A stretch of DNA of 64,000 bases, from contig CAZWWH010000001.1 in assembly GCA_964637365.1 (NCBI GenBank), positions 64,406-128,405 on the forward strand, in the 5' to 3' direction. Under the pieces are notes generated by a model that made no database searches, had not been told where the DNA came from, and was given only the letters and a program-made list of their open reading frames with translations. Of this stretch, positions 1 to 64,000 are shown one piece after another. How positions within the stretch are numbered: the stretch's first letter is position 1; every line of letters begins with the position of its first letter. The position numbers and the translations under genes were made by a program. Source of the DNA: an uncultured Peptococcaceae bacterium. GTDB taxonomy: Bacteria > Bacillota > Dehalobacteriia > UBA7702.

Positions 1-171
1 TCTGATACGCCAAAAACCACTCACTGCGCCCATTTGATTCGCGACTCCTATCTGCCCTATGGCATTGAACTAAAACGGGGATTCCTTGTCACTCCCAAAG
101 ACATCGCCAACAGCGATGACTTTAATGTCATTCAGGTACGGGGTATGGATCCGATAACACTTTGGGAATGA
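1..171 (+). CDS. C-terminal fragment of a gene running off the left edge (open frame 1 to TGA at 169-171; ...VIQVRGMDPITLWE*); product unknown
   Basis: Frame 1 is open from position 1 to the stop at 169-171; a strongly AT-rich promoter-like region follows; no recognisable family from 56 aa. Confidence 0.25.
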   Translation, partial: SDTPKTTHCAHLIRDSYLPYGIELKRGFLVTPKDIANSDDFNVIQVRGMDPITLWE

Positions 172-463
172 AAACAGTAAATAATTCACTTCTGAGTCGC
201 TTTATTAATCCTTATATGATATATTAAAATAGAATATAATATAATATGACAAGTCTGAAAAAGTATCAAAGTATATTTTATTGTTAGTAATTACACTGAT
301 TCACTTTTCTTTGCCAGTAACCGCAAAATGTAATTGGGGAACAAACCGCCACGTTTCTGTACCGTTTCGCGAAACATAAAGGTTACAGCACAACAATGGT
401 CAACAGCTTATCTCAGTTTACAGATCGAAATACCATATCCGGCTATGCCGTCACCCCTATGAA

Positions 464-961
464 ATGGACCGTTGGCAATGGCATCATGTCAGGACGCAGC
501 GATACCATTTTGGCGCCGAAAAAAACGCTACAAGGGCGGAAATGGCAACAATGACCCAAGACTCCATGCCAGATTCGGGAAGTAAGCTCATGAAACAAAA
601 AACAGCTGTGACGATTTTAGGGATGAATTTGGGCTTATTGTTTCTGTTTGCCTTTTGGGATATCTTCATATCAAAGTCGCATCTTTACGAATGGCGCACC
701 CAGCCACACTTTCTGGTTTTTACCCTTCTCTGATTTGAATTGTTTTTCGGCCTCATTGCCGCAGGGATCTCTGGATTTCTGAGGGAGACCTTGTTTTATG
801 GCATATTCGCCATAATCTTCACGGTGCTCTCTTACATATCTGTCATAGGAATGATGAATATTCCGATGGAGCTTATTTATGTACTGACCATACTTCTGGA
901 TTCTTTTTTCAATAAAATCGCCGCTTCCTTCATTTTTTCGGGTATCTGGGGATCTGCATAG
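464..961 (+). other. Two small hydrophobic ORFs (464-733 and 740-961) in the same frame separated only by a TGA at 734-736; possible small membrane protein interrupted by a nonsense codon, or two membrane peptides
   Basis: 464 and 740 are both frame 2; the sequence ...TLL*FELFFGLIAAG... continues hydrophobic across the stop; both halves look like TM helices. Confidence 0.25.
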
Positions 962-1009
962 CCCCTTTGACCTTGAGAAAGGGATAAAATAATTTCACGG
1001 CAGCGATAA

Positions 1010-1045
1010 AAAGACCTCTATCCTAAGGATAAAGGTCTTTTTCTG
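1010..1045. terminator. Bidirectional intrinsic terminator between the + small ORFs and the convergent minus operon
   Basis: Imperfect hairpin aagacctctatcctaaggataaaggtctt flanked by an A-run and a T-run. Confidence 0.6.
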
Positions 1046-1049
1046 TAAG

Positions 1050-1364
1050 TTATTTTTCTTCAGGCCCATACCACATATGGCGAACCAAATTCACATTACC
1101 ATCGGATAAAAAGTCAACGCCTTCCATTTCCAACAGCAGCCTGTGGGTTTCCTTTCCCATGGGTTCAAAGGCATCGCTCAAGCCACCAAAACGGTTCACC
1201 ACACGATGGCAAGGGAGTTCCTTGGGGGCGGTATGCAGGGCGCAGCCCACAATTCTGGACATATGGGGATTTCCCAAAAGTCTGGCAATTTGCCCGTAGG
1301 TTGTAACTTTTCCAAAGGGAATCTGTGCGGTAATCTCATAAACCAATCGAAAGGTATTATTCAT
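1050..1364 (-). CDS. MGMT-family protein (methylated-DNA-[protein]-cysteine methyltransferase DNA-binding domain only, Ogt C-terminal-like)
   Basis: PCHRVV active-site motif and a 'TYGQIARLLG' helix-turn-helix; likely start MNNTF immediately after the TPM gene stop; the long ORF from 1439 would overlap the upstream gene. Confidence 0.7.
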   Translation of the reverse strand: MNNTFRLVYEITAQIPFGKVTTYGQIARLLGNPHMSRIVGCALHTAPKELPCHRVVNRFGGLSDAFEPMGKETHRLLLEMEGVDFLSDGNVNLVRHMWYGPEEK

Positions 1365-1374
1365 AGGCAATGAA

Positions 1375-2169
1375 TCAAAATTTTCCACCGCCGCCACCAT
1401 GGCTGGTACCGGAGGAACCCACATGGGTACTGCTTCCACCGTTATCCTTTGGTCGCGGCGTTTTAGCGACAGTAGTATACAGAAATAAATCGCTGGAAGA
1501 AGTTACATGAAAGCTGTCCTCCCTCATATAATTTCTGGCAGCGGGCTGACGTTTCACGGATTTCAGCTGGGCACGCAATGAAAACAGCACAATCAAAGCT
1601 ACAGCAAGCCCTACAGCCAAGGCAATACCAATGGTACGAAGATAGTCAGACGCGGTTGTCATATGATTTCCCTGGTCATAGGCTTCGCCCTTTTCCGCCT
1701 GTACTAAAAAGTCGTCACTTAACGTGGCAAAGTCCATAAAGGCGTCATAATATTGGCCGTCACTCAAAGAAGGCACCACCTGTTCGCCGATGTAGTCAAT
1801 GCCCCAATCAGTAAAGGCGGTGATGCCGAACCCCGTTGTGGAAATCCACCAGTCGCGGTCTTCCATACTGACGAGAAACAAAGCGCCGTCTTTATTTACC
1901 CCAGAGCCATAACCGTTATAATCATAAAAATCATCGGCAAATTCCATAGGCGTCTTCCCTTCACAGGAAGGTGTTGTAACCACCACCAAATCAAATTGGT
2001 GGGCAGTAGAGACCTGCTCTAAGGCTTCCGCAAGAGAAGCTTCCTCCTCAGTGGTCAAAAGGTCGGCGTTATCCACCACAGAAGGTGTTTCATCAGCGGA
2101 TACAGCCATAGATAACATTAACAAAACGCAAAGGAGACATCCGATAAAAATGGAAAAAAATCGTTTCAT
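1375..2169 (-). CDS. TPM-domain protein (YdjH/YgcG-like) with signal peptide, C-terminal TM helix and Gly-rich tail
   Basis: Signal peptide, TPM phosphatase-like core (..DLVVVTT..GALFLVSMEDRDWWISTT..), C-terminal TM and GGGGG tail; third gene of the SPFH operon. Confidence 0.6.
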   Translation of the reverse strand: MKRFFSIFIGCLLCVLLMLSMAVSADETPSVVDNADLLTTEEEASLAEALEQVSTAHQFDLVVVTTPSCEGKTPMEFADDFYDYNGYGSGVNKDGALFLVSMEDRDWWISTTGFGITAFTDWGIDYIGEQVVPSLSDGQYYDAFMDFATLSDDFLVQAEKGEAYDQGNHMTTASDYLRTIGIALAVGLAVALIVLFSLRAQLKSVKRQPAARNYMREDSFHVTSSSDLFLYTTVAKTPRPKDNGGSSTHVGSSGTSHGGGGGKF

Positions 2170-2181
2170 ACAGGCACCTCC

Positions 2182-3261
2182 TTACATTAGTAGCAGTCCA
2201 ATCGCAGAAGCGATGACCGAAACCCCAGCAAATACACCGGCAAACCAGCGAACAGCGGCGCCTTTATCCATGGGGAGATTTCCCACAAATTTTCCAGTTT
2301 GGCCATTCATCGCAAAGAGGTATTTTTCTCCGTTCCAGGAGGTATTAAGAATCCAAACAGGCAGCAATGCGTAATGAACGTCTCCTTTGGTCAAGGACAC
2401 CTGAGAGCTGCGAATGCCGACGGTTTCGTATCCCATAACTGTTTCCGCAAACAATTCCTCGGTACTGCGCTTAATACGCACATTTGCCCGATCCCTGCTT
2501 TCTTCAGCGGTCACATCATATTTATCCGCTAAATACCCGGCGAGATAAGCGGTTTGAAAATCCACTGCTTTGGAAAAATCAAAGGGCTCAATGGACTCCA
2601 TCAAATCATCGGGCATATGACTGGAACCATCCACAGGGACGTTATCGAACCCCACAGTTCCCCCTCTAGTTACCAGAAAATGAGAGGTTTCTACATAATT
2701 ATAATCACTGTCGCTCCAGGCACGGGTGCGAGTTGCATTGTAAGCAATATTAGCATCAGTATCACAATCAAAAAGCCAGAATGGAACGTAAATCCCTTTG
2801 ATTTCGTCAATGTGGTTTTCATCCTTAAAAACTTTCGGCAAAAGTTTTTTTCCTGACATATGATTTTTCAGAGCATTTTTGGCTGCCTCTTTGCTAATCT
2901 GAAAAGGAACTACCAAATCCGGCTTTAAAGTTCCGGAAAGCTTTGACCTCATCACCACAGGGCTGTCACAATAGGGGCATTGGGAAGCCGCGGTGTTTTC
3001 GTCTACGATGATTTCCCCGCCGCAGGATTGGCAAACATAGACGGTCATTGAGTCCTCTTCACCCTCATCCCACTGCCGTACATGTTCTTCATTCCAATCT
3101 AAAGTGTCTGTTCCCTGAACATTTAATACATCGTCGCAAGCCTTCAAAGTTTCTACATCAAATTCCGTATCACAGAAAGGGCACACCATCTTCTGGGCAT
3201 CGCTATTAAAACTGATAGCGCCGCCGCAGCATGGGCATTTATATTCCATTAAATCACTCAT
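2182..3261 (-). CDS. Zinc-ribbon protein (YdjG-like) with two N-terminal CxxC...CxxC ribbons and a C-terminal TM helix
   Basis: YKCPCCGG..CPFCDTEF and YVCQSCGG..CPYCDSPV ribbons; position between the SPFH and TPM genes mirrors B. subtilis ydjG-ydjH-ydjI. Confidence 0.55.
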   Translation of the reverse strand: MSDLMEYKCPCCGGAISFNSDAQKMVCPFCDTEFDVETLKACDDVLNVQGTDTLDWNEEHVRQWDEGEEDSMTVYVCQSCGGEIIVDENTAASQCPYCDSPVVMRSKLSGTLKPDLVVPFQISKEAAKNALKNHMSGKKLLPKVFKDENHIDEIKGIYVPFWLFDCDTDANIAYNATRTRAWSDSDYNYVETSHFLVTRGGTVGFDNVPVDGSSHMPDDLMESIEPFDFSKAVDFQTAYLAGYLADKYDVTAEESRDRANVRIKRSTEELFAETVMGYETVGIRSSQVSLTKGDVHYALLPVWILNTSWNGEKYLFAMNGQTGKFVGNLPMDKGAAVRWFAGVFAGVSVIASAIGLLLM

Positions 3262-3270
3262 AGGAACTCC

Positions 3271-4584
3271 TTATTTGATATCGTTCTCATCAAACCGGTC
3301 GCCACATTCAGGACAGAATTTTGGCGGATGATGAGGATCTTCCGGCTCCCAACCGCATTTATCGCAGCGATACAACGGCGCTCCTTGGGGCTTGGGACTG
3401 CCGCATTCGGAACAGAACTTGCCCTTGTTCACGACTCCGCAGGAACAAGTCCAACCTTGGTTTGCCGCAGGTTTGGGACTGCCGCATTCTACACAGAATT
3501 TACCCTCATTCACTGCGCCACAGGAGCAGGTCCACCCCTGGGATTGATGAGCACTCTGTGGTTGATTCGATTGCTGGCCCATAGCGAAAAGATTTTGTGC
3601 ATTGGAGCCGCCAGCCTGCTGGGCCATACCAAGGCCCATAAATCCCATCATGGCGCCGCTCTCATTGGCTGCCGCTGCTTTCATGGCATCGCTTTGGGCT
3701 CCTACCAAGGTCGCCGCCGCCATAGAGGGATCCCGCATAATGGCATTGCGCTGGGCCTGCTTGATCATATCTTCATCCTCAGGGCTAGCGGTCACAGAAT
3801 TCATCGCCATGGAGGCAATCGCAATCCCGCGGGTTTCCCGCCATTTAGGTGTTAAGACACTGTCCAGGGCCTCGGTAATCTCCACGGTATGACCGGGCAA
3901 AGCACTGTAACGAATCCCCATTTCGGAAATCTTCGCAAAGGCTGGCTGTAAGGCTGAAAGGAGCTCAGCTTTGAGCATACCGTCAATTTCTTCTCTGGGA
4001 TATTCCTGTTCCACGTTGCCACAAACATTGGTATAGAACAGCAGAGGATCAATGATTTTATAGGAATAGGTCCCGTTGCAACGGACAGAGATATCAATGT
4101 CCAGGCCAATATTGCGGTCTACCACACGGAAAGGAACGGGATTCGGCGTTCCATATTTATTATCAAGAATTTCCTTGGTATTGAAATAGTAAATACGCTG
4201 ATCCTTCCCGGTATCGCCGCCAAAGGTAAAACGTTTGCCAATGGTGCGAAAGGTATCCTTGATACCGTCACCCAAATTACCCGTAAAGATGCTGGGCTCG
4301 GTAGAGGTATCGTAAACAAACTCGCCGGCTTCAGCACAAACCTCTACAACCTTTCCTTGCTCCACAATAATCATACACTGGCCGTCGGCTACGGCAATAC
4401 CGCTGCCGCTGGAAATAATATTATCATTGCCTTTGGTATTGGAAGACCGACCGGAAACGCGTTTTTGCCCCTTGACTACCAATACGTCCTTATCAATGGA
4501 ATCACAATAGAAAAATTCTTTCCATTGATCTGCCAATGTGCCGCCGGCAGCGCCAAAGGCTGCTTTGAGAAGTCCCATATACAT
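3271..4584 (-). CDS. SPFH/band-7 domain protein (YdjI-like) with three C-terminal zinc-ribbon repeats
   Basis: SPFH-like core followed by a Gln/Ala/Met-rich linker and repeats QGWTCSCGAVNEGKFCVECGSPKP, QGWTCSCGVVNKGKFCSECGSPKP, YRCDKCGW..CPECG; first gene of a 4-gene minus-strand operon. Confidence 0.6.
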   Translation of the reverse strand: MYMGLLKAAFGAAGGTLADQWKEFFYCDSIDKDVLVVKGQKRVSGRSSNTKGNDNIISSGSGIAVADGQCMIIVEQGKVVEVCAEAGEFVYDTSTEPSIFTGNLGDGIKDTFRTIGKRFTFGGDTGKDQRIYYFNTKEILDNKYGTPNPVPFRVVDRNIGLDIDISVRCNGTYSYKIIDPLLFYTNVCGNVEQEYPREEIDGMLKAELLSALQPAFAKISEMGIRYSALPGHTVEITEALDSVLTPKWRETRGIAIASMAMNSVTASPEDEDMIKQAQRNAIMRDPSMAAATLVGAQSDAMKAAAANESGAMMGFMGLGMAQQAGGSNAQNLFAMGQQSNQPQSAHQSQGWTCSCGAVNEGKFCVECGSPKPAANQGWTCSCGVVNKGKFCSECGSPKPQGAPLYRCDKCGWEPEDPHHPPKFCPECGDRFDENDIK

Positions 4585-4963
4585 ACCCCTTTCAACTAAT
4601 AGAATTTATTATGCTTTCTGGATAGTCATGAAAAAAACGCCTTGCTTCGACATTTTATCGCTTATTTCTCCATAATAATTATTATACCATGATTGACAAC
4701 AATGTAACACAGTCTTTTATTTAAAATTGATTATTTTACATCGAAATATACTCATTTGCCATCATAAGGTTCCAATTCAGTCACAATGTATTGAAACGCT
4801 TCGACCACTTTTTTTTGAACAAGTTTTTCTATTATTTAACGAATAAAAATCTTTCGATAAAAACATGGCTTTCACGTACACTGTTTCTTGGGTGTCTACC
4901 GCAAGACATGATAAACACCGAAGTTCATTGACTTTTCAATATTCAGGCTCAATAAAAAACCAC

Positions 4964-5000
4964 CGTTTCAAGGAAAGTACCTGATAAACGGTGGTTTTCT
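4964..5000 (-). terminator. Intrinsic terminator downstream of tRNA-Gly
   Basis: aaaaccaccgttt...aaacggtggtttt hairpin with flanking T/A runs. Confidence 0.7.
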
Positions 5001-5003
5001 TTT

Positions 5004-5077
5004 TGGAGCGGGTGAAGGGAATCGAACCCTCGTAACTAGCTTGGAAGGCTAGGGCTCTACCATTGAGCTACACCCGC
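5004..5077 (-). tRNA. tRNA-Gly (anticodon UCC), CCA encoded
   Basis: The minus-strand sequence GCGGGTGTAGCTCAATGGTAGAGCCCTAGCCTTCCAAGCTAGTTACGAGGGTTCGATTCCCTTCACCCGCTCCA folds as a cloverleaf: 7 bp acceptor stem, D stem GCTC/GAGC, anticodon stem CTAGC/GCTAG with loop CTTCCAA, T-loop TTCGATT. Confidence 0.85.
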
Positions 5078-5128
5078 TTAACAGATATATATTATATCTC
5101 TTTTTTTCGTTTTGGTCAAGTGCTTTTT

Positions 5129-5728
5129 TTATAATTCACCGACGTCGACCATCTGTTTCACGATGTCCTTAAAAGCACGGCCACGGTGACTGATTTTGTT
5201 TTTTTCCTCCATGGTCAGTTCCGCAGTGGTTTTACCATAAGACTCCAAATAAAACAGCGGGTCATAGCCGAAGCCCCCGTCGCCCCGATATTCAAAAAGC
5301 AACTCTCCTTCAATAACCCCTTCGCTGAAAAACTTCCGACCATCTGGAAATACCAGCGCCAGGGAGGCTCGAAACTGGGCCTGACGCTGTCCCACAGGCA
5401 CATCTCTCATGGCGTCGAGGAGCTTTTGATTGTTTGATTCCGATGTAGCGTTTTCTCCGCTGTAACGGGCGGAATACACACCGGGCGCGCCCTTTAAGGC
5501 ATCCACTGTAATGCCGCTATCATCAGCCAGAGCTGGAATCCCGCTATAATCCACAGCGGCCTTTGCTTTAATATATGCGTTTTCCTGAAAGGTAGTACCG
5601 GTTTCCTCCGGCGCCTCAAAGGCCGGGAAATCTTTCATAGTAAGGATCTCCACATCATAGGGAGCAATCAGGGACACCAGCTCTTTGACTTTTCCTTGAT
5701 TACCCGTGGCAAAAAAAAGTTTTTTCAT
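5129..5728 (-). CDS. rdgB: dITP/XTP pyrophosphatase (RdgB/Ham1 family)
   Basis: Ham1 motifs (ATGNQGKVKE, ..SARYSG.., FGYDPLF); conserved rph-rdgB pairing; start taken at MKKLFFATGN. Confidence 0.85.
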   Translation of the reverse strand: MKKLFFATGNQGKVKELVSLIAPYDVEILTMKDFPAFEAPEETGTTFQENAYIKAKAAVDYSGIPALADDSGITVDALKGAPGVYSARYSGENATSESNNQKLLDAMRDVPVGQRQAQFRASLALVFPDGRKFFSEGVIEGELLFEYRGDGGFGYDPLFYLESYGKTTAELTMEEKNKISHRGRAFKDIVKQMVDVGEL

Positions 5729-5739
5729 ACCGCACCTCG

Positions 5740-6456
5740 TCAATTGTTTTGCTTTAAAAAGGCCTCGTCAATGCCGAAGATTTGCTCAATCCCCTTCTGG
5801 GCCATGGCCAATAATTCATTTAATTGGGCTGGAGAAAAATCACTATTTTCGCCAGTGCCCTGGATTTCGACAAAATTGCCTTGTCCCGTCATCACCACAT
5901 TCATATCCACATCAGCTTTGCTGTCCTCTGCATATTCCAAATCCAAAGACGCCTCGCCGCCCACGAGGCCCACACTAATCGCGGCGATTTTGTTTTTCAG
6001 AATTTTCGGATTCCAGCGTAGCTTTTGGGCTGCCAAGGCCAGAGCCAACCAAGCGGAGCTGATGGCGGCAGTCCGTGTACCGCCATCGGCCTGAATTACT
6101 TCACAATCAATTTTAATGGTGTGTTCCCCCAACAGCTCCAAATCCACGGCCTGACGCAGGCTGCGGCCAATGAGACGCTGAATTTCCACAGTACGTCCGG
6201 TTTGTTTCCCCCTAGCGGCTTCACGATCACTGCGGGTCAAAGTAGAAGCAGGCAGCAAGGCGTATTCTGCTGTCAGCCATCCTTTACCGGAATCTCGTAA
6301 AAACGACGGAACTCCCTCCTCTACGGTCACAGCCGTCAGAACCCGAGTGTCGCCCTGACTCCAGAGAACTGAGGAAACAGCGTATTTTTGCAAACCCGTT
6401 TCAATTTTAATGGAACGGATATCATCTAAGGCTCTTTGGCCTCTGTACTGATTCAT
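5740..6456 (-). CDS. rph: Ribonuclease PH
   Basis: RNase PH core ([14 protein letters not shown].., [12 protein letters not shown]..); start taken at [12 protein letters not shown], which removes the overlap with the upstream gene. Confidence 0.9.
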
Positions 6457-6469
6457 AATTACCCCCCTA

Positions 6470-7777
6470 TTAGTCTTCATCAGGCTCATCAATGGACTCT
6501 TGAACCACTTCAACACGAATAATGCGCCGATTTTCCATTTCACGCACAATGAATGTCATATTTTGATAGGAAATTTTATCTCCAGTGGAAGGAATGCGGT
6601 CAAAGAGCTCCAGCAAAAATCCGCCTACAGTGTCATATTCGGGTACATCGCCAACGTTGAGATCAATACGGTCGGCAAAAACGTCAATGGGCAAAGCACC
6701 GTCCACCAAATAATGACCTTGGGATAATTCCACAAATTCCTCTTCATCATCGTGGAGATATTCGTCATCCATCCGGCCAACGATGACCGCAAAAATATCA
6801 CTGAGGGTCACGATGCCAGAGGTTCCACCATGCTCATCAATGACTACGGCAATTTTCGTTTTCTTTTTCTGGAACATACGAAGAAGTTTCCCCGCGGAAA
6901 TTCCTTCGGGAACCGCTTCCAAGGGACGAATTTTCAGCGCACTTTTATCGCTGCCGGGAGGCAGAGTAAATAAATCCTTAATATGGACAAACCCAATAAT
7001 ATTATCCTTTTCCTCACTGCAAACGGGAAACCGGGTATATTTGTACTGATTGACAACCTTTAAATCTTCTTCCAAGGGATCTTCCAAATAGAGACAAACC
7101 ATGTCGGTGCGAGGAGTCATGATCGCTTCAGCGTCTTTATCGCCTAAATCAAAAATATTATCCATATAGCGATATTGCTGGGGATCCAACAGACCGCTAT
7201 CGCTGCTTTCCGCCATCAGAAGCTTAATTTCCTCATCAGTATAAGCCTGATTCTCTTCTGTGGATTTATGACCCATTAGACGCATAGCGCCATTGGTAAC
7301 AGCATTAAAAAGTAACATGATAGGGTACGTCAGACGGTAAAACCAAACCAACAACGGCGCCGACCGCAAGGCCCAGCGTTCTGTTTTTAAAATCGCCAAG
7401 GATTTGGGGATCAACTCACCCACCACAATATGAAAGGCCGTAATAATGATAAAGCCAATGGCCACAGCAATGGTGGAAATCACGGCTTCACTTAAACCAA
7501 ATTTTGAAAGCAGTGGACGAATCAAATCGGAAACCGCAGGTTCTCCCAACCACCCTAGGGCCAGAGACGCCAGGGTAATACCCAACTGACAGGCGGATAA
7601 ATAGGCGTTCACATTGGCGGAAACCAACTGGGCGTATTTCGCCCCGGCAACGCCATTGGCTACCAACATATCTACCTGGGATTTGCGCACGCGAACCAGG
7701 GAAAATTCCGCCACAACGAAAAAGGCGTTCATTAATAAAAAGAAAACAACTAAAAGCAAACTAATGGCAATCGACAT
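6470..7777 (-). CDS. HlyC/CorC family transporter (CNNM/DUF21 TM domain, CBS pair and CorC_HlyC C-terminal domain)
   Basis: N-terminal 4-TM DUF21, two CBS-like segments, C-terminal transporter-associated domain; 435 aa. Confidence 0.85.
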
Positions 7778-8120
7778 TCCAATTCTCCTTTAAACTGTTC
7801 ATATCACATTTAAGTCTCCAGGGCAGTAAATTTTCAAGTTCCCAGAGATAGATTTTAGCAATTTACATAAAAAAAGACGCAACTCAATATGGAAGCAGGC
7901 TTGCTCCCCGTTGCGAACTTAATCTGCCATATTTTTATGAACAACCGGTGACTTCGATAAAGGAACTTCGTCCAAGAATCATTCTCCTTTCACACTTTAT
8001 CAATTAACTACTGTTATAGTATAACAGAACCAAGGAAATTATCAAGGATATTTTCAAGTTTTTCCAGATTAACCTCCAAATATTCACAATAAAAACATAT
8101 TTTAGTTTTTTCATACCATT

Positions 8121-8155
8121 GAAAAGGTCCAAGAGACAATCTCTTGGACCTTTTT
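8121..8155. terminator. Bidirectional intrinsic terminator
   Basis: Perfect hairpin ggtccaagagacaatctcttggacc flanked by gaaaa and ttttt. Confidence 0.8.
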
Positions 8156-8173
8156 AGCTGTTAAGAACGTCTT

Positions 8174-9952
8174 TTATGGGCTGAGATAATCCCCATTGAC
8201 AATCCGGGCGAATTGCTCTATGGAAGTTGTAGGAGAAATCCCCAGGCGATGAATGCCATATCGGGGAGAATCCGCTGTCATATACTTCCCTTTGATGATA
8301 AAGGCGCAGGAATATCCGGCAATTTCCACGGCTCCAGCCAATTCCTTACTGCACTTCCCATAAGGATACACATAATAGGGATGTTCCTCTCCTACCTGCT
8401 CCCGCAATAGCGCGCGTCCCCGCCAGCAATCATTTAAAACCCGTTCACAGTATTGATCTTCCGTTTCTAAGGTGCCTGTGATCACTGAGCTGGCAGGCTC
8501 GGCCATAAAGAACTCATTCCTGATTTGGTAGCTTTTACTGGGTCCATGGCCGTGATAGGTATGAGAACCGATTTCCACCAAACCGCTCTGATACATTTCC
8601 TTCATCATGGCAAAAGTGTAGCGGGGTAAATCCGCAGTTTCATCCAGTCCGGTTTCACTTTTTAGCTGAGAGCTATAAATAACCGGCGCCATATTGGCCT
8701 TAAGGCCCAGTTCCTTTAAAACTGGGAATCCCAATGTGTAGTTATTTTCATAACCGTCGTCAAAAATCACTACCACACTTTTGGACGGAGGCAGTTGGCC
8801 GTAGCGCTCATAGGTCATCAATTCAGAAACCGTCAATGTTTTAAAACCATTATTCTTCAGATATTCCATTTGCTGACGGAATTGAGATACCGGCATAATC
8901 ATGGCATTCCCGTGATATTTCCCACCGGGAGCGCAATCGCTGTCATTGGCGGCCAGGAAATGGTACATCAGAACGGGGATCTTATTGGCCCCCTCGTAAG
9001 AAGTTCCCTCTACCTTCACAGAAACCGTTACTGGTTCGGACCACTTTCCCCGAGAATCCTTTACACTAAGAGATACCTCATAAGTTCCTGCTTCAAAATA
9101 CCGTTCCTGGTGGTTTTGCCATTTCATATCGACAACTTCATCCTTTTCATCCTCGTCAGCAGTGACGGTCTGAAAGTCCACCAATTCTCCAGGGGCGTAT
9201 ACTTCTTTGGTAGTAGTCAATTTCACAGTAGGCGCATGATTATTTTCATCGGACACATAGATATCCGCCCGTCCCGAAGCAGGCGTATATTCCACGGCAA
9301 AGCCAAAATGCTTCGCTAAAAAACTCACGGGTACCATCAAATGGTCATTTTCCAGATAAGCCGCATTATCCATTTCTCGATTGATACCGTTGCAGCGGGC
9401 AATTTTACTGTTCACCGTAAAAGCGATGGTATTATCTCCATCAGTAACGGAAATTTCCCCTGTCGAAGCATCAGAAGCCACTGTTAGATTTAAAGCTTGG
9501 GCCAAGGATACCAATGGCGCCACCATTAAGTGGTTACGGGATACTGCCGGCAGAGGCATGGTGATGGTTTCCTCCGTTCCTTTAAGGCGGTCACTACCAT
9601 AATAGATCACCGCATGAAGGCTTTTATCTCGGGGAATCTCTGCAGTGGCAGCAGCCTTCGTTGTATCCGTCGGTAGTGGATCATTGTCCTTCTGACCATA
9701 GTGCCAAAGAGCATAGCATCCAACGGATAGAGACATAACTAAGGTAATGAGAAGTGCCAAAGGGATGATGCGAAATTTTTTATTAGATTTTCTAACCGAA
9801 TTTCTAGAAACTTTCTTATTTTTTATTTTCGCAGTTTTTTCACGATGACTTTGTGCCGGCTTGTCAAAGGGAGGTGTATTTGCAACGCTTTGATTTCTCC
9901 CTCTCACGCTGATATTCTTTTTTTTATTGTAGTTGACTCGATTGCCAGCCAT
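8174..9952 (-). CDS. Membrane-anchored polysaccharide deacetylase family protein with a copper-amine-oxidase N-terminal-like stalk domain and a PKD/Ig-like domain
   Basis: Basic Lys-rich N-terminus, one TM helix, a Cu_amine_oxidN1-like segment (..LMVPVSFLAKHFGFAVEY..), an Ig/PKD-like segment, and a C-terminal NodB domain (VVVIFDDGYENNY.., ..GSHTYHGH..). Confidence 0.7.
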   Translation of the reverse strand: MAGNRVNYNKKKNISVRGRNQSVANTPPFDKPAQSHREKTAKIKNKKVSRNSVRKSNKKFRIIPLALLITLVMSLSVGCYALWHYGQKDNDPLPTDTTKAAATAEIPRDKSLHAVIYYGSDRLKGTEETITMPLPAVSRNHLMVAPLVSLAQALNLTVASDASTGEISVTDGDNTIAFTVNSKIARCNGINREMDNAAYLENDHLMVPVSFLAKHFGFAVEYTPASGRADIYVSDENNHAPTVKLTTTKEVYAPGELVDFQTVTADEDEKDEVVDMKWQNHQERYFEAGTYEVSLSVKDSRGKWSEPVTVSVKVEGTSYEGANKIPVLMYHFLAANDSDCAPGGKYHGNAMIMPVSQFRQQMEYLKNNGFKTLTVSELMTYERYGQLPPSKSVVVIFDDGYENNYTLGFPVLKELGLKANMAPVIYSSQLKSETGLDETADLPRYTFAMMKEMYQSGLVEIGSHTYHGHGPSKSYQIRNEFFMAEPASSVITGTLETEDQYCERVLNDCWRGRALLREQVGEEHPYYVYPYGKCSKELAGAVEIAGYSCAFIIKGKYMTADSPRYGIHRLGISPTTSIEQFARIVNGDYLSP

Positions 9953-10022
9953 AAGCGCAAACCTCTTTTAGAAAAAGTTTTTCACCTTTCCTTTGCTTTT
10001 ATTCTTTATAACGATGATTGTT

Positions 10023-12146
10023 TTACTTTTGTTCCAATGCATCCTCCGTAGCCCAACGGTACCCGTTCTGACGCTCGGAAGAAATTACTGATGAAGCATT
10101 TTGGCTTTGGAAAGTTACAGAATAGTATCCACCCTCATCATCTGTCCCCTCATCGTCTGTAGAACAGCAAAAATAGTTACGGTAAATCTCATTGGAAGAG
10201 ATGGTAGAGGTCATGATCTCATCAAATCGATCCGCTGGGATTGCCTCGCCGCCATTCTCTGAGTCATAGGGGGTAAATTCAATGGCTGAAATAGAATAAT
10301 CCTCACGATCCACGTCAAACCCCATATCATTCAAGACCTCTTTGGTTCGTTCAAAGCAGTCATATATCGGGGCAAAAACCTCCCGGAAAAATACTTTTTC
10401 CGTGTCTGCCAGGGATTGATCCAAATGCTCATAGTCAATGGAAAAATCAATGAAACCGATCATGGGAGATTCCTTCATCCTATCAAAGGTTAAATCAGCC
10501 ATATCCTCTTTATAGGCTTCCACCAATTGTTTTTGATTTGCCGCCGAGAGACTGCCGGTGCTCAATCCCACCTCCGAAAGGTCAATATCGGAAATGATCA
10601 GATCGTCCTGTTCCAAATATTCTAATTGTCGTTCACGCAGGGATTCATCGTTTACAATCGTTTCAATGGCATCCAGCGTTTCCTTTTTATTGACACACAG
10701 ATAGTTTCGATAAATAATTTTACCGTTTTTTAACACAAAGGCCATAGAAAAATTTGCGGGAATGATACCGTCGTCTACCAAAACCTCATCACTTTCGTTG
10801 GCCGTCTTCTTATAATATCCACGATGTTCGATACCATTTTCCGCTAATTTCAAAGCAGCGGCTATGGTATCTTTTTGATCCAAGGTAAAATGCCCATACT
10901 GCTCTTCAAAGATACTAGAATGACTTTGTCCTGCGGCTGTGTATGCATAAATGGTTCCGTCGCCATAAAAAATAGCATCTCCGCCAATAATCACCTTAGC
11001 GACATCGCTTTCTTTGGGCAAATAGGAATCATATCCCGTTAAGTCCAGGGCGGGAACCGCTACAATCGCGGCAGCCACCACTATAGATACCGCAACACTA
11101 AGCCAATGAAGCTTTAATGCGCCAATATCAAAGGCAAAAATCACTTCAATCATACGGTTAATTAAAATTAACCCCAAAATACTGCCCAGAATAAACCAAG
11201 CATCCAGCGCAACCTGAGAATAAGCCATGGAATTCAGGAATAATCCCAGGGCAATCCCGCCGGCAATCGAGAGAGGATATTTTACGATGGCTTTAAACCA
11301 AGGGAAAGCAATGGCTTTCCCTGCGGACTCACTGGAACGCCTGCAATACAAGATCAAGCCAACAGCGGCAATTACCAAAGCTCCCAGAAAGGTAATCAGC
11401 AGATACCAGGGGGATTCCGGCTGATACTTCATTACCACCATTAAATATTGAAACACTGGTGAAGACCAGTAAAGTATTTTATCCCAAATGATCCCAGCGA
11501 TCATAAAGGTTTCATAAAAGGCTTCCATCAACAAAAACGCAAGAAGCAACACCATAGGAACTGCCACCAGGAGATATACGGCGGCGCAGAAGTGCACCAA
11601 GACATTGCCGGTGAGCATAGCGGCTACTACAGAAAGACTATAAATTGCCAAAAAATAAATGATGGGGCGCAGTAGTCCTAGCCAAATTACTCCGTCGGAA
11701 AGATAACGGAAGTCACCAAATACGGCAATAATCACGAGATTTAACAGGTAAAAGAATAAATATGGCACGAGAACGGAGAAGGCACCGGCGAGATATTGCG
11801 TCACATAATATCGCTTGCGGCTTACAGGTAAGCTGTGAAAAAAGTCCACCTTCTGCTTGCTATGAAGGAAGGAGAAGAAAATCATACCACTCAAAATCGC
11901 CAAGGCAATCATGATTATTGCCACAATCTCATTATAATTTACAAGATGCTCCAAAGTCATTTTGACGTCATTGATAAAATGAATGTCTTTATTGACGTGT
12001 GAGCTGTGACACCGCTGTAAACATATCGTGAGAGGAACCGACAGCGAGAAGAAAAATAACACTACAGTGATACAGAAAAACCATGCTTTATTTTTTATTG
12101 ATTCTACGGTCAATCCCAAATCAGAGCAGCAGTTTTTTAAGGTCAT
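10023..12146 (-). CDS. Putative ABC transporter permease (707 aa; N-terminal polytopic TM region plus large C-terminal extracytoplasmic domain)
   Basis: About 10 predicted TM helices followed by a soluble ~330 aa domain; translationally coupled to the upstream ABC ATPase (overlap 12121-12146). Confidence 0.5.
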   Translation of the reverse strand: MTLKNCCSDLGLTVESIKNKAWFFCITVVLFFFSLSVPLTICLQRCHSSHVNKDIHFINDVKMTLEHLVNYNEIVAIIMIALAILSGMIFFSFLHSKQKVDFFHSLPVSRKRYYVTQYLAGAFSVLVPYLFFYLLNLVIIAVFGDFRYLSDGVIWLGLLRPIIYFLAIYSLSVVAAMLTGNVLVHFCAAVYLLVAVPMVLLLAFLLMEAFYETFMIAGIIWDKILYWSSPVFQYLMVVMKYQPESPWYLLITFLGALVIAAVGLILYCRRSSESAGKAIAFPWFKAIVKYPLSIAGGIALGLFLNSMAYSQVALDAWFILGSILGLILINRMIEVIFAFDIGALKLHWLSVAVSIVVAAAIVAVPALDLTGYDSYLPKESDVAKVIIGGDAIFYGDGTIYAYTAAGQSHSSIFEEQYGHFTLDQKDTIAAALKLAENGIEHRGYYKKTANESDEVLVDDGIIPANFSMAFVLKNGKIIYRNYLCVNKKETLDAIETIVNDESLRERQLEYLEQDDLIISDIDLSEVGLSTGSLSAANQKQLVEAYKEDMADLTFDRMKESPMIGFIDFSIDYEHLDQSLADTEKVFFREVFAPIYDCFERTKEVLNDMGFDVDREDYSISAIEFTPYDSENGGEAIPADRFDEIMTSTISSNEIYRNYFCCSTDDEGTDDEGGYYSVTFQSQNASSVISSERQNGYRWATEDALEQK

Positions 12147-13020
12147 AGCCTTTCACCTCCGTTTCGCTGATGAAAATTTCTTCTAATGATAAAGGTAAAG
12201 CCTCGATAAACAAAGGACTTTCCCGCTTCAGGGTTTCCATTATAAGGTCTTCTTCCCCTCGTACCACCAGGGTATAGAGGGAACCCCTGCGATCCATTTT
12301 TAATACTTTTAAATCGGCAAAATGTTCCTTAATGACTTCATGGTCAAAGATCGCTTGGATTTTATGAATGGATAATTTCATATCGTCCAAATCCTTGGAT
12401 AAAAGCACACCGCCTTTATGTAATAAGCCGATATGGTCGCTGATATCCTCTAATTCTCGGAGATTATGAGATGCCACAATCACGGATAACTCCCTCTCCG
12501 ATAAAGCGGCAGCCAAAAGGCTTTTCACTCCTTGGCGAATGACGGGATCTAAACCATCAAAGGTTTCATCACAGAAAATATATTTCGTTTTAGCAGCCAA
12601 TGCTGTAATGACCGCCACTTGCTTTTTCATGCCTTTGGAAAAAGTATGGAGCTTTCGTTGAGGCTGTAAATCAAAGTTCTCTAAAAGATGCATAAAGTAG
12701 TCTTCATCAAAATCAGGATAAAAACGGCGATAGTAACGTGCCATTTGCTTCGGTGTAGCATTGGAAAAATAATATGCTTCATCAGGGATGAAGAAAATCC
12801 GTTCTTTCACCGGAACATTTTCAAAAACCGGTGCGCCGTCCATCAAAATTTCTCCTTCATCCTGACGGATGATTCCGGCCATAATTCGAAGCAGGGTGGA
12901 TTTCCCTGCACCATTGGTACCGACCAAACCAAAAATGGATCCATCCTTGATTTCCAGATCCACACGATGCAAGGCTTTGACATCATTAAAGGTTTTGGAT
13001 ACGTTTTTAATCTCTATCAT
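12121..13020 (-). CDS. ABC transporter ATP-binding protein
   Basis: Walker A GTNGAGKST, signature motif (..SKGMKKQ..), Walker B FCDETFDGLD, H-loop. Confidence 0.85.
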   Translation of the reverse strand: MIEIKNVSKTFNDVKALHRVDLEIKDGSIFGLVGTNGAGKSTLLRIMAGIIRQDEGEILMDGAPVFENVPVKERIFFIPDEAYYFSNATPKQMARYYRRFYPDFDEDYFMHLLENFDLQPQRKLHTFSKGMKKQVAVITALAAKTKYIFCDETFDGLDPVIRQGVKSLLAAALSERELSVIVASHNLRELEDISDHIGLLHKGGVLLSKDLDDMKLSIHKIQAIFDHEVIKEHFADLKVLKMDRRGSLYTLVVRGEEDLIMETLKRESPLFIEALPLSLEEIFISETEVKGYDLKKLLL

Positions 13021-13418
13021 TTGGGTTCACCCTCTTTCTTTGGGCTTTGACAATGGCGACAATACGCCGAAGAAATTGCTTCAAATAGTTCATCTTGGGT
13101 TAGACCCAACGTAATGGCTTTTTCAAGCAAAGCATCAAACTCTTTGAATAGGTGCTCTTTTTTGACAGTGGTCAGCCGCTCAAAATCTTCGTTAATGAAA
13201 GAACCCTTGCCTTGAATGGAATAGGTCGTACCACGCTTTTCCAATTCAAGGTAAGCCCGCTGAATGGTATTGGGATTGATGGACAATTCCACTGCCAAAG
13301 AACGAACCGAAGGCAACTGCTCATTGGGCTTTAAAACTCCCTTTAAGGCCAAATCTTCGATGCCATCGATTACCTGAATATAAAGAGGACGTTTATCTTT
13401 TAGATCCAAAACGATCAT
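13017..13418 (-). CDS. GntR-family transcriptional regulator (short YtrA-like subtype)
   Basis: Winged-HTH GntR N-terminus (..LPSVRSLAVELSINPNTIQRAYLELE..), about 130 aa with no large effector domain; start chosen at MIVLDL, preceded by GGGAGG. Confidence 0.8.
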   Translation of the reverse strand: MIVLDLKDKRPLYIQVIDGIEDLALKGVLKPNEQLPSVRSLAVELSINPNTIQRAYLELEKRGTTYSIQGKGSFINEDFERLTTVKKEHLFKEFDALLEKAITLGLTQDELFEAISSAYCRHCQSPKKEGEPK

Positions 13419-13520
13419 TCTTTTTCCTCCCTTCATAATTAATTGGGCCTGTGTTTACTGTATGAACATTATTAATACAGTTAAAGTATAGTAGATTGAT
13501 TCTTTGATGTCAATAGTGTA

Positions 13521-13698
13521 GATAAAAACTTTTTTTTGTCATTCTTAATGATTCTTCATTCTGGAAATCAAAGTTAAGCTATGGCATAATAGAATTAATC
13601 TCAGAAGTGTGAATAAAAAACTTTTTTCGGCATTCTTAATGATTCTTCATTCTGGAAATCAAAGTTAAGCTGTGGCATAATAGAATTAATCTCAGAAA
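13521..13698 (+). repeat. Tandem direct duplication (2 x ~88 bp, ~95% identical) of a promoter-containing segment in the divergent gntR / lipoprotein intergenic region
   Basis: Copy 1 13521-13608 and copy 2 13611-13698; each carries TGGAAA-17 nt-(TG)GCATAAT, an extended -10 sigma-A-like promoter. Confidence 0.8.
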
Positions 13699-13712
13699 GG
13701 AAGGTACTTTCG

Positions 13713-14231
13713 ATGAAAAAAGCAACAGCACCTATCATCATTGTTTTCGCAGCTTTGCTGTGCTTTTCCGCCTGCAGCAATGATTCCACAGAAAATACCA
13801 CAAACCGTCAAGGGACAAGTTTAACGGTGGGCAGTGAAATCATTGCCAGCCAGCTAATGGATTACAGTGAAATGCTGGGTCGCAGTGAAAAGGATCTCAT
13901 CGCCCAAAAAGGGGAAGGCGAAATCCGCGTAGATAGCAAAGAAAACGTCGCCAGCCGCTGCTACGAAGAAAATGTGTTGGGCTTTTTAGGCAGCGTTTAT
14001 TATATTTTCTCAGAAAAAGATGGCGATTTAATTGTAAAAGAAGTTATGGTGGTGTTTCGGGGCGTTACCTTTAATGACGCCGTAACAGGTATCAGTCAGC
14101 AACTGGGCGATGCTGCTTCAGTGGAACATAAAGAGACCTCTGCCGATGCTTATTGGAACAGCTTTCATTGCCAATATCATCTGGCCAAATATGAAAACGC
14201 CTTGATGCTTTCGGTAAAAAAAGACTCTTGA
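13713..14231 (+). CDS. Lipoprotein of unknown function
   Basis: Lipobox-like signal peptide ...LLCFSAC|SNDS; RBS aaaggaagg; no recognisable domain. Confidence 0.6.
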   Translation: MKKATAPIIIVFAALLCFSACSNDSTENTTNRQGTSLTVGSEIIASQLMDYSEMLGRSEKDLIAQKGEGEIRVDSKENVASRCYEENVLGFLGSVYYIFSEKDGDLIVKEVMVVFRGVTFNDAVTGISQQLGDAASVEHKETSADAYWNSFHCQYHLAKYENALMLSVKKDS

Positions 14232-14335
14232 TTTCCTCTTCATAAGCTGGACAAAAATATGACTTTACAGTAAAAAAGCCCCCTGCTATACTACATATGA
14301 CACAAAATCAATGAAAAAGGCAGGGAACTTTTTTT

Positions 14336-15040
14336 ATGTACGCAGCCATTGTCAATGCATTGGCCATTGTCCTTTGCAGTATTTTAGGAATCCTCTTTAA
14401 AAACAAACTGAATCCTCGTTTTACCGACGCTATTTTGGTTGGCCTTTCTATTGTAGTTTTGATTTTAGGGGCTAGTTACGCTCTGAAAACCGAGGATATT
14501 TTGGGAATGATTATCTGTGTTTCCATCGGTACGCTTTTAGGAGAATGGATGCAAATTGAAGAGCGGATGGAATCTATGGGGAATAAAATTCGCGATAAAT
14601 TCCTAAAAAGCTCTGATGCCAGCAGTTCCTTTACCGAAGGCTTTATGTCCGGCTCTCTGCTGTTCTGCATTGGCTCCATGGCTATTGTGGGATCTATGGA
14701 GGCCGGTATCAACGGCAACCCCACCATTATCCTGTCAAAATCCGTCATCGACGGCATTGCCTCCATTTCCTTTGCCATGTCCATGGGCATTGGCGTGGCC
14801 TTTTCCGGTGTGAGCGTACTGCTTTATCAGGGAGCAATCACCTTGCTGGCCACGGTAGCAGCCCCATACCTTCCCGACGCAGTGGTACTGGAAATGTCCG
14901 CGATCGGCGGTATTTTGATGATTGGAATTTCCATTAATATGTTAAAACTCAAAAAAATAAAGGTAGGAAATATGCTGCCCGCAGTATTCCTACCCATTTT
15001 ATACCAGCCTGTAGTCCATTTGATTACAAAACTTTTTTAA
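14336..15040 (+). CDS. DUF554-family membrane protein (YqgA-like)
   Basis: 234 aa, about 7 TM helices, matching the DUF554 size and topology. Confidence 0.5.
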   Translation: MYAAIVNALAIVLCSILGILFKNKLNPRFTDAILVGLSIVVLILGASYALKTEDILGMIICVSIGTLLGEWMQIEERMESMGNKIRDKFLKSSDASSSFTEGFMSGSLLFCIGSMAIVGSMEAGINGNPTIILSKSVIDGIASISFAMSMGIGVAFSGVSVLLYQGAITLLATVAAPYLPDAVVLEMSAIGGILMIGISINMLKLKKIKVGNMLPAVFLPILYQPVVHLITKLF

Positions 15041-16055
15041 AGGCCCGAAAGGCAGAGGGAATAGCGTACTGCTCCAAAGCATCGCCATCAACCCAAATAA
15101 ATTCCTCAGAGCTAGGAGGCTCCTTTAAAACAATTTCATAACCAATCATTCGCCATTCAATGTGGGTAAAGACGTGCTTCGCCTTGCCCACATTTTTGAT
15201 TTTTCCATTAGGATAGCGCAATGCCAAATCCTCCAGGGATAAATGCCCCAATTCATTGGGAAACTCCCAAAGATTGGCCAAAAGCCCCTTAGAATCCCGA
15301 CGGTGAAGGGCCAACTTGCCACCACATTTCAAAAGCAATACGGTGCGGGGCTCTATCTTCCGCGGCTTTTTGCTGGATTTTACAGGAATTTCCTGCCAGT
15401 TTCCCTCGGCATTACAAATACAGAGATTTGACCAAGGGCATTCCCCGCAAAGAGGCGCTCCGTTGGGCACACAGACAATGGCTCCTAGTTCCATGAGAGC
15501 TTGGGTAAAGTCCCCTGCCCGTTCCTCCGGAAAGATATCTTTGAGCCAACCCTCCACCGTAGTTTTAAGCTTTTCCTCTGCAATATCATCATAGCGTCCC
15601 AAAAATCGCATAATGATGCGCAGCACATTACCGTCTACAGCGGGACAAGGCAGGCCGAAGCCAATGGAAGCAATGGCCCCAGCAGTATATCGACCGATTC
15701 CAGGTAAAGCCAACAATGCTTTATGGCCTCCAGGCAGTTTGCCGCCATAGGTCTCTGCTACAACCTTAGCCGCCTTGTGAAGCATATCGGCGCGACGGTA
15801 ATAGCCCAAGCCCTGCCACAAACGGTAAACCTCGTCTTTATCCGCCGCTGCCAAAGATGGAATGTCGGGAAATCGTTCCAGAAAGCGGTGATAATACTCC
15901 TTCACCGCTTCGACCCTGGTCTGCTGGAGCATGATTTCGGAAATCCACGTCTCATAGGGAGATACTTCGCCTCGCCAAGGCAAATCCCGCTTATTGTTAT
16001 CATACCAAGCCAAAAGCGGCGTTACCGCCGCTTTTAATTTATCAGAATCACTCAT
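15024..16055 (-). CDS. mutY: A/G-specific adenine DNA glycosylase
   Basis: HhH-GPD core (LPGIGRYTAGAIASIGFG), 4Fe-4S Cys cluster C-x6-C-x2-C-x5-C, C-terminal NUDIX-like domain. Confidence 0.9.
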   Translation of the reverse strand: MSDSDKLKAAVTPLLAWYDNNKRDLPWRGEVSPYETWISEIMLQQTRVEAVKEYYHRFLERFPDIPSLAAADKDEVYRLWQGLGYYRRADMLHKAAKVVAETYGGKLPGGHKALLALPGIGRYTAGAIASIGFGLPCPAVDGNVLRIIMRFLGRYDDIAEEKLKTTVEGWLKDIFPEERAGDFTQALMELGAIVCVPNGAPLCGECPWSNLCICNAEGNWQEIPVKSSKKPRKIEPRTVLLLKCGGKLALHRRDSKGLLANLWEFPNELGHLSLEDLALRYPNGKIKNVGKAKHVFTHIEWRMIGYEIVLKEPPSSEEFIWVDGDALEQYAIPSAFRAFKKVL

Positions 16056-17016
16056 TCAGAAACTCCTTCGCTGCTTTGAAGCCATAGGCAGGCTCCGCAT
16101 GGAGCACGGCATTGTTAATGGCACGGGCCATCACATCTGCGGCCAACACTCCCACCAAATCCGTCATAGCCTCCACTTCCCCCGAAGCCATGGCGAAAAT
16201 GGTATCACCATCGTTGGAGGTATGCACCGGCATAATGGTGCGAGCATAGCCATTATGGGCCATGGAAGCTACCTTGGAAACAGCAGCTTTTGTCATTTTA
16301 GCGTTGGTAACGATACAGCCAATGGTGGTATTCCCGCGAAAGACATCAAAGGACGCGTCAGCGATTTGATAAAGAGCCTCGCGGCTGGATAAAACCCCGG
16401 TGCCATCACTATTTAAAAGTCCTGCTAAGGGGCGACCCGTTTCATGATCCACTACGGTACCCACGGCATTTACCGCTACCACTGCGCCGACCTGTACCGC
16501 TCCGATCTGAGCGGCATAGATTCCCAAACCCGATTTCATGGCACGCTCCGGTCCAAATAGTTTTCCCACTGTGGCTCCGGTGCCTGCTCCCACGTTGCCC
16601 TGAGCAGGATTGTTTTGCTCCGTGTTGACCAAGGCACGGTATCCCATATCACGGTTGGGACGGCATTGAGGATCTCCTACCGCCAAATCAAAAAGACAAG
16701 CCGAAGGAACGATGGGAACCACGCCCACCTGGACGTCAAAGCCGATGTTCTTTTCTTCCAAATATGTCATTGCACCGTCGGCGGCGGCCAGTCCATATGC
16801 ACTGCCTCCTCCCAACATCACACAATGGATTTTTTCTATCATATTCACGGGATTCAGCAAATCAGTTTCTCTGGTGGCCGGCGCGCCGCCACGAACGTCC
16901 ACACCCCCCACGGCACCGCTAGGACAAAAAATTGCAGTACAGCCAGTACCACCAGCTTCACTCTGGGCATGTCCCACAGAAAAACCGCGGATATCAGTGA
17001 TGGAAATTTCTTTCAT
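16048..17016 (-). CDS. P1/DmpA-family (S58) aminopeptidase/amidase
   Basis: DmpA/OAT-like sequence (..GHAQSEAGGTGCTAIF.., GxxT nucleophile region); overlaps mutY by 8 nt, suggesting an operon. Confidence 0.65.
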   Translation of the reverse strand: MKEISITDIRGFSVGHAQSEAGGTGCTAIFCPSGAVGGVDVRGGAPATRETDLLNPVNMIEKIHCVMLGGGSAYGLAAADGAMTYLEEKNIGFDVQVGVVPIVPSACLFDLAVGDPQCRPNRDMGYRALVNTEQNNPAQGNVGAGTGATVGKLFGPERAMKSGLGIYAAQIGAVQVGAVVAVNAVGTVVDHETGRPLAGLLNSDGTGVLSSREALYQIADASFDVFRGNTTIGCIVTNAKMTKAAVSKVASMAHNGYARTIMPVHTSNDGDTIFAMASGEVEAMTDLVGVLAADVMARAINNAVLHAEPAYGFKAAKEFLNE

Positions 17017-17028
17017 TTAAATCACTCC

Positions 17029-18666
17029 TTACAGGGCTCCCATGCCCATAATGACCTGAATCAGGGCAATAATCACGCCGACTACCGCTTCACCGCCTAA
17101 AAGACCTGAAGCCACAATAAGGCCGGTACCATTGGTACCCCACTGAGGTTTTACCTTATCCAAAATCAGCTTCACCATGCCGCCAAGGAAAGCGGTAAAG
17201 GACAAGTAAAAAGGCAAATAAATCCCAAGGCCCAAAGTCATGACCGGCAAACCAATGACATAAAGAATCACACCGGCAGCCAAGCCAATCCAGAAAGCGG
17301 GAAGATTGGGAATCCCCCCAACCATGGCAGCCACAACCCCGGCTTGAGGAGCTGGCAAATCAGGACTACCAAAAGCGGAAACGCCATAGGCTTTGATGAG
17401 AATAAACAAAATGCCAATAGAAACCACAGAACCAATAAGGCCGCCAATGACTTCTCCAAACCATTGAGCTTTCGGATTCGATTTCACAATATAGCCGGTT
17501 TTAAAGTCGTTCATCACGTCCCCTACCAAGCCGCAGGCAACCGCCACAATGGCCGCCACGAAAAAGGCTTCGGTCTGTCCGATATTGCTGGCTACCTTAG
17601 CAGCCAAAAGAACAATTACGCCAAAGACCTCCATGGGATTGATGCCAGATTGCCCCACAATTTGAGCCGACATGGAAGTGGCGATCCATACGCCGAGAAT
17701 GGTAATGATACTGGCGATGATTCCCATATCCAGGGCAAAGGTAAAGACAAAGGCTAAAATCACCATAACAAAGGGCGCCCAGCGAAGATTTACAATACCA
17801 TCAGACATCCGTTTTTTGGAAAACATGGGACCAAAAATCGCTTTGGCCTGGGGCAAAATTCCTTTCACAATAATACCGACACCGGTACCTACCATCACTC
17901 CCATACCTAGGCTGGATTTGATGCCAGCCGCCGCGGTCATGTCCCAAAAGCCAAGTTGGGTACCGCCGAAGACCACACCGATATCACCGATGAGGGCTCC
18001 AATAAACCAAACGATGAGAAACAACGGCCCCACTAAATACCCCACCGACAGCATCATGGGAGACATATAAAGGCCGAAGGTAACACCGGGAATGGCAATG
18101 CCGCCCGTAACCAATGCGGGAATTTTCCCAAACCAATCGCGGATTACCGTCCAAACAGCGGCAAAGCCCATGGAACCGAAAAGGACTCCCGATTTTTTGC
18201 CTCCCTGGTCGCCGATGATAAGGGTTTCCGCCGCAGCTTGTCCCATGGGATAAGGCAGCTCTTTTACTTCAATAAAGTATTTCCGAATCAACGCCGTAAA
18301 AATCAGCCCCAAGATTACGCCGCCCATGGACACAATGACCAAAGGCCAATAGTCCACGACAGCTTCAGGGTTGAGCATCCAAATACCGGGAATGGTAAAG
18401 GCAATACCGCCAGCCACCATGGCCCCGGCAGACATCACCGTATGGGTCACGTTGATTTCATTGATGTTGGTATGGCCACATATTTTCAAAGAAAACATAG
18501 AAACCAGAGCCACGAAAATAATAGGCCATGGAAGGGCTCCCATCTTCAAAGCCACATACATGGAAGACGTAGTGATAATCACTGCACCGATGATGCCAAT
18601 GATCATCCCACGGAGCGTAAATTGCTCTTTAAAGCTTTTTGCGTACTGTACCTCTTTTTCTGACAT
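17029..18666 (-). CDS. OPT-family oligopeptide transporter
   Basis: Polytopic membrane protein of about 545 aa with the typical bacterial OPT architecture; start chosen at MSEKEVQ, preceded by AAAGGGGG. Confidence 0.7.
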   Translation of the reverse strand: MSEKEVQYAKSFKEQFTLRGMIIGIIGAVIITTSSMYVALKMGALPWPIIFVALVSMFSLKICGHTNINEINVTHTVMSAGAMVAGGIAFTIPGIWMLNPEAVVDYWPLVIVSMGGVILGLIFTALIRKYFIEVKELPYPMGQAAAETLIIGDQGGKKSGVLFGSMGFAAVWTVIRDWFGKIPALVTGGIAIPGVTFGLYMSPMMLSVGYLVGPLFLIVWFIGALIGDIGVVFGGTQLGFWDMTAAAGIKSSLGMGVMVGTGVGIIVKGILPQAKAIFGPMFSKKRMSDGIVNLRWAPFVMVILAFVFTFALDMGIIASIITILGVWIATSMSAQIVGQSGINPMEVFGVIVLLAAKVASNIGQTEAFFVAAIVAVACGLVGDVMNDFKTGYIVKSNPKAQWFGEVIGGLIGSVVSIGILFILIKAYGVSAFGSPDLPAPQAGVVAAMVGGIPNLPAFWIGLAAGVILYVIGLPVMTLGLGIYLPFYLSFTAFLGGMVKLILDKVKPQWGTNGTGLIVASGLLGGEAVVGVIIALIQVIMGMGAL

Positions 18667-18829
18667 AGCGACCCCCTTTAATTTTATTTGTCGTTTGATA
18701 CCCCTTAACGACATACCACCATATTTTCTTCCATATCTTCAAATTATATGAATTATAGCGGAAAGTCGTAGGTTTTACAAGGCTAATTTTTTGACGATTC
18801 TTTCAAATTGCGGATTTTACCAAAATAAA

Positions 18830-18862
18830 GTGGGCCGCCTGTTTACAGCAGGCGGCCCATAT
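18830..18862 (-). terminator. Intrinsic terminator
   Basis: gggccgcctgtttacagcaggcggccc hairpin plus a T-rich tail on the minus strand. Confidence 0.7.
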
Positions 18863-18866
18863 TATC

Positions 18867-19412
18867 TTATTCCTTGATTTCCTGGTTTATTTCATCAGGC
18901 GATTTCTCTTCTACACTTGGAGTTTTTGCCGGTGTAGGCTCCACGGGAATTTCAATCCCGGAAAAGTCGTCCCCTTCTTCCTCGGTATCTGCGGCGGCAA
19001 CCTCAGCTTCATCCTTTTTCTGAGACTCTTCTTCCACCACCGGTTCCATGGCCGTAACGACCACTTCCTCTTCTGGAACAGAGAAACCAGAGGAATCCTC
19101 CTCAACACTACCTCCTTTGGTCCATTCAATCTTCCCTTTTAACTCTTCAATTTCCTCAAGACAGGCTGTTATCGCTTGGCATTGCTCGGCAACAAAGTCA
19201 GGATAGGAACCGGATTCAGCGCAGGATTCATAAAAGGCTTTACCGATTTGGAAATAAAGGTCTTCAATTTTTCGCTCCTGGCTGCTGATTTTAATTTTCA
19301 GCTTGCCTATTTCCGCAACCTCCGAACCTTTTTCCACAGCGACCTCCGCCACTTGAGAAACTTTATTCATAGCTTTGGCTGCTTGCTTTTTTAAAAAATC
19401 AAAATTTGCCAT
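18867..19412 (-). CDS. Hypothetical acidic protein (coiled-coil N-terminus, Glu-rich C-terminus)
   Basis: Start MANFDFLKK preceded by GGAGG; no family recognised. Confidence 0.45.
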   Translation of the reverse strand: MANFDFLKKQAAKAMNKVSQVAEVAVEKGSEVAEIGKLKIKISSQERKIEDLYFQIGKAFYESCAESGSYPDFVAEQCQAITACLEEIEELKGKIEWTKGGSVEEDSSGFSVPEEEVVVTAMEPVVEEESQKKDEAEVAAADTEEEGDDFSGIEIPVEPTPAKTPSVEEKSPDEINQEIKE

Positions 19413-19511
19413 ATCATCGCCTCCTACTTTATCATACTCCGAATCAACAAGAAAAAGCAATCAATTCTTCATTGTTTTTTTGTGTCCATTTTGGAACCAT
19501 ATCCCGAAATA

Positions 19512-21011
19512 CTAATTAATTTTCATTGTGCCAGTATCCTTGAACCGCTGATGCCATGATAATGCCTCATTAAGGATATGAGGTGTTTGCATCGGTCCTT
19601 CCTTACTAGACCGTTCAAAATAGTCACGCAGCATATCCTTATAATCGGGATGAGCACAGTTTTCAATGATTTGCACAGCCCGTTCTCTGGGGGTAAGTCC
19701 ACGGAGATCCGCAAAGCCATATTCGGTGACAATCACCTTGACATCATGTTCCGGATGGTCCACATGGCTAACCATCGGCACAATGGTGGAGATGAGCCCC
19801 CCCTTGGCCGTAGAGGGAGAAGCAAAGATAGAAATATAACTGTCACGGGCAAAGTCACCGGAACCGCCAAGGCCATTCATCATGGAGGAACCCATAATAT
19901 GCGTGGAGTTAACATTGCCGTAGATATCGCATTCGATGGGCGTATTGATGGCAATAACACCCAAACGACGAATTACTTCCGTATGATTGCTGATTTCCTG
20001 AGGACGCAGCACCATATATTTTTTATAGTGATTAATTTCTTTTTTCAATCGTACCAGACCGCTGGGAGTGGGAGAAATTGCTGTACCCGACACCATGGAC
20101 ACTTTACCGGCGTCAATCAAATCCATGACCGATTCTTGGATGACCTCGGTAAAGAATTCCATATTTTCAAAGGGAGCGTCCACCATCCCCGCCAATACCG
20201 CGTTAGCCACAGCGCCGACGCCACTTTGAATAGGAAGGAGATTTTTGGGTAAACGACCCTTTTTAACCTCAAAGTTAAGGAAATCCATAATATGATTGGT
20301 CATCTGATGATATACTTCATCTTCCCGCTTCATCTCACGGTGGGCATCTTGTTTGTCCGTATATACAATAGCAGCGATTTTCTTTTTGCCGCAGGGAATA
20401 TAAGGCGTTCCAATACGGTCGCCAACGTGACGAATGGGAATTACGCCGCGGTTCGGCGGATTCTTCGGCATATAAATATCATGGAGTCCATAAAAATCCA
20501 TGGAATAATCGGTATTAATTTCCACAATAACTTTATCAGCCAAACGAATGGCTTGGGGCATAATCCCCACGGAGCTGGCGGGAATAATATCGCCTTTTTC
20601 AGTAATGCCCGCAGCTTCTACAATGGCTAAATCAGGCTTCTTGAAAAAGCCATACATCATATCCTGCGGGAAGCGGCCCAAATGAATATCAGCAAAGTTA
20701 ATATCGCCGCTGTTGATCGATTTTCTCACCGAGGCGTTGGTAATGAATGGGAAACGGCGGTCAATGAGTCCGTGTTCCGCCATAGCTCCATCCAACTCCA
20801 GACCGGTAGATGCCCCGCTATAAATACTAACCTTTAATTTTTCACCAGTAGTTTTCACCCGTTCCACCAATGCTAAGGGAACTTCCTTGGGATAAGAAGA
20901 TAGAGTAAACCCGCTGACAGCAATGGTCATTCCATCCTTTACCAGCTTTGCTGCGTCTGCGGCGCTGCAAACTTTATTTTTCAGAGAATCACATAATAGA
21001 TGCTCTTCCAT
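19512..21011 (-). CDS. Acetyl-CoA hydrolase/transferase family protein (succinyl-/propionyl-CoA:acid CoA-transferase-like)
   Basis: 499 aa, two-domain CoA-transferase family III-like layout (..MTIAVSGFTLSSYP.., ..GSGDFARD..). Confidence 0.75.
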   Translation of the reverse strand: MEEHLLCDSLKNKVCSAADAAKLVKDGMTIAVSGFTLSSYPKEVPLALVERVKTTGEKLKVSIYSGASTGLELDGAMAEHGLIDRRFPFITNASVRKSINSGDINFADIHLGRFPQDMMYGFFKKPDLAIVEAAGITEKGDIIPASSVGIMPQAIRLADKVIVEINTDYSMDFYGLHDIYMPKNPPNRGVIPIRHVGDRIGTPYIPCGKKKIAAIVYTDKQDAHREMKREDEVYHQMTNHIMDFLNFEVKKGRLPKNLLPIQSGVGAVANAVLAGMVDAPFENMEFFTEVIQESVMDLIDAGKVSMVSGTAISPTPSGLVRLKKEINHYKKYMVLRPQEISNHTEVIRRLGVIAINTPIECDIYGNVNSTHIMGSSMMNGLGGSGDFARDSYISIFASPSTAKGGLISTIVPMVSHVDHPEHDVKVIVTEYGFADLRGLTPRERAVQIIENCAHPDYKDMLRDYFERSSKEGPMQTPHILNEALSWHQRFKDTGTMKIN

Positions 21012-21292
21012 GAGTTTTCCCCCTTTGAACCTTTGTCATTCATAGATGTTAATGTTTCGATTATACAACATTCGACATAATTTTGCAAATCATAAAATAC
21101 AAACATTTTTACGTTTTACATCTGGGATATTCCCCAAACGCCATTCATAAAATGAAAGGGAAAAACCGCCTTAACCACGAAAAAAACAGCGGAAAGGCGG
21201 CGTCTCTTCAATGAATTACAAATACATAGCCAAACAGATTCAGCAAAAATCTCATCCCTCAATCAATGCTTATGGAAAGAAGGCATGCTATC

Positions 21293-21571
21293 ATGATACG
21301 AATTTCGGAAATGCAGGAAAAGGATATCATCAACACCGCTGACGGCCGTTATCTGGGACGGCTGCGAGACATCGAAATTGACTTACAAGCAGGGAAAATC
21401 CGCAGCTTGGTATTACCCAATAACGGAGGCAGCGGTTTTCTCCGCCGCAAAGAACAAATTACTGTGGGCTGGCACCAAGTAAAAAAAATCGGTTTCGACG
21501 TCATTCTTATTGAGAGCTTTGGCCAGCAGGTTCCAACATACCTCTTAGAAGAACATTGCGATCAATCCTGA
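21293..21571 (+). CDS. YlmC/YmxH-family sporulation protein (PRC-barrel)
   Basis: MIRISEMQEKDIINTADGRYLGRLRDIEIDLQAGKIRSLVLP is the characteristic YlmC/YmxH sequence. Confidence 0.7.
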   Translation: MIRISEMQEKDIINTADGRYLGRLRDIEIDLQAGKIRSLVLPNNGGSGFLRRKEQITVGWHQVKKIGFDVILIESFGQQVPTYLLEEHCDQS

Positions 21572-22431
21572 GCCAGCACCTTGGCTGCTGCAGCAATATG
21601 GTAACGATCCGTACCGCAGCAGCCGCCCAGGATGCGAACGCCATGCTCTTTTAATACTGTTATGCCGCGGGCAAATGCCTCCGGCGTCATATCGTAAACA
21701 GTCTCACCCTTCACTACCTTGGGAATCCCAGCATTAGGGCAGGCAATGAGGGGGATTTCCGCTTTGGCAGCCAAAGGAGCCATCAACTCCGCCAAACGTT
21801 CAGCGGAGATATCGCCACAGTTATGGCCCAAAGACTCAATGCCCAAGGGCATCAGAGTCTCATAAGCCTGCTCCAGCGATTCGCCCATCAGCGTTGCGCC
21901 ATTATCGTTTAAGACCACAGTAGCAATGATAGGCAGATCCGAATAGCGGCGCACCGCCCGCACCGCAGCCTCCAATTCCTTTAAGCTGAAAAAGGTTTGG
22001 ATGGAGAAACCGTCAACGCCGCATTCTAACAGAACTTCGATTTGCGCCGCAAAAGCATTTTCTGCATCTTTGGGCGTCAGGGGGCCGAAGGGTTCCATCA
22101 TAAGACCGGTAGGACCGATGTTGGCCAAAACATAGGCCTTGCCGTCTGCGGACTCTTGAGCCAGGGCAACACCGCGACGATTGATCTCGGCCCAATCATA
22201 ATCGGGTATATGGTCTTTGGCGTAAATCGGATTCATACTGAAGGTACTAGCCTGAATGAGAGTGGCCCCGACTTCTACATATTCTCTTTGAATATCCCGC
22301 ACCAGGTCAGGATAAAGCAGACAGGAAAGGCCGCCGGGAACTGCGCCGCCACGTTTCATCAACTCGGAACCGGTACCGCCACAATGGAGAATGACAGATT
22401 CTTCACTCAAAAAATCTTTTAATGGTTTCAT
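21562..22431 (-). CDS. Stand-alone homocysteine S-methyltransferase-domain protein (Pfam S-methyl_trans; MetH N-terminus / BHMT / MmuM-like)
   Basis: Zinc-ligand motifs ...GHNCG... and ...GGCCGT near the C-terminus; 289 aa with no B12 or pterin domains; start chosen at MKPLKDF. Confidence 0.75.
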   Translation of the reverse strand: MKPLKDFLSEESVILHCGGTGSELMKRGGAVPGGLSCLLYPDLVRDIQREYVEVGATLIQASTFSMNPIYAKDHIPDYDWAEINRRGVALAQESADGKAYVLANIGPTGLMMEPFGPLTPKDAENAFAAQIEVLLECGVDGFSIQTFFSLKELEAAVRAVRRYSDLPIIATVVLNDNGATLMGESLEQAYETLMPLGIESLGHNCGDISAERLAELMAPLAAKAEIPLIACPNAGIPKVVKGETVYDMTPEAFARGITVLKEHGVRILGGCCGTDRYHIAAAAKVLAQD

Positions 22432-22459
22432 AGTGTCTATCCTTTCTGTGATCCAGCAA

Positions 22460-23302
22460 TTATTCCCCACACACAATCATTAAGTCTGAAAGTGTTTCAG
22501 GTTTATCTTCAGCAAATGCATAAACATCTATGGTTTGCTCTGAAAGTTGATGGAAAGCCATGAGGGCTAAAGCGGCCTTTTGTCCCAAAGCCACGGAGAA
22601 ATCATGGTTTTCGTCGGAGAAATACTGTTCCAAATCGCTTTCATCTTTGGAGGGCAAAGGACTGTTCGAAGCACCTTGGGGCAGCATCACTACGACAGAA
22701 GAATTTTCCGCCATTTGACGCAATTCTTTCATCAGAGCCTTCACAGCTCCAGGTTCAGCGGAAGCATCCAGCACCAACGGCGCCACAGTGAGTCCCGGCA
22801 TATGATACCCCAAATACGTCATCATTGCTCCTAAATCCTGAAAATCACCTAAAGCATCGTTATTTGAGACCGCCCCCAGTATTTCAAAATTATTTAAAAA
22901 CTCTCGGTTGACATTGGTAACGCCATAGGAGGTCTGCCAATTCTCATCACCGTACAGCGGTATACTACCAATACCTTGCTCAAAGCAAACCAGAATCACG
23001 GGGTCATTGCGGTGATGGGCCGCAAAAAGGGCTATAGCTTCCCCTGTCGCTTCTTTGTCATCCAGAGGATTCGCCACAATCATAGACTCAACGGAGCCTT
23101 TATAAAGCGAGGCTCCCTGGGTACCGGGTCGAAAATTTCCGGAATTACTGTAAACATCACCGTGAATGGCAGGATAGATAGGATCCACCGCAGATCCTTG
23201 CTGCTGACTATACATGGCCCAGCAAGCCACGACGCCCCAGCAAATAATCGCGAAACCTAGGAACAGGCGAATCTTAAGTTTTTGACTCATTTTACCGCTC
23301 AT
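22460..23302 (-). CDS. Membrane-anchored extracytoplasmic protein of unknown function; second gene of an operon with the 1200 aa protein
   Basis: N-terminal TM anchor; overlaps the upstream gene by 11 nt; no confident family. Confidence 0.4.
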   Translation of the reverse strand: MSGKMSQKLKIRLFLGFAIICWGVVACWAMYSQQQGSAVDPIYPAIHGDVYSNSGNFRPGTQGASLYKGSVESMIVANPLDDKEATGEAIALFAAHHRNDPVILVCFEQGIGSIPLYGDENWQTSYGVTNVNREFLNNFEILGAVSNNDALGDFQDLGAMMTYLGYHMPGLTVAPLVLDASAEPGAVKALMKELRQMAENSSVVVMLPQGASNSPLPSKDESDLEQYFSDENHDFSVALGQKAALALMAFHQLSEQTIDVYAFAEDKPETLSDLMIVCGE

Positions 23303-26300
23303 TTTCCACCATCAGTCCTTTCGATTCCACTTTTCCCAAGAGAACACCGGCAGTCAAATCATAGACATAGACAGTTCCCAACACCCCGTCAGAGGGCTGA
23401 TTGACGGTAAAACGGATCTGGGCGCTGCTGTTTTCCGTAATAGCGGTGACGTATCCGTGACCCAAAGATATTTGCTCATCCAGGAGCACCTCGACACCGT
23501 TATCGGGACTAATATAAACCAAATAAAGATTATTGGTTTTGTAAAGGCCGCTCCACTGTACGTCCAACGTGACAGTGTCCCCTACTTCACAGCGAGTAAT
23601 GGTTTTATCATCCATGAGGAAGGAAGCAGGTAATACCTCCTCGGTTTTGGGCTCGTCGGCCACCAAATAAAGATTCCCATGCTCCGCTAATTTTATTTCA
23701 TCAATTTGAATCCATCGGAGTAAGCATTGAGACATCAGATAGCGATTGGTTTGGGTAGTCATATCCACATTCATGAGATAATTCATATAAGGCTCCGCAT
23801 CCTTTCCGCCAAAGGATAAAGACAGATCCAGCATAAATAATGTCTTCATGATCGCCATCTGACCATCGTTATCGGGGAAATAGGAGGAATCACCGTCCTG
23901 ATTCAAAGATTCTTTCAACTCACGATAAAGGCTTTTGGCAATATCTCCTTCATCGGCAGCTTGGAACGCTTTGGCTAAATACAACACCGCAAGATCTGTC
24001 AGGTCTTTGCTTTGTAACAGTGCTTTCATATCATCCAAAGGAGGTTCCTGTAAGGAACTCATAATCCAAAGGCCAAGGGCTAAAATTTCCGCATCATCAC
24101 TTTTTAGGCTGCGCTCTTGAGCGTAGCTCAGCAAGGCTTCATGATTGAAAACAGCATTGTTATTATCGGTAACTATGGCGGAGAGGAGCAAATCGCCCTT
24201 CAGACCAGGCAAGCGACCAAAACTACCATCATTGTTTTGGTATTTTAACAAATTATTATCGCGATAAACCACCAAATTTCCTGCATTTTCCCCCAAAGCA
24301 GTATAAAAATCATTGCGAGCCATAACCTGGAGCAACTGGTCGCCATGAAGTAAATTCAGTTGAAAGAGCTTTTCCGCATAGGACATTATCTCTTGGGAAA
24401 CGTTATAAGACTGCCAAACCCTGTCATCCTTAGATTTCTCCTCGGTAACCTTCAAAAGGGGCTCATTTTTTCCCACAGAAAACGAGACTTCCCTGTGAAG
24501 AACCTCGCGGCCCTCCTGCACCAAAGTCAACGTTCCGCTGTAAGTTCCCGCCGCCATTTTACCCAAAGACACAGTAAAGTCCTCAGAGGCTTCTCCCTCC
24601 CAAACAGCGTCATTGCTCAAGGAAAGGCGATAGGAATCCACATCACCAATGGTATGATAGGACAAATTTACCGCACTATCTGAGGAATAGTGGGTTTTAC
24701 CATCACTCCACAGCCGTACTCCATTGGTAACGGTTACGGGAATATCCCAATAAGTTCCGCCATAATAGGGCTGAACGCCATAAACCCGCAAGAAATAGCT
24801 GCCGGGTATGGAAGGAGCTGTCAAAGACAAGGTACTATTACCATCGGCAACCATATCCATAGCCAAAAAGCCCATCGTCATAGCATCTCCAATAGAATCA
24901 CAGGACACGCCTTTTCCCAAAGCTGAACCGGCGGGATTTCCATCATAGAGGGCAGCAAAATATGAATGACTGCTGTCGTCGGGAGAGAGCTTTAATGATT
25001 CTCCCGCTTCAATGGTGATTTCCTCGGGAAGATTGAGTTGAGGTGAATCAACGATTTTGGGAATCATGGCGATATCATCACCGTCATAAGCCAAGGCGAA
25101 GTCATAATTCTTTGTAAATTCCGGCGAGGTTTCAAGAACACCATCACGAAGAGATCCATAAACAACAGCTTCACTGTTTTCAAGAGAAACTGCCATAGAA
25201 TGATCGGATTCCGGCGAGGAACCATTTTCTTGTTCAGAATTCACAATAGAATAACGGCATTCTGTCTCTAATTCGGTGCCATCACTCAGAGTAGCAGAGA
25301 ATACAACTCTTTGGTCGATGACGGGCAGGATTCCCAAGTCCATGGCATGGAAATAAAATACAGCTTCCCCGTTATCATCGGTAATGCGTTTTCCAACATC
25401 TCCCGAAGCGGTAATGGACAGACCTTCCATGGGTTTTCCCTTTTGATCCAAAGCCTGCACCGTAAAGGTGATGTCTTCACCCTTTTCATAGGAGGAAGCA
25501 TCCATAGTTACCCAAAGACAAGGCTTGTCAGATATTTCGTCACGCACCGTAAAGTTGTAAGAAGCAATAGGATTCTGACCAACATTGATTACAGCTTTCC
25601 ATTGCCCTTGGGGTAAGGAAAGCCTTTCCCATTTAACAGAAAAACAGCCTTGTTCATCCAAAGAAGCGTCAAAGGTTTTTACAATACCACTTTGATTTTC
25701 CACAGAAATGGTTACATCCTCAGATATATCCAGCGAGGGCAAGGAGGTTTTCACATAGCCAAAGAAAGTCAAATCGTCACCATTGCCAACAAGATGATTG
25801 GAAACGGTAATTTCTCCGTCATAAGCTGATGTTCCATTCTCGTCCGCAGATAAAAAGATGATCTGTTCCTGTTCCCCCCAAGAGACCCGCACCACATTTT
25901 TTTGCGGAGACAGTAAACGGTCATCCAAAGTATCATTACTCTGCATGAAGGCACAACCATTGGCATCAATATCCATAGAGGAAAATCCCCAAACCAGTGT
26001 CGCGTTTTTCAAAGGCTTACCACGGTCCAGCCCCCAATAAAGCAGATGATTGCCATCATAATAGGTATAACTTTGAATATCACTGACCGTTACAGCCACA
26101 TCCCGGCTAATACCGCCCACGGTAAGGCGCAACAAATATTGCCCCTTGCCAGGATTCTTCAGATGAAGCGCACCATTTTCCAAACTATAATCCACCTTGT
26201 TCAACCGTTTCAGCCCGGAAGTTTCTCCCTGGAAACGGCTTGCCGAAAGGTTCGCCCATTGAGGCAATGAAAAAAGCGGGAGAAAGGTCTCTATAAAGGT

Positions 26301-26894
26301 TTTACTATCGGGGCAAGACCAAAGCTTGGCCGTAACATCGGGAACCGCACCGTTGGCATCATAATAAGCAAGGGGAATTACGATTTCCTCTTCATCTTGG
26401 AAAAAAAATTGTTGCGACTCCAAATACAAAGCACTGGTGGAAGGAATCCGCAAAGTGGAATCTTGTGTTTCAAAGGAAAAAGCTACGTTTTTCTGAATCA
26501 CACTGCCGCTGCCAGGTATCTCCGTATCTTGCGCAATGGACACTTTGTAATAGGTACCGCTTTGCCAACGCTGTGGATGGAAAATGAGCTTATCCCCTAC
26601 GGCGGTCCAATTTCCTTTGGTTTTGGGAGTGATTTCCACAGCCTCAGCCGCTTCCGCTGTAACAGGACGGTTCCATTGAATCACCAAAGGCTCATTTTGT
26701 GCTACGCCGCTGAGTCCCTGGGGACTGACGGAAACCACAGATATTTCATTACCGTTGTCATAAACATCATCGAATTCCGGGAAATGATTATCGTCCCGCA
26801 AAGCAAACCAATAAATAAGAAAAGCAGCCAACACCACGATGAAACATGCGGCGCCTATAGATATGATTTTCTTGTTTCCAACTGTAAAATTCAT
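23292..26894 (-). CDS. Large (1200 aa) N-terminally anchored cell-envelope protein with Ig-like/beta-sandwich domains (possibly alpha-2-macroglobulin-like); function unknown
   Basis: Single N-terminal TM, SbsA/Big-like first domain (..SVVSVSPQGLSGVAQNEPLVIQWNRPV..), long beta-rich body; no CxEQ thioester seen. Confidence 0.45.
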   Translation of the reverse strand: MNFTVGNKKIISIGAACFIVVLAAFLIYWFALRDDNHFPEFDDVYDNGNEISVVSVSPQGLSGVAQNEPLVIQWNRPVTAEAAEAVEITPKTKGNWTAVGDKLIFHPQRWQSGTYYKVSIAQDTEIPGSGSVIQKNVAFSFETQDSTLRIPSTSALYLESQQFFFQDEEEIVIPLAYYDANGAVPDVTAKLWSCPDSKTFIETFLPLFSLPQWANLSASRFQGETSGLKRLNKVDYSLENGALHLKNPGKGQYLLRLTVGGISRDVAVTVSDIQSYTYYDGNHLLYWGLDRGKPLKNATLVWGFSSMDIDANGCAFMQSNDTLDDRLLSPQKNVVRVSWGEQEQIIFLSADENGTSAYDGEITVSNHLVGNGDDLTFFGYVKTSLPSLDISEDVTISVENQSGIVKTFDASLDEQGCFSVKWERLSLPQGQWKAVINVGQNPIASYNFTVRDEISDKPCLWVTMDASSYEKGEDITFTVQALDQKGKPMEGLSITASGDVGKRITDDNGEAVFYFHAMDLGILPVIDQRVVFSATLSDGTELETECRYSIVNSEQENGSSPESDHSMAVSLENSEAVVYGSLRDGVLETSPEFTKNYDFALAYDGDDIAMIPKIVDSPQLNLPEEITIEAGESLKLSPDDSSHSYFAALYDGNPAGSALGKGVSCDSIGDAMTMGFLAMDMVADGNSTLSLTAPSIPGSYFLRVYGVQPYYGGTYWDIPVTVTNGVRLWSDGKTHYSSDSAVNLSYHTIGDVDSYRLSLSNDAVWEGEASEDFTVSLGKMAAGTYSGTLTLVQEGREVLHREVSFSVGKNEPLLKVTEEKSKDDRVWQSYNVSQEIMSYAEKLFQLNLLHGDQLLQVMARNDFYTALGENAGNLVVYRDNNLLKYQNNDGSFGRLPGLKGDLLLSAIVTDNNNAVFNHEALLSYAQERSLKSDDAEILALGLWIMSSLQEPPLDDMKALLQSKDLTDLAVLYLAKAFQAADEGDIAKSLYRELKESLNQDGDSSYFPDNDGQMAIMKTLFMLDLSLSFGGKDAEPYMNYLMNVDMTTQTNRYLMSQCLLRWIQIDEIKLAEHGNLYLVADEPKTEEVLPASFLMDDKTITRCEVGDTVTLDVQWSGLYKTNNLYLVYISPDNGVEVLLDEQISLGHGYVTAITENSSAQIRFTVNQPSDGVLGTVYVYDLTAGVLLGKVESKGLMVENER

Positions 26895-27039
26895 GGGTCA
26901 AATCTCCATATCAGAGTTTTCTGAATATATAGATTTATTTTATCACAATTCATACAATTTTCCAATGAAAAACCATGGTTTTTTCGTGAAAGCCTTATGA
27001 TATTGTTCCAATCCCTTTATTTTTCTCCGTTAGAAAAAA

Positions 27040-27065
27040 TACCGACTGCTTTCGCAGTCGGTATG
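27040..27065 (-). terminator. Intrinsic terminator of the nfeD-floA operon
   Basis: ccgactgcgaaagcagtcgg hairpin plus a T-run on the minus strand. Confidence 0.75.
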
Positions 27066-27067
27066 AT

Positions 27068-27664
27068 TTATTCTCCACGTTTCCGAAGCGCCTTGGGTTT
27101 CCCCAATATTTCCGCCAGAACCACAGCCTCCACCATTTTTTGCGGCGTCAATGCGGTAGTTTCTATCTGCGGCATGGCATAGGCATCAGGCACAGCTTTT
27201 CGGGAGGCTTTTCGTTTGGGCTCCGGCAATGAAGAAACCTGGACAGTGGGAGCCACCTCTTGATGGGGCAGTGCTCGCCCTTCTCCGCTCCAAGGAGCAT
27301 CATAATGGGAATTTTCGTGAGTTTGCACAGTAGGTTTTACCTCTTTGTGAGGAAACACCTTCCCTTGACCGCTCCAGGGCGCATCATAATGGTGGCCGGG
27401 GGCAGGCTCCGAAGTCTCCCACTGATTTTTAATTGTTTTCTTTACTGTTTCGGGTAAGGGAAGATCATCAATGGTATCCCAAGGGCTTTTTCCCCAATCG
27501 TCCTCCTCTTCCTCCCAGTCGGCATAAGATTCTGCAGTGGGGGGCTGAGGCGTCTTTGTGGGATGGTCTTTTTTCTTTTTGGACCTTTTAAAGCCTGCAA
27601 GAAAAATAATACCGGCAATGATCAACCATAAATTGTCGAAAATCAGGTCAAATAAAGATTCCAT
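27068..27664 (-). CDS. Small membrane protein downstream of floA (positional analogue of B. subtilis yqfB) with an internal tandem repeat
   Basis: N-terminal TM, Lys-rich patch, twice-repeated motif HYDAPWSG(Q/E)G..P(H)(K/Q)EV.PTVQ. Confidence 0.4.
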   Translation of the reverse strand: MESLFDLIFDNLWLIIAGIIFLAGFKRSKKKKDHPTKTPQPPTAESYADWEEEEDDWGKSPWDTIDDLPLPETVKKTIKNQWETSEPAPGHHYDAPWSGQGKVFPHKEVKPTVQTHENSHYDAPWSGEGRALPHQEVAPTVQVSSLPEPKRKASRKAVPDAYAMPQIETTALTPQKMVEAVVLAEILGKPKALRKRGE

Positions 27665-27697
27665 CGCTCACCTCCACATCATTCTTCACAGGACGGT

Positions 27698-28678
27698 TTA
27701 CTTTTTATCGGTCCCCTGATTGACGGAGGCAATCCCTTCTCTCATTTTCGTATCAGAAACAACATTCTGCATATTGTAGTAATCCATGACACCAAGATGA
27801 CCTTCTTTGAAAGCTTCGGCCATGGCAAGGGGCACCTGGGCTTCGTTTTCCACGACTTTAGCCCGCATTTCCTCTACGGCGGCCTTCATTTCCTGTTCCT
27901 TAGCGACGGCCATAGCGCGACGTTCTTCCGCTTTGGCCTGGGCGATGCGTTTATCTGCTTCAGCCTGATCAGTCTGGAGTTGGGCGCCGATATTGCGACC
28001 GATATCCACATCGGCAATATCAATGGAAAGAATTTCAAAGGCAGAGCCTGCGTCAAGCCCTTTGCTCAATACGGTACGGGAAATGAGGTCGGGATTTTCC
28101 AGAACAGCTTTATGGCTTTCCGAAGACCCCACGGTAGTAACAATCCCTTCGCCGACACGGGCGATAATCGTTTCTTCCCCAGCGCCACCCACGAGACGTT
28201 CAATATTGGCACGGACGGTAACGCGGGCTTTTACCTTTACTTCAATCCCATCTTTGGCCACGGCGGCGACAATGGGAGTTTCAATAACCTTGGGGTTAAC
28301 GCTCATCTGTACGGCTTCCAGCACATTACGGCCAGCCAAATCAATGGCCGCCGCCCGCTCGAACACCAAGGGAATATTGGCGCGTTCCGCAGCAATCAAA
28401 GCGTCGATGACACGGTCCACATTCCCCCCGGCGAGATAGTGGGCTTCCAATTTGGAAACAACAACATCAAGGCCGGCTTTTTCTGCTTTGATCAGGGGAT
28501 TCACGATTTTGGACGGGGAAACACGCCGCAAACGCATCCCGATCAAATCGAAAATCCCAACTTTCACACCGGCAGCCAGGGCTGAGATCCATAGGCCGAT
28601 GGGAACAAAGCTGAACAAGATAATGAGTAATACGATGACAATAATAATTGGCACCAACCCAGCAAGAATAGACAACAT
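27698..28678 (-). CDS. floA: Flotillin-like protein FloA (UPF0365/YqfA)
   Basis: Near-collinear match to the B. subtilis FloA sequence as recalled from memory ([38 protein letters not shown]..). Confidence 0.9.
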
Positions 28679-28700
28679 AAGTTCCTCCTTTTATTTTGTA

Positions 28701-30002
28701 TTATTTCACAAGACGAACAATGATGCGAGTACCGTCGAGACCAATGACTTTTACCTTGGATCCGGCAGCCAGGAAATCCCCTTCGGTAACAACGTCCACG
28801 CGGTCGCCATCAATATCTATGGCGCCGGCAGGACGGAGCGGACTCAGAGCTACACCCTCCTTACCGAGGTAGGAAGAGTTATCCATATTCGGCGAGGTAT
28901 AACCATTTTCCGCATCGGTTCTGTCTTTTAAAACCAATTTTCTCCAAAGACTTCTTGTTTTTTTATTTTTCATACTAATCACCATAAGCAACACGGCGGC
29001 GGCCAGGGCAACGCCGATGGTTATCAGCCCCGACTCAACAGACGGAGCAATCAAAAATACACTAAATAAGATTGCGGCAATACCGGCAACACCGGCAATA
29101 CCAAAGCCCGGAATGACAAAGGCCTCTAAAATAATGAACGCCAATCCCACAATAAAGAACACTATGGCCATCCAGCCAATATTATCCAACAGGGCATGGC
29201 CCGCGAAATAAAGTACCCAAGCGCTAACGCCAATGATTCCTGCGGCGCCAATGCCCGCCGTGAGGAGTTCGATCAAAAGCCCCACCACACCGATGGCAAT
29301 CAGCAAGCCGGACACTACAGGATTCGACAAGAATGCGGCAATTTTTTCCATGCCGGACTCTGTCACGATCTCAATGGTATCATCGGAAACACCATGAGCT
29401 TTACAAATCTCCTGTAAAGAAACGGCGGAACCATCGCACAACCCTAGTTCAATGGCTTCATTGTCAGTGAGAGAAAGCAACTCGCCTTCTCCTACCAAAC
29501 CATCAATAACAATGGACTCCTCCGCCATGGCGGCCATAAGTTTGGGGTCCTTGCCACGGGCTTCCGCGGTGGAACGCATTTCCGAAACCCAGGCAGAGGT
29601 CACTTTATAATCGGCCTTTTCCTCACCGCTTCTGGCTTCAGCAGCGCCGATGGTACTCCCGGGAGCCATGTACATTTTTTCTCCAGCCACGGCGATAAGG
29701 GATCCCGCCGACATGGCCTTTTTATTCACATAGGTCACGGTTGGTACCGGAGACGAAAGAATGGCGTCTTTGATTTCAATAGCGGAATCAATGTAACCGC
29801 CGTAGGTGTCGATTTCAACAATTAGTAAATCCGCCATAGAAGCGTCCGCTTCTGCGATGGCCTTTTTCACCATATGTGCGGCGCCGTTATCAATGTCATC
29901 GCCGAGAACCACATGGTAAACGCTGCCTTGAGCGGCAAAAATTCCATAGGAACCAAGAATAATCGACAACATACAGCATAAAACAATCAAAAATCGCTTC
30001 AT
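28701..30002 (-). CDS. NfeD-family membrane protein (ClpP-like serine protease domain, TM region and OB-fold)
   Basis: YqeZ-like architecture immediately upstream of floA; start chosen at MKRFLIV, preceded by GAGAGGGG. Confidence 0.8.
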   Translation of the reverse strand: MKRFLIVLCCMLSIILGSYGIFAAQGSVYHVVLGDDIDNGAAHMVKKAIAEADASMADLLIVEIDTYGGYIDSAIEIKDAILSSPVPTVTYVNKKAMSAGSLIAVAGEKMYMAPGSTIGAAEARSGEEKADYKVTSAWVSEMRSTAEARGKDPKLMAAMAEESIVIDGLVGEGELLSLTDNEAIELGLCDGSAVSLQEICKAHGVSDDTIEIVTESGMEKIAAFLSNPVVSGLLIAIGVVGLLIELLTAGIGAAGIIGVSAWVLYFAGHALLDNIGWMAIVFFIVGLAFIILEAFVIPGFGIAGVAGIAAILFSVFLIAPSVESGLITIGVALAAAVLLMVISMKNKKTRSLWRKLVLKDRTDAENGYTSPNMDNSSYLGKEGVALSPLRPAGAIDIDGDRVDVVTEGDFLAAGSKVKVIGLDGTRIIVRLVK

Positions 30003-30127
30003 ATGATTCCCCTCTCTTCGATGAGACAAACATCACTTTACAATATTTCTATTTTAGTATACCTCAAAATAGCAATTATTACAACCAATAAGGACGAAAG
30101 GTCTGGTTAAAATCGAGGATTTTACAA

Positions 30128-32008
30128 TTAAAACTTTCTTCGAGGGGGATTTTTCCGTTTTTTCTTTTGTTTTGCCTTTCCTTTTTCCTCATATTGTTTC
30201 CCACGATACTTTTGCCTGGCAGATTCATCACGAATCAACGCATCGGGACCATAGAGCAAATCAGTGCGATGAGCCCAGGCCAAAGCCTGCCTTACAAGTT
30301 CCTTGTTTTCCGGCAGATAAGATTGTAGCAGGGCCCGCTGAAGCTGTTTTTCTCTAGGGCTTCGGGGAACATAAATTTTTTTTATTGTCATGGGGTCAAG
30401 ACCCGTATAATACATACAGGTAGAGACTGTACCCGGCGTGGGGTAAAAGTCCTGAACCTGCTCAGGACGAATGCGGTGCTTCCGCAGCCAAACAGCCAAT
30501 TCCACCGCGTCATTCATGGTAGAGCCTGGATGGGAACTCATGAGATAGGGCAGCACATACTGATCCTTTCCCGCTCTTTTGGTAGCGGCGTAAAAAGCCT
30601 TAGAAAAATCCTCATAAACTTTGATGCCTGGTTTGCCCATGGCCCTGAGCACCCGTTCCGAGGCGTGTTCCGGCGCCACCCGCAGCTGGCCGCTGACATG
30701 GTATTCCACCAGCTCTTTTAAAAAATCCTGACGGCGGTCTGCCAAAAGATAATCATAACGAATGCCGCTGCGGATAAAGACCTTTTTTACCTTGGGCAAA
30801 TCCCGCAGCTTGCGCAAAAGACCGACATAGTCGCTGTGATCTGCCCGTACCGAAGAGCAAACCTCAGGGTATAAGCATTTTTTATGAGCACAGAGACCGT
30901 TCTTTTTTTGTTTTTCGCAGGACGGCCCGCGAAAATTGGCGGTGGCACCGCCAACGTCGTGGATATAGCCCTTAAAATTGGGGCGTTCCGTCATGGCCTG
31001 GGCCTCGGTCAGCAAAGATTTATGGCTGCGGGCCACTACATAACGGCCCTGGTGGATGGCGATGGAACAAAAATTACAGCCGCCAAAGCAGCCTCGATTA
31101 TGAGTCAAAGAAAACTCCACTTCTTCTAAAGCCTTTACGCCGCCTAATGCATCATAAACCTTGGGATAGGAATAAGTGTAGGGCAATTCATAAATCGCAT
31201 CCAACTCCCTTTGATTCAAAGGGAGTGCCGGAGGATTCTGCACCACCATATCATCGCCATGGCGCTGAGCCAGGACTTTCCCGCGCACATGGTCGGCCAT
31301 TTCCATCTGCACCTTGGTCATCTGGGCATAGGCCTTTTTGTCTTGGGACACCTTCTCAAAGGAGGGAAGAGAGATATGTTCCTCTGGTAAAGCCAGATGC
31401 GACGGCATCAGGTAGACAGTTCCCCCAATATTTTGCAGGGATTTGACGTCCTCCCCTGCCCCAAGGCGGCGAGCAATTTCCGCAATTTGCCGCTCCCCCA
31501 TGCCGTAGACAAGAATATCCGCTCCGCTGGCCCATAAAACAGAAGGACGAACTTTATCATCCCAATAGTCATAGTGGGCCAAACGGCGAAGGCTCCCTTC
31601 GATGCCGCCGATGATGATGGGGACGTCAGAATATGCTTCTCGTATTTTTTGACAATAAACCAAAACTGCCCGATCCGGGCGTTTTCCAGCCACATTGCCC
31701 GGCGTATATTTATCATCATGGCGCTTCCGCTTGGCCACGGTGTAGTGAGCTACCATACTGTCAATATTGCCTCCGGTAACGAGAAAGCCCAAACGGGGCT
31801 TGCCAAACAAGGAAAAGCTGTCTTGCTTTCGCCAATCGGGCTGGGATAAAACCGCTACACGGAAGCCCTCCCGTTCCAATACACGACCAATAATAGCAGC
31901 GCCAAAGCCGGGATGGTCGATATAGGCATCGCCGGTAACCAGAACAAAATCCACTGTTTCCCAATGAAGCCTCTTTAAATCCTCCGGTGAAGATGGCAAT
32001 AAGGGCAT
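30128..32008 (-). CDS. YgiQ-family radical SAM protein (UPF0313)
   Basis: CxxxCxxC (CFGGCNFC) radical SAM motif; the N- and C-terminal YgiQ-specific domains are conserved; start MPLLPSS preceded by GGGGAGGGGGG. Confidence 0.8.
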   Translation of the reverse strand: MPLLPSSPEDLKRLHWETVDFVLVTGDAYIDHPGFGAAIIGRVLEREGFRVAVLSQPDWRKQDSFSLFGKPRLGFLVTGGNIDSMVAHYTVAKRKRHDDKYTPGNVAGKRPDRAVLVYCQKIREAYSDVPIIIGGIEGSLRRLAHYDYWDDKVRPSVLWASGADILVYGMGERQIAEIARRLGAGEDVKSLQNIGGTVYLMPSHLALPEEHISLPSFEKVSQDKKAYAQMTKVQMEMADHVRGKVLAQRHGDDMVVQNPPALPLNQRELDAIYELPYTYSYPKVYDALGGVKALEEVEFSLTHNRGCFGGCNFCSIAIHQGRYVVARSHKSLLTEAQAMTERPNFKGYIHDVGGATANFRGPSCEKQKKNGLCAHKKCLYPEVCSSVRADHSDYVGLLRKLRDLPKVKKVFIRSGIRYDYLLADRRQDFLKELVEYHVSGQLRVAPEHASERVLRAMGKPGIKVYEDFSKAFYAATKRAGKDQYVLPYLMSSHPGSTMNDAVELAVWLRKHRIRPEQVQDFYPTPGTVSTCMYYTGLDPMTIKKIYVPRSPREKQLQRALLQSYLPENKELVRQALAWAHRTDLLYGPDALIRDESARQKYRGKQYEEKGKAKQKKKRKNPPRRKF

Positions 32009-32039
32009 AGCAATCCCCCCTCCCCTTTTTGCTTGTCCA

Positions 32040-32585
32040 TTACGACTCACAATACAGTATCAGCGTAAAATAAGTTGCCACTTTATTACCGTAATCATAG
32101 GTCATACCCACATCCACTAAGGTACGCATCATCATGATACCATGACTTTCCATCGTGTAAAGCCTTTCTTCGGGATGCAGGCACTCTCCTTCGGCACAAT
32201 GGCAGGTATCACAAATGGAACAGCCGGTGGTCAGCGTCATCACATCGCCAAAATAGCTTCGAAAACGCTCCTGAATCTCTTGAGAAAGCCGCTCATGATT
32301 TTTGCGGGCTTCCGTACACCCCATAAAATCCTGAGCGTCATTGACCTCGGTAACAGTAGAAAAAATAAAACCATGGTCGTAATGGTGGACACGTTCCAAA
32401 CATTCCTCAAGGGAATCCAAAGCCGGAGGATAGAACCAGCCAGGAGTTCCGCCACGAAATTCGTTGGCACACATTTGACGCACTTCATCAGTGATGATCA
32501 GATCTTTCACATTAATATGATAGACCTCACATACGGGATATTCATAAATAAAGCTTTCGATGATTTCCTTTTGTTTCTCACTCAT
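32040..32585 (-). CDS. DUF2284-like predicted metal-binding protein
   Basis: About 180 aa with the Cys cluster TGCSICDTCHCAEGEC; start MSEKQKE preceded by AGGAGA. Confidence 0.45.
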   Translation of the reverse strand: MSEKQKEIIESFIYEYPVCEVYHINVKDLIITDEVRQMCANEFRGGTPGWFYPPALDSLEECLERVHHYDHGFIFSTVTEVNDAQDFMGCTEARKNHERLSQEIQERFRSYFGDVMTLTTGCSICDTCHCAEGECLHPEERLYTMESHGIMMMRTLVDVGMTYDYGNKVATYFTLILYCES

Positions 32586-32624
32586 AGTTTCTCCTGCTCT
32601 CATTATTCTTAGACCTGCGATACA

Positions 32625-32655
32625 AAAAGGGAAGAACGCTTGCGTTCTTCCCTTT
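32625..32655 (-). terminator. Intrinsic terminator after rpsU
   Basis: gggaagaacgcaagcgttcttccc hairpin plus T-run. Confidence 0.75.
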
Positions 32656-32699
32656 GGGTTTACGATGTCAAATTCTGAGAAGCCAAAAATGAAGATCGA

Positions 32700-32876
32700 T
32701 TATTTCCATTTTCTTTTTCTAGCAGCTTCAGATTTCTTTTTTCTTCTTACGCTCGGTTTTTCATAATGCTCATGACGTCTTATATCAGCCATTACCCCCG
32801 CTTTTTGGCAGCTGCGTTTAAAGCGGCGCAAGGCACTATCCAAACTTTCGTTTTTACCTACTCGTACTTCGCTCAT
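32700..32876 (-). CDS. rpsU: 30S ribosomal protein S21
   Basis: [28 protein letters not shown]... Confidence 0.9.
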
Positions 32877-33021
32877 TCTTATCCCTCCCTCCGCTACTAC
32901 CATATAGATAGAGTGATGAATACAATGTACCATAGCATTATAACAAAAATATACCAATTCGTCAACTAAATAATTTTCTCTTGATACTTTATTTCAAAAT
33001 TTCTAGGTTTTTTTTCGATCA

Positions 33022-33363
33022 TTAGACAAAGAGACCAAGTTTTTCCCCACCCAACAAATGGAAATGAATATGGAATACTTCCTGGCCGCCATGGGCTTTG
33101 CAGTTATTGACGATGCGGTAACCATTTTCCGACAAGCCCTTTTCCGCGGCGATTTCTTTGGCCTTGACCAAAATACGCCCGAGAACCGCGCTGTCCTCCG
33201 CAGTCACGTCGTCCATCGTGGCGATATGCTTTTTAGGAATCAGCAAAATATGCACAGGAGCCAGAGGATTGATATCCTCAAAGGCCAGTATTTCGTCATC
33301 TTCATAAACAACTTTGGAGGGGATTTCGCCGTTGATAATGCGGCAAAAGATACAATCGGACAT
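33022..33363 (-). CDS. HIT-family (HinT-like) nucleotide-binding protein
   Basis: HxHxHLL histidine triad (HIHFHLLGG). Confidence 0.85.
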   Translation of the reverse strand: MSDCIFCRIINGEIPSKVVYEDDEILAFEDINPLAPVHILLIPKKHIATMDDVTAEDSAVLGRILVKAKEIAAEKGLSENGYRIVNNCKAHGGQEVFHIHFHLLGGEKLGLFV

Positions 33364-33369
33364 TTTTAA

Positions 33370-34698
33370 TCACTCCTTGATTTCTTTCCCAAAAATCACA
33401 CCGTTTCCATTGGTCTCCGCCAAAACGGTTACGATTTTTCCGGCTAAATTGCGCTTTTCACTAAGAAACTTCACCAACAGGAAATTGCCGGTGTGTCCCT
33501 GATAATAACCATTACTGTCTTTATTTTCCACTAGGACCTCCAGAGGGTGGCCCAAAAATTTTTCCGCGAACTGATTTTTCGTTTCTTCCCCCAAGGCCAA
33601 AAGCTGTTTTTGACGTTCCTCCTTCAAGGAACCCGGTACTCGATGAGGAAAAATCGCCGCTTTGGTACCGGGACGGGGAGAATAGGGAAAAGCATGTATG
33701 AAAGCATATTTTACCCGCCTCACCACATCAATGGTATTTTCAAAAGCGCCCTGGCTTTCCCCGGGGAAACCCACCATAATATCGGCGCTGAGGGCGGCGT
33801 CTGGAATTTTTTGATAAATACGTTCCGCCAAATTCAAGTAAAATTCACGGCTGTAATGACGGCCCATGGCTTCTAAAATTCCGTTATCGCCGCTTTGCAG
33901 CGGAATATGAAGATGGGGACAGATTCTTGGCTCTGACGCCATCAAATCAACAAGCTCATCCGTAACCTCTTTCGGTTCAATCGAGCTAATACGAATGCGT
34001 TCGATTTTCGTTTCTGCGACCAAACCCTTCAGAACTTTGGTCAAGTTGGTCTCTACCGCCAAATCTTTGCCGTAAAACCCGGTATGAATCCCGGTAAGTA
34101 CCAATTCCTTAAATCCCTGATCCGAAAGGCAGCGGGCCTCCGTCATAATATCATCAAAGGGACGGCTTACTACAGGACCGCGGACGTAAGGAACAATGCA
34201 ATAGGTACAGCATTGATCGCAGCCGTCTTGAATTTTCAGGTAAGTACGGATACGGTTCGTTTCCTTCTCCTTGACTTTTGATTTGGGATAACGGTGGCGG
34301 CACATCACATTACTGACCTCCATTTGAGGCTGAGGCTTTTGCCGAACCTCCTCCACCAAATCCACGAGATTTTCCTTTTCCGCATTGCCCGTAACAAGGG
34401 AAACACCCTCTTCCAGCAGCTCATGGCCGGCACGTTGGCTGTAACAGCCTGTTACAATGATTAAGGCGCCGCTGTTTTCTCTCCGCAGGTGACGAATCAT
34501 ACGGCGGCTTTTACTCTCAGCCGTTTTCGTCACACAGCAGGTATTGATAATAATAATATCGGCTTCTTTACGGGTACGGGTCAACTCATAGCCTCGTTCC
34601 GAAAAATCATGAGCAATGGCATCGCTTTCATACTGATTCACTTTGCATCCCAATGTTACAATAGCGACCCGTTCAATTTTCAATCCGTACCCCTCCAA
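33370..34698 (-). CDS. mtaB: tRNA methylthiotransferase MtaB (YqeV)
   Basis: UPF0004 N-domain, radical SAM CxxxCxxC (CDQCCTYC), TRAM domain; position yqeV-like relative to rsmE/prmA/dnaJ. Confidence 0.8.
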   Translation of the reverse strand: MEGYGLKIERVAIVTLGCKVNQYESDAIAHDFSERGYELTRTRKEADIIIINTCCVTKTAESKSRRMIRHLRRENSGALIIVTGCYSQRAGHELLEEGVSLVTGNAEKENLVDLVEEVRQKPQPQMEVSNVMCRHRYPKSKVKEKETNRIRTYLKIQDGCDQCCTYCIVPYVRGPVVSRPFDDIMTEARCLSDQGFKELVLTGIHTGFYGKDLAVETNLTKVLKGLVAETKIERIRISSIEPKEVTDELVDLMASEPRICPHLHIPLQSGDNGILEAMGRHYSREFYLNLAERIYQKIPDAALSADIMVGFPGESQGAFENTIDVVRRVKYAFIHAFPYSPRPGTKAAIFPHRVPGSLKEERQKQLLALGEETKNQFAEKFLGHPLEVLVENKDSNGYYQGHTGNFLLVKFLSEKRNLAGKIVTVLAETNGNGVIFGKEIKE

Positions 34699-35423
34699 TC
34701 ACCTAACTCATACATCATTGCCGCGATAGCAGCAGTCCCCGCAGTTTCTGTTCGTAAAATTCGCGGCCCCATCGTGACACTAACACCGCCACAACGAAGG
34801 ATCATTTCGACTTCACGCTGGGAAAAACCGCCTTCGGGCCCAATCAGCACAGCCAAGGGTTTTCCAGAGACCTGTTGCAATGCTTCTCGCAGTCCCACCG
34901 CGTTTTCCCGCTCATAACAAAATACAATGTTCGTTCCATCTTCCAAGAGATCGAAAGCCCTCGCCAGGGAACAGGGCTCCCACACCTTCGGGATTTTCCC
35001 TCGGCCGCACTGCTCCGCTGCGGCGTCGGCTACCTTTTGCCATCGACAGGACTTTTCCGCGCCTTTGTTCTTCAACCGCACCTGGGAATTATCGCTTTCC
35101 ACTGGAATAATGGCGCCGACGCCCAATTCCGTGGTTTGGCGAACCACCAGATCCATCTTATCTCCTCGGGGCAAACATTGAATCAAGGTAATAAATACCG
35201 GCGCTTCACCACATAAAGCCGCTCGACGCTGGACAGAAATGGTCAACTCCTTTTTGTCAATGGCAATAATGCGACCATCCACACAGTAGGCCTCGCCATC
35301 AGAGCAATGGATTTCATCCCCCACCTGGAACCGCAGCACATTGGCAAGATGATGGCATAAATCTCCGCTGATCCGAATCTCATCCTCTAAAATTTGTTCT
35401 TTATCTATAAAAAATGTTGCCAT
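34680..35423 (-). CDS. rsmE: 16S rRNA (uracil1498-N3)-methyltransferase RsmE
   Basis: PUA-like N-domain plus SPOUT fold; start chosen 6 nt after the prmA stop. Confidence 0.8.
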   Translation of the reverse strand: MATFFIDKEQILEDEIRISGDLCHHLANVLRFQVGDEIHCSDGEAYCVDGRIIAIDKKELTISVQRRAALCGEAPVFITLIQCLPRGDKMDLVVRQTTELGVGAIIPVESDNSQVRLKNKGAEKSCRWQKVADAAAEQCGRGKIPKVWEPCSLARAFDLLEDGTNIVFCYERENAVGLREALQQVSGKPLAVLIGPEGGFSQREVEMILRCGGVSVTMGPRILRTETAGTAAIAAMMYELGDWRGTD

Positions 35424-35428
35424 AATCG

Positions 35429-36364
35429 TTACCGCCGTGCCATCAAGGTAATCCAACTGCCTTCGGTGATGACCTCCGCAATATGAAAGCCATATTCCTG
35501 TAAAGCGGAAAAGACCGCTTCCTGTTTTTTATCAATAATACCGCCGGCAATGAAAGAACCGCCGGGCTTTAACATTTGCTCCACCTGCGGCAACACCGCA
35601 ATAATTACGTCAGCCACAATATTGGCGACGATGATATCAAAATCTTTTAAATATGTAACGCTTTCTTTCAGCAGATCCTTTTCTATTACTTCAACGGTGG
35701 TCATCAGACCGTTAATGCGGGTATTTTTCACCGTGGCCTGGATCGCCTCGTGATCCACATCTACAGCAAAGACTTCTTTGGCCCCCAAAAGCCCTGCCGC
35801 CACAGCTAAAATACCAGTGCCGCAGCCGAAGTCCATGACCTTCATTCCCTGGGTTGTCTCCTGCTCCAGCAATTTTAACGCCCCGCCGGTGGTGGGGTGA
35901 TTACCAGTGCCGAAAGCCAAACCAGGATCTAATTCCAAAATAATGTCGCCTTCCTCTTGTTCATAGGGCTCCCACTGGGGCTTAATCACCAGATGGCGGC
36001 CAATACGGAAGGGTTTATAATATTGCTTCCAGGAATCCTGCCAACTATCGTCATCCAATAACCAGTAGGTGTCCTCAATGGGATATTCAGAGAAAATAGC
36101 TTTTAGTACCGCTACGGCCGATGCCACCTGAGGTTTTACTTCCTCCCAGGAATCATCGGCGGTGAAATATCCTTTGACAACGATTTCCCCATTGTCAATC
36201 AGATCCTCATCCTCCCAAATTTCTGCAAGTCCCGCTTCAATGCTGTTTTTCATCAGATGGGCGCCTTCTGAGGATACTCCTTGGGCTCCTTGGTCCAACA
36301 GAAGAGAGGACAAAGTATCTTCCAGTTCCTTGTGACTCTTGATTTCTGCAATATAATAAGCCAT
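35429..36364 (-). CDS. prmA: Ribosomal protein L11 methyltransferase
   Basis: PrmA SAM-binding motif (VMDFGCGTGILAV); start MAYYIAEIK preceded by GGGAGGTG. Confidence 0.9.
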   Translation of the reverse strand: MAYYIAEIKSHKELEDTLSSLLLDQGAQGVSSEGAHLMKNSIEAGLAEIWEDEDLIDNGEIVVKGYFTADDSWEEVKPQVASAVAVLKAIFSEYPIEDTYWLLDDDSWQDSWKQYYKPFRIGRHLVIKPQWEPYEQEEGDIILELDPGLAFGTGNHPTTGGALKLLEQETTQGMKVMDFGCGTGILAVAAGLLGAKEVFAVDVDHEAIQATVKNTRINGLMTTVEVIEKDLLKESVTYLKDFDIIVANIVADVIIAVLPQVEQMLKPGGSFIAGGIIDKKQEAVFSALQEYGFHIAEVITEGSWITLMARR

Positions 36365-36591
36365 TGGTTCACCTCCCACCGAAAACCACTCCAACCTTTA
36401 GAAGCGATCACGCATAATGATTCAAGTATATTGTACTTGACCCAGAAGATTTATGCAAGAGCAGAATTCCACCGAAACTCCAAAAAATCATACAATCTCA
36501 ATAGGGAAATTTGCCCAAAGCCTCTGAAACAACGCAAAACCGCTCCCCATTTTATTGGGAAGCGGCATGCTTTCTGTTTAAAATTTTATGC

Positions 36592-37773
36592 TCAGTTGCG
36601 GAAAGCATCCTTCATTTTATCGAAAAAGTTTTTATCCTTTTCTTTTTCTTTACTCTCGCTTTTTTTGCCGACAGTATGATAATTCTCCTGTTCGAGGCTA
36701 TCTTCAAAGGCCTGCAATAACTTTTTCTGTTCCTCTGTTAAATCTGTAGGAACCAAAATCCGCACTTTGATTTTGTGATCTCCGCGGCCTTTGCCCCGAA
36801 GATGAGGAATCCCTTTTTCCTTCAAGCGGAACACCGCATTGTTCTGGGTGCCAGCGGGAATATGGAAGGAAACCTTTCCGTCCAAGGTAGGTACTTCGAT
36901 GGTGGCTCCCAAAGCAGCCTGGGCATAGGTCAGGTCAAACTGGGCGTGGGTATCATCGCCGATGCGGGTGAAAATAGGATGTGGTTTTACCTGAACATGA
37001 ACGTACAAATCCCCTTTGCCGCCGCCCTTGTAGCCGTCCTCCCCTTCGCCGCCCATTCGCAGCGAGGAGCCATTTTCCATACCTTTGGGCACAGTCACCT
37101 TGATGGTGCGGGTTTTGCGGCTTTTCCCTCTACCGCCACAGGCGGAACAGGGCTGTTCCACAATGGTTCCCTCTCCCTGACATTGAGGGCAAGGGCGTAC
37201 ATTCTGCACTTGACCAAAGGGAGTATTCTGTACCATTCTCACCTGACCGCTGCCGCCGCAGTTGGGGCAGGTTTTGGGTGAGGTCCCTGCCGCAGCGCCG
37301 GTGCCATGACAGACACTACAATCCTCCATGCGGTGGATATGCACTTCCTTTTCCGTCCCAAAGGCAGCTTCCTCGAAGGTAACGGCAATGGTAGTTTCAA
37401 TATCAGCGCCACGACGTGGACGATTTCGATTATTGGACATACCTCCGCCACCGAAAATGGTGTCAAAGATATCACCAAACCCGCCAAAGCCACTGAAATC
37501 ACCGAAGCCGCCGCCACCATAACCGCCGCCGCCCATGCCGTTGTTATCCACACCGGCATGGCCGAACTGATCGTAGCGGGCACGCTTATCAGCGTCCGTC
37601 AAGACACTGGCGGCTTCATTAACTTCTTTAAACTTCGCTTCTGCTTCGGGATCATCGGGATGCAGGTCAGGATGGTATTTTTTGGCCATCTTTTTATAGG
37701 CCTTTTTGATTTCGTCATCTGAGGCTCCTTTGGAAATTCCCAGAACCTCATAATAATCTCTTTTATCCGCCAA
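36592..37773 (-). CDS. dnaJ: Chaperone DnaJ
   Basis: J-domain with HPD, G/F region, four CxxCxGxG zinc repeats. Confidence 0.95.
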
Positions 37774-37796
37774 TGATTTCCCTTTCCCTGGGTTAA

Positions 37797-39656
37797 TTAT
37801 TTTTTGTCGTCTTCATCAACCACAGTATAATCGGCATCTACCACGTTGTCGTCAGCACCGGAGGCTTGACCTTGATCGGCGCCGGCATTGCCACCAGCCG
37901 CCTGGGCCTGCTGCTGTTGCTGAGCCATTTCACCATAGACGCGTTCCGATACCTTATGAAGTACGCTGTACAAGGCATCCAATTTCGTTTTAATGGCGTC
38001 GGTATCGGTGCCTTCCAGGGCAGACTTCAGTTCGGATTTGGCTGCTTCCAAATCGTTCTTTTCACCGTCGGTGAGCTTATCTTCCATGTCCTTCATGGTA
38101 TTTTCCACCTGATAAACAGCGGCGTCTGCCTGGTTGCGAATTTCGATCTGCTCTTTCCGCTTACTGTCTTCTTCTTTGTATTTTTCCGCATCATCCACCA
38201 TGCGTTGGATGTCGTCGTCGCTGAGACCGCTGGAGGCGGTGATGGTGATGGACTGTTCCTTGCCGGTGCCAAGGTCTTTGGCGCTGACATGAACAATGCC
38301 GTTGGCATCGATGTCGAATTTTACTTCGATTTGAGGCACGCCACGGGGAGCCGGGGGAATATCATTGAGGTTAAAGCGGCCAAGGGTCTTATTGTCGACA
38401 GCCATGGGACGTTCCCCTTGAAGCACATGGATTTCCACGGCAGGCTGATTGTCAGCAGCAGTGGAGAACACTTGACTCTTAGATGTAGGAATGGTGGTGT
38501 TTCTTTCAATCAAAACAGTATTCACACCGCCCAAAGTTTCGATACCCAAGGACAAAGGAGTCACATCCAAAAGCAGTACGTCTTTTACTTCGCCGCCTAA
38601 AACGCCGCCTTGAATAGAAGCGCCCAAGGCAACGCATTCATCGGGATTGATACCTTTATGGGGTTCTTTGCCCAGAAGGTCCTTAATGGCTTCTTGAACA
38701 GCGGGAATACGAGAGGAACCGCCGACGAGAATAATTTTATCAATATCGGAAGCAGAGAGCCCCGCGTCAGCCATGGCTTTTTTGGTGGGAATCATAGTTT
38801 TTTCCACCAAATCCTTCGTGAGCTCGTCAAATTTCGCTCTGGTCAAAGTGATGTCCATATGTTTAGGACCGTCAGCAGTGGCAGTAATAAAGGGGAGGTT
38901 GATGTTGGCAGTCATCACGCCGGAAAGGTCAATTTTGGCTTTTTCCGCTGCTTCCTTCAAGCGCTGCATAGCCATTTTATCTTGGGAAAGATCAATGCCC
39001 TCAGCTTTCTTAAATTCAGCGACCAAATAGTCGATGATCTTCTGGTCAAAGTCATCGCCGCCAAGAAGGTTGTTGCCGTTGGTGGCTTTTACTTCAAATA
39101 CGCCGTCGCCCAATTCTAAAATGGAAACGTCGAAGGTACCGCCGCCAAGGTCAAATACGAGAACCGTATGGTCGTCGCCTTTATCAAGTCCATAGGATAA
39201 CGCAGCGGCAGTAGGTTCGTTAATGATACGAAGTACTTCCAAACCTGCAATGGTACCTGCGTCTTTGGTGGCCTGTCTTTGACTGTCTGTAAAGTAGGCG
39301 GGAACGGTGATGACCGCCTTGTCTACGGTAGTGCCCAAATAGGCTTCAGCATCGGATTTTAATTTCTGCAAAACCATAGCAGAAATTTCCTGAGGGGTAT
39401 AGGTTTTATCGTCAATATGAACTTTATAGTCCTGGCCCATATGGCGTTTGATGGACATGACGGTTTTGTCAGGGTTCGTGATGGCCTGACGTTTGGCCAC
39501 AGCCCCCACAAGGCGTTCGCCGGAATTAGAAAATGCAACCACAGAAGGGGTAGTTCTGCCGCCTTCAGCGTTGGGGATAATGACTGCTTCGCCGCCTTCC
39601 ATTACAGCGACGCAGGAATTTGTGGTACCTAAGTCAATACCGATGATCTTACTCAT
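37797..39656 (-). CDS. dnaK: Chaperone DnaK (Hsp70)
   Basis: [14 protein letters not shown].., Hsp70 signatures throughout. Confidence 0.97.
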
Positions 39657-39706
39657 TACAAATTACCTCCAAAATAAGATATGTAAAAATTTAATTCATA
39701 GACATT

Positions 39707-40288
39707 TTATTTTGCGACTTTGACCATAGCGGGTCGCAACAATTTATCATGGAACATATAGCCGGGTTGGAGCACTTCGATGACAGTATTGGCAGCTGCT
39801 CCTTCTTTTTCTTCCTGCATAATGGCATCATGAACCTTGGGGTCAAATTCTTCCCCTTCAGCTCCAATGATGACAAGGCCATTATTTACCAGGATCTCCA
39901 GCATTTGCTTTTGTACCATGGTCACACCTTGTAATACGGGATCGTCTTTGCCATGCATCAAGGCCCGACCAAAATTATCCAATACTGGCAAAAGGTCCGT
40001 CAGCAGGCCGCTGGCGGCAGTAAGCCGCAGCTCGTCTTTTTCTTTCAATGTGCGGCGGCGGAAATTATCAAATTCCGCTTGATGGCGCTGGAGCGTTTCC
40101 GTTAATTCGTCTTTTTCTTTTTCTGCTTTTTCCAGCTGCTGCTTTAATTCTTCCAGTTCCGCGATAAGGCTTTCATTTTCCGCAGTTAAACATTCCTCCA
40201 TGGTCTGGGGTTCTGCTGCGGTTTCAGTTTCTTCCACTGAGGAGTTTTCAGTTTCTTGGACATTCATTTCAGTAGTTTCCGTTGTCAC
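39707..40288 (-). CDS. grpE: Nucleotide exchange factor GrpE
   Basis: Coiled-coil N-terminus plus GrpE C-domain. Confidence 0.9.
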   Translation of the reverse strand: MTTETTEMNVQETENSSVEETETAAEPQTMEECLTAENESLIAELEELKQQLEKAEKEKDELTETLQRHQAEFDNFRRRTLKEKDELRLTAASGLLTDLLPVLDNFGRALMHGKDDPVLQGVTMVQKQMLEILVNNGLVIIGAEGEEFDPKVHDAIMQEEKEGAAANTVIEVLQPGYMFHDKLLRPAMVKVAK

Positions 40289-41325
40289 TTCTTGCCTCCG
40301 TTTTGATTGATATTTTTCAGTACCGAGGACAAATGGCCCGCGACCTCTTGAATTAAGGAAGCGCTTCTGGCGTATTCCATCCGAGTGGGACCTAAAATTC
40401 CAATGGTACCGACGGTATTTCCGTTAATATGATAAGTACAAGTCACCATTGAGCACTGATTAATCTGGCCGTGAGACAGCTCTTCACCAATGGCAAAACT
40501 GGTCCCTTCCTTATTTCTTCCGTGAAGTAATTCCTTTAAAATATCCTCGTTGGTGAGGAAGGAAAGAATATCCTTCACTTTGTCGATATCGTGAAATTCC
40601 GGCTGGTTCAAAATATTCAAAGTACCATCCAAAAAGACTTTTTCCTCGCCGCTGGTTTTCACGGCGTCGGACATCATTTCCAAAATCCCATCAACAATGG
40701 ACATTTCTTTGGACAGCTCCATGGAAATTTCTTTCATCAAGGTGTTATTCACATCTTCAATATTACGTCCCTTGAGTTTTTTCAGAAGAACCTGGCTGAT
40801 TTCCTGCAAGCGGCTTTCGCTGACAGGGACGGGAAAATCAATGGTACGGTGATGCACCAACCCGACGTCTGTGACAATCACCAGCACCGCCTGGAAAGGA
40901 TTCAACGACAAAAGCTGCATTTTCTCCAAAGCGCCAGTGCTTTTAGCAGGCGTCATAATCATGGTGATATATTGGGAAAGATCCGATAGAACCTTGCAGG
41001 TATCGTTGAAGAGACGATCAAGACGGGGCAGCTGTTCACAAAAAAAGCTTTGAATGGCTTCCCGCTCGCCGGGAACGAGAGATCCTTCCCCCATGAGGAA
41101 ATCCACATAATAACGGTATCCCTGATGGGAAGGAATCCGACCGGCTGAGGTGTGAGGCTGTTCAATAAGCCCCATATCTTCTAAATCGGACATTTCATTA
41201 CGAATCGTGGCAGAGCTTACGCCAAGATCGTAATTTTTCGCAATGGTTCTGGAGCCCACCGGCTCCGCAGTGTTAATATAGTCGGTGATTATGGCTCGCA
41301 GGACCTTTTGTTTACGTTCGTCCAT
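40285..41325 (-). CDS. hrcA: Heat-inducible transcription repressor HrcA
   Basis: HrcA family; start MDERKQKVL preceded by AAAGGAGA, with CIRCE directly upstream. Confidence 0.9.
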   Translation of the reverse strand: MDERKQKVLRAIITDYINTAEPVGSRTIAKNYDLGVSSATIRNEMSDLEDMGLIEQPHTSAGRIPSHQGYRYYVDFLMGEGSLVPGEREAIQSFFCEQLPRLDRLFNDTCKVLSDLSQYITMIMTPAKSTGALEKMQLLSLNPFQAVLVIVTDVGLVHHRTIDFPVPVSESRLQEISQVLLKKLKGRNIEDVNNTLMKEISMELSKEMSIVDGILEMMSDAVKTSGEEKVFLDGTLNILNQPEFHDIDKVKDILSFLTNEDILKELLHGRNKEGTSFAIGEELSHGQINQCSMVTCTYHINGNTVGTIGILGPTRMEYARSASLIQEVAGHLSSVLKNINQNGGKK

Positions 41326-41341
41326 AGTACCATCTCCTTTG

Positions 41342-41368
41342 TTAGCACTCAACCTTCTTGAGTGCTAA
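41342..41368 (-). promoter_or_regulatory. CIRCE operator (TTAGCACTC-N9-GAGTGCTAA), the HrcA binding site
   Basis: Perfect consensus inverted repeat ttagcactcaaccttcttgagtgctaa between the promoter and the hrcA RBS. Confidence 0.9.
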
Positions 41369-41372
41369 AACA

Positions 41373-41401
41373 AGAATAACACTACAAGCAAAAATTGTCA
41401 A
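41373..41401 (-). promoter_or_regulatory. Sigma-A-type promoter of the hrcA-grpE-dnaK-dnaJ operon
   Basis: TTGACA-17 nt-TATTCT immediately upstream of CIRCE. Confidence 0.65.
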
Positions 41402-41415
41402 TAGGGCAAAAGCGG

Positions 41416-42543
41416 TTAAATTAGCAGGGAGGCCACTTCATTGTTTAGTAAAACACCTCGGTTTGTGAGCTTTAGCTGGCCTTTTTCCACTTTAATTAAC
41501 CCTGCGTTCAAAAGTTTGACCATTTGACCTTTTTTTTGTGTAAAAAAATTGTACCCATATTTTTCCTCAAACTGAACCATATTTAATCCCTCGGTCAAAC
41601 GAAGAGGCAGAAACAATTCTTCCTCCATGATTTCTCCGGGAGAAAGGACTTCCCGTTCCTCATAAGGATAGCTTCCCCGTTCTATAGCTTCTTTATAAGA
41701 AGTATGAGAAGCTACATTGCGGATTCGCACATTTTGCAACAGTGAAGAGGCGTTCAACCCCAAGCCAAGATAATCCTTTCGCCGCCAATAGGCCAGATTG
41801 TGGCGGCACACATGGCCATTCTTGGCAAAATTAGCGATTTCGTAACGGTGTAACCCGCATTCTTCCAAAAATTTCATGGAGTAAAGCTGCATATCCCCGT
41901 TCAAATCATCATCGGGCAGTATCAGCGCACCTCGGTCAAACAGCTTTCCCCAGGGAGAACAGTCAGATAGCTTCAAACCATAAGCGGAAAGATGAGTAAT
42001 GGGCAAGGCTACCGCCTCCCGTAAGCTCTCTTGCCATTCTGCCATGGTTTGCCGAGGCAGTCCGTAAATCAAATCAATACTAATATTGGAAAAGCCCCCT
42101 TGGATAGCGGCTTCCACCGCCTTTCCAATCTCCTTAGCCGTATGGCGGCGGCCCATGGACTGAAGAAGATGATCTTGAAAGGCCTGGGCCCCAAAAGAAA
42201 CTCGCTTGATCCCCAAAGCAAAAAGCTCTTTTAAATAGTAGGCGTCAACGCTCTCGGGGTTTGCCTCTACGGTAATTTCCATATCTTGGCCGAAACCAAA
42301 AACGTCACGAAAATGTTCCAATAAAAAAGAAAAATTCTCAGGACTTAGCAACGATGGCGTACCGCCGCCAAAAAATATGGTTTGCAGGCCTTGACAAGGC
42401 GCTAAATCACGATACAGCTCTCCTTCGTTTGCCAGCAACGCCAAATAAGCCTCCCGCTGAGTGCGAGAGGCTTTGGCTGAGACAAAATCACAGTAATTGC
42501 ATTTTTCCCTACAAAAAGGGATATGGACATAAAGAGTTTCCAT
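41416..42543 (-). CDS. hemW: Radical SAM heme chaperone HemW (HemN-like)
   Basis: CxxxCxYC radical SAM motif (CREKCNYCDF), HemN C-domain. Confidence 0.85.
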   Translation of the reverse strand: METLYVHIPFCREKCNYCDFVSAKASRTQREAYLALLANEGELYRDLAPCQGLQTIFFGGGTPSLLSPENFSFLLEHFRDVFGFGQDMEITVEANPESVDAYYLKELFALGIKRVSFGAQAFQDHLLQSMGRRHTAKEIGKAVEAAIQGGFSNISIDLIYGLPRQTMAEWQESLREAVALPITHLSAYGLKLSDCSPWGKLFDRGALILPDDDLNGDMQLYSMKFLEECGLHRYEIANFAKNGHVCRHNLAYWRRKDYLGLGLNASSLLQNVRIRNVASHTSYKEAIERGSYPYEEREVLSPGEIMEEELFLPLRLTEGLNMVQFEEKYGYNFFTQKKGQMVKLLNAGLIKVEKGQLKLTNRGVLLNNEVASLLI

Positions 42544-44348
42544 CAGTCGTCCAGCTTTAACACAGCCATGAAGGCTTCCTGAGGAATTTCTACATTCCCC
42601 ATTTGCTTCATGCGCTTTTTCCCTTCCTTTTGTTTTTCCAAAAGTTTTCGTTTACGGCTGATATCACCACCGTAACACTTTTCAATCACGTTTTTCCGCA
42701 GCGCTTTTACAGATTCTCTGGCAATCACTTTATTGCCGACAGCAGCCTGGATGGTTACCTCAAACAGCTGGCGGGGAATGAGTTTCCGCAACTTTTCCGT
42801 AAGCTGACGACCGCGGTGATAGGCGTTGTCCTTGTGAACGATGGCAGAAAGAGCATCCACCACATCGCCGTTGACGAGAATGTCCAGCTTTACCAGATTT
42901 GACGCCTTATATCCCGCCAATTCATAGTCCAGGGAGGCGTAGCCTCTGGTTCTGGATTTCAGCTGGTCGAAAAAGTCAAAAATCACTTCGGACAGCGGCA
43001 CCTCATAAGTAAGCATCACACGGGTAGTGGATATATACTCCATATTTTTAAAGATACCTCGGCGGTCCTGAATCATTTCCATAATAGCTCCGATGTAATC
43101 CTTGGGCGACATGATAGTGGCCTTGACATAGGGCTCTTCCATGTGCTCGATTTTCTGCACCTCCGGCATGGCGCTGGGATTATCCACATGCTGGATACTG
43201 CCGTCAATGCCGTAAACAATATAATCTACGCTGGGCGCCGTAGTCAGTAAATCAAGACCGTATTCCCGCTCCAGGCGTTCCTGGATAATTTCCATATGGA
43301 GAAGCCCTAGGAAACCACAGCGAAAGCCGAACCCCAAGGCAGCCGAAGTTTCCGGTTCGTAAACCAGAGCGGCGTCATTGAGGGCCAATTTTTCCAAAGC
43401 GTCTTTTAAATTATCGTAATCATTATTTTCAATGGGATAAATGCCGCAGTACACCATGGGCATGGCTTGACGATAGCCGGGCAACGGATTCAGAGACGGA
43501 TGCTCTGCGTCAGTAACAGTATCCCCCACCTGAGTATCCTTGACGTGCTTGATACTGGCTGCTAAATAACCGACATCACCGGCTTGGAGCTTGTCCACGA
43601 TTTTCAACGCCGGTGTAAACACTCCCACCTCGGTAATATCAAAAACCTTATTGGTTCCCATCATAAGCACTTTGGAACCCTTGGAAACTGCGCCGTTCAT
43701 GATGCGGACATAGGGGATTGCCCCTTTGTAGGCATCGAAATGAGAATCGAAAATGAGAGCCTGTAAATCAGCGTCACGGTCGCCTTTCGGCGGCGGAATC
43801 AGGTTCACGATGGCTTCCAGCACTTCGTCAACGCCCTGGCCCGTTTTGGCGGAAACAAGGATCGCTTCAGAAGCGTCAATTCCCAAAACATCCTCAATCT
43901 GTTCCTTAACGGCGTCAGGGTCGGCGCTGGGCAGGTCGATTTTGTTGATAACAGGAATCAGCTCCAAATCATTTTCCACCGCCAAATAAGCGTTGGCCAG
44001 GGTTTGAGCTTCGATGCCTTGCACGGCGTCGACTACCAGCAAAGCTCCTTCACAAGCAGCGAGGCTTCGGGAGACCTCATAGGTAAAGTCAACGTGTCCC
44101 GGAGTGTCAATGAGATTCAGGGTATATTCCACCCCGTCTTTGGCTTTGTAATTTAGACGAACAGCCTGTAATTTAATGGTAATGCCCCGTTCCCGTTCTA
44201 ATTCCATTTGGTCGAGGATTTGGGCTTCCATATCACGGTGGGCAATGGCCCCGGTCATTTCCAAAATGCGGTCAGCCAAAGTACTTTTTCCATGGTCAAT
44301 ATGGGCGATAATACAAAAATTTCTTGTGGTTTTCAACTCAGTGGTCAA
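42543..44348 (-). CDS. lepA: Elongation factor 4 (LepA)
   Basis: GTPase motifs [18 protein letters not shown]; LepA C-terminal domain. Confidence 0.95.
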
Positions 44349-44369
44349 ATGGATCTACCTCTCTATCTG

Positions 44370-45974
44370 TTAACCGCGGCGAAAGCGGCGTTTCATCATA
44401 CCAAATACAGTGTCAGCCTCAGGCATTTTCATCATCTTAGCTACCACCAGGAACACCACCACCGAAAGGATACCGGCAGCGAACAACTGTACCGCCTGGG
44501 TTCCCTTGTTGGCAATGCCGAAAATAGCTTCACATCCCCAAGCGATGAGCCAAGCAGCCACACCCATGATGGCAGAAGCAAACAGTGTCTGTAGTGACGA
44601 TTTCAAAATGGAGCCGATATTGATATGCCCCAAGCGACGGCGCAATGCCCACATCAGCAGGAATAAGTTGACAATACCGCCAATGGAATAGGCCAAAGCC
44701 AAACCGCCGTGTTTGAGGGGGCCAATCAAAAGGATACTTAAAATAACATTTACTACGATGCCCAAAACCGCCATCAGTACGGGGGTTTTCGTGTCCTGAA
44801 AAGCATAAAAGGCACGGCTGGATAAATGAATGCCCCCTTGGGCGAATATGCCAAAGGAAAACAGCACCAGGGCATAAGCTGTGTTACTCGTATTTTCAGC
44901 AGTAAATTTTCCCGTTTCAAAAAGCAAACGGATGAAGGGTTCCCCCAGCACCGCCAATAAAACAGAGCAAGGAATACAAATAAAAAAGATAGTTTGAAGA
45001 CCATGACTATAATCCTTGCGAAAATCATCGATGCGATCTGTGGCAGCTTCCCGGGTAAGCACGGGAAATAGCGTCATGGCAATGGAAATGGCAAAAATAG
45101 AAATGGGCAGCTGCATAAAGCGGGAAGCCATTTTCCAAGCGGACAAAAGCCCTTCAGACAAGCCCGAAGCGAGATATTGATTCACGAACAGGCTCAGTTC
45201 ATTGGCGGAAAGGCCGATAAGTACCGGTACCATCAGACCCAGCATTTTACTAAAATCGGGATTTCTCACATCAAGTGAAGGTGTATAGCGAATCCCCACG
45301 CTTTTCAAAGAAACAGCCTGAATCAGGAAATTGCCGAAAGCCCCCATCACAACACCAATGGAGAAAGCTGCAATGCCATAACCGGGGAAGTATTTTTCCA
45401 CAAGGCCGCTGAAGCAACCGCCAATGATAATGGTACCGAGGTTATAGATAACACCGCCGTAAGCCGTAGGGCCAAAAATTTTATAGGACTGCAAAATGCC
45501 AGAGCAAATCCCCGCCAAAGCCATAAAGACTACCTGCATCAGCATGATTCTGGTAAGTTTTACTGCCAGATCCATGGTAACAGCGTCAAAGTTTTTTACA
45601 ATCAAGCCCAGAAGCTGGGGCGTAAAGATAAAGGCAGCCCCCAACAAAAGGAGCATCCCAACGCATACGGCGTTCAAAGTGATGCTGGCAATTTTCCAGG
45701 CCTCGTCCTCTTTTCCTTTGGCAATGTAAGAAGAAAATGTCGGTACAAAGGCAGCGCTGAACGCTCCGCCCACCAAAATCATATAGATAAAATCAGGGAT
45801 ACTGAAGGCAGCATTATAAGCGTCGGTATAATAGCTTTGTCCGAACTGATTAGAAATAATCATGTCCCGCACAAAGCCCAGGATACGGGAAATCACCATG
45901 GAAAGCATGATCATCATGGCGGATACCGCTGTTGATTTTACCAGTTTATTCTCTTTTTCAAGTTGTTCTGCCAT
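44370..45974 (-). CDS. murJ: Lipid II flippase MurJ (MviN family)
   Basis: 14-TM MOP superfamily protein with a MurJ N-terminus (..SRILGFVRDMIIS..); start ambiguous between 45986 and 45974. Confidence 0.8.
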   Translation of the reverse strand: MAEQLEKENKLVKSTAVSAMMIMLSMVISRILGFVRDMIISNQFGQSYYTDAYNAAFSIPDFIYMILVGGAFSAAFVPTFSSYIAKGKEDEAWKIASITLNAVCVGMLLLLGAAFIFTPQLLGLIVKNFDAVTMDLAVKLTRIMLMQVVFMALAGICSGILQSYKIFGPTAYGGVIYNLGTIIIGGCFSGLVEKYFPGYGIAAFSIGVVMGAFGNFLIQAVSLKSVGIRYTPSLDVRNPDFSKMLGLMVPVLIGLSANELSLFVNQYLASGLSEGLLSAWKMASRFMQLPISIFAISIAMTLFPVLTREAATDRIDDFRKDYSHGLQTIFFICIPCSVLLAVLGEPFIRLLFETGKFTAENTSNTAYALVLFSFGIFAQGGIHLSSRAFYAFQDTKTPVLMAVLGIVVNVILSILLIGPLKHGGLALAYSIGGIVNLFLLMWALRRRLGHINIGSILKSSLQTLFASAIMGVAAWLIAWGCEAIFGIANKGTQAVQLFAAGILSVVVFLVVAKMMKMPEADTVFGMMKRRFRRG

Positions 45975-46093
45975 TGGTTGATCCATCCTAAAAATAGTCT
46001 ATCGTATAGTATACTACAAAATATGGATGGTTTCAAAGAATTTTTTGTATTTCTATGACTGGTTATGTAATTTTCACGTTATTTTACAGTTAC

Positions 46094-47068
46094 TTATGAA
46101 GATTGGGACTGCAAATACTGGGCAATGCCCTGGGCGGCCACTTCCACGGCACGTTGAACCTCCTCATAAGAATTCAAATCCGTCCCAACTTCCAACAGAA
46201 CCGCGTTTTTGGTTAAATGCTGATTATAACGGCCCTTCTGGACACGCACTCCCCGAAGAATATCATCATTTACTGCGGAAATCGCATCCCCCAGGGCTTC
46301 CGCTGTTTTTTTATTTTCCTCCCAGTTCGGATGTTCCATGGTCATATTGCTGCCCACTACCAATAATAGTGAAGCGGTCTTGCCTTTTTCCGTAGAAATG
46401 GTACAATCATCTTTGGTCATACCGGAATCACGATGAAAGTCGATCAATAATTGGGCGTCGGGATAATCCTCCATCATAGCGGCGGCAGTGCGGCGGGAAT
46501 TGGCGTAACTCTTATACCATTCCGGACTGTCATGTACCGTTTCGCTAACCACAGCAGTAATACCGTATTGTTCTCGCAGCACCTCCCGCAGATAGGCGGC
46601 GCCATCCAGCACTGTTGTGCCATCGGAATATTGTTCCGATGTATGGGTACAGTAAATTAAAACACGCACTGTTTCATCAACTTCTACCCCAGGTTGTCCT
46701 GCCAAATCCGAGGTAGTGGTGGAAATCGTTTGGTCCGCGGAAATCTCACGGCGTACCAAAACGGGTACGCCGGCAGCGCCCTCTTCTCTTTGGTCATAAT
46801 CAATGCTCCAGTCCACCAATACAGAATCGTATTCATTTTCCGCCAATACTGGGAACAGTTCTTTTGCGCCGTTGAGTGAGAGAAAATCACCGCCGAAAAA
46901 AAACATGGAACGGGCAGCCATCTCAGGAGGAATCTGACGCTTCGGAAATCCGATGCCCCATATGAAACCAGTAATTGCCACGGCAAGGGCGCAGAGGCTT
47001 CCAATGAAAAACGTTTTTCTTTTTCGATATCGTTTTCTCCGCGCCCGGCGGTAATAGAATGAAGTCAT
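46094..47068 (-). CDS. spoIIP: Stage II sporulation protein P (SpoIIP)
   Basis: Basic N-terminus plus TM, SpoIIP motif ..VLIYCTHTSEQY.., position between lepA/murJ and rpsT as in Bacilli. Confidence 0.75.
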   Translation of the reverse strand: MTSFYYRRARRKRYRKRKTFFIGSLCALAVAITGFIWGIGFPKRQIPPEMAARSMFFFGGDFLSLNGAKELFPVLAENEYDSVLVDWSIDYDQREEGAAGVPVLVRREISADQTISTTTSDLAGQPGVEVDETVRVLIYCTHTSEQYSDGTTVLDGAAYLREVLREQYGITAVVSETVHDSPEWYKSYANSRRTAAAMMEDYPDAQLLIDFHRDSGMTKDDCTISTEKGKTASLLLVVGSNMTMEHPNWEENKKTAEALGDAISAVNDDILRGVRVQKGRYNQHLTKNAVLLEVGTDLNSYEEVQRAVEVAAQGIAQYLQSQSS

Positions 47069-47085
47069 ATCCTTTCCTCCTTAAT

Positions 47086-47105
47086 GAGAATCATATGCGA
47101 TTCTC
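47086..47105. promoter_or_regulatory. 7 bp inverted repeat (gagaatc-N6-gattctc) just upstream of the spoIIP RBS; candidate operator
   Basis: gagaatcatatgcgattctc palindrome at -30 to -11 relative to the spoIIP start. Confidence 0.35.
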
Positions 47106-47135
47106 AAAGAAAAAATAACTTTTCTCAATTACCTC

Positions 47136-47164
47136 TTGCCTTTTTGGAAGAAGTATGTTATAGT
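47136..47164 (+). promoter_or_regulatory. Sigma-A promoter of rpsT
   Basis: TTGCCT-17 nt-TATAGT about 55 nt upstream of the rpsT start. Confidence 0.6.
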
Positions 47165-47218
47165 ATTTTGGTGCAATGATGTGTAAATCATTGAGTCACG
47201 GTATGAGGAGGTGAAAAA

Positions 47219-47482
47219 ATGCCCAATATTAAATCTGCAGCAAAAAGAGTGAAAGTCGCCGAGGTTCGCAGAATGCGTAACATGGCTGCGAAATCCAGAA
47301 TTAAGACTGCAACCAAAAAATATAAAGCAGCAGTGGAAGCCGGTAACAAAGAACAAGCTCAGCCCTTGTTGAAAGATCTCATCAGCCTCCTTGACAAAGC
47401 TGCCGGTAAAAAGCTGATCCATAAAAATGCAGCTGCGAGAAAGAAATCCAAACTGCAAAAAGCCTTTAACGCTATGGCGTAA
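47219..47482 (+). CDS. rpsT: 30S ribosomal protein S20
   Basis: MPNIKSAAKRVKVAEVRR... Confidence 0.95.
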   Translation: MPNIKSAAKRVKVAEVRRMRNMAAKSRIKTATKKYKAAVEAGNKEQAQPLLKDLISLLDKAAGKKLIHKNAAARKKSKLQKAFNAMA

Positions 47483-47487
47483 TCAAG

Positions 47488-47512
47488 AGCACCCGTACGG
47501 GTGCTTTTTTAT
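47488..47512 (+). terminator. Intrinsic terminator of rpsT
   Basis: agcacccgtacgggtgct hairpin plus TTTTTT. Confidence 0.85.
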
Positions 47513-47640
47513 TGGCAGCAATTAGCGTCTCATCCCGTAAAATTTCGACAATCATTGACTTCCCCTGGAAAGCTCAATATACTTATTGAAAATGGTATAA
47601 TTTTGGCTCTAGTATTTTATACTTAAAAGGGGTGATATTT

Positions 47641-48999
47641 ATGAGATGTAAACACTGCGGTGAAGAAATTTCACCGGATGAGATTATTTGCCCTCACTGC
47701 GGTGAGGTATCCATAACGACTAAAAAAGAGCGGGCTTACGAAATAGACAGCATATTCCAAGACGTACCCGTCCAAAAACAAAAAGAGCAGCAAAACAAAA
47801 GCAAAGGAATAAAACGATCCTCAAAGCCCCTTTTTATAAAAAGCCTTTTTTCGTTAAAAAAAGGCACTATCAAAAAGACGGAACCAGGCAAACGGCAACA
47901 GGATGATGAAATGCGGGATATCACCAGATTGTTGGTAATAATCGAAGCGGTAATCATTTGCATACTAGTAGTGGCTCTCATCGTAATGATGACATTGATT
48001 TTCAATTACCGTTCCAGCGGCAATGATACGACAACCTCTTCCTATGGAGCTGACATTTACTATGTAACCAACGCCGGAGATGGAGCCTCTCTGCTGAAAA
48101 AAGCCGAGTCGGACAGCGATTCGAAAACCCAGCTTTTCCCCGGCAACGCCGTGGAGCTCATGGAAAAAACAACGGAAGACTACTGGAAAGTCATGGATTA
48201 TGAAAGCGGTGAAACTGGATATATCTCCACAAAACAGTTGACCGATACAGCCGACAAAGTCAAAGAAGGAAATTTAACCACAGATCGCTCCGTAAAATTC
48301 GTGGTTTTTGTTACCAATACCGTGGACGGCTTGGAAATCCGTGAGAAGCTAGGTTTTGACGGAACAATGACCGTAGCCACTGCGGGAAATGGTTATGCTT
48401 TGGGGGTCGTGGAGCAGACCAACAATACTTTCTGGCGTGTTTATGATTATCATAGTCAAACCACAGGCTACGCAGAACGTGCCTACCTCACAAAATCTTA
48501 CGGCGATGTATGCTCTGGCGCTACGGAGTCCATCGGCACAGCCACCATAAAAGCCGAAGATAAATTCGTTTCTTTATACACACACCCCACCAATGATGAA
48601 GACTTTATCACCGGCCGAATCCGTAACAACAGCGAAGTGAATATTATTGAAAAAACAAATAAAAAATTCTGGTTGATCTACGACGATACCAGCAATCAAT
48701 TTGCATATGTGGACCGCAAGTTCGTCGAAGGGGCTGACGACACCGAGATTGATGAATCCGCTGGCAGTGACAAGGATGTTCCCGAAGCCACTGACGCAAA
48801 TACTTATTATGTAGCGGGAACCGATGAATTGTCCTTAAGGTCCACACCGGAAAAATCCGAGGAAAACGAAATCGTCGCACTGTATTACGATGAAACTGTT
48901 GTTCTCATCGACAAAACCAATGACGACTTCTGGGAAGTCTATTCTCCCAAACACGATATGCGAGGATATGTCAACCGCTACTGCCTCGCCCAATATTAA
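47641..48999 (+). CDS. Zinc-ribbon / TM / four bacterial SH3-like repeat protein
   Basis: N-terminal CxxC..CxxC, Lys-rich linker, one TM, four W..YD..G(Y)..R repeats (SH3b-like); start MRCKHCG preceded by AAAGGGG. Confidence 0.6.
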   Translation: MRCKHCGEEISPDEIICPHCGEVSITTKKERAYEIDSIFQDVPVQKQKEQQNKSKGIKRSSKPLFIKSLFSLKKGTIKKTEPGKRQQDDEMRDITRLLVIIEAVIICILVVALIVMMTLIFNYRSSGNDTTTSSYGADIYYVTNAGDGASLLKKAESDSDSKTQLFPGNAVELMEKTTEDYWKVMDYESGETGYISTKQLTDTADKVKEGNLTTDRSVKFVVFVTNTVDGLEIREKLGFDGTMTVATAGNGYALGVVEQTNNTFWRVYDYHSQTTGYAERAYLTKSYGDVCSGATESIGTATIKAEDKFVSLYTHPTNDEDFITGRIRNNSEVNIIEKTNKKFWLIYDDTSNQFAYVDRKFVEGADDTEIDESAGSDKDVPEATDANTYYVAGTDELSLRSTPEKSEENEIVALYYDETVVLIDKTNDDFWEVYSPKHDMRGYVNRYCLAQY

Positions 49000-49013
49000 T
49001 TAAACGCCAACAG

Positions 49014-49044
49014 AAAACCCGATACCTTAACGGTATCGGGTTTT
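49014..49044. terminator. Bidirectional intrinsic terminator (convergent SH3 gene / holA)
   Basis: Perfect hairpin aaacccgataccttaacggtatcgggttt. Confidence 0.85.
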
Positions 49045-49075
49045 ACATATTAATACACCAACCGGCAATCCCATT

Positions 49076-50080
49076 TTATTGATGATGAGCGGTCAACGTC
49101 ATTAAGGCATGAGGAAACAGCTGACGGAACTCCCCTGCCCCGGATTTCATTTTATAATCCGCTTCCATCATCAAAGAAAGGCCGTAAATCAGTTCCTCCA
49201 TGGTGTAGTTCTCCACCGCGGGCATAGCTTTTTTTACACGAAAGATGTGAATCTTGGTAGCCTTCGCAATGGCGTCAGGAGTTTTCCCCTTCCCAGACAA
49301 TTCCTTGATGCGAATCAGAATGCGAATATAATTGGTAATATAGCCAAAAAGAGCCATAGATTCTCCGGGTTTCATTCCCTCCACCAATTCCGTGGCCATG
49401 CGGTAAACCTTTTGGGGATTCCGCTCTCCCAAGGCATCGGAAAGCTGGAAACTGTTGACCTCAGCGCTGCGGGATACTACTCGCAAAATATCATTTTCTT
49501 CAATACGCTTACGTTCCCCCACATAAATGGCGGCCTTTTCCGCCTCATTGACAAGAGCGCCTAGCTGCTCGCCGCAAAGTATTTGGAGTAGATCCAAAGC
49601 GCGACTGTCGATTTGCTTGCCGAGACGGGCCAAATGCTTACGGATATAATCTGGCAATTCCCAACGGCCCAAGGGTTTGTACTCACGCACTTTGCCGCAG
49701 GCAGCCACAGCTTTCACGATTTTCATGCGGGTATCAGCCTTGTCCGCCGTAAAGACTAGGCAAGCGTCTTCATTGGGATGCTTCAAATAATCAAAAAGGA
49801 GCTGATGGTCACCGTTAATTTCCTTCGTTTTTCCTTTGGAACCCCCGTTGGAGTCTTTTTTCTTAAACCAAGGGGCGTTTTCCACAATAATCAGACGCTT
49901 TTCCGAAAATAAGGGATTAGCCTCAGCAGCGGCCAAAATAATATCAAGGGAATCCTTGGCACCGTCAAAAACTTCGGTGCCGTAATCCTCTCCATTGAAA
50001 TAATTGCGGAAATAGGCCAGGTCTTTTTGAAGCAAAAAGGTTTCTTCTCCATAAAACAGATAAACAGGTTTGATATCCAT
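49076..50080 (-). CDS. holA: DNA polymerase III subunit delta
   Basis: HolA family; start MDIKPVYLFYGEE; located downstream of leuS as in Bacilli. Confidence 0.8.
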   Translation of the reverse strand: MDIKPVYLFYGEETFLLQKDLAYFRNYFNGEDYGTEVFDGAKDSLDIILAAAEANPLFSEKRLIIVENAPWFKKKDSNGGSKGKTKEINGDHQLLFDYLKHPNEDACLVFTADKADTRMKIVKAVAACGKVREYKPLGRWELPDYIRKHLARLGKQIDSRALDLLQILCGEQLGALVNEAEKAAIYVGERKRIEENDILRVVSRSAEVNSFQLSDALGERNPQKVYRMATELVEGMKPGESMALFGYITNYIRILIRIKELSGKGKTPDAIAKATKIHIFRVKKAMPAVENYTMEELIYGLSLMMEADYKMKSGAGEFRQLFPHALMTLTAHHQ

Positions 50081-50145
50081 AACGCCTCCTGAAATGTAAG
50101 AGAAAAGGGCGGGCCAAAGGCCAGCCCTTTTAATCATCGGAAAGC

Positions 50146-52617
50146 TCAGGGTTTTACTACAATGTTGACGAGTTTATTGGGAATGGGAATCACTTTCATC
50201 ACATTCTGGCCTTCGGTCAATTTGGCAAAGGCTTTGGTTCCTTTGACATGTGCTTCCAGGGCGCCTTTATCAAGACCGGCGGGAACCACCAATTTTTCCT
50301 TTACTTTGCCGTTGACCTGGATGACGATTTCCACTTCATCGACGGCCAAAGCGGTTTCATCAAACCTCGGCCAGGATAAATCCATAATAGATTCCTTGTG
50401 GCCCATCATTTCCCACATTTCTTCGGTGATGTGGGGAGCGAAAGGAGAAAGCAAGAGAATCAAGGTTTCCAACCCTTCCTTGAGCAAGCCTTCGTTGACG
50501 GCTTTGCTTTCGGCATAGCCCACTAAGCCATTGGTCAGTTCCATAATGGCACTGATGGCAGTGTTGAAATTGAAACGCTGGCTGATATCGTCAGTAACTT
50601 TCTTCATGACCGTATGAATCAAACGGCGAATATCCTTATCCTCTTTGGAAAGAGCTGCAATATCGTAACCGTCTTTTAATTCCAGGTGGGAGGTGACGAT
50701 GCGCCATACGCGGTTTAGGAAACGGTAGCAGCCTTCTACAGCAGAGTCATTCCATTCCAAATCCTTTTCCGGAGGCGCCGCAAAGAGAATGAACAGACGG
50801 GCAGTATCAGCGCCGTATTTATCAATAATGGCTTCGGGGCTGACAACATTCCCCAAGGATTTGGACATTTTAGTGCCATCCTTCAGCACCATACCCTGAG
50901 TCAAAAGATTTTCAAAGGGTTCCTTGGCCTTGCTGAGTCCCAAATCATAGAAGACCTTCATAAAGAAGCGGGCATACATCAAATGAAGGATGGCGTGTTC
51001 CACACCGCCGATGTATTGGTCAACGTTCATCCAATAGTCACTGATCTCTTTATCAAAGGCTTTTTCCGCATTTTTTGGGTCGGTATAACGGAGGTAATAC
51101 CATGAGGAGCACACAAAGGTATCCATAGTATCTACTTCTCTGGTGGCATGGCCGCCACAGCAGGGGCAAGTGGTATCCATAAAGCTCTTGCTGGTCTTTA
51201 ATGGAGAATCGCCGCCAGGATTAAATTCCACGTCGGTAGGCAGGAGCACAGGCAGCTGATCTTCGGGAACCGGCACTGTGCCGCATTTTTCACAATAGAC
51301 CATAGGGATGGGAGCACCCCAGTAACGCTGACGGGAAATCAGCCAGTCACGAAGGCGGTAATTTACCACTCTGCGGCCAAGGCCTTTTTCTTCCAAATAA
51401 TCGGCGATTTTTTCAATGGCCTCTTTATTTTTTAAACCGTTGAAAGGACCGGAATTGGTTAAATACCCTTCTTCCACATAGGCTTCGGTCATGTCGGCGG
51501 CTTTCAAATTCGGGTTATCCGGCGGCAGAATGACTTCCTTGATACCAAGACCGTATTTTTTAGCGAAATCAAAGTCGCGCTGGTCATGGCTGGGGACACC
51601 CATAACGGCGCCGGTGCCATAATCCATAATGACATAGTTGGTAATCCAAATGGGAACACGTTCCCCGTTCAAAGGATTAATCACATAACGGCCAATGAAC
51701 ATCCCCTCTTTTTCCAAATCCGTAGAGGTTCGGTCCACTGTCGAGAGTTTGTGCATTTTTCTCTGAAAAGCTTTGACATCTTCCTCGTACTCGGAGCCTG
51801 CCACCAGCACGTCCACTAAAGGATGCTCCGGCGCGAAAACCATGTAACTCACGCCGTAAACAGTGTCAGGGCGGGTAGTGAATACGGAAAGTTTTTCGTC
51901 ATGGCCTTCGATGTCGAAATCAATTTCCACACCGGTACTTCGTCCAATCCAGTTTTCCTGCATGGTTTTAACCTTGTTGGGCCAACCGGGGAGCAATTCC
52001 AAATCATCCAGCAATCGTTGGGCGTAATCGGTAATTTTAAAGAACCACTGCTCCAGGTTTTTCTTCTCCACAGTGGCGCCGCAGCGTTCACAGGCGCCGT
52101 CAACCACCTGCTCGTTGGCGAGAACGGTGGCACAGGAGGGGCACCAGTTCACAGCGGCCTTTTTCTTATAGGCCAAGCCGTTTTTGTAGAGCTGGAGGAA
52201 AATCCATTGGGTAAATTTATAGTAATCGGGCAGGCAGGTTGCGACTTCTCTGTCCCAATCATAGCTGATCCCCAGGGATTTCAACTGAGTGCGCATATTG
52301 TCCATATTTTTCAAGGTCCAGTCCACGGGATGAACCTTATGCTTGATGGCGGCGTTTTCCGCAGGCAGGCCGAAGGAATCCCAGCCCATAGGATGAAGCA
52401 CGTTATATCCCTGCATTCGTTTGAATCGTGCCACGACATCGCCGATGGAATAATTCCGTACATGTCCCATATGAAGATTCCCCGAGGGATAAGGAAACAT
52501 TTCTAAAAGATAATATTTTTCTTTGGTGATATCATCAGATACCTTAAAGGTTTTTTCTTCTTCCCAGTGCTTTTGCCATTTTTCTTCAATGGCCTGGGCA
52601 TCATATTTCACTTCCAT
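50146..52617 (-). CDS. leuS: Leucine--tRNA ligase
   Basis: HMGH (LHMGHVRNY) and KMSKS motifs, 823 aa. Confidence 0.97.
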
Positions 52618-52644
52618 AATAATACGATACGTCCTTTCTATGAT

Positions 52645-52873
52645 TGCGCAATCGGCATAAAAAAAGCCGTCCCCAATGGGACGGACTGTTCCGCGTTACC
52701 ACCCAAATTGACCTTACGGCCCACTTGTAAGAGGATAACGGCCCAAACCGCCGCAGTTTCCCGCAGAGGACTCCAAGACGAGTTCAGCCTGGCCATCGTA
52801 CCTCGCAGCTACCGGCACGTCTCTGAATATGGGACAAGGCTTACTACTTCTCTTCATTGTCCGAAACAATATT
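52645..52873 (-). promoter_or_regulatory. T-box riboswitch leader of leuS
   Basis: Minus strand carries the conserved T-box AATTTGGGTGGTAACGCGG followed by terminator hairpin ccgtcccattggggacgg plus T-run; a Stem-I-like hairpin lies near the 5' end. Confidence 0.75.
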
Positions 52874-52879
52874 GTTAAT

Positions 52880-52909
52880 ATTATATCCGACCAATGGCAC
52901 CATTGTCAA
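52880..52909 (-). promoter_or_regulatory. Sigma-A promoter driving the leuS T-box leader
   Basis: TTGACA-18 nt-TATAAT on the minus strand. Confidence 0.6.
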
Positions 52910-53015
52910 GCAATACCGGCAGGATTCGGAAAATTTCTCAGCGTCACGGCTTCAACTGCAAAACAAAAGGAGCATTATTTCAATGCTCCCATATATCTCG
53001 GTTTTTCATACCTCT

Positions 53016-53570
53016 TTATGCAGCCAGAAGCCTGTGGGCCCGTTTCTCTTGCTGCATTGCAACAATAATATCAGTTAAAAAGAAGCAAGCCCGCAAAGCG
53101 AAACGGAGATCCTTTTCAATACTACCGCGCCCAACCATATACTCATCGTGCCACGCCTTGATTTGGACCATAGGATCGCATTGCTCCGGAAAATGGAATT
53201 TAGGCAAACGCTCACATTTGGTTAAACGAAAGTGAAGTCGCATTTCATACAGCATATGTCGCCGCATATTCTTCTGCAAATATTTCTTATTGTGAGCATT
53301 GGTAAAATAGTCCGCAATAAAGTGAAGCATTTCTCCTACTTTATAGCTGAATACCCGAAGGTCATTGCCTTCCAATTCGCAAATATCCTCCCACAAGGCC
53401 GAAGCGGATTGCAAGCAAGCTTCATCGTAATGAGAGCCGTGCTCCTTGTCCTTCAGATCTGGCATAACGCTACCTCGGTAAATGGCATTGAGGATAAAGT
53501 GAAAACCGTATTGTTCCTTAGCGTAGTCGCTGACACGACTGGCCAAAACAGTATGACTGGGAATCAACAT
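53016..53570 (-). CDS. Hypothetical protein (His-rich; weak resemblance to zinc-dependent phospholipase C-like proteins)
   Basis: 184 aa with several H..H/HYDE motifs; no confident family. Confidence 0.3.
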   Translation of the reverse strand: MLIPSHTVLASRVSDYAKEQYGFHFILNAIYRGSVMPDLKDKEHGSHYDEACLQSASALWEDICELEGNDLRVFSYKVGEMLHFIADYFTNAHNKKYLQKNMRRHMLYEMRLHFRLTKCERLPKFHFPEQCDPMVQIKAWHDEYMVGRGSIEKDLRFALRACFFLTDIIVAMQQEKRAHRLLAA

Positions 53571-53674
53571 TTAAAATACACCTTTTCTTCCTTGCGGATC
53601 ACTTTCGTCATTGTACCACATAAACCAAGGAATACAAGGTTTTCTTTCGGTTTTTCTTGTGAACACTCTGTGTG

Positions 53675-54598
53675 TTAACCCCGCAAAAAAATGTAAACAA
53701 GGTACGGGAAATAGAGCAAAAACAGTACGGTTCCTTGTCCTCGGCTGAGTTTTTTATCCCGCAGAACAAAGAACAGGAGCAGCAGCGTAACACCGCAAAG
53801 ATACAAATCATCCACGGTTACGAACCGTGCTACATTCATAGGATGAATCACCGTCGTAGTTCCCAAGACCAAACCAATATTGAAAATATTGGAACCGATG
53901 ATATTCCCCATAGCGATATCGTTTTCTCCTTTTTTGGCAGCCACCAGGGAAGTCACTAATTCTGGCAATGAGGTACCCAATGCCACCACCGTCAGCCCTA
54001 CCAGAGAATCGGAAAGCCCGAAATTCAAAGCAATTTTGGTAGCGGAATCCACTACTAAATTGCCACCGAGAATCACTCCCAACAACCCCAAAACAATAAA
54101 AACTAACGATTTTCCCAACTTTACATCGGAGGAGTCCTCTTTGGCTGTGCTACGGAATCGGAGGGCGTCCCGCAGCATCAAAGCCAAAAATAAGGCAAAA
54201 AGCACTAAAAACAACGCGCCTTCCCAACGGGCAAGATAACCATTGATAGCTGTGATAAAAAACAATACCGCCGCTGCCAGAGAGATGGGAATATCCCGTT
54301 TTAACAGTTCATGATTGACCGTCATGGGACGAATCATGGCAGATAAACCACCGACACAGAGTAGATTAAATAAATTTGAACCAATGACATTCCCCACGGA
54401 AATACCGCTCTGGCCCCCCAATGATCCGGTAATGCTGACAGAAAGCTCCGGCGCACTGGTTCCCATCGCCACAATGGTGAGACCGATAATCACCGATGGT
54501 ACTCTCAATAGCTTGGCCAAATCCGAGGCGCCGGATACAAACCAGTCAGCTCCTTTGATCAACAAAAAAAATCCTATCAATAAAATGAAATAGTTCAT
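53675..54598 (-). CDS. CaCA-family sodium/calcium exchanger (YrbG-like)
   Basis: Two internally repeated alpha-repeat motifs (GTSAPEL / GTSLPEL), 10 TM, 307 aa. Confidence 0.8.
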   Translation of the reverse strand: MNYFILLIGFFLLIKGADWFVSGASDLAKLLRVPSVIIGLTIVAMGTSAPELSVSITGSLGGQSGISVGNVIGSNLFNLLCVGGLSAMIRPMTVNHELLKRDIPISLAAAVLFFITAINGYLARWEGALFLVLFALFLALMLRDALRFRSTAKEDSSDVKLGKSLVFIVLGLLGVILGGNLVVDSATKIALNFGLSDSLVGLTVVALGTSLPELVTSLVAAKKGENDIAMGNIIGSNIFNIGLVLGTTTVIHPMNVARFVTVDDLYLCGVTLLLLFFVLRDKKLSRGQGTVLFLLYFPYLVYIFLRG

Positions 54599-54706
54599 TT
54601 GTCCTCACCAATTTCAATCATAATGACAGTTCCCCTTAAGAGGATGAGTATTATTTAATATTATGTATTTCCAAAGGGATTTTTTCCCTTTTCCAATGGT
54701 TTTCTA

Positions 54707-54735
54707 TTGTCAAGTTTCGACTTTAGCGGTAAAAT
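54707..54735 (+). promoter_or_regulatory. Sigma-A promoter for guaA
   Basis: TTGTCA-17 nt-TAAAAT about 120 nt upstream of the GTG start. Confidence 0.5.
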
Positions 54736-54856
54736 AGAGTACAGCATAGGGCACAATGTGCATTCAAGCCCGAAAGGGCTTAATTTCTTGGGATACCCGA
54801 TAAGTATTCCCAAATTGCATAAAAAATAGTAATAAAAATCCAAAGGAGCAACCATT

Positions 54857-56389
54857 GTGAAAAACGAAACCGTTGTATTATTAGACTTCGGCGCCCAATA
54901 TAACCAACTGATCGCCAGAAGAGTTCGTGAGTGCGGCGTCTATTGTGAGCTATTGCCTTACGATACTGATATCGAAGAAATCAAAGCCCATTCTCCCAAA
55001 GGAATCATCCTAACCGGCGGTCCTTATAATGCCTATGAGGAAGGGGCTCCCCTGCCGGCCAAGGCTGTGTTTGAATTGGGAATCCCGATTTTAGGTATTT
55101 GTTATGGTCTCCAGAGCATGACCCAGGTTCTGGGCGGTGCGATTGATCGTGTGGAAAAGCGGGAATACGGCGCTCAAAATATCACCTTGTCAGAAGCGCC
55201 GATTTTTGATGAGCTCAGCGGCGAAACCCACTGTTGGATGAGTCATACCAATCAAGTCGGCACACTGCCGCCGGGATTTCAGTCCATCGCCCACACGGAA
55301 ACATGTCCCAACGCTGCCGTTATGGACGGTAAACGGAATTTTTATGGCGTACAATTCCACCCTGAAGTAGAACATACCCCCTTTGGACAAACCATGCTGC
55401 ATAATTTCTTATTTAAAGTTTGCGGTTGCAGCGGCGATTGGCAAATGGACTCTTATGCGAAACGTGCCATTGAAGAATTGCGCGCAAAAATGAAAGGACA
55501 AAAGGTCATCTGCGCGCTCTCTGGCGGTGTAGATTCCTCCGTAGCTGCAGTACTGGCTCATAAGGCCATTGGCGATGATTTGACCTGTATTTTTGTGGAT
55601 CATGGCCTTCTGCGAAAAGACGAAGGCGATGAAGTAGAAACCATTTTCAAAAAGCAATTTGCAATGAACCTGATTCGCGTGGACTGCAAACAACGGTTTT
55701 TGGATCTTTTGGCAGGCGTTACGGAACCGGAGAAAAAACGGAAACTCATTGGCGCGGAATTTATCAAAGTTTTTGAAGAGGAAGCAAAAAAACTGGGGCA
55801 ATGTGATATTTTGATTCAAGGTACCATCTATCCCGATGTCATTGAAAGCGGCAATAAAAATGCTCAGGTAATTAAGAGCCACCACAATGTCGGCGGACTT
55901 CCCGATGTCATGGATTTCAAAGAAATCGTGGAACCTCTTCGTGACCTGTTCAAAGATGAGGTTCGCAAGCTCGGTTTGGAATTAGGAATTCCTGATTTCC
56001 TTGTATTCCGTCAGCCCTTCCCCGGACCCGGTTTGGCTGTTCGTATCATCGGCGACATCACTGCGGAAAAAGTGGAAATTCTGCAAAATGCCGATGCCAT
56101 TTTCCGAGAAGAACTGGAGCAAGACGGCATTGCCAAAAACATCAATCAATACTTTGCCGTTCTTACCGGCATGAGAAGTGTCGGCGTCATGGGTGATGAA
56201 CGCACCTATGATTACACCTTGGCTCTCCGCGCCGTAACCACCTCGGACTTTATGACAGCGGATTGGGCCCAGATTCCCTACCCCACCTTGGCCAGGGTCT
56301 CCAACCGCATCACCAATGAAGTACGCCACATCAACCGCGTCGTCTATGACATCACCCAAAAACCCCCGGCAACTATTGAGTGGGAATGA
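54857..56389 (+). CDS. guaA: GMP synthase (glutamine-hydrolysing)
   Basis: GATase domain (ICYGLQ), PP-loop [11 protein letters not shown] synthase C-domain; GTG start with AAAGGAG RBS. Confidence 0.95.
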
Positions 56390-56409
56390 TAAAGATATTT
56401 TTTAATACA

Positions 56410-56445
56410 ATAGCAGGTAATCGATATGACTACCTGCTATTATTT
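56410..56445 (+). terminator. Intrinsic terminator of guaA
   Basis: atagcaggtaatcgatatgactacctgctat hairpin plus T-run. Confidence 0.8.
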
Positions 56446-56481
56446 AGGGTTTACATTGAAAGAGCAGTATAGGAGGCAGCA

Positions 56482-56769
56482 ATGAAATTCGCATTTATCA
56501 TCATGGGGACATTTGGCCCCCAAGAGGATCGAGCAAAGATCCACAACGGAGCAGCACAAATCATAGGAGTCTCCAATATTGATGAAGCCTGCGCCGTCGC
56601 AAAGGCTCTACAAAAGGAAGGTATAGACTGTATTGAGCTTTGCGGCGCCTTTGGAGAAAGCGGCGCAAAAAGAATCATCGAGACCACAGAGAATCAAGTT
56701 CCCATTGGGTATGTTACTCACCTTGCAGAACAGGAACACCTATTTCAATTAAAATTCGGAAATTCATAA
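56482..56769 (+). CDS. Hypothetical small (95 aa) alpha/beta protein
   Basis: RBS-like AGGAGG 12 nt upstream, well-formed ORF, no recognised family. Confidence 0.4.
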   Translation: MKFAFIIMGTFGPQEDRAKIHNGAAQIIGVSNIDEACAVAKALQKEGIDCIELCGAFGESGAKRIIETTENQVPIGYVTHLAEQEHLFQLKFGNS

Positions 56770-56795
56770 AACCACCCTTTAGGAGTCAAACATTT

Positions 56796-57239
56796 ATGTT
56801 TATCTATGAAACCAAAGAACGGACTCCCTCTCTTATCAAAAATCTACTTCAACTTTGGGAACGATCCGTGCGAGCAACCCATCATTTTCTTTCAGAGTCA
56901 GAAATTCAACGTATCGCTGCGTATATTCCCAAAGCTTTAAAGGAAGTTCCCCACTTAATCATCGCCACGGACAAAAGCGGCAAACCAACGGCGTTTATGG
57001 GAATTGCTGAAACAACCCTGGAGATGCTGTTTCTCGCCCCAGAGATGCGAGGAAAGGGAATAGGAAAAGCCCTCCTTCAATACGGCATTGAGAATTATAC
57101 TGTTAATGAATTATGTGTCAATGAACAAAATCCTCAAGCCAAAGGGTTTTACGAGCACATGGGATTTGAAATATACCAACGAAGTCCCTTAGACAGCCAG
57201 GGAAGTCCATATCCTATTCTCCATATGCAGAGAAAATAA
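56796..57239 (+). CDS. GNAT-family N-acetyltransferase
   Basis: Acetyl-CoA binding motif (..RGKGIGKALL..); start MFIYETK with AGGAG RBS. Confidence 0.75.
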   Translation: MFIYETKERTPSLIKNLLQLWERSVRATHHFLSESEIQRIAAYIPKALKEVPHLIIATDKSGKPTAFMGIAETTLEMLFLAPEMRGKGIGKALLQYGIENYTVNELCVNEQNPQAKGFYEHMGFEIYQRSPLDSQGSPYPILHMQRK

Positions 57240-57261
57240 GCACTTATAGATATATATCCCA

Positions 57262-57303
57262 AAAAGGACCTTATCAGTTGATCAACCGATAAGGTCCTTT
57301 TTT
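57262..57303. terminator. Bidirectional terminator (GNAT / regulator convergent)
   Basis: aaaggaccttatcagttgatcaaccgataaggtccttt hairpin. Confidence 0.85.
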
Positions 57304-57314
57304 ATTGTGATTTT

Positions 57315-58184
57315 TCATGACGAACGGTTACTCCTGCGAAATTGCCCCGGAGTTGTCCCCTCGTGCTCCTTAAAAATTTTATTAAAATAGCTTTGGTCGG
57401 TAAATCCCACCTGATTAGCAATTTCAGCAATGCTCAGGTCGGAAAATATCAAAAGCTCTTTGGCTTTTTCAATGCGAATGCCGTTGAGATAAGAACGAAA
57501 ATTGCAATTCATCTTCTTATTAAAAATGCGACTCAGATGGGACGGATTCACATAAGCATATTTGGCTGCGTCACTAAGAGTGATATTTTCCGCATAGTTC
57601 GATGCGATAAAATCTAGAATGGAATTTACTAGATTATTACTAATCTTATGATCACTGGCCTCTATTTTTTCTCCGATTGGTACCCCATCATTACTGCAGT
57701 TGGCTACGAGCATGGCCATGGTTTCGGAAAGAGCTACCAAATAGTTAATGTCTCCCGAGGGATATTGCTGTAGATTGTCCCTTAAAACAGTGATATCTTC
57801 CTGGGAAAGGTTCCAGAGGGGCAATACCCTTTTTTCTAGATATTCGTCAGGTTCCATAGTAAGTACCGGACCTGCCTGAAGCGCAGCAATTAATTCTTTC
57901 CCTTGAAATACCGGAATTATAATATTAGAGAGACCAAAGGGACATCTATAAATAATTTGACGGTTCACATTCGTAGAAATGTCGCAACGTTTATAAATAT
58001 GGTCGTAACTGATATCAATCCCCACGCACTCGGCAACCTTCTGACAAAAGCAATGATCCAGATGACATTTCGGTACTTCAATCAATTTTCGATTTGGCAC
58101 ATCAATGACCAAACTATAAGAATTTGTAGTAGCATAAAGCAATTTACCAGCATGGCAAAGATTGGCTAACACTTTATCCGTCAT
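57315..58184 (-). CDS. AraC-family transcriptional regulator with an N-terminal PocR-like sensor domain
   Basis: C-terminal double HTH AraC signature (..LSDAAKYAYVNPSHLSRIFNKK.., ..IAEIANQVGFTDQSYFNKIFKE..); N-terminal ~170 aa Cys/His-rich sensory domain; start MTDKVLANL preceded by AAAGGAGAG. Confidence 0.8.
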   Translation of the reverse strand: MTDKVLANLCHAGKLLYATTNSYSLVIDVPNRKLIEVPKCHLDHCFCQKVAECVGIDISYDHIYKRCDISTNVNRQIIYRCPFGLSNIIIPVFQGKELIAALQAGPVLTMEPDEYLEKRVLPLWNLSQEDITVLRDNLQQYPSGDINYLVALSETMAMLVANCSNDGVPIGEKIEASDHKISNNLVNSILDFIASNYAENITLSDAAKYAYVNPSHLSRIFNKKMNCNFRSYLNGIRIEKAKELLIFSDLSIAEIANQVGFTDQSYFNKIFKEHEGTTPGQFRRSNRSS

Positions 58185-58665
58185 ATGGGCTCTCCTTTCA
58201 GTGTCCATAACCATTGTATCTTCATAGCGATAGAGGGCTTATTTCAATGTTTAAAATTTTTACATTACGATCATAAACTATATGCAATACCACAAAATGC
58301 CTTTTTGTATCTTTCATTGAAATTATACATTAAAACATGTTAACTTTACAACACAATATTACTATTTAACTGCTAATATGCAAATTATTTCCTAAAACGT
58401 CAATTAATTACAAAATATTCAATCGGTTGGATAATAAAATCACTCCACTATGGATTTTTCAATATGATAGCAATATTTTTCACATTTTAAATGTAATTTA
58501 TTTCCAAGTTTCAATCAATTAAATACTATAAAATCTTGTGAAAACAGTGTAAATTTAACTCAACAAAGATACTTAACCAAATTCCTAGCGATATGGAAAA
58601 CAAGAATTTGGAAAGGAGGTGTAAAACTCCAAGCATCTCAATCTAAAAATAAGGAGGAAAAAATA

Positions 58666-60306
58666 ATGAGTATGGTAGACAAAAGAGAGGCAGCTACAAA
58701 AAGCAAAGTAGTACTGATCGTATCAATGATCATTGCCATTGTCTTTGTTGCTCTTGGTGCAATCTTCCCTGAAGGAACTGCCAAGGTCATCAACATTCTT
58801 AATGCGTTCTTAACCGGAGAACTAGGTTGGATGTATCTTTTGTTTATGGCGTTCTTTGTGTTCTTCACCTTTGGCCTTGCATTTTCCAAATACGGAAAAA
58901 TCAAATTAGGGAAAGATGACGACAAACCTGATTTTAGTAATTTCCAATGGTTCGCCCTTTTGTTTGGCGGCGGTATCGGTATCGGCCTTGTGTTCTGGGC
59001 CATTGCAGAACCAATGCAACATCTGGCTACCGGTCCCATGGACGATCCACTTACCGTGGAAGCGATGCGTACCGCAATCCGCATCACCTTCGCTCATGAA
59101 GGGGTTCACTGCTGGGCCACCTTTGCTCTGGTAGGGACCTGCCTAGCTTACCATGTATATCGGAAAGATAGACCATTCCTCATGAGTTCCGCTTTTTATC
59201 CCCTGTTCGGCGAAAAAGTTTATGGTCCTGTGGGTTACGTCGTGGACATTCTGGCAACTTTTGCCACCTTGTTCGGCATCGTTACCAGCTTGGGCTTGGG
59301 GGCAATGCAGATCGTTGGCGGTCTCGGTTATATGTACGGCTTTAACACGAGCAATGTAACTGTCGCAATCGTAATTGCCGTTATTACCGTGGCCTTTACC
59401 CTGGCGACAGCCACCGGCCTTCACGCATGGATGACTAAGGTCGTTAACTTAAAAACTTGGCTCTCAATCCTTTTCATGATATTCTTCCTCGTCTTTGGCG
59501 GATTCGTTTTTATCATGCGAAACATGAGCGATGCCATCGGTGTTTATCTTAATGATTTCTTCACCCAGACCTTCTGGTACGGCGACCCTGAATGGCTCAG
59601 TGCCTGGACTGTATTCTACTGGGCATGGTGGATTTCCTGGGCAACCTTCTGCGGCACCTTTTTTGCCAGAGTATCCAAAGGCCGTACCGTAAGACAGATG
59701 CTCCTGGGCAGCACCTTCCTGCCTGCCGGCTTCTCCTTTATCTGGATTACCATCTATGCCGGCGCAGCCTTCAACCTTGACCTTACGGTTTTAGGAAATG
59801 GTGCTGTTCAAACCGGCCCCATCTTTGAAGCAGCCAACGCAAACTATGCCACGGCAATGTTCGCTACCTTAGAACAGCTTCCTCTCTATAAAATCATGGG
59901 TCCATTGGCTCTGCTTCTCGTATTCCTCTGCTTCCTCGGTGCTGCGGACTCCGCCACCTTCGTATTGCCGATGCTTACCATGGGCGGCAGTCAGAACCCA
60001 CCGAAGAAAGCAAGAATTTTCTGGGGCGCTGCCCAAGGTGCGGTTGCCATCGTTTTGGTACTCGCGGCGGGCGAAGCGACGCTGAAAGCACTGCAAACAG
60101 CATCGGTCATGGCGGCTTTCCCCTTCATGTTCGTACTGGCGCTCATGTGCATCGCCATTGTTCGGGCCTTCAAAGGTGAATTTGATTCTTCCATTGGAGA
60201 CATCCCAATGTTCGATAAAGCAGCAAGGGCAGCCGCAAAAGCGCGCAAAGAGGAATTGAAAGCCGCCGCCCAAAAAGCCGCTGAAGAAGAGGCGGCAGCA
60301 GAATAA
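58666..60306 (+). CDS. BCCT-family transporter (betaine/carnitine/choline type)
   Basis: 12-TM BCCT family with Trp-rich signature segments (WTVFYWAWWISWATFCG); strong RBS AAGGAGGAAAAAATAATG. Confidence 0.9.
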   Translation: MSMVDKREAATKSKVVLIVSMIIAIVFVALGAIFPEGTAKVINILNAFLTGELGWMYLLFMAFFVFFTFGLAFSKYGKIKLGKDDDKPDFSNFQWFALLFGGGIGIGLVFWAIAEPMQHLATGPMDDPLTVEAMRTAIRITFAHEGVHCWATFALVGTCLAYHVYRKDRPFLMSSAFYPLFGEKVYGPVGYVVDILATFATLFGIVTSLGLGAMQIVGGLGYMYGFNTSNVTVAIVIAVITVAFTLATATGLHAWMTKVVNLKTWLSILFMIFFLVFGGFVFIMRNMSDAIGVYLNDFFTQTFWYGDPEWLSAWTVFYWAWWISWATFCGTFFARVSKGRTVRQMLLGSTFLPAGFSFIWITIYAGAAFNLDLTVLGNGAVQTGPIFEAANANYATAMFATLEQLPLYKIMGPLALLLVFLCFLGAADSATFVLPMLTMGGSQNPPKKARIFWGAAQGAVAIVLVLAAGEATLKALQTASVMAAFPFMFVLALMCIAIVRAFKGEFDSSIGDIPMFDKAARAAAKARKEELKAAAQKAAEEEAAAE

Positions 60307-60412
60307 CACGAAAAAATCATACTAGTATATTTATATTCGATCCGCCCTGTTTTCATCACAGACGATCAAGACAGAGAGCAAATAAAAAAACATAATTTAA
60401 GGAGGAAACAAC

Positions 60413-61051
60413 ATGGCAACATTACAAGATTTATCCAAGGCTGTTATCGCTGGGAAAACCAATAAGGTAAAAAAATTGATTGATGCGCTTTTGGAAGAAA
60501 AAGTCGCTCCTTTGGACATCATCAACGTCGGTCTCATCGGTGGCATGACAGAAGTGGGGGTTCGCTTCAAAGCAAACCAAATGTTTGTTCCCGAGGTTCT
60601 CATGTCGGCTCAAGCAATGGAAGCAGGCACGGATATTGTAAAACCTCTGATGAATGCCGAAGACCTCCCGGCTTTGGGCTCTGTACTCTTGGGTACTGTC
60701 AAAGGCGACTTGCACGATATTGGGAAAAACCTCGTAGGGATGATGCTGGAAAGTGTCGGCTTCAAAGTCATCAACGCAGGCATTGATGTTTCCCCTGAAG
60801 CCTTTGTGGAAGGCGTCAAAGAGCATAAACCCGATGTGGTCGCAATGTCGGCACTTCTCACCACCACCATGCTTCACATGAAAGACACCATTGAGCTGTT
60901 AAAGGAAGAAGGCCTCAGAGATCAGGTTAAGGTCATTATCGGCGGCGCTCCCGTTTCCCAAGACTTTGCCGATGAAATCTTTGCCGACGGCTTCGGCCCC
61001 GACGCTGTTTCCGCTACGGATCTTTGCAAAAAATTGCTGGGCATTTCCTAA
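60413..61051 (+). CDS. Cobalamin-binding corrinoid protein (MtbC/MttC/MtgC-like)
   Basis: B12-binding-2 cap helix plus B12-binding Rossmann domain with DxHxxG (GDLHDIGKNLV) and ..SALLTT..GG motifs. Confidence 0.9.
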   Translation: MATLQDLSKAVIAGKTNKVKKLIDALLEEKVAPLDIINVGLIGGMTEVGVRFKANQMFVPEVLMSAQAMEAGTDIVKPLMNAEDLPALGSVLLGTVKGDLHDIGKNLVGMMLESVGFKVINAGIDVSPEAFVEGVKEHKPDVVAMSALLTTTMLHMKDTIELLKEEGLRDQVKVIIGGAPVSQDFADEIFADGFGPDAVSATDLCKKLLGIS

Positions 61052-61104
61052 TCCCCAATCAGGCTTGAACCTTTACAGCTTCCCCACAGAAAGGAGAGAA
61101 AGCA

Positions 61105-62574
61105 TTGTTTACGACGAAAAGCTTATATACAAAATCTGACTTTAAAGTCAATCAAAATATCGAATGGACCATTTTGTCCGACGACCAGTGTGAAGATATT
61201 TTCTTAACCGCTCTGGAATTATTGGAACGGACCGGCGCCGACATTTTAAGCGCCAAAGCCCGGGAAATCTTTGCCCAAAATGGTTGCCTCGTCAATGGAG
61301 ACCGCGTCCGCATCCCCTCTATCAAAGTACAAAAAGCTTTAAATGAAACACCGAAACGCTTGACTCTTTGTAACCGCAATGGCCAACGGGCCATGGTTCT
61401 GGAGGCCGGCAACATTCATTACGGCCCCGGTTTTGACAATAAAAAAATCATGGATATCGAAACCGAAGAAATTCGTGATGCCAAAAAATCCGACGTTGCC
61501 GACATCGCCAAAATTTGCGACAGCATTGCCGATGTAGATTTTGTAATGAACAATGGGCTTCCCGGTGACGTTCCCGCTGCAGTGGCAGCACTCCACAGCT
61601 ATGAAGCTCTGGTTTCCAACACCACCAAACCTGTTATCCAGGAAGTGAAAACCAAAGCCCAGGCAGAAGCCGTCATGGAAATGGCCTTTGCCGTAGCGGG
61701 CAGCGCCGAAGCCTTTGCTTACGATCCCTTTACCGCTCTTCTGGTGGAAAACGAAGAAACCCTGTCCATCAATGCGGAAGCCACCGACATCGTATTGGCC
61801 GCTGCTACCAAAGGCATGCCGGTGATTTTCTCCAACCGTCTCATCACCGGTCTTACCGCTCCCATGGAAAGCGCAGGCGCAATCATCAGTGCTCTGGCCA
61901 ACTCCCTAGCCGCCATCGTATTGGCACAAATGGCAGCTCCCGGTGCTCCCGTCATTACCGGCGGATTCTTCACCATCAATGACAAAGACAATGAAACCTG
62001 CCCTTACGGTGCACCGGAAATCTCCCTGTTGGGTGCTGGTTTCAGCGCAGTGCTCCGCTATCTCAAGGTTCCCAGCTTTGGTTTCGCCGGCGGCACCGAC
62101 GCCAAGATCAGCGACGCTCAAATGGGCCTCGAATCCACATTCTCTCTGCTCCAGTCCGGTCTCTCCGGCACCAACCTGATTTACGGTGCAGGGCAAATGG
62201 AAACCGGCGAGTATGGCAGCGCTTTCCTGGTGGTCATGGCCAGTGAGGTTATGGGCATGACCCGCCGCATCATCAGCGGCGTTCCCATGGACGAAGACCG
62301 TTTGGCCCGCGGCGTTATCGACGATGTGCAGCCCGGTGGCCACTATCTCGGATCCCCTCACACCAGATATTACTTCAAGAAGGAACAATTCTGGCCCAAA
62401 TTGATGAACCGCGCCAGAATTGACGACTGGACCGCCGCAGGGGCAAAATCTTTGGGACAGCGCACCATGGAAATGACCAGAGACTTGCTGGCCATGGCAG
62501 CGCCCGAAGCATTGCCTGCCGACACTGCTGCCGCCTTGAAGGACATCATCACCAAAGCTGAAGCTGAACTGTAA
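61105..62574 (+). CDS. MttB-superfamily methyltransferase, non-pyrrolysine type (quaternary amine:corrinoid methyltransferase, MtgB-like)
   Basis: 489 aa TIM-barrel trimethylamine-methyltransferase family with no in-frame TAG; TTG start preceded by AAAGGAGAG. Confidence 0.85.
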   Translation: MFTTKSLYTKSDFKVNQNIEWTILSDDQCEDIFLTALELLERTGADILSAKAREIFAQNGCLVNGDRVRIPSIKVQKALNETPKRLTLCNRNGQRAMVLEAGNIHYGPGFDNKKIMDIETEEIRDAKKSDVADIAKICDSIADVDFVMNNGLPGDVPAAVAALHSYEALVSNTTKPVIQEVKTKAQAEAVMEMAFAVAGSAEAFAYDPFTALLVENEETLSINAEATDIVLAAATKGMPVIFSNRLITGLTAPMESAGAIISALANSLAAIVLAQMAAPGAPVITGGFFTINDKDNETCPYGAPEISLLGAGFSAVLRYLKVPSFGFAGGTDAKISDAQMGLESTFSLLQSGLSGTNLIYGAGQMETGEYGSAFLVVMASEVMGMTRRIISGVPMDEDRLARGVIDDVQPGGHYLGSPHTRYYFKKEQFWPKLMNRARIDDWTAAGAKSLGQRTMEMTRDLLAMAAPEALPADTAAALKDIITKAEAEL

Positions 62575-62589
62575 GGAGGGGTGAATCCA

Positions 62590-64000
62590 TGAGAACCAAT
62601 TATAAAGCCAACACAGGTGTGTCCATGCACGTTTTTTCCGAAGCCCAATGCCGTGAATTGGTTTTGGCCGCTGAAGAAGCCATGTGGCGCACAGGAACAG
62701 ATTTTTATGATCCCGAATCCATTGAGATTTTGAGAAAAGCCGGCTGCTGGGTTGACGGCAAAAGAGTCCGTATCCCCGCTCACATTACCGAAGCCGCGTT
62801 GAGAAGCTGCCAGAAACACGTTGTTCTCTGCAACAGCCGTACCGGCGCCAGAGAACTCTTCCTGGAAGGCGGAAACTCCTACTTCGGTTCCGGCCCCTGC
62901 ACACCCTTTACCCGCAATCCTTATACCGGAGAACGCCATCGTGCCACCCGCCAAAGCGTTGCTTGGGCCACCAAGGTTTTGGATGCACTTCCCAACATCG
63001 ACTATGCCATGAGCTTGGGGATTGTTCAGGACGTACCCCTTCTCATTTCTGACCGTCATGAATTTGAACAACAAATTTTGAATACGGAAAAACCCATCAT
63101 CACCGTTTGCGTTGACCAATGGGGACAGGATGACTGCATTAAAATGGCAGAAATCGTCGCCGGTGGCGAAGAAGAATTGAGAAGAAATCCCTTCATTTGC
63201 CTTTACGCAGAACCCATCTCCCCCGGGGTACACTGCATTGAAGCGGCGCAAAAATTAGTGACCGGCGCCAAGAAAGGTTTGCCCACCATTTATACGCCTT
63301 GCATTATGGCAGGTGGTACTGCTCCCGCCACTATGGCAGGGGTTATGGTTCAGGGCCTTTGCGAAAGCCTCAGCGGTCTCGTTTTGAGCCAATGCACCAG
63401 AGAAGGCGCTCCCTTCATTATGGGTGGTGTTTACACCATTCTTGATATGGGTTCCACCATCTTCTCTTACGGCGCTCCCGAATTAAGCCTCCTTCTCGCC
63501 GGTTTAGCTGACGTGGCTCATTACCTCAACATCCCCATGTTCGGTACCTCCGGTTGCACCGATACCTGCATCATTGATGAACAGGCCGGTGTGGAAGCGG
63601 CCCTCTCCATCGCCATGACCGACATGTCCGGCGCCAATTTGAACCACGATATTGGCTACTCCGAATACGGCACTACCTCCAACTTGGATTTGGTAGTCAT
63701 CGCTGACGAAGTTTTGGGTATGGCTCGCCGCCTCACCGCAGGCATTGAAGTCAACGAAGAAACTAAGGCCTTGTCCAAGATCGAAGCCGCAGGCCCCGGC
63801 GGTCGCTACGATGTCATTGACCGTGACGACGATTGGGACGATGACGACGACGATGAAGATTACGTACCAAAGAATCCCAGAATGGATTACAAAAACCGTT
63901 TGGTGCACCGTGGCGCCAGAGAGCTCTGGCAGAAGGCCGGCGGAAAGACCTTGACCCAGGTCGCCAACGAAAAAGTTCGCGACATCATCGAATATCATGA
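62590..64000 (+). CDS. Second MttB-superfamily methyltransferase paralog (non-Pyl), 3' end outside the window
   Basis: Frame 1 is open from ATG 62590 to the window end (470 codons) and not listed in the ORF track because it has no stop; clear MttB-family similarity; unusual Asp-rich insertion near the C-terminus. Confidence 0.8.

Follow-up and report, generated by a model that had tools for sequence, protein, structure and literature searches.

Four co-directional genes lie on the minus strand of the 64,000-nucleotide stretch of DNA analysed here (the window), and an ORF check found all of them where a first-pass annotation had placed them. They encode, from gene 1 to gene 4, an SPFH protein, a zinc-ribbon (ZnR) protein with a transmembrane (TM) segment, a TPM protein and an MGMT-family protein, and are separated by gaps of 9, 12 and 10 nt; genes 2 and 3 are each preceded by an AAGGAG-type ribosome-binding site. 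The annotation of four tightly spaced genes with these domains was borne out by the ORFs, Pfam, the Cys4 ribbons and the TM predictions. By consensus match, a candidate sigma-70-like promoter is predicted at 4681..4708 on the minus strand (GTTACA, 16 nt, TG-TATAAT; 10/12 matches, extended -10 TG), downstream of the terminator of a tRNA-Gly gene, leaving a leader of ~100 nt before the operon. After gene 4, an intrinsic-terminator-like hairpin with a U-run is found at 1008..1045 on the minus strand (dG -21.5 kcal/mol, z -6.05), and none of 200 shuffled sequences was equally stable. Since plus-strand ORFs end at 961, this hairpin may be bidirectional. All four genes are thus bracketed by a single promoter-like site and a single strong terminator. 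Upstream of the operon lie tRNA-Gly, RdgB/Ham1 and RNase PH, and the window as a whole is a housekeeping chromosomal region.

Gene 1 runs from 3271 to 4584 (437 aa) when read from its first ATG. However, a start-codon comparison revealed that an MGL N-terminus is common to 40/40 SPFH homologues, which places the real start at 4578 and gives a product of 435 aa (3271..4578, minus strand). It is a YdjI/SamI-like SPFH (Band_7_1) protein (PF13421, E=3.7e-18), predicted to be cytosolic, which has no TM segment and consists of a conserved N-terminus, the SPFH domain, a helical region, a low-complexity segment rich in Met, Gly, Ala and Gln, and three C-terminal zinc ribbons. A PDB sequence search with this protein gave no matches; its AF2 model resembles stomatin, prohibitin, HflK/C, erlin and flotillin in Foldseek (E down to 2.5e-8, probability 1.00). 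The family is large, with more than 8000 homologous clusters and, at the level of 50% representatives, 4133 members at E<=1e-3 and 713 at E<=1e-30. Identity is 62-77% over Lachnospiraceae, Oscillospiraceae and Peptostreptococcaceae and 65-67% to Lysinibacillus. Among the best 150 of the 50% representatives there is no named Bacillus entry, the sole named one being a Streptococcus suis 'SPFH domain-containing protein', and a plasmid tblastn with the SPFH protein as a bridge to B. subtilis YdjI returned only Ralstonia, Monoglobus and similar records, one Ralstonia record being labelled 'ydjI'.

Gene 2 (2182..3261, minus strand), which starts 9 nt past the SPFH stop behind an AAGGAG ribosome-binding site, encodes a YdjG/SamG-like protein of 359 aa, predicted to be tail-anchored. 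It has two N-terminal Cys4 ribbons, whose cysteines C9/C12/C27/C30 and C77/C80/C95/C98 do not vary among 54 homologues, and its single TM segment is C-terminal (residues 336-358). In Pfam, all zinc-ribbon matches of this protein are sub-threshold and no family reaches the cutoff. The central domain is conserved among homologues, and the AF2 model (pLDDT 67.6) has no fold match in the PDB, including for this domain; Ravi et al. 2024 describe the middle domain of YdjG as 'NTF2/YpeB-like'. Gene 3 (1375..2169, minus strand) follows 12 nt past the ZnR stop, with an AAGGAGG ribosome-binding site, and encodes a YdjH/SamH-like TPM protein of 264 aa (PF04536 TPM, E=1.3e-31). It has hydrophobic segments at residues 5-23 (signal/TM) and 180-198 (TM), and its layout is a signal peptide/TM, an extracytoplasmic TPM domain, a TM segment and a cytosolic Gly/Ser-rich tail.

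The resemblance of these three genes to B. subtilis YdjI, YdjG and YdjH, proposed in the first-pass annotation, is upheld by the published architectures, namely Band-7+ZnR for YdjI, ZnR(s)+TM for YdjG and SIG+TPM+TM for YdjH (Ravi et al. 2024, Table S3). We based membership of the YdjGHI/SamGHI module on the shared Pfam family, these architectures and gene-neighbourhood continuity. As in the B. subtilis pspA-ydjGHI (pspA-samGHI) operon, the same three architectures are combined in one operon, and the present Band-7/SPFH protein resembles YdjI in being soluble, in its low-complexity linker and in having zinc-ribbon sequence at the C-terminus. The differences are that the B. subtilis operon is headed by pspA, has the order G-H-I and is driven by a sigma-W promoter, whereas the present one lacks pspA, has the order I-G-H and carries a promoter that is sigma-A-like by consensus; a motif search for a sigma-W-type TGAAAC-N16-CGTA site found none in the whole window. 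B. subtilis YdjI has one zinc ribbon, and the present protein of 435 aa has three. It had been suggested that the SPFH protein itself acquired zinc ribbons. This does not stand, because a C-terminal zinc finger is already present in YdjI/SamI; the number of ribbons in the SPFH family ranges from 0 to 5, and most close homologues have four.

The absence of pspA from the operon was confirmed, the upstream positions being taken by tRNA-Gly, Ham1 and RNase PH. Pfam batch scans of 180 flanking ORFs and of 10 selected neighbours found no PspA. A phmmer search of the window and the loci gave nothing significant, which is weak by itself as it used a single approximate E. coli PspA query, and 0/80 species have a PspA at up to 7 kb from the module. 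To place the operon among its relatives, we surveyed 80 species-representative loci and four other relatives whose SPFH proteins are 75-77% identical. The order SPFH, ZnR, TPM (I-G-H) without pspA occurs in 58/80 loci and the B. subtilis order G-H-I in six. By class, there are 40 loci with adjacent I-G-H, nine with an insert between I and G-H, six with G-H-I, five with I-G whose third gene has diverged beyond the reach of tblastn, four with I-G cut by a contig end, nine with SPFH alone and seven that are too short. All three genes are thus detectable in 55/80 loci, and SPFH with ZnR in nine more. The operon had been called rearranged; this is right in so far as its order departs from that of B. 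subtilis, but I-G-H without pspA is the norm of the clade. The trio is also present in P. stomatis and in two of three further relatives, the contig of the third (L086) stopping after gene 2, and in total it was found in at least 595 species. The SPFH component is far more tightly conserved than its partners, and the ZnR/TM partner family, which has no Pfam model, itself comprises more than 8000 clusters. The flanking genes differ in every relative examined, which gives the trio the character of an autonomous cassette.

Gene 4 has a longest ORF of 1050-1439 and an alternative start at 1424, which would give 124 aa and a 50-nt overlap with the TPM gene. Most homologues have 101-106 aa, favouring the ATG at 1364 and a product of 104 aa (1050..1364, minus strand). 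This product carries PF01035 (DNA_binding_1, E=3.1e-22) alone, without the N-terminal AGT domain, in agreement with the first reading of a DNA-binding-domain-only MGMT-like protein with PCHRV, and PGAP already names it 'MGMT family protein'. The cysteine of PCHRV (C52), the HTH tyrosine (Y23) and the arginine finger (R37) are conserved. Its best full-length PDB matches are Atl1 (3GVA, 1e-14) and vpAtl (2KIF, 7e-12), while its NCBIfam equivalog scores of 29-38 bits compare with cutoffs of 164-345. With the ATL family, represented by S. pombe Atl1, V. parahaemolyticus vpAtl and E. coli eATL/YbaZ, it shares a one-domain build in a class of ~100-110 aa that dispenses with the AGT N-terminal domain. 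As in Atl1, the AGT Asn eight residues before the active-site position is missing; the Tyr and the Arg finger are retained. The ATLs differ in having PWHRV, PWFRV or PAHRV instead of PCHRV. The AGTs (Ogt, Ada-C, human MGMT) share the PF01035 domain, PCHRV, the Arg finger, the Tyr and the E-G motif; however, their N-terminal domain is missing here, and the similarity to them (E about 1e-7) is weaker than to the ATLs. Judged by its sequence, the gene 4 product is of the single-domain ATL type, with the cysteine retained. Among close homologues the active-site position varies between Cys and Ala, two of them (P0266 and P0363) carrying PAHR, and the presence of Cys alone is no proof of alkyl transfer, because a W->C change in the E. 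coli ATL creates no activity.

Between the TPM stop and the MGMT gene there are 10 nt with no terminator or promoter-like site, which makes it very probable that the MGMT gene is co-expressed with the module. This likely co-expression leaves room for a lineage-specific functional link between the MGMT protein and the module. The description of the MGMT gene as fused to the operon was an overstatement, as it is a separate ORF and there is no gene fusion.

We consider it likely that genes 1-3 are a self-contained, PspA-less membrane-stress operon of the YdjGHI/SamGHI type, standard in Clostridia, and that gene 4 encodes an unrelated DNA-damage protein. A stress-sensing role of the trio, together with the interactions and oligomerisation of its proteins, is what we infer by analogy with B. 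subtilis. The TPM protein would hold its domain outside the cell and its short tail in the cytosol, with the tail-anchored double-ZnR protein on the cytosolic face, and the two might together act as the receptor by which the soluble SPFH protein is brought to the membrane. The latter could then assemble into a stomatin/HflK-like ring or cage beneath the membrane, its zinc-ribbon array and low-complexity linker serving as the docking end. In common with the SPFH cage scaffolds (stomatin, prohibitin, HflK/C-FtsH, flotillin, erlin, and QmcA-YbbJ as an SPFH-NfeD pair), it has an SPFH fold followed by long helices and an operon link to membrane partners. Unlike them, it lacks a built-in membrane anchor and ends in a C-terminal zinc-ribbon array, and the place of NfeD or FtsH is taken by ZnR/TM and TPM partners. 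The SPFH protein may organise a membrane patch and restrain signalling by its two membrane partners; in B. subtilis, SamI restrains SamGH signalling. The ATL-like gene would have landed at the 3' end of this operon in the present species alone and is probably transcribed by read-through.

That all four genes form one functional unit, for example one that reacts jointly to membrane and DNA damage from lipophilic alkylating or electrophilic agents, or one in which the ATL-like protein is tethered to the membrane complex, is very improbable. The layout would suit such a unit, with a 10-nt gap or a 50-nt overlap before gene 4 and one promoter-like site and one terminator for the whole, and a second, independent contig from this species (L001) carries the four genes as well. 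Yet an MGMT-family gene stands at the trio in 0/80 species-representative loci and in 0/4 other relatives, and since it is missing there, the four-gene unit fails. Its close homologues, at 71-72% identity, trail unrelated operons, either an ECF sigma/DUF4179 (anti-sigma) pair or KsgA. In addition, the MGMT-like protein has neither a TM segment nor an interaction domain, and the literature holds no link between the two functions. The first-pass annotation had treated the MGMT linkage as a meaningful arrangement; the four genes are not conserved together in related genomes, and a novel link between a membrane scaffold and DNA alkylation repair is not supported. The MGMT gene follows the trio in the present species only and is a chance neighbour, and the locus is a widespread PspA-less variant of a known module with this neighbour behind it. 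A mobile conflict or defence cassette, acting for example by abortive infection or phage exclusion at the membrane, is an improbable account of the trio, if less so than the four-gene unit. The genomic context is wholly variable between species, the unusual conservation of the SPFH protein (62-77%, and 65-67% to Lysinibacillus) could reflect horizontal spread, and phage infection induces the B. subtilis operon via sigma-W. On the other hand, none of the four proteins matched a PADLOC-DB family at E<=0.01, Pfam found no nuclease, protease, NTPase, toxin or other effector-type domain in the trio, and the window is a housekeeping region of the chromosome. The few short 'phage' records with homologues, ten in the phage collection, lack annotation; seven are contigs from human faeces, and none is taken here as a sign of phage carriage.

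A reading that deserves more weight, though we still regard it as doubtful, is that the module recruits PspA exactly as in B. subtilis and that pspA lies elsewhere in the genome, which was inspected over 64 kb only. In B. subtilis, PspA foci depend on YdjI, and according to a suggestion of Ravi et al. 2024, partner operons without pspA may recruit PspA from a gene elsewhere. Against this stand the lack of PspA at up to 7 kb from the module in 80 species and in the 64-kb window, and the PspA-independence of the B. subtilis SamGHI phenotypes, PspA being dispensable for the developmental phenotype of SamI. As to the self-contained PspA-less operon, it can tentatively be taken further. The trio could be the main, possibly ancestral, form of the Sam/Ydj system, a stand-alone transmembrane stress sensor and scaffold without an ESCRT-III partner, from which the PspA-coupled B. 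subtilis operon is derived. A smaller supplement to this reading would make the Cys-retaining ATL-type protein a minimal, N-domain-free active alkyltransferase; we think this extended version possible at best.

YdjGHI/SamGHI has been studied only in B. subtilis, where it was defined as a PspA recruiter. The same module occurs here free of pspA, in another order and with several zinc ribbons, in hundreds of gut and rumen Clostridia. A search of the accessible literature found no described PspA-free SPFH/TPM/ZnR operon in Clostridia, which does not rule out one published elsewhere. The pspA-free Clostridia operon supports the recent proposal of a PspA-independent core function of SamGHI, and the anaerobes that carry the trio offer hosts in which this core function could be examined free of confounding by PspA. 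With neither a Pfam model nor an assignable fold, the family of ZnR/TM partners represents a concrete annotation gap.

Four co-directional ORFs on the minus strand encode, in order, an SPFH protein (3271-4584), a zinc-ribbon/TM (ZnR) protein (2182-3261), a TPM protein (1375-2169) and an MGMT-family protein (1050-1439; favoured form 1050-1364). The ORF coordinates, Pfam matches, Cys4 ribbons and PCHRV motif confirm the gene layout and domains given in the first-pass annotation. Pfam assigned gene 1 to Band_7_1/SPFH (PF13421, E=3.7e-18), gene 3 to TPM (PF04536, E=1.3e-31) and gene 4 to DNA_binding_1 (PF01035, E=3.1e-22). Zinc-ribbon matches of the ZnR protein were all sub-threshold in Pfam, and alignment of 54 homologues revealed two invariant Cys4 ribbons (C9/C12/C27/C30 and C77/C80/C95/C98). 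Hydropathy analysis placed a single C-terminal TM in the ZnR protein (336-358) and two segments in the TPM protein, a signal/TM at 5-23 and a further TM at 180-198; no TM segment was seen in the SPFH protein. The AF2 model of the latter (pLDDT 65) matched human stomatin, prohibitin, HflK/C, erlin and flotillin in Foldseek (best E 2.5e-8, probability 1.00), ring- or cage-forming membrane scaffolds whose fold it shares.

The architectures of the first three proteins are identical to those published for B. subtilis YdjI, YdjG and YdjH (PMC11237479, PMC8581546), namely Band-7+ZnR, ZnR(s)+TM and SIG+TPM+TM (Ravi et al. 2024, PMC11237479, text and Table S3); a 2026 preprint renames ydjGHI as samGHI. 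By architecture, shared Pfam family and neighbourhood continuity rather than direct alignment, this trio is assignable to the YdjGHI/SamGHI-type module. By extension from B. subtilis, a soluble SPFH oligomer would dock on a membrane receptor made up of the tail-anchored double-ribbon protein and the extracytoplasmic TPM protein, and might arrange a membrane patch and damp signalling.

Homologues of the SPFH protein make up more than 8000 clusters at 90% identity, and 4133 representatives at 50% identity pass E<=1e-3. The best 120 clusters were full-length with 68-77% identity, save two from the same species that match at 100%, and Ruminococcus, Faecousia, Schaedlerella and Peptoanaerobacter are named among them. 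More than 8000 clusters were likewise found for the ZnR partner, almost all labelled 'hypothetical' and without a Pfam domain. When one genome per species was scanned, a relative occurred in at least 595 species, and 80 of the loci were queried by tblastn using the four proteins of the window. The trio is co-conserved in SPFH-ZnR-TPM (I-G-H) order, with adjacent genes at 40 of the 80 loci and with one to four genes inserted at 9; SPFH-ZnR pairs were seen at 5 loci where the third gene had diverged beyond detection and at 4 truncated by a contig end. The B. subtilis order ZnR-TPM-SPFH was present at 6 loci and SPFH alone at 9, while 7 were too short for judgement. The genes flanking the trio vary by species, and it therefore behaves as an autonomous cassette.

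Among 180 flanking same-strand ORFs, Pfam analysis showed DUF4428, DUF6935, UvrD and similar to recur as neighbours, and PspA was not a recurrent family. PspA was also not found in ten selected neighbours of 190-260 aa or, by a weak phmmer probe, in the window or the loci. The absence of PspA and the I-G-H order are the norm for the clade and no peculiarity of this locus. Recruitment by the trio of a PspA encoded elsewhere in the genome is conceivable, and we consider it rather unlikely. There is little support for regarding the trio as a defence cassette, since there were no PADLOC matches and Pfam found no effector domain in the trio. The three genes are a variant of the known YdjGHI/SamGHI module that lacks PspA, follows I-G-H order and carries several ribbons; it is very common in Clostridia, and we found no description of it in the searchable literature. 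The ydjGHI-like operon proposed earlier stands as to trio architectures, lack of an adjacent pspA and an order unlike that of B. subtilis, whereas the proposed rearrangement, ribbon acquisition and MGMT linkage do not.

Of the three ribbons at the C-terminus of the SPFH protein, two are tandem W-x-C-x-C-G...F-C-x-E-C units and the last is C-D-K-C-G-W...F-C-P-E-C. B. subtilis YdjI has one ribbon, whereas the window protein has three. The number ranges from 0 to 5 across the broader SPFH family and, among the closest 120 homologues, is four in 97 and three in 23, leaving the window protein with fewer than most near relatives. The array is a family trait of variable copy number and not the acquisition that had been claimed.

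Gaps of 9, 12 and 10 nt separate the four genes, the second and third of which have AAGGAG-type ribosome-binding sites. A sigma-70-like promoter with an extended -10 (4708-4681, minus strand; consensus match) is followed by a leader of ~100 nt, and a hairpin with a U-run lies 3' of gene 4 (-21.5 kcal/mol, z = -6.05); a motif search of the window found no sigma-W-type promoter. Because SPFH homologues all start with MGL in the alignment, the start of this gene was refined to 4578. MGMT homologues are mostly 101-106 aa, a length that favours the ATG at 1364 as the gene 4 start; the resulting 104-aa form matches them and has a poor ribosome-binding site. The alternative start at 1424, picked by some gene callers, has a better Shine-Dalgarno (GGTGGAAG, 8 nt upstream) and yields 124 aa, with a 50-nt overlap into the TPM gene at its Gly-rich 3' end. 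Both versions are present in databases. A stand-alone tRNA-Gly(TCC) gene (5004-5077, minus strand), with its own terminator and a near-consensus promoter-like site (5119-5091, minus strand), lies upstream of the SPFH operon, between it and rdgB/rph.

Neither a promoter- nor a terminator-like site was seen at the TPM/MGMT junction, and therefore the MGMT gene is likely co-transcribed with the trio by read-through. A tblastn search detected it at none of the 80 species-representative loci, and it was absent too from four further relatives with SPFH proteins 75-77% identical to the window's (L085, L086, L087/L088 and P. stomatis L002). These absences, an outcome that the first-pass annotation had itself named as refuting, contradict joint conservation of the four genes, whose arrangement recurs only on another contig (L001) from this species. 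Near MGMT homologues end unrelated operons: one (72% identity) lies 55 nt 3' of an ECF sigma/DUF4179 anti-sigma pair, and another (71%) 14 nt 3' of the rRNA dimethylase gene ksgA. That all four genes constitute one functional unit is highly improbable; the MGMT gene is a chance neighbour confined to one species.

The gene 4 protein, which retains the PCHRV motif, is unexceptional within a populous family that has the PGAP name 'MGMT family protein'. Its nearest solved structures are the alkyltransferase-like proteins (ATLs) Atl1 (3GVA, 1e-14) and vpAtl (2KIF, 7e-12), compared with ~1e-7 for true O6-alkylguanine-DNA alkyltransferases (AGTs). Like ATLs, it has no N-terminal domain and, unlike AGTs, no Asn 8 residues ahead of the active site; unlike ATLs, it keeps the Cys. 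Within this tight family (~70% identity), Ala replaces the Cys (PAHR) in the close homologues P0266 and P0363, and some members have PCQR. The Cys may therefore be dispensable; alternatively, this family might span the AGT/ATL boundary. A W-to-C change in the E. coli ATL gives no activation (PMC10779285). In view of this and of the Ala homologues, this protein may or may not transfer alkyl groups.

Identity to the window proteins falls steeply from SPFH (62-77%) to ZnR (26-65%) and TPM (21-48%), which suggests very strong constraint on SPFH or its horizontal transfer. At two Lysinibacillus loci (L076, L081), identity of the SPFH protein to that of the window is 65-67%, though the host is Bacillus-class; the adjacent ZnR partner is just 26% identical, and TPM was not detected by tblastn. 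At L060 (8869-9648), L066 (6207-6971) and five other loci, the module has genes for proteins with DUF4428, a zinc-ribbon domain, nearby; at the first two they are inserted between the SPFH and ZnR genes, and they may encode an accessory component. An AIM24-family gene (6258-6935) lies directly upstream of the solitary SPFH gene of L023, and a single TerD was seen in ORFs flanking the first batch of loci. Two metagenomic proteins, P0128 (531 aa) and P0129 (485 aa), score near the ZnR self-hit but exceed the ZnR protein in length by 125-170 aa, and may represent fusions, misassemblies or read-through calls.

Elsewhere in the window, an uninterrupted plus-strand ORF (61105-62574, 489 aa) encodes an MttB-family methyltransferase (PF06253, E=1.6e-82), within which Rfam placed a PYLIS_3 (pyrrolysine insertion sequence) match at 62092-62191, just over the gathering score. 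With no in-frame stop, this ORF probably encodes an MttB homologue of the non-Pyl type. A T-box leader (52674-52866, minus strand, 97.6 bits) lies upstream of an 823-aa ORF (50146-52617).

What the first reader, a model, noticed from the sequence alone, without database searches (positions are those of the whole stretch)
57315..64000. PocR/AraC regulator, BCCT transporter, corrinoid protein and two non-Pyl MttB paralogs: a quaternary-amine demethylation module of unknown substrate
A regulator (57315-58184, minus), BCCT transporter, DxHxxG corrinoid protein and two tandem MttB-superfamily genes form one cluster, with the structural genes on the + strand after a long AT-rich control region. Neither MttB gene has an in-frame UAG, so they belong to the non-pyrrolysine branch, whose characterised members demethylate glycine betaine, proline betaine, carnitine or gamma-butyrobetaine. 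Two different MttB paralogs sharing a single corrinoid protein and a single BCCT importer suggests either two related substrates or a heteromeric arrangement. The divergently transcribed AraC regulator with a PocR-like sensor domain is a candidate substrate-responsive activator. The methylcorrinoid:THF methyltransferase and the reductive activator expected for such systems are not in the window and may lie just beyond 64000.
Basis: partly seen in the sequence, partly recalled or inferred. Interest (0 to 1): 0.8.

Follow-up and report, generated by a model that had tools for sequence, protein, structure and literature searches.

The report
Betaine-type corrinoid demethylation operon, unusual enzymes
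This is the front part of a widely conserved operon that strips methyl groups from glycine-betaine-type compounds using vitamin B12 proteins; its two methyltransferases match no characterised enzyme, and one carries a cluster of cysteines and a histidine where related enzymes carry the rare amino acid pyrrolysine.

Summary
All five genes are at the stated coordinates: a PocR/AraC regulator, a BCCT transporter, a DxHxxG corrinoid protein and two MttB-family genes with no in-frame stop. The second MttB gene is cut by the window end at codon 470 of 498.

The guess about what lies beyond 64000 is wrong. Identical contigs show a 675-aa HyuA-like ATPase, a second BCCT that passes the glycine-betaine equivalog cut-off, an EamA exporter, then another MttB/BCCT/HyuA module. 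No pterin-binding methyltransferase or RamA occurs in the window or about 12 kb downstream.

The set corrinoid protein, MttB1, MttB2 and HyuA-like ATPase recurs in about 30 genomes across three phyla. It is often embedded in glycine/sarcosine/betaine reductase operons.

The Formimonas warabiya orthologues are strongly induced on glycine betaine. No member has been characterised biochemically.

Neither paralogue is an MtgB. Both lack the Arg312 kept by every characterised non-Pyl member.

The MttB2 clade is very conserved (77-97% identity). It has invariant Cys, Cys, Cys, His at positions equivalent to Met249, Pyl334, Lys338 and Tyr364 of MttB, which suggests a metal site.

Best reading: a stepwise betaine then dimethylglycine demethylation module. 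Verdict: real feature, a new variant of a known kind, interest about 0.6.

The parts
57315..58184 (-). PocR-sensor/AraC-HTH transcriptional regulator (289 aa as called by gene callers; the longest ORF extends to 58214). It is transcribed divergently from the operon.
   Evidence: Pfam HTH_18 87.5 bits, HTH_AraC 65.7, PocR 37.1 (cut-off 23.9). NCBIfam PocR equivalog scores only 103.9 against a cut-off of 500. A divergent PocR/AraC gene is found at the same position in L007, L009, L010, L011, L012, L014, L040 and L048.
58185..58665 (.). AT-rich divergent control region (27-31% G+C). It contains a block, 58523-58562, that is conserved with the Ca. Cryptoclostridium obscurum locus. This is a candidate promoter/operator.
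   Evidence: Composition. Alignment with L007 and L040. Sigma-70-like hexamers number 15 against 8.4 +/- 3.3 expected. No sigma-54 motif in the region. No Rfam riboswitch. Only weak repeats.
58666..60306 (+). BCCT-family importer (546 aa).
   Evidence: Pfam BCCT 527.8 bits. Best NCBIfam hit is the glycine betaine uptake BCCT, 590.6 bits, below its cut-off of 650.
60413..61051 (+). Cognate corrinoid protein (212 aa). The DxHxxG motif is DLHDIG at nt 60707-60724.
   Evidence: Pfam B12-binding_2 77.6 and B12-binding 97.9 bits. Nearest NCBIfam models are MtgC_2 (218, cut-off 370) and pyl_corrinoid (203.2, cut-off 215.3). Motif position.
61105..62574 (+). MttB1: non-Pyl MttB-superfamily methyltransferase (489 aa, TTG start). 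Gly330 (GGC, 62092-62094) sits at the pyrrolysine position. An Rfam PYLIS_3-like match lies at 62092-62191.
   Evidence: PF06253 277.6 bits. PDB: MttB 7xcl E 8e-57, MtgB 9yce E 1e-52. At MtgB positions Y97/R312/H348/F356 it has F/F/Y/G. It forms a monophyletic clade of 33 orthologues. PYLIS_3 scores 44.7 bits with the model's UAG aligned to GGC.
62589..64000 (+). MttB2: non-Pyl MttB-superfamily methyltransferase, truncated by the window end (470 of 498 codons). Clade-invariant residues are Cys238 (63300-63302), Cys323 at the pyrrolysine position (63555-63557), Cys327 (63567-63569) and His353-Asp354 (63645-63650). A poly-Asp insert lies at 63819-63860.
   Evidence: PF06253 229.2 bits. Orthologues are 77-97% identical across Clostridia, Negativicutes, Actinomycetota and Desulfobacterota. 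Site mapping against MttB and MtgB. C323, H353 and D354 are invariant and C238 is at least 90% conserved in 90 sequences down to 55% identity. AF2 model pLDDT 84.7; Foldseek TM 0.87 to MttB 7xcl.

Best explanation
The segment is the promoter-proximal part of a conserved corrinoid-dependent N-demethylation operon for glycine betaine and its demethylation product.

Full unit, read from identical contigs:
- PocR/AraC regulator, transcribed divergently.
- BCCT importer.
- Corrinoid protein.
- MttB1.
- MttB2.
- A 675-aa HyuA-like ASKHA ATPase.
- A glycine-betaine-type BCCT.
- An EamA exporter.

Proposed mechanism:
1. The BCCT carriers import glycine betaine.
2. MttB1 and MttB2 are two distinct methyltransferase-I enzymes. 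Each transfers an N-methyl group to the Co(I) form of the corrinoid protein.
3. The most likely assignment is two successive steps: betaine to dimethylglycine, then dimethylglycine to sarcosine.
4. The methyl-corrinoid is discharged to tetrahydrofolate by a pterin-binding methyltransferase encoded elsewhere in this genome. Reductive reactivation by a RamA/RACE protein is also encoded elsewhere, as in Eubacterium limosum.
5. The HyuA-like protein supplies an ATP-dependent step specific to this branch of the superfamily. It could act on the substrate or on the methyltransferase/corrinoid complex.
6. EamA exports the demethylated product.
7. PocR/AraC switches the operon on in response to the substrate.

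What is shown: gene identities, conserved synteny, induction of orthologues by betaine, and the absence of MtgB and Pyl signatures.

What is inferred: substrate assignment to each paralogue, the role of the ATPase, the regulator's ligand, and the metal site in MttB2.

Downstream genes:
- They were read from contigs that encode an identical corrinoid protein and carry the same genes as the window (L001-L003, L045).

Conservation of the module:
- A search with MttB2 found 36 loci. Nearly all loci with enough flank (roughly 30) also carry an MttB1 orthologue, and most carry the HyuA-like gene.
- The same set is recovered when starting from HyuA-like homologues of Tissierella creatinini, an Eggerthellaceae MAG and Desulfocicer niacini.

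Neighbouring genes in relatives:
- Pterin_bind methyltransferase in 15 loci.
- Further BCCT genes.
- GrdB, GrdE, GrdC, GrdD and TrxB reductase genes.
- GcvT and Liv-type ABC transporters.

Expression evidence:
- L018 corresponds to Ga0180325_114734-42 of Ca. Formimonas warabiya. All nine proteins are far more abundant on glycine betaine. LFC is -8.2 for the MttB1 type, -10.4 for the MttB2 type and -7.2 for the 668-aa 'unknown' HyuA-like protein (PMC9768040).
- That paper also notes the same architecture in Sporomusa ovata strains. It suggests the multiple methyltransferases may serve betaine and dimethylglycine.
- S. sphaeroides induces its 58-kb betaine gene cluster on betaine (PMC12456013). 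I did not map these genes to that cluster.

Phyletic pattern:
- S. ovata has the module and ferments betaine, dimethylglycine and sarcosine (PMC3772150).
- Acetobacterium woodii has a canonical MtgB system and excretes dimethylglycine (PMC10390620). No Acetobacterium hit appeared in my searches.

Other points:
- Where each MttB has its own corrinoid gene (L016, L018, L019, L020) or a corrinoid gene lies between them (L024, L025, L030, L031, L034), two separate enzyme systems are indicated.
- The BCCT just past the window end passes the glycine-betaine equivalog cut-off, 679 against 650.
- E. limosum sets two precedents: the methyltransferase II and activase can be encoded away from the MttB genes (PMC8604678), and an ATP-dependent step can precede demethylation (MthK; PMC12155760).
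Against: - No member of either clade, nor the HyuA-like protein, has been assayed.
- Both paralogues have Phe where MtgB has Arg312. That residue binds the carboxylate and is conserved in all characterised non-Pyl members (PMC13080624). A carboxylated substrate such as betaine or dimethylglycine would therefore have to bind differently.
- Formimonas also has a canonical MtgB in the same induced cluster. Induction on betaine therefore does not show that MttB1 or MttB2 acts on betaine itself.
- This organism's cluster has no Grd genes, pterin-binding methyltransferase or RACE nearby. The full pathway cannot be shown from the available sequence.
- MttB1 active-site positions vary among orthologues. 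That fits a shifting specificity or a non-catalytic role.
- HyuA-type enzymes normally phosphorylate ketones or lactams. Betaine and dimethylglycine are neither.
Confidence: 0.55

Rival explanations
1. MttB1 and MttB2 form one obligate heteromeric methyltransferase acting on a single substrate. MttB2 would be the conserved catalytic subunit and MttB1 a more variable specificity or scaffold subunit. The HyuA-like ATPase would be a third subunit or activator.
For: - The two genes co-occur in nearly all loci, usually adjacent with a 14-30 nt gap.
- MttB-family enzymes are dimers in which the C-terminal loop of one subunit completes the other's active site (PMC13080624; PMC9842639).
- MttB2 is far more conserved than MttB1: within-clade distance 0.159 against 0.374.
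- MttB1 pocket positions vary among orthologues.
- In this window the two share one corrinoid protein.
Against: - In at least 9 loci a corrinoid gene separates the two or each has its own, which is typical of independent enzyme/corrinoid pairs.
- MttB1 orthologues still keep many invariant residues, with mean column identity 67%.
- L011 and L012 carry an extra MttB2 copy, and L038 has MttB2 without MttB1.
- No complex prediction could be run.
Confidence: 0.2
2. The true substrates are methylated amines without a carboxylate, for example trimethylamine released by betaine reductase, or choline-type compounds. The link to betaine would then be indirect.
For: - Both paralogues lack Arg312 and score higher against Pyl-MttB than against MtgB: 196 against 183 bits, and 171 against 139 bits.
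- MttB1 keeps enough nucleotide similarity to Pyl-type mttB to pass the Rfam PYLIS_3 threshold.
- In relatives the clusters sit beside Grd reductase genes that could be betaine reductases producing trimethylamine.
- The S. sphaeroides authors annotated trimethylamine methyltransferase (mttBC) genes within the betaine cluster.
Against: - Trimethylamine needs no BCCT importer, yet one to three BCCT genes accompany the module.
- S. ovata has separate Pyl-type methylamine methyltransferases.
- Formimonas converts betaine by way of dimethylglycine and sarcosine to monomethylamine, not trimethylamine.
- No known non-Pyl enzyme demethylates trimethylamine.
Confidence: 0.15
3. The HyuA-like ATPase is the functional replacement for the RamA/RACE reductive activase. 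The module would otherwise be an ordinary betaine system.
For: - There is a faint MutL/GlmL match, a B12-enzyme accessory protein.
- No RACE gene lies near most of the loci.
- Two loci without a HyuA-like gene after MttB2, L016 and L039, have a Met_synt_B12 activation-domain protein there instead.
Against: - There is no Fe-S binding motif. Only one Cys is invariant.
- It co-occurs with a genuine RACo gene in L047, L035, L039 and L020.
Confidence: 0.1

Closest known systems
'Type B' glycine-betaine-induced methyltransferase cluster of Ca. Formimonas warabiya DCMF (Ga0180325_114734-114738) and Sporomusa ovata (SOV_3c09370-09310) (PMC9768040)
   Same: - Orthologous corrinoid protein (73-74% identity), MttB1 (55%), MttB2 (84%) and HyuA-like protein (60%), in the same order.
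- BCCT genes are attached.
- Proteomic induction on betaine is reported for the Formimonas orthologues.
   Different: - This locus has one corrinoid gene instead of two.
- It has a PocR/AraC regulator instead of a sigma-54 activator.
- It has no adjacent MtgA, canonical MtgB or Grd genes.
- It adds an EamA exporter.
- The published work gives expression data only. No activities, no residue analysis and no role for the HyuA-like protein are reported.
MtgB/MtgC/MtgA glycine betaine:THF methyltransferase system (Desulfitobacterium hafniense, Acetobacterium woodii)
   Same: - MttB-superfamily TIM barrel (Foldseek TM 0.85 to 2qne and 9yce).
- A DxHxxG corrinoid protein.
- BCCT uptake.
- No pyrrolysine.
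   Different: - About 25-29% identity.
- The betaine-binding residues Y97, R312, H348 and F356 are F/F/Y/G in MttB1 and P/F/H/G in MttB2.
- Genuine MtgB-like paralogues in the same loci keep Y/R/H/aromatic.
- Both paralogues fall in clades separate from MtgB.
Pyrrolysine-dependent trimethylamine methyltransferase MttB/MttC (Methanosarcina barkeri, PDB 7xcl)
   Same: - It is the best PDB match for both paralogues.
- Both share the one-residue deletion before Tyr364/His and the G-x-G loop at Gly110-Thr111.
   Different: - There is no UAG codon. Gly (MttB1) or Cys (MttB2) replaces Pyl334.
- Both score below the TIGR02369 cut-off: 370 and 305 against 525.
Eubacterium limosum quaternary-amine systems (MtpB, MtcB, MtyB with shared MtqC/MtqA/RamQ; MthB/MthC/MthA/MthK for choline)
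   Same: - MttB-family genes are encoded away from the shared methyltransferase II and activase (PMC8604678).
- An ATP-using enzyme is part of the choline pathway (PMC12155760).
   Different: - All of those enzymes keep the Arg312 equivalent (PMC13080624). MttB1 and MttB2 do not.
- The ATP-dependent partner here is HyuA-like, not a kinase of the MthK type.
- I could not obtain the E. limosum sequences, so they are missing from the tree.
Zinc-dependent methyltransferase I enzymes such as MtaB (methanol:corrinoid; Zn bound by Glu, Cys, Cys; my own knowledge)
   Same: MttB2 has a Cys/Cys/Cys/His(+Asp) set lining the pocket of a TIM-barrel corrinoid methyltransferase. This would allow Lewis-acid activation of a poor methyl donor.
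   Different: - It belongs to a different protein family.
- Metal binding in MttB2 is only inferred from conservation. No coordinates or metal analysis were available.

Membership tests
MttB superfamily (PF06253 / COG5598) | Significant match to the family profile over the full length | tested here: met
   MttB1 277.6 bits and MttB2 229.2 bits against a cut-off of 25, covering profile positions 26-498 and 28-473.
MttB superfamily (PF06253 / COG5598) | TIM-barrel fold like MttB and MtgB | tested here: met
   The MttB2 AF2 model (pLDDT 84.7) matches 7xcl at TM 0.87 and 9yce/2qne at 0.85-0.86. MttB1 was tested by sequence only: E 8e-57 to 7xcl.
MttB superfamily (PF06253 / COG5598) | Encoded next to a cognate DxHxxG corrinoid protein | tested here: met
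   The corrinoid gene at 60413-61051 lies 53 nt upstream of MttB1 and carries the DLHDIG motif.
Pyl-dependent trimethylamine methyltransferase MttB (TIGR02369) | In-frame UAG (pyrrolysine) at the Pyl334 position | tested here: not met
   The equivalent codons are GGC (MttB1) and TGC (MttB2). Both ORFs are uninterrupted.
Pyl-dependent trimethylamine methyltransferase MttB (TIGR02369) | Score above the curated equivalog cut-off | tested here: not met
   370.5 and 305.4 bits against a cut-off of 525.
MtgB glycine betaine methyltransferase | Betaine-binding residues Y97, R312, H348, F356 (PMC13080624) | tested here: not met
   MttB1 has F/F/Y/G and MttB2 has P/F/H/G. Control MtgB-like paralogues in the related loci have Y/R/H/(F,Y,W).
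MtgB glycine betaine methyltransferase | Groups with D. hafniense MtgB in a tree | tested here: not met
   In the NJ tree the MtgB-like sequences plus MtgB are monophyletic (8 sequences). The MttB1 (33) and MttB2 (40) clades are separate.
MtgB glycine betaine methyltransferase | Glycine betaine:cob(I)alamin methyl transfer activity | not testable with these tools
   This needs an enzyme assay.
Characterised non-Pyl quaternary-amine methyltransferases (MtpB, MtcB, MtyB, MthB) | Conserved Arg at the MtgB-R312 position that binds the acidic group | tested here: not met
   Phe occupies this position in 28 of 30 MttB1 and 37 of 37 MttB2 orthologues. The rule itself is stated in PMC13080624.
Methyltransferase cognate corrinoid proteins (MtgC / TIGR02370) | B12-binding_2 cap plus Rossmann B12-binding domain with DxHxxG | tested here: met
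Methyltransferase cognate corrinoid proteins (MtgC / TIGR02370) | Score above the curated MtgC or pyl_corrinoid cut-offs | tested here: not met
   218 against 370, 196.4 against 310, and 203.2 against 215.3.
Glycine betaine uptake BCCT transporter (NF047988) | Score above the equivalog cut-off of 650 | tested here: inconclusive
   The in-window BCCT scores 590.6, below the cut-off. The second BCCT of the same operon, just past the window end, scores 679.3, above it.
PocR-type AraC regulators | N-terminal PocR sensor domain plus C-terminal AraC HTH | tested here: met
   PF10114 37.1 bits (cut-off 23.9) at residues 76-171. HTH_18 at residues 217-294. It is not the PocR equivalog: 103.9 against 500.
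Hydantoinase A / oxoprolinase A (HyuA) ATP-dependent enzymes (the downstream 675-aa protein) | Hydant_A_N and Hydantoinase_A domains, with intact ASKHA ATP motifs | tested here: met
Hydantoinase A / oxoprolinase A (HyuA) ATP-dependent enzymes (the downstream 675-aa protein) | Works with a HyuB-type partner subunit encoded alongside | tested here: not met
   No HyuB-like gene was recognised in any of the roughly 30 loci examined. Not every flanking ORF was scanned.
RamA/RACE reductive activases | Fe-S (ferredoxin-type) domain fused to the RACo ASKHA domain | tested here: not met
   No such gene lies in the window or about 12 kb downstream. The HyuA-like protein has no Cys motif. Genuine RACo genes occur separately in L020, L035, L039 and L047.

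The most novel reading that the evidence does not exclude
MttB2 may represent a third chemical solution to corrinoid-dependent amine demethylation. The two known solutions are pyrrolysine adduct formation and permanently charged quaternary substrates. In this reading, a metal ion held by the clade-invariant Cys238, Cys323 (at the pyrrolysine position), Cys327 and His353 activates a tertiary amine such as dimethylglycine. The always-linked HyuA-like ATPase would supply an ATP-dependent step. MttB2 would then be the missing anaerobic dimethylglycine demethylase.
Probability: 0.22. Interest if true: 0.85.

Novelty: new variant of a known kind. Interest (0 to 1): 0.6.

Why it matters
Anaerobes such as Sporomusa and Formimonas demethylate betaine past dimethylglycine. 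No enzyme for the dimethylglycine step is known. It is also unclear how a tertiary amine could be demethylated by Co(I) without pyrrolysine.

This module gives concrete candidates: two defined enzyme clades, their corrinoid protein and an ATPase. It also gives a residue-level hypothesis, the Cys/Cys/Cys/His site, that can be tested by mutagenesis and metal analysis.

The closest carriers are gut and digester Clostridia and Eggerthellaceae. The system therefore also bears on how gut microbes divert betaine-type compounds away from trimethylamine formation.

It also warns annotators. These genes are labelled 'trimethylamine methyltransferase', and MttB1 even triggers the Rfam PYLIS model, although neither gene uses pyrrolysine.

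Tried and rejected
1. Annotating the window through exact-protein look-ups gave only short contigs or nothing. I used Pfam scans instead.
2. I looked for a riboswitch or leader RNA. Rfam found none in 56000-64000.
3. The PYLIS_3 hit inside MttB1 is not a functional element. The model's UAG aligns to GGC, the match is gap-free coding homology, and the model has few base pairs.
4. There is no sigma-54 promoter in the leader. The repeats in the leader are weak and short.
5. I considered the HyuA-like protein as a RamA substitute. This is disfavoured: it has no Fe-S motif and it co-occurs with genuine RACo genes.
6. I asked whether HyuA-like proteins pair only with the Cys-type MttB. They do not. 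The second module downstream pairs a HyuA-like protein with an MttB that has Ala at the pyrrolysine site.
7. The supplementary alignment of the MtgB paper, which holds the E. limosum sequences, is not held. MtpB, MtcB, MtyB and MthB could therefore not be placed in the tree.
8. Literature searches for a characterised dimethylglycine corrinoid methyltransferase, or for the HyuA-like partner, found only the Formimonas proteomics paper.
9. Model coordinates are not exposed. The 3-D clustering of the Cys and His residues could not be measured. It rests on homology to positions that the MttB crystal-structure paper describes as lining the Pyl pocket; Lys338/Cys327 is not among them.

Full report
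**Observation**

- A PocR-sensor/AraC regulator lies on the minus strand at 57315-58184. The longest ORF runs to 58214, but gene callers on identical contigs use the 289-aa start.
- A 451-nt intergenic region has 27-31% G+C.
- On the plus strand follow a BCCT transporter (58666-60306) and a corrinoid protein (60413-61051).
- The corrinoid protein's DxHxxG motif is DLHDIG at residues 99-104.
- MttB1 occupies 61105-62574 and MttB2 starts at 62589.
- Gaps between the structural genes are 106, 53 and 14 nt, each with a Shine-Dalgarno sequence.
- Neither MttB frame contains a stop codon.
- MttB2 is cut by the window end at codon 470. It has 498 residues on contigs that encode an identical corrinoid protein and carry the same genes.

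**What lies beyond the window**

Contigs carrying the identical corrinoid protein (L001-L003, L045) show what follows MttB2:
1. A 675-aa protein with Hydant_A_N and Hydantoinase_A domains.
2. A 517-aa BCCT.
3. An overlapping EamA-family transporter.
4. A convergent module: HyuA-like protein (696 aa), BCCT (514 aa) and MttB (487 aa).
5. A sigma-54 activator.
6. Yet another MttB gene.

No pterin-binding methyltransferase and no RamA/RACE gene occurs within about 12 kb downstream. Pfam scans of the large ORFs in the rest of the window found only housekeeping genes. These include the dnaK operon, lepA, murJ, leuS and guaA.

This absence is not unusual. In Eubacterium limosum the shared corrinoid protein, methyltransferase II and activase are encoded away from the MttB-family genes (PMC8604678).

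**Conservation**

A scan of one genome per species with MttB2 returned 36 loci. ORF calling and BLAST against the window proteins show a conserved core. It consists of the corrinoid protein, MttB1, sometimes a second corrinoid protein, MttB2 and the HyuA-like protein.

Carriers of the core include:
- Ca. Cryptoclostridium obscurum, the closest relative (MttB2 97% identical).
- Gut and digester Clostridia MAGs.
- Desulfosporosinus.
- Ca. Formimonas warabiya.
- Three Sporomusa species.
- Syntrophaceticus, Thermacetogenium and Dehalobacterium.

Starting instead from HyuA-like homologues gave the same four genes in Tissierella creatinini, an Eggerthellaceae MAG and Desulfocicer niacini.

MttB2 is far more conserved (77-97%) than MttB1 (50-82%), the corrinoid protein (66-92%) or the HyuA-like protein (53-88%).

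Frequent neighbours in relatives:
- A Pterin_bind methyltransferase, in 15 loci.
- BCCT genes.
- Sigma-54 activators.
- Glycine/sarcosine/betaine reductase genes (GrdB, GrdE, GrdC, GrdD, TrxB).
- GcvT.
- Liv-type ABC transporters.
- Occasionally RACo, a Met_synt_B12 activation-domain protein, or an MtrH-like protein.

The PocR/AraC regulator is specific to the clade nearest the window and to the Eggerthellaceae and Coriobacteriaceae loci.

**Link to glycine betaine**

Locus L018 matches gene for gene, by protein lengths, Ga0180325_114734-114742 of Ca. Formimonas warabiya DCMF. All nine proteins are strongly enriched on glycine betaine compared with dichloromethane. LFC is -8.2 for the MttB1 type, -10.4 for the MttB2 type and -7.2 for the 668-aa 'unknown' (PMC9768040).

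That paper makes three further points.
- This 'first-half' architecture also occurs in S. ovata DSM 2662, strain An4 and Ca. Frackibacter.
- The proteins were abundant in betaine-grown An4.
- The multiple methyltransferases might serve betaine and dimethylglycine.

S. sphaeroides KIAC induces a 58-kb betaine gene cluster on betaine (PMC12456013). Its authors list annotated mttBC genes in that cluster. I did not map MttB1 and MttB2 to it.

S. ovata ferments betaine, dimethylglycine and sarcosine (PMC3772150). A. woodii has a canonical MtgB system and excretes dimethylglycine (PMC10390620). No Acetobacterium hit appeared in my searches.

The BCCT just past the window end passes the NCBIfam glycine-betaine equivalog cut-off (679 against 650). 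The in-window BCCT falls just short (590.6).

**What the two methyltransferases are not**

Both belong to PF06253, and both match Pyl-MttB (7xcl) slightly better than MtgB. I mapped the experimentally defined betaine-binding residues of MtgB (Y97, R312, H348, F356; PMC13080624) onto an alignment of 79 sequences.

| Group | Residues at Y97 / R312 / H348 / F356 | Residue at the Pyl334 position |
|---|---|---|
| Canonical MtgB-like paralogues in these loci | Y / R / H / aromatic | Leu |
| Window MttB1 | F / F / Y / G | Gly (Ala, Gly or Ser in orthologues) |
| MttB2 | P / F / H / G | Cys |

Arg312 is reported to be conserved in all characterised non-Pyl members because their substrates are acidic. 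Both clades here have Phe at that position.

An NJ tree resolves MttB1 (33 sequences), MttB2 (40) and MtgB-like plus D. hafniense MtgB (8) as separate monophyletic groups. MttB1 and MttB2 are closer to each other than to either reference.

**The MttB2 active site**

The MttB crystal-structure paper describes Met249, Pyl334 and Tyr364 as surrounding the Pyl-trimethylamine site (PMC9842639). At the positions I compared, the MttB2 clade has the following residues.

| MttB position | MttB2 residue | Conservation in the clade |
|---|---|---|
| Met249 | Cys238 | 37 of 37 |
| Pyl334 | Cys323 | 37 of 37 |
| Lys338 | Cys327 | 35 of 37 |
| Tyr364 | His353 | 37 of 37 |
| Gly365 | Asp354 | 37 of 37 |

- In a wider alignment of 90 homologues down to 55% identity, C323, H353 and D354 are invariant and C238 is at least 90% conserved.
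- The Tissierella, Eggerthellaceae and Desulfocicer copies keep the pattern.
- The AF2 model is confident at these residues (pLDDT 87-91). It superposes on MttB at TM 0.87.

None of these residues occurs in MttB1, MtgB or Pyl-MttB. The pattern looks like a metal site, comparable to the Zn site of MtaB (my own knowledge).

**The HyuA-like protein**

- Its ASKHA ATP-binding motifs are invariant, and it has no Fe-S motif.
- No HyuB partner was recognised in any locus examined.
- It co-occurs with genuine RACo genes in four loci. This argues against a simple activase replacement.
- Its role is unknown. E. limosum MthK shows that an ATP-dependent step can be coupled to an MttB-family demethylation (PMC12155760).

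**Interpretation**

The best-supported reading is a betaine-responsive demethylation operon with two distinct methyltransferase-I enzymes. They would act on successive substrates: betaine, then dimethylglycine. The operon also includes an ATP-dependent accessory protein, two importers and an exporter. It relies on a methyltransferase II and an activase encoded elsewhere.

Loci in which each MttB has its own corrinoid gene favour two separate systems over a heteromer. The near-universal co-occurrence of the two genes and the unequal conservation keep the heteromer alive as a rival.

The missing Arg312 and the affinity to Pyl-MttB keep open a substrate without a carboxylate.

**Novelty**

The gene architecture has been noted once in the literature, with expression data only. 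The following appear unreported in the searchable literature:
- The residue-level distinction from MtgB.
- The Cys/Cys/Cys/His site.
- The phylum-spanning linkage to a HyuA-like ATPase.

I rate the finding a new variant of a known kind, with moderate to high interest. It offers testable candidates for the unknown anaerobic dimethylglycine demethylase.

Noticed in passing
window 62092-62191 (+), inside MttB1: An Rfam PYLIS_3 (pyrrolysine insertion sequence, mttB) match scores above the gathering threshold: 44.7 against 38 bits, E 7e-07. The model's UAG aligns to a GGC glycine codon. This looks like coding-sequence homology to Pyl-type mttB, not a functional element. It could mislead automated annotation.
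   Followed up: yes
window 63819-63860 (MttB2 residues 411-424): MttB2 has a poly-aspartate insert, DRDDDWDDDDDDED, in the region corresponding to the dimerisation loop. It is modelled with pLDDT below 50. It is present or varied in some orthologues (Cryptoclostridium, Desulfocicer, Syntrophaceticus) and absent in Sporomusa and Formimonas.
   Followed up: partly
L045 14605-22028 (roughly 9-16 kb past the window end): There is a second, convergent module: HyuA-like protein (696 aa), BCCT (514 aa) and MttB (487 aa, Ala at the pyrrolysine site, no corrinoid gene of its own). A PAS/sigma-54 activator and a further MttB gene follow. The region is an island of MttB-family modules.
   Followed up: partly
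window 56482-57239; L001 1-6830: A DUF6506 gene (56482-56769) and a GNAT acetyltransferase gene (56796-57239) stay attached to the regulator side of the cluster in two different contexts. In the window and in L002 they follow guaA. In L001 and L045 a restriction-modification/Mrr gene block sits upstream of DUF6506 where the window has guaA. This could be a strain-level insertion.
   Followed up: no
window 21562-26894 (-): A standalone homocysteine S-methyltransferase-domain protein (PF02574, 194 bits) lies next to two proteins with no Pfam family on record, of 280 aa and 1200 aa. A split MetH-like acceptor for methyl-corrinoid is conceivable, but the gene is 35 kb from the cluster.
   Followed up: no
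L029 3524-4180; L016 11460-13524; L039: Sporomusa and Desulfosporosinus loci carry a small protein with a methionine-synthase activation-domain (Met_synt_B12) match. In L016 and L039 it sits directly after MttB2, where the HyuA-like gene normally is. L016 also has an MtrH-like methyltransferase there.
   Followed up: no
L036 8493-9958 (Sporomusa ovata, second copy): A second S. ovata copy of the module has MttB1 split into two ORFs (8493-9131 and 9182-9958). It has no HyuA-like gene, and a GcvT gene follows instead. It may be a decaying duplicate.
   Followed up: no
window 58523-58562: This roughly 40-nt block (ATACTATAAAATCTTGTGAAAACAGTGTAAATTTAACTCA) is the best-conserved part of the AT-rich leader when compared with the Ca. 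Cryptoclostridium obscurum locus. It is a candidate promoter/operator for the PocR/AraC regulator.
   Followed up: partly
L001 17482-18432; L024, L030, L031, L034 upstream of MttB1: An EamA-family transporter recurs with the module in at least seven loci, in two different positions. In this organism it overlaps the stop of the second BCCT by 13 nt. It may export the demethylated product.
   Followed up: no

Follow-up and report, generated by a model that had tools for sequence, protein, structure and literature searches.

An acidic, clade-restricted insertion in the predicted dimerization-loop segment of an MttB-family methyltransferase

Introduction

The window analysed here, a stretch of 64,000 nucleotides from an uncultured Peptococcaceae bacterium, ends inside the second of two neighbouring genes of the MttB family, and the protein encoded by this second gene carries a run of residues dominated by aspartate at a site where its neighbour has an ordinary loop. 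The locus raises the question of what this run is: a flaw of sequencing, a common trait of the family, a tolerated low-complexity stretch, or a feature that acts in the recognition of a partner. An earlier note on this DNA described the run, suggested that it may form a docking surface, and regarded the gene as a possible specialised or regulatory variant. Here, we describe the locus and the acidic stretch, place the stretch by comparison with MttB (7xcl) and with MtgB from D. hafniense (PDB 2QNE, 9YCE; PMC13080624), and weigh the explanations for its presence.

The Locus and the Gene Pair

An AraC-type regulator with a PocR sensory domain (57315..58214, minus strand; Pfam HTH_18, HTH_AraC, and PocR) is divergent from the locus, and homologues that are 34-75% identical occupy the same place in the window-like loci L002, L003, L004, L006, L019, L021, L023, L044, and L050. 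A BCCT-family (betaine/carnitine/choline) transporter (58666..60306, plus strand; Pfam BCCT, 528 bits) is syntenic in related loci. The corrinoid (B12-binding) protein (60413..61051, plus strand), which consists of a Pfam B12-binding_2 cap and a B12-binding domain, is the only methyl acceptor that the locus encodes, and its neighbourhood is kept in related loci. It scores under the NCBIfam MtgC cut-offs; its net charge is -10, and residues 9-21 form a Lys-rich stretch. Paralog 1 (MTI-1; 61105..62574, plus strand) is a protein of 489 residues with a TTG start and GGAG upstream, assigned by Pfam MTTB (278 bits) and PDB alignments. An Rfam PYLIS_3 match in this gene was read as coding-sequence homology and not as a functional element; GGC stands at the UAG position.

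Paralog 2 (MTI-2; 62589..64000, plus strand) lies 14 bp downstream with its own ribosome-binding site. Its ATG sits at 62589, which corrects by one nucleotide the start of 62590 given earlier. The window holds its first 470 codons, free of stops, and about 28 C-terminal codons lie outside; the orthologue P0001, 96% identical, has 498 residues. Pfam PF06253 covers residues 10-468 of paralog 2 with 229.2 bits against a cut-off of 25, while TIGR02369 (pyrrolysine MttB) gives 332.6 bits, under its equivalog cut-off of 525, and NCBIfam holds no equivalog to name the protein. An AlphaFold2 model of P0001 (pLDDT 85, pTM 0.86) has the TIM barrel, N-terminal helical region, dimerization loop, and two terminal helices of the MttB superfamily, and the gene has the superfamily's neighbouring corrinoid protein (60413-61051). 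Foldseek places the model at TM 0.86-0.88 to 7xcl and 0.85-0.86 to 9yce/2qne. MttB itself shares with paralog 2 the Pfam family, the TIM barrel, the C-terminal dimerization loop, and two anchoring helices.

The two paralogs, 34% identical, are an old syntenic pair. Except in L037, every locus whose flank is long enough has MTI-1 directly upstream of MTI-2, so the earlier view that the second paralog is not a simple duplicate holds. The cassette runs corrinoid protein, MTI-1, (corrinoid protein), MTI-2, and a HydA/MutL-like ATPase. The window stops within MTI-2, before the position of the next gene; in 42 loci, among them the closest relatives L001 and L002, a Hydantoinase_A/MutL-like gene directly follows MTI-2. 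A separate corrinoid-protein gene precedes each MTI in L011-L013; two loci pair a single MTI-1 with a doubled MTI-2. Paralog 2 is 63-97% identical to the MTI-2 genes in 47 genome loci, and the pair occurs widely in Bacillota, Eggerthellaceae, and Synergistaceae.

A close known counterpart is MTI-2 of 'Ca. Formimonas warabiya' DCMF (Ga0180325_114737, named 'MtgB' in PMC9768040), an 84% identical orthologue in the same cassette order; there the cassette is followed by MTII and BCCT transporters, and the Sporomusa ovata cluster is syntenic (Fig. 5B, PMC9768040). The DCMF protein has the same pocket residues as paralog 2 and a loop that is also net acidic. The loop of the DCMF and Sporomusa proteins is 17 residues long and retains the HT motif (GPGGKFGAEEHTQNHMEENY); the poly-Asp insertion and the [YF]xPK motif are absent. 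Proteomics of strain DCMF found both MTI orthologues at far higher abundance during growth on glycine betaine than during growth on dichloromethane, and the MTI-2 orthologue ranked with the most abundant proteins of cells grown on glycine betaine. A role of these proteins in glycine betaine metabolism is thus a proteomic association, for the DCMF orthologue only, and the substrate is putative. This abundance and the strong purifying selection on the gene (pN/pS 0.04) speak against the suggestion of a regulatory variant.

The Acidic Stretch Is Genuine

The translation of paralog 2 contains IEAAGPGGRYDVIDRDDDWDDDDDDEDYVPKNPRMDYKNRLVHRG and reads GPGGRY-DVIDRDDDWDDDDDDED-YVPKNPRMDY, where the counterpart in paralog 1 is GGHYLGSPHT within a canonical loop (QPGGHYLGSPHT; wider context DDVQPGGHYLGSPHTRYYFKKE). 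BLASTP of the two paralogs puts the extra residues exactly at the acidic site, in agreement with the insertion first reported. The site begins with the GPGGRY anchor (63792..63809, plus strand; residues 402-407), in which Arg406 occupies the position of the paralog 1 His and Tyr407 aligns with MttB Phe418. The insertion core DVIDRDDDWDDDDDDED follows (63810..63860, plus strand; residues 408-424) with 12 Asp and 1 Glu, that is, 13 acidic residues in 17. It is closed by a Y-V-P-K motif (63861..63872, plus strand; residues 425-428) resembling MttB D429-Y430-P431-S432, and Pro427 and Lys428 are invariant in the alignment columns of the insertion-bearing clade. Measured between the conserved anchors GPGGx[FY] and L[VI]xR, the loop has 30 residues and a net charge of -9 in paralog 2, compared with 18 residues and +3 in paralog 1. 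The expansion adds about 12 residues of low complexity in frame; it is genuine and lineage-specific.

A sequencing or assembly artefact, such as a frameshifted GAC repeat, which the earlier note had named as a possible undoing of its claim, was also weighed. The region is of low complexity, and TRF detects a weak (GACGAT)x4.7 repeat over the insertion core; this repeat is imperfect (77% matches), the Asp run is encoded by mixed GAC and GAT codons, and the conserved downstream sequence is still in frame. The same feature recurs in independent assemblies with length differences in multiples of three, and homologous insertions with synonymous differences occur in dozens of independent assemblies from different phyla. 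Compared with the relative L002, synonymous sites of paralog 2 are 55% diverged and the gene pN/pS is 0.041, while the 14-codon acidic core differs by three synonymous changes and one non-synonymous change (D-to-E). An artefact was rejected on these grounds.

Distribution and Evolution of the Loop

The family was compared through 138 diverse representatives drawn from other 50%-identity clusters. Their loops span 11-19 residues (median 18) with a lowest charge of -5, and the loop of paralog 2 exceeds every one of them in length and in negative charge. The reading that such a loop is common in the family, which would have made the observation unremarkable, was rejected on this basis. A lengthened acidic loop was found in 34 of 58 close homologues and in 29 of the 50 orthologues taken from genome loci, with lengths of 17-36 residues in the loci and up to 40 among database homologues. 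The insertion core is the most variable segment among the 50 orthologues (loop entropy 2.15 bits; mean of the whole gene 0.63) and is absent from orthologues that are 79-84% identical.

The loop charge of the whole clade has moved from about 0 to about -5, even where an insertion is lacking. All expansions are acidic, and they take at least two unrelated sequence forms. The type found in the window, an acidic run with [YF]xPK, is unlike the Cys-flanked, D/F-rich insertions of Syntrophaceticus and Thermacetogenium, which branch from among orthologues whose loop is 17 residues long. A perfect (GATGATTTC)x3.7 repeat lies in the loop of S. schinkii and a (GAY)x11.7 repeat in that of L008. Other lineages acquired different acidic insertions at this site, some of them through visible slippage of codon repeats. 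The NJ tree is not robust on a single origin of the [YF]xPK form, and its basal Tissierella group may reflect long-branch attraction. Overall, the insertion is a rare, clade-restricted, and modest variant and not a new kind of system.

Structural Placement of the Insertion

In MttB, the C-terminal dimerization loop comprises residues 396-452; it packs on the barrel rim of the partner subunit, bordering the active site, and in the MttB-MttC crystal structure it makes the primary contacts to the MttC bound on that partner (PMC9842639). In solved relatives, the loop thereby keeps the dimer together and docks the B12 carrier protein. The contacts include Gly415-Pro223' and Phe418-Gly254' (Supplementary Table 1, PMC9842639), and Pro223' and Gly254' adjoin the pocket residue Met249 as well as Cys219 and Glu225, through which MttB binds the corrinoid and MttC Arg130 (PMC9842639). 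The HMMER alignment to 7xcl, in which query residue 401 corresponds to MttB 412 and W447 to W445, puts the equivalent of this loop at 63741..63950 (plus strand; protein residues about 385-454). The insertion falls between the equivalents of Phe418 and Asp429-Tyr430-Pro431, and lies, by this alignment, inside the dimerization-loop segment. The MttB counterparts of the flanking motifs G-x-G-G-x-[FY] and D-Y-x-P, namely Gly415, Phe418, and Asp429-Tyr430-Pro431, touch the dimer partner, and the loop equivalent to Phe418-to-Leu436, which has 30 residues and a charge of -9 in paralog 2, has 17 residues in MttB. In the MtgB dimer, the cavity of each monomer is bordered by the C-terminal extension of the other (PMC13080624); paralog 2 has the equivalent segment by alignment, and the canonical MtgB loop, GPGGHFLTQKHT, is insertion-free.

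In the AlphaFold2 model of P0001, residues 401-430 have a pLDDT of 41-55 and no helix, and the insertion core falls below 50. The model of an orthologue with a 17-residue loop has a pLDDT of 68-82 there and a helix over the HT motif. The insertion is predicted to be disordered and to stand in place of this short HT helix. The proposed docking surface is plausible in its location, as the insertion maps to MttB 396-452, the main MttC-contacting loop; the docking itself is inferred from the alignment and the published descriptions, as is any orientation of the loop toward the cavity or the corrinoid protein.

The substitution of Arg for the His of the GGH motif is present as described (Arg406), and the importance attached to it finds no support. 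This position corresponds to Asn417 in MttB by HMMER alignment and is not among the four substrate-binding residues of MtgB (PMC13080624). The His is weakly conserved, being present in 34 of 138 representatives, and its replacement therefore matters little; loss of a key residue was discarded as a reading. Loss from paralog 2 of the HT motif, which 112 of the 138 have, is the larger change.

Pocket Residues and Known Systems

Paralog 2 differs from MttB in Cys323 for Pyl334, His353 for Tyr364, and Cys238 for Met249. Cys323 is encoded by TGC (nt 63555-63557), and the frame contains no UAG or other stop. A Cys238/Cys323/His353 metal site replacing pyrrolysine was put aside as speculation, as Cys at that position is common in the branch (67 of 138 representatives). 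Like paralog 2, MtgB is a non-pyrrolysine MTI of the superfamily, and its His348 is kept as His353, in a column that is His in 127/138. Three of the four glycine-betaine-binding residues of MtgB are absent from paralog 2 (Arg312 to Phe318, Tyr97 to Pro103, Phe356 to Gly). Arg312 holds the carboxylate of the substrate by a salt bridge and is shared by every characterised enzyme for acidic quaternary amines, and Tyr97 and Phe356 are an aromatic pair that binds the trimethylammonium group by cation-pi interaction (PMC13080624). Phe318 is set against Arg312 in a gap-free alignment block anchored by Pro316 and Asp325, and the pairing of Pro103 and Gly with Tyr97 and Phe356 comes from a HMMER pairwise alignment that may be shifted by one or two residues. 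An aromatic residue occupies the Arg312 position in 125 of the 138, acidic loop or not, and the Cys/Cys/His/Phe pocket pattern recurs in 118 of 122 close sequences, insertion-free orthologues included. A literature search for an assigned substrate, dimethylglycine or other, and for a described acidic insertion found neither.

Explanations for the Expansion

The reading that we put forward, and to which we give an even chance, is a slippage-born acidic expansion of the dimerization loop with an electrostatic role at the partner's barrel mouth. Slippage of GAY (Asp) codons in a loop already acidic in the clade would have produced the expansion. The disordered poly-Asp segment, closed by the conserved [YF]-x-P-K anchor, would take the place of the short HT-bearing helix. 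On the model of the homologous MttB dimer and its complex with MttC, it would reach from one subunit to the rim of the partner's TIM-barrel mouth, the presumed site of corrinoid-protein docking and substrate entry. The segment would take no part in the chemistry. Its most likely role would be electrostatic: the segment would reinforce or modulate how the enzyme meets basic patches on the cognate corrinoid protein or, as a secondary possibility, ease the approach of a cationic amine substrate by concentrating it at the mouth. The cassette corrinoid proteins have a Lys-rich stretch in the first cap helices, and at position 15 all 14 of the compared loci that lack the insertion have Asn and 12 of 20 loci with a long loop, mostly ones with a poly-Asp run, have Lys, a weak hint of a partner for the loop. 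These proteins are net acidic (-6 to -19), which does not speak for simple attraction between loop and corrinoid protein. Charge covariation of the corrinoid protein, MTI-1, and MTI-2 with insertion class is mixed and confounded by phylogeny, with the Cys-flanked loops of L022 and L032 misclassified.

A segment that is hypervariable, disordered in the model, made by slippage, and absent in close orthologues fits a largely neutral, tolerated expansion equally well. Such a solvent-exposed GAY/GAR stretch would have slipped repeatedly, its acidic residues tolerated without specific function, and the perfect or near-perfect codon repeats of some lineages, some very recent, the wide range of lengths, the poor conservation of the run, the mixed covariation scan, and an insertion-free orthologue that is abundantly expressed (DCMF) all suit it. 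The Asp run, however, has been kept with a single D-to-E in 14 codons over 55% synonymous divergence, Pro-Lys is invariant behind it, each expansion is acidic in at least two unrelated forms, even insertion-free loops of the clade have become acidic, and the site is a known protein-protein interface; we regard wholly neutral expansion as less likely than the reading above. That the loop instead acts as a funnel or lid over the partner's barrel mouth, attracting or gating a purely cationic methylamine or quaternary amine and changing substrate preference, is unlikely. The MtgB cavity edge, the alignment of the residue before the insertion with MttB Phe418, whose contact Gly254' is five residues past pocket Met249, the replacement of the carboxylate-binding Arg312 by Phe318, and the BCCT transporter in the locus would agree with it. 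The aromatic residue is nonetheless usual in the branch and independent of loop acidity, and a disordered loop is a poor specificity element. Insertion-free orthologues have the same pocket residues, and the choice of substrate is therefore unlikely to depend on the insertion.

The close association of the two genes invites explanations in which both proteins act together. In a heterodimer, the acidic loop of MTI-2 would build a docking site for the shared corrinoid protein on the MTI-1 active site; the near-universal adjacency of the genes, one corrinoid protein for two MTIs in the window, the holding of the corrinoid protein by the partner subunit's loop in MttB, and the strong rise of both DCMF orthologues on glycine betaine are compatible with this. 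Solved family members are homo-oligomers, though, and the loci with a corrinoid gene per MTI (L011-L013) or a doubled MTI-2 fit two independent enzymes, which makes this arrangement highly improbable. The broader proposal that MTI-1 and MTI-2 form one machine, either a heterodimer or a sequential demethylating pair with a shared corrinoid protein, in which the loop captures or hands over the carrier and MTI-2 serves as a pyrrolysine-free enzyme for a non-quaternary N-methyl substrate, is rather unlikely. If it were true, a sequential pair would take one imported amine from quaternary to tertiary to secondary, and MTI-2 would be the missing corrinoid-dependent methyltransferase for, e.g., dimethylglycine, with the Cys at the pyrrolysine position in the activation chemistry.

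Significance

MttB-superfamily enzymes determine whether gut and sediment anaerobes demethylate compounds of the choline, carnitine, and betaine types rather than release trimethylamine, and the family holds several thousand clusters, most of which have no known substrate. The insertion is dispensable in close orthologues and is therefore a modulating feature and not a new mechanism. The analysis also brings to attention a very highly conserved MTI-1/MTI-2 pair. The rare acidic expansion sits, by alignment, in the loop that governs corrinoid-protein recognition in the only solved enzyme-carrier complex, and would thus offer a simple, testable handle on partner specificity.

Sequence of the Acidic Loop and Its Locus

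The MttB-like locus consists of an AraC/PocR regulator on the minus strand, a BCCT transporter, a B12-binding corrinoid protein, and two MttB paralogs, MTI-1 (61105-62574, plus strand) and MTI-2. The MTI-2 gene starts with an ATG at 62589 that is preceded by GGAGG and lies 14 bp past the MTI-1 stop, and its translation is open to the window end at 64000 (470 codons, no stop). Both paralogs belong to PF06253 (MTTB) and are 34% identical to each other. The loop of MTI-2 reads ...EAAGPGGRY DVIDRDDDWDDDDDDED YVPKNPRMDYKNRLVHRG... and the corresponding MTI-1 sequence reads ...DDVQPGGHYLGSPHTRYYFKKEQFWPKLMNR...; BLASTP of the two paralogs places the extra MTI-2 residues exactly at this site. The Asp-rich insertion described in an earlier note on this DNA was thus read correctly. 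Elsewhere in the window, a T-box leader (97.6 bits; 52674-52866, minus strand) lies upstream of a minus-strand ORF ending at 52617 and is unrelated to the loop.

The Asp run (nt 63810-63860) is not an artefact, since it mixes GAC and GAT codons, the conserved sequence 3' of it stays in frame, and related assemblies share it, showing synonymous substitutions and indels divisible by three in length. TRF detects only a weak (GACGAT)x4.7 repeat with 77% matches. Between the window MTI-2 and its counterpart in 'Ca. Cryptoclostridium obscurum' (locus L002; 97% protein identity), 55% of synonymous sites are changed and the gene pN/pS is 0.041, while the 14-codon acidic core carries three synonymous changes and one non-synonymous change (D-to-E). 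The Asp run is old and maintained.

Rarity, Distribution, and Origin of the Long Loop

Loop length was taken as the number of residues from the conserved GPGGx[FY] anchor to the conserved L[VI]xR anchor. Of the 120 nearest database proteins, 58 are at least 60% identical to MTI-2; 34 of these have a lengthened loop of 21-40 residues with a charge of -3 to -12, and the other 24 have a 17-residue loop, ADEDHTxEHxEEN, with a median charge of -5. The next 61 relatives (54-62% identical) carry the canonical 18-residue loop, LxEDHTFKHFKKE, with a median charge of -1. When 1.84 billion cluster representatives were scanned in full with HMMER, 4850 family clusters were recovered, and the family was surveyed through 138 full-length representatives, each from a different 50% cluster. 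Their loops span 11-19 residues (median 18; lowest charge -5), and none of the 138 reaches 24 residues. On the basis of both surveys, the acidic insertion is restricted to a single narrow clade and is no ordinary trait of the MttB family. The His-to-Arg change to which the earlier note also drew attention is present in MTI-2 but carries less weight, as the GGH histidine occurs in just 34/138 representatives; the HT motif occurs in 112/138, and its loss is the notable one in the window protein.

A genome scan with one genome per species gave 53 loci, 47 of them with an MTI-2 orthologue at 63-97% identity. Long acidic loops closed by [YF]-x-P-K are found in Cryptoclostridium, in MAGs of related Clostridiales and Peptococcaceae, and also in Eggerthellaceae/Coriobacteriaceae, Tissierella, Acidaminobacter, Synergistaceae, and one Ruminococcaceae genome. 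The 17-residue form is that of Desulfosporosinus, Sporomusa, Dehalobacterium, and 'Ca. Formimonas warabiya'. A record titled 'Bacteroidaceae bacterium' (L006) also carries an entire locus like that of the window, of a kind typical of Bacillota; the taxonomic label of the bin may reflect mis-binning.

Within the 17-residue group, several Syntrophaceticus/Thermacetogenium genomes bear a different, Cys-flanked and Asp/Phe-rich insertion at the same loop position (e.g., SDQSCADELLDDFDDFDDFDDEGEEQECCRNF; loci L022, L027, L032, and L037, and protein P0033). It is independent of the window-type insertion, and acidic lengthening has therefore occurred at this site at least twice. Paired cysteines at its two ends might act as a staple for the loop base or as metal ligands. 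Because the S. schinkii insert consists of a perfect (GATGATTTC)x3.7 tandem repeat and that of locus L008 of a (GAY)x11.7 repeat, the origin of the insertion is attributed to slippage of repeated codons in a loop that was acidic beforehand. Across 50 orthologues, no 15-residue window is more variable than the loop (2.15 bits vs a gene mean of 0.63), and Pro427 and Lys428, just after the acidic run, are invariant in the insertion-bearing clade.

Position and Conformation of the Loop

The closest solved structures to MTI-2 are Methanosarcina barkeri MttB (7xcl; E 2.5e-49) and the Desulfitobacterium hafniense glycine betaine methyltransferase MtgB (9yce, 2qne). In MttB, residues 396-452 form a C-terminal dimerization loop that wraps onto the twofold-related subunit and, in the complex with the corrinoid protein MttC, provides the main contacts to MttC, the cofactor of which occupies the partner's barrel (PMC9842639). 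Contacts tabulated for MttB include Gly415-Pro223', Phe418-Gly254', Asp429-Lys299', and Ser432-Glu309'; the same rim carries Cys219 and Glu225, which bind the corrinoid and MttC Arg130, while Met249 belongs to the lining of the substrate pocket (PMC9842639). In MtgB, each monomer's C-terminal extension helps to form the edge of the cavity in the other monomer (PMC13080624). MTI-2 Gly404 and Tyr407 align with MttB Gly415 and Phe418, and D424-Y425-V-P427 resembles MttB D429-Y430-P431. Judged from this alignment and the published contacts, the acidic run would therefore be flanked by two points at which the loop is clamped to the barrel rim of the partner.

The AlphaFold2 model of P0001, a full-length, 96%-identical orthologue of 498 aa, has a pLDDT of 85 and superposes on MttB with TM 0.86-0.88; its residues 410-427 fall below pLDDT 50, and residues 402-443 contain no helix. 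In the model of P0011, an orthologue with the 17-residue loop that was modelled with the same alignment, this region has a pLDDT of 68-82 and a short helix over D-H-T-D-E. By comparison of the two models, a disordered acidic segment thus takes the place of the small HT helix in the protein with the insertion.

Enzyme Identity and Pocket Residues

No NCBIfam equivalog reaches its cut-off for MTI-2, and an MtgB identity is rejected for either paralog by the residue criteria of a 2026 MtgB study (PMC13080624). MtgB Arg312, Tyr97, and Phe356 are replaced by Phe318, Pro103, and Gly in MTI-2, where only His348 is retained, as His353; in MTI-1, Arg312 is replaced by Phe and His348 by Tyr. The pyrrolysine position of MttB is Cys323 in MTI-2 and Gly in MTI-1. 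Within the large uncharacterised branch, 125/138 representatives have an aromatic residue at the Arg312 position and 67/138 a Cys at the pyrrolysine position. MTI-2 Cys238 (63300-63302), Cys323 (63555-63557), and His353 (63645-63647) align with MttB Met249, Pyl334, and Tyr364, three lining residues of a single pocket in the structure of MttB. This triple is found in 118/122 close relatives and 8/138 diverse representatives, and a metal site is conceivable. MTI-1 retains the MttB-like IYGAG motif, including the Tyr364 equivalent, and contains a match to Rfam PYLIS_3, the mttB pyrrolysine insertion sequence (62092-62191, plus strand; 44.7 vs a gathering threshold of 38 bits). The UAG of the model aligns with GGC (Gly) in an ORF without an in-frame stop, and the match looks like coding-sequence homology to pyrrolysine-type mttB.

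The MTI-1/MTI-2 Cassette

MTI-2 is not a recent duplicate of MTI-1; besides the low identity of the pair, MTI-1 is followed by MTI-2 in practically all loci whose flanks are long enough, which bears out the earlier suggestion that the second paralog is more than a simple duplicate. The corrinoid-protein gene lies before MTI-1, between the two, or in both places. In two Clostridiales AnMBR MAGs (L005 and L007) the order is MTI-2a, corrinoid protein, MTI-1, MTI-2b, and both MTI-2 copies bear acidic insertions. Directly downstream of MTI-2, 42 loci, including the closest relatives, encode a Hydantoinase_A/MutL-like protein of 650-700 aa, so the window's own copy is expected just past the window end. 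The protein (11673-13769, plus strand, in L002) combines Hydant_A_N with half of Hydantoinase_A and has a weak MutL/GlmL-like N-terminus; it corresponds to 'HydA' Ga0180325_114738 of strain DCMF and might serve the corrinoid protein as an ATP-dependent activase or chaperone.

In strain DCMF the cassette corresponds to Ga0180325_114734-114738, every product of which ranks among the most abundant proteins of glycine-betaine-grown cells, and the MTI-2 orthologue shows a log2 fold change of -10.35 vs dichloromethane-grown cells; the authors named both MTIs 'MtgB' and asked whether the several MTI/corrinoid-protein pairs serve glycine betaine and dimethylglycine, respectively (PMC9768040). A literature search found no biochemical characterisation of the cassette MTIs. 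Across phyla (L001-L051 vs window 61105-64000), MTI-2 shows 79-90% identity in Eggerthellaceae, Sporomusa, Desulfosporosinus, and most of the remaining loci from outside the window's genus, compared with 50-67% for MTI-1 and 66-79% for the corrinoid protein. Conservation so much higher than that of the neighbouring operon genes suggests that MTI-2 is very strongly constrained, that the cassette has spread horizontally, or both.

Proposed Role of the Acidic Loop

The acidic loop most likely acts electrostatically at the partner-facing rim, where it would tune corrinoid-protein capture or, as a second possibility, steer a cationic substrate. This role is favoured by where the loop lies, by the repeated gain of acidic residues, by the acidification of the loop throughout the clade, by its retention under purifying selection, and by the P-K anchor, which does not vary. 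The cassette corrinoid proteins have a Lys-rich stretch in their first cap helices, and their position 15 is Asn in 14/14 no-insertion loci and Lys in 12/20 long-loop loci, mainly the poly-Asp ones, a weak hint of an electrostatic role. Against these points stands a largely neutral expansion, a slippage product that is simply tolerated; it is a serious though less likely rival. It gains weight because the corrinoid proteins are net acidic, a covariation scan against insertion class gave a mixed outcome in which phylogeny is a confounder, the loop varies extremely and is disordered in the model, and close orthologues work without the insertion. A heterodimer adaptor is possible but unsupported.

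The earlier note's observation is confirmed, and its interpretation of the loop as a docking surface or a modifier of the substrate pocket is partly supported. What is new, within a known enzyme family, is that the dimerization loop, the corrinoid-docking element, carries a rare expansion of acidic residues. It sits in a highly conserved, uncharacterised MTI pair and is useful mainly as a handle on partner recognition in the MttB family.
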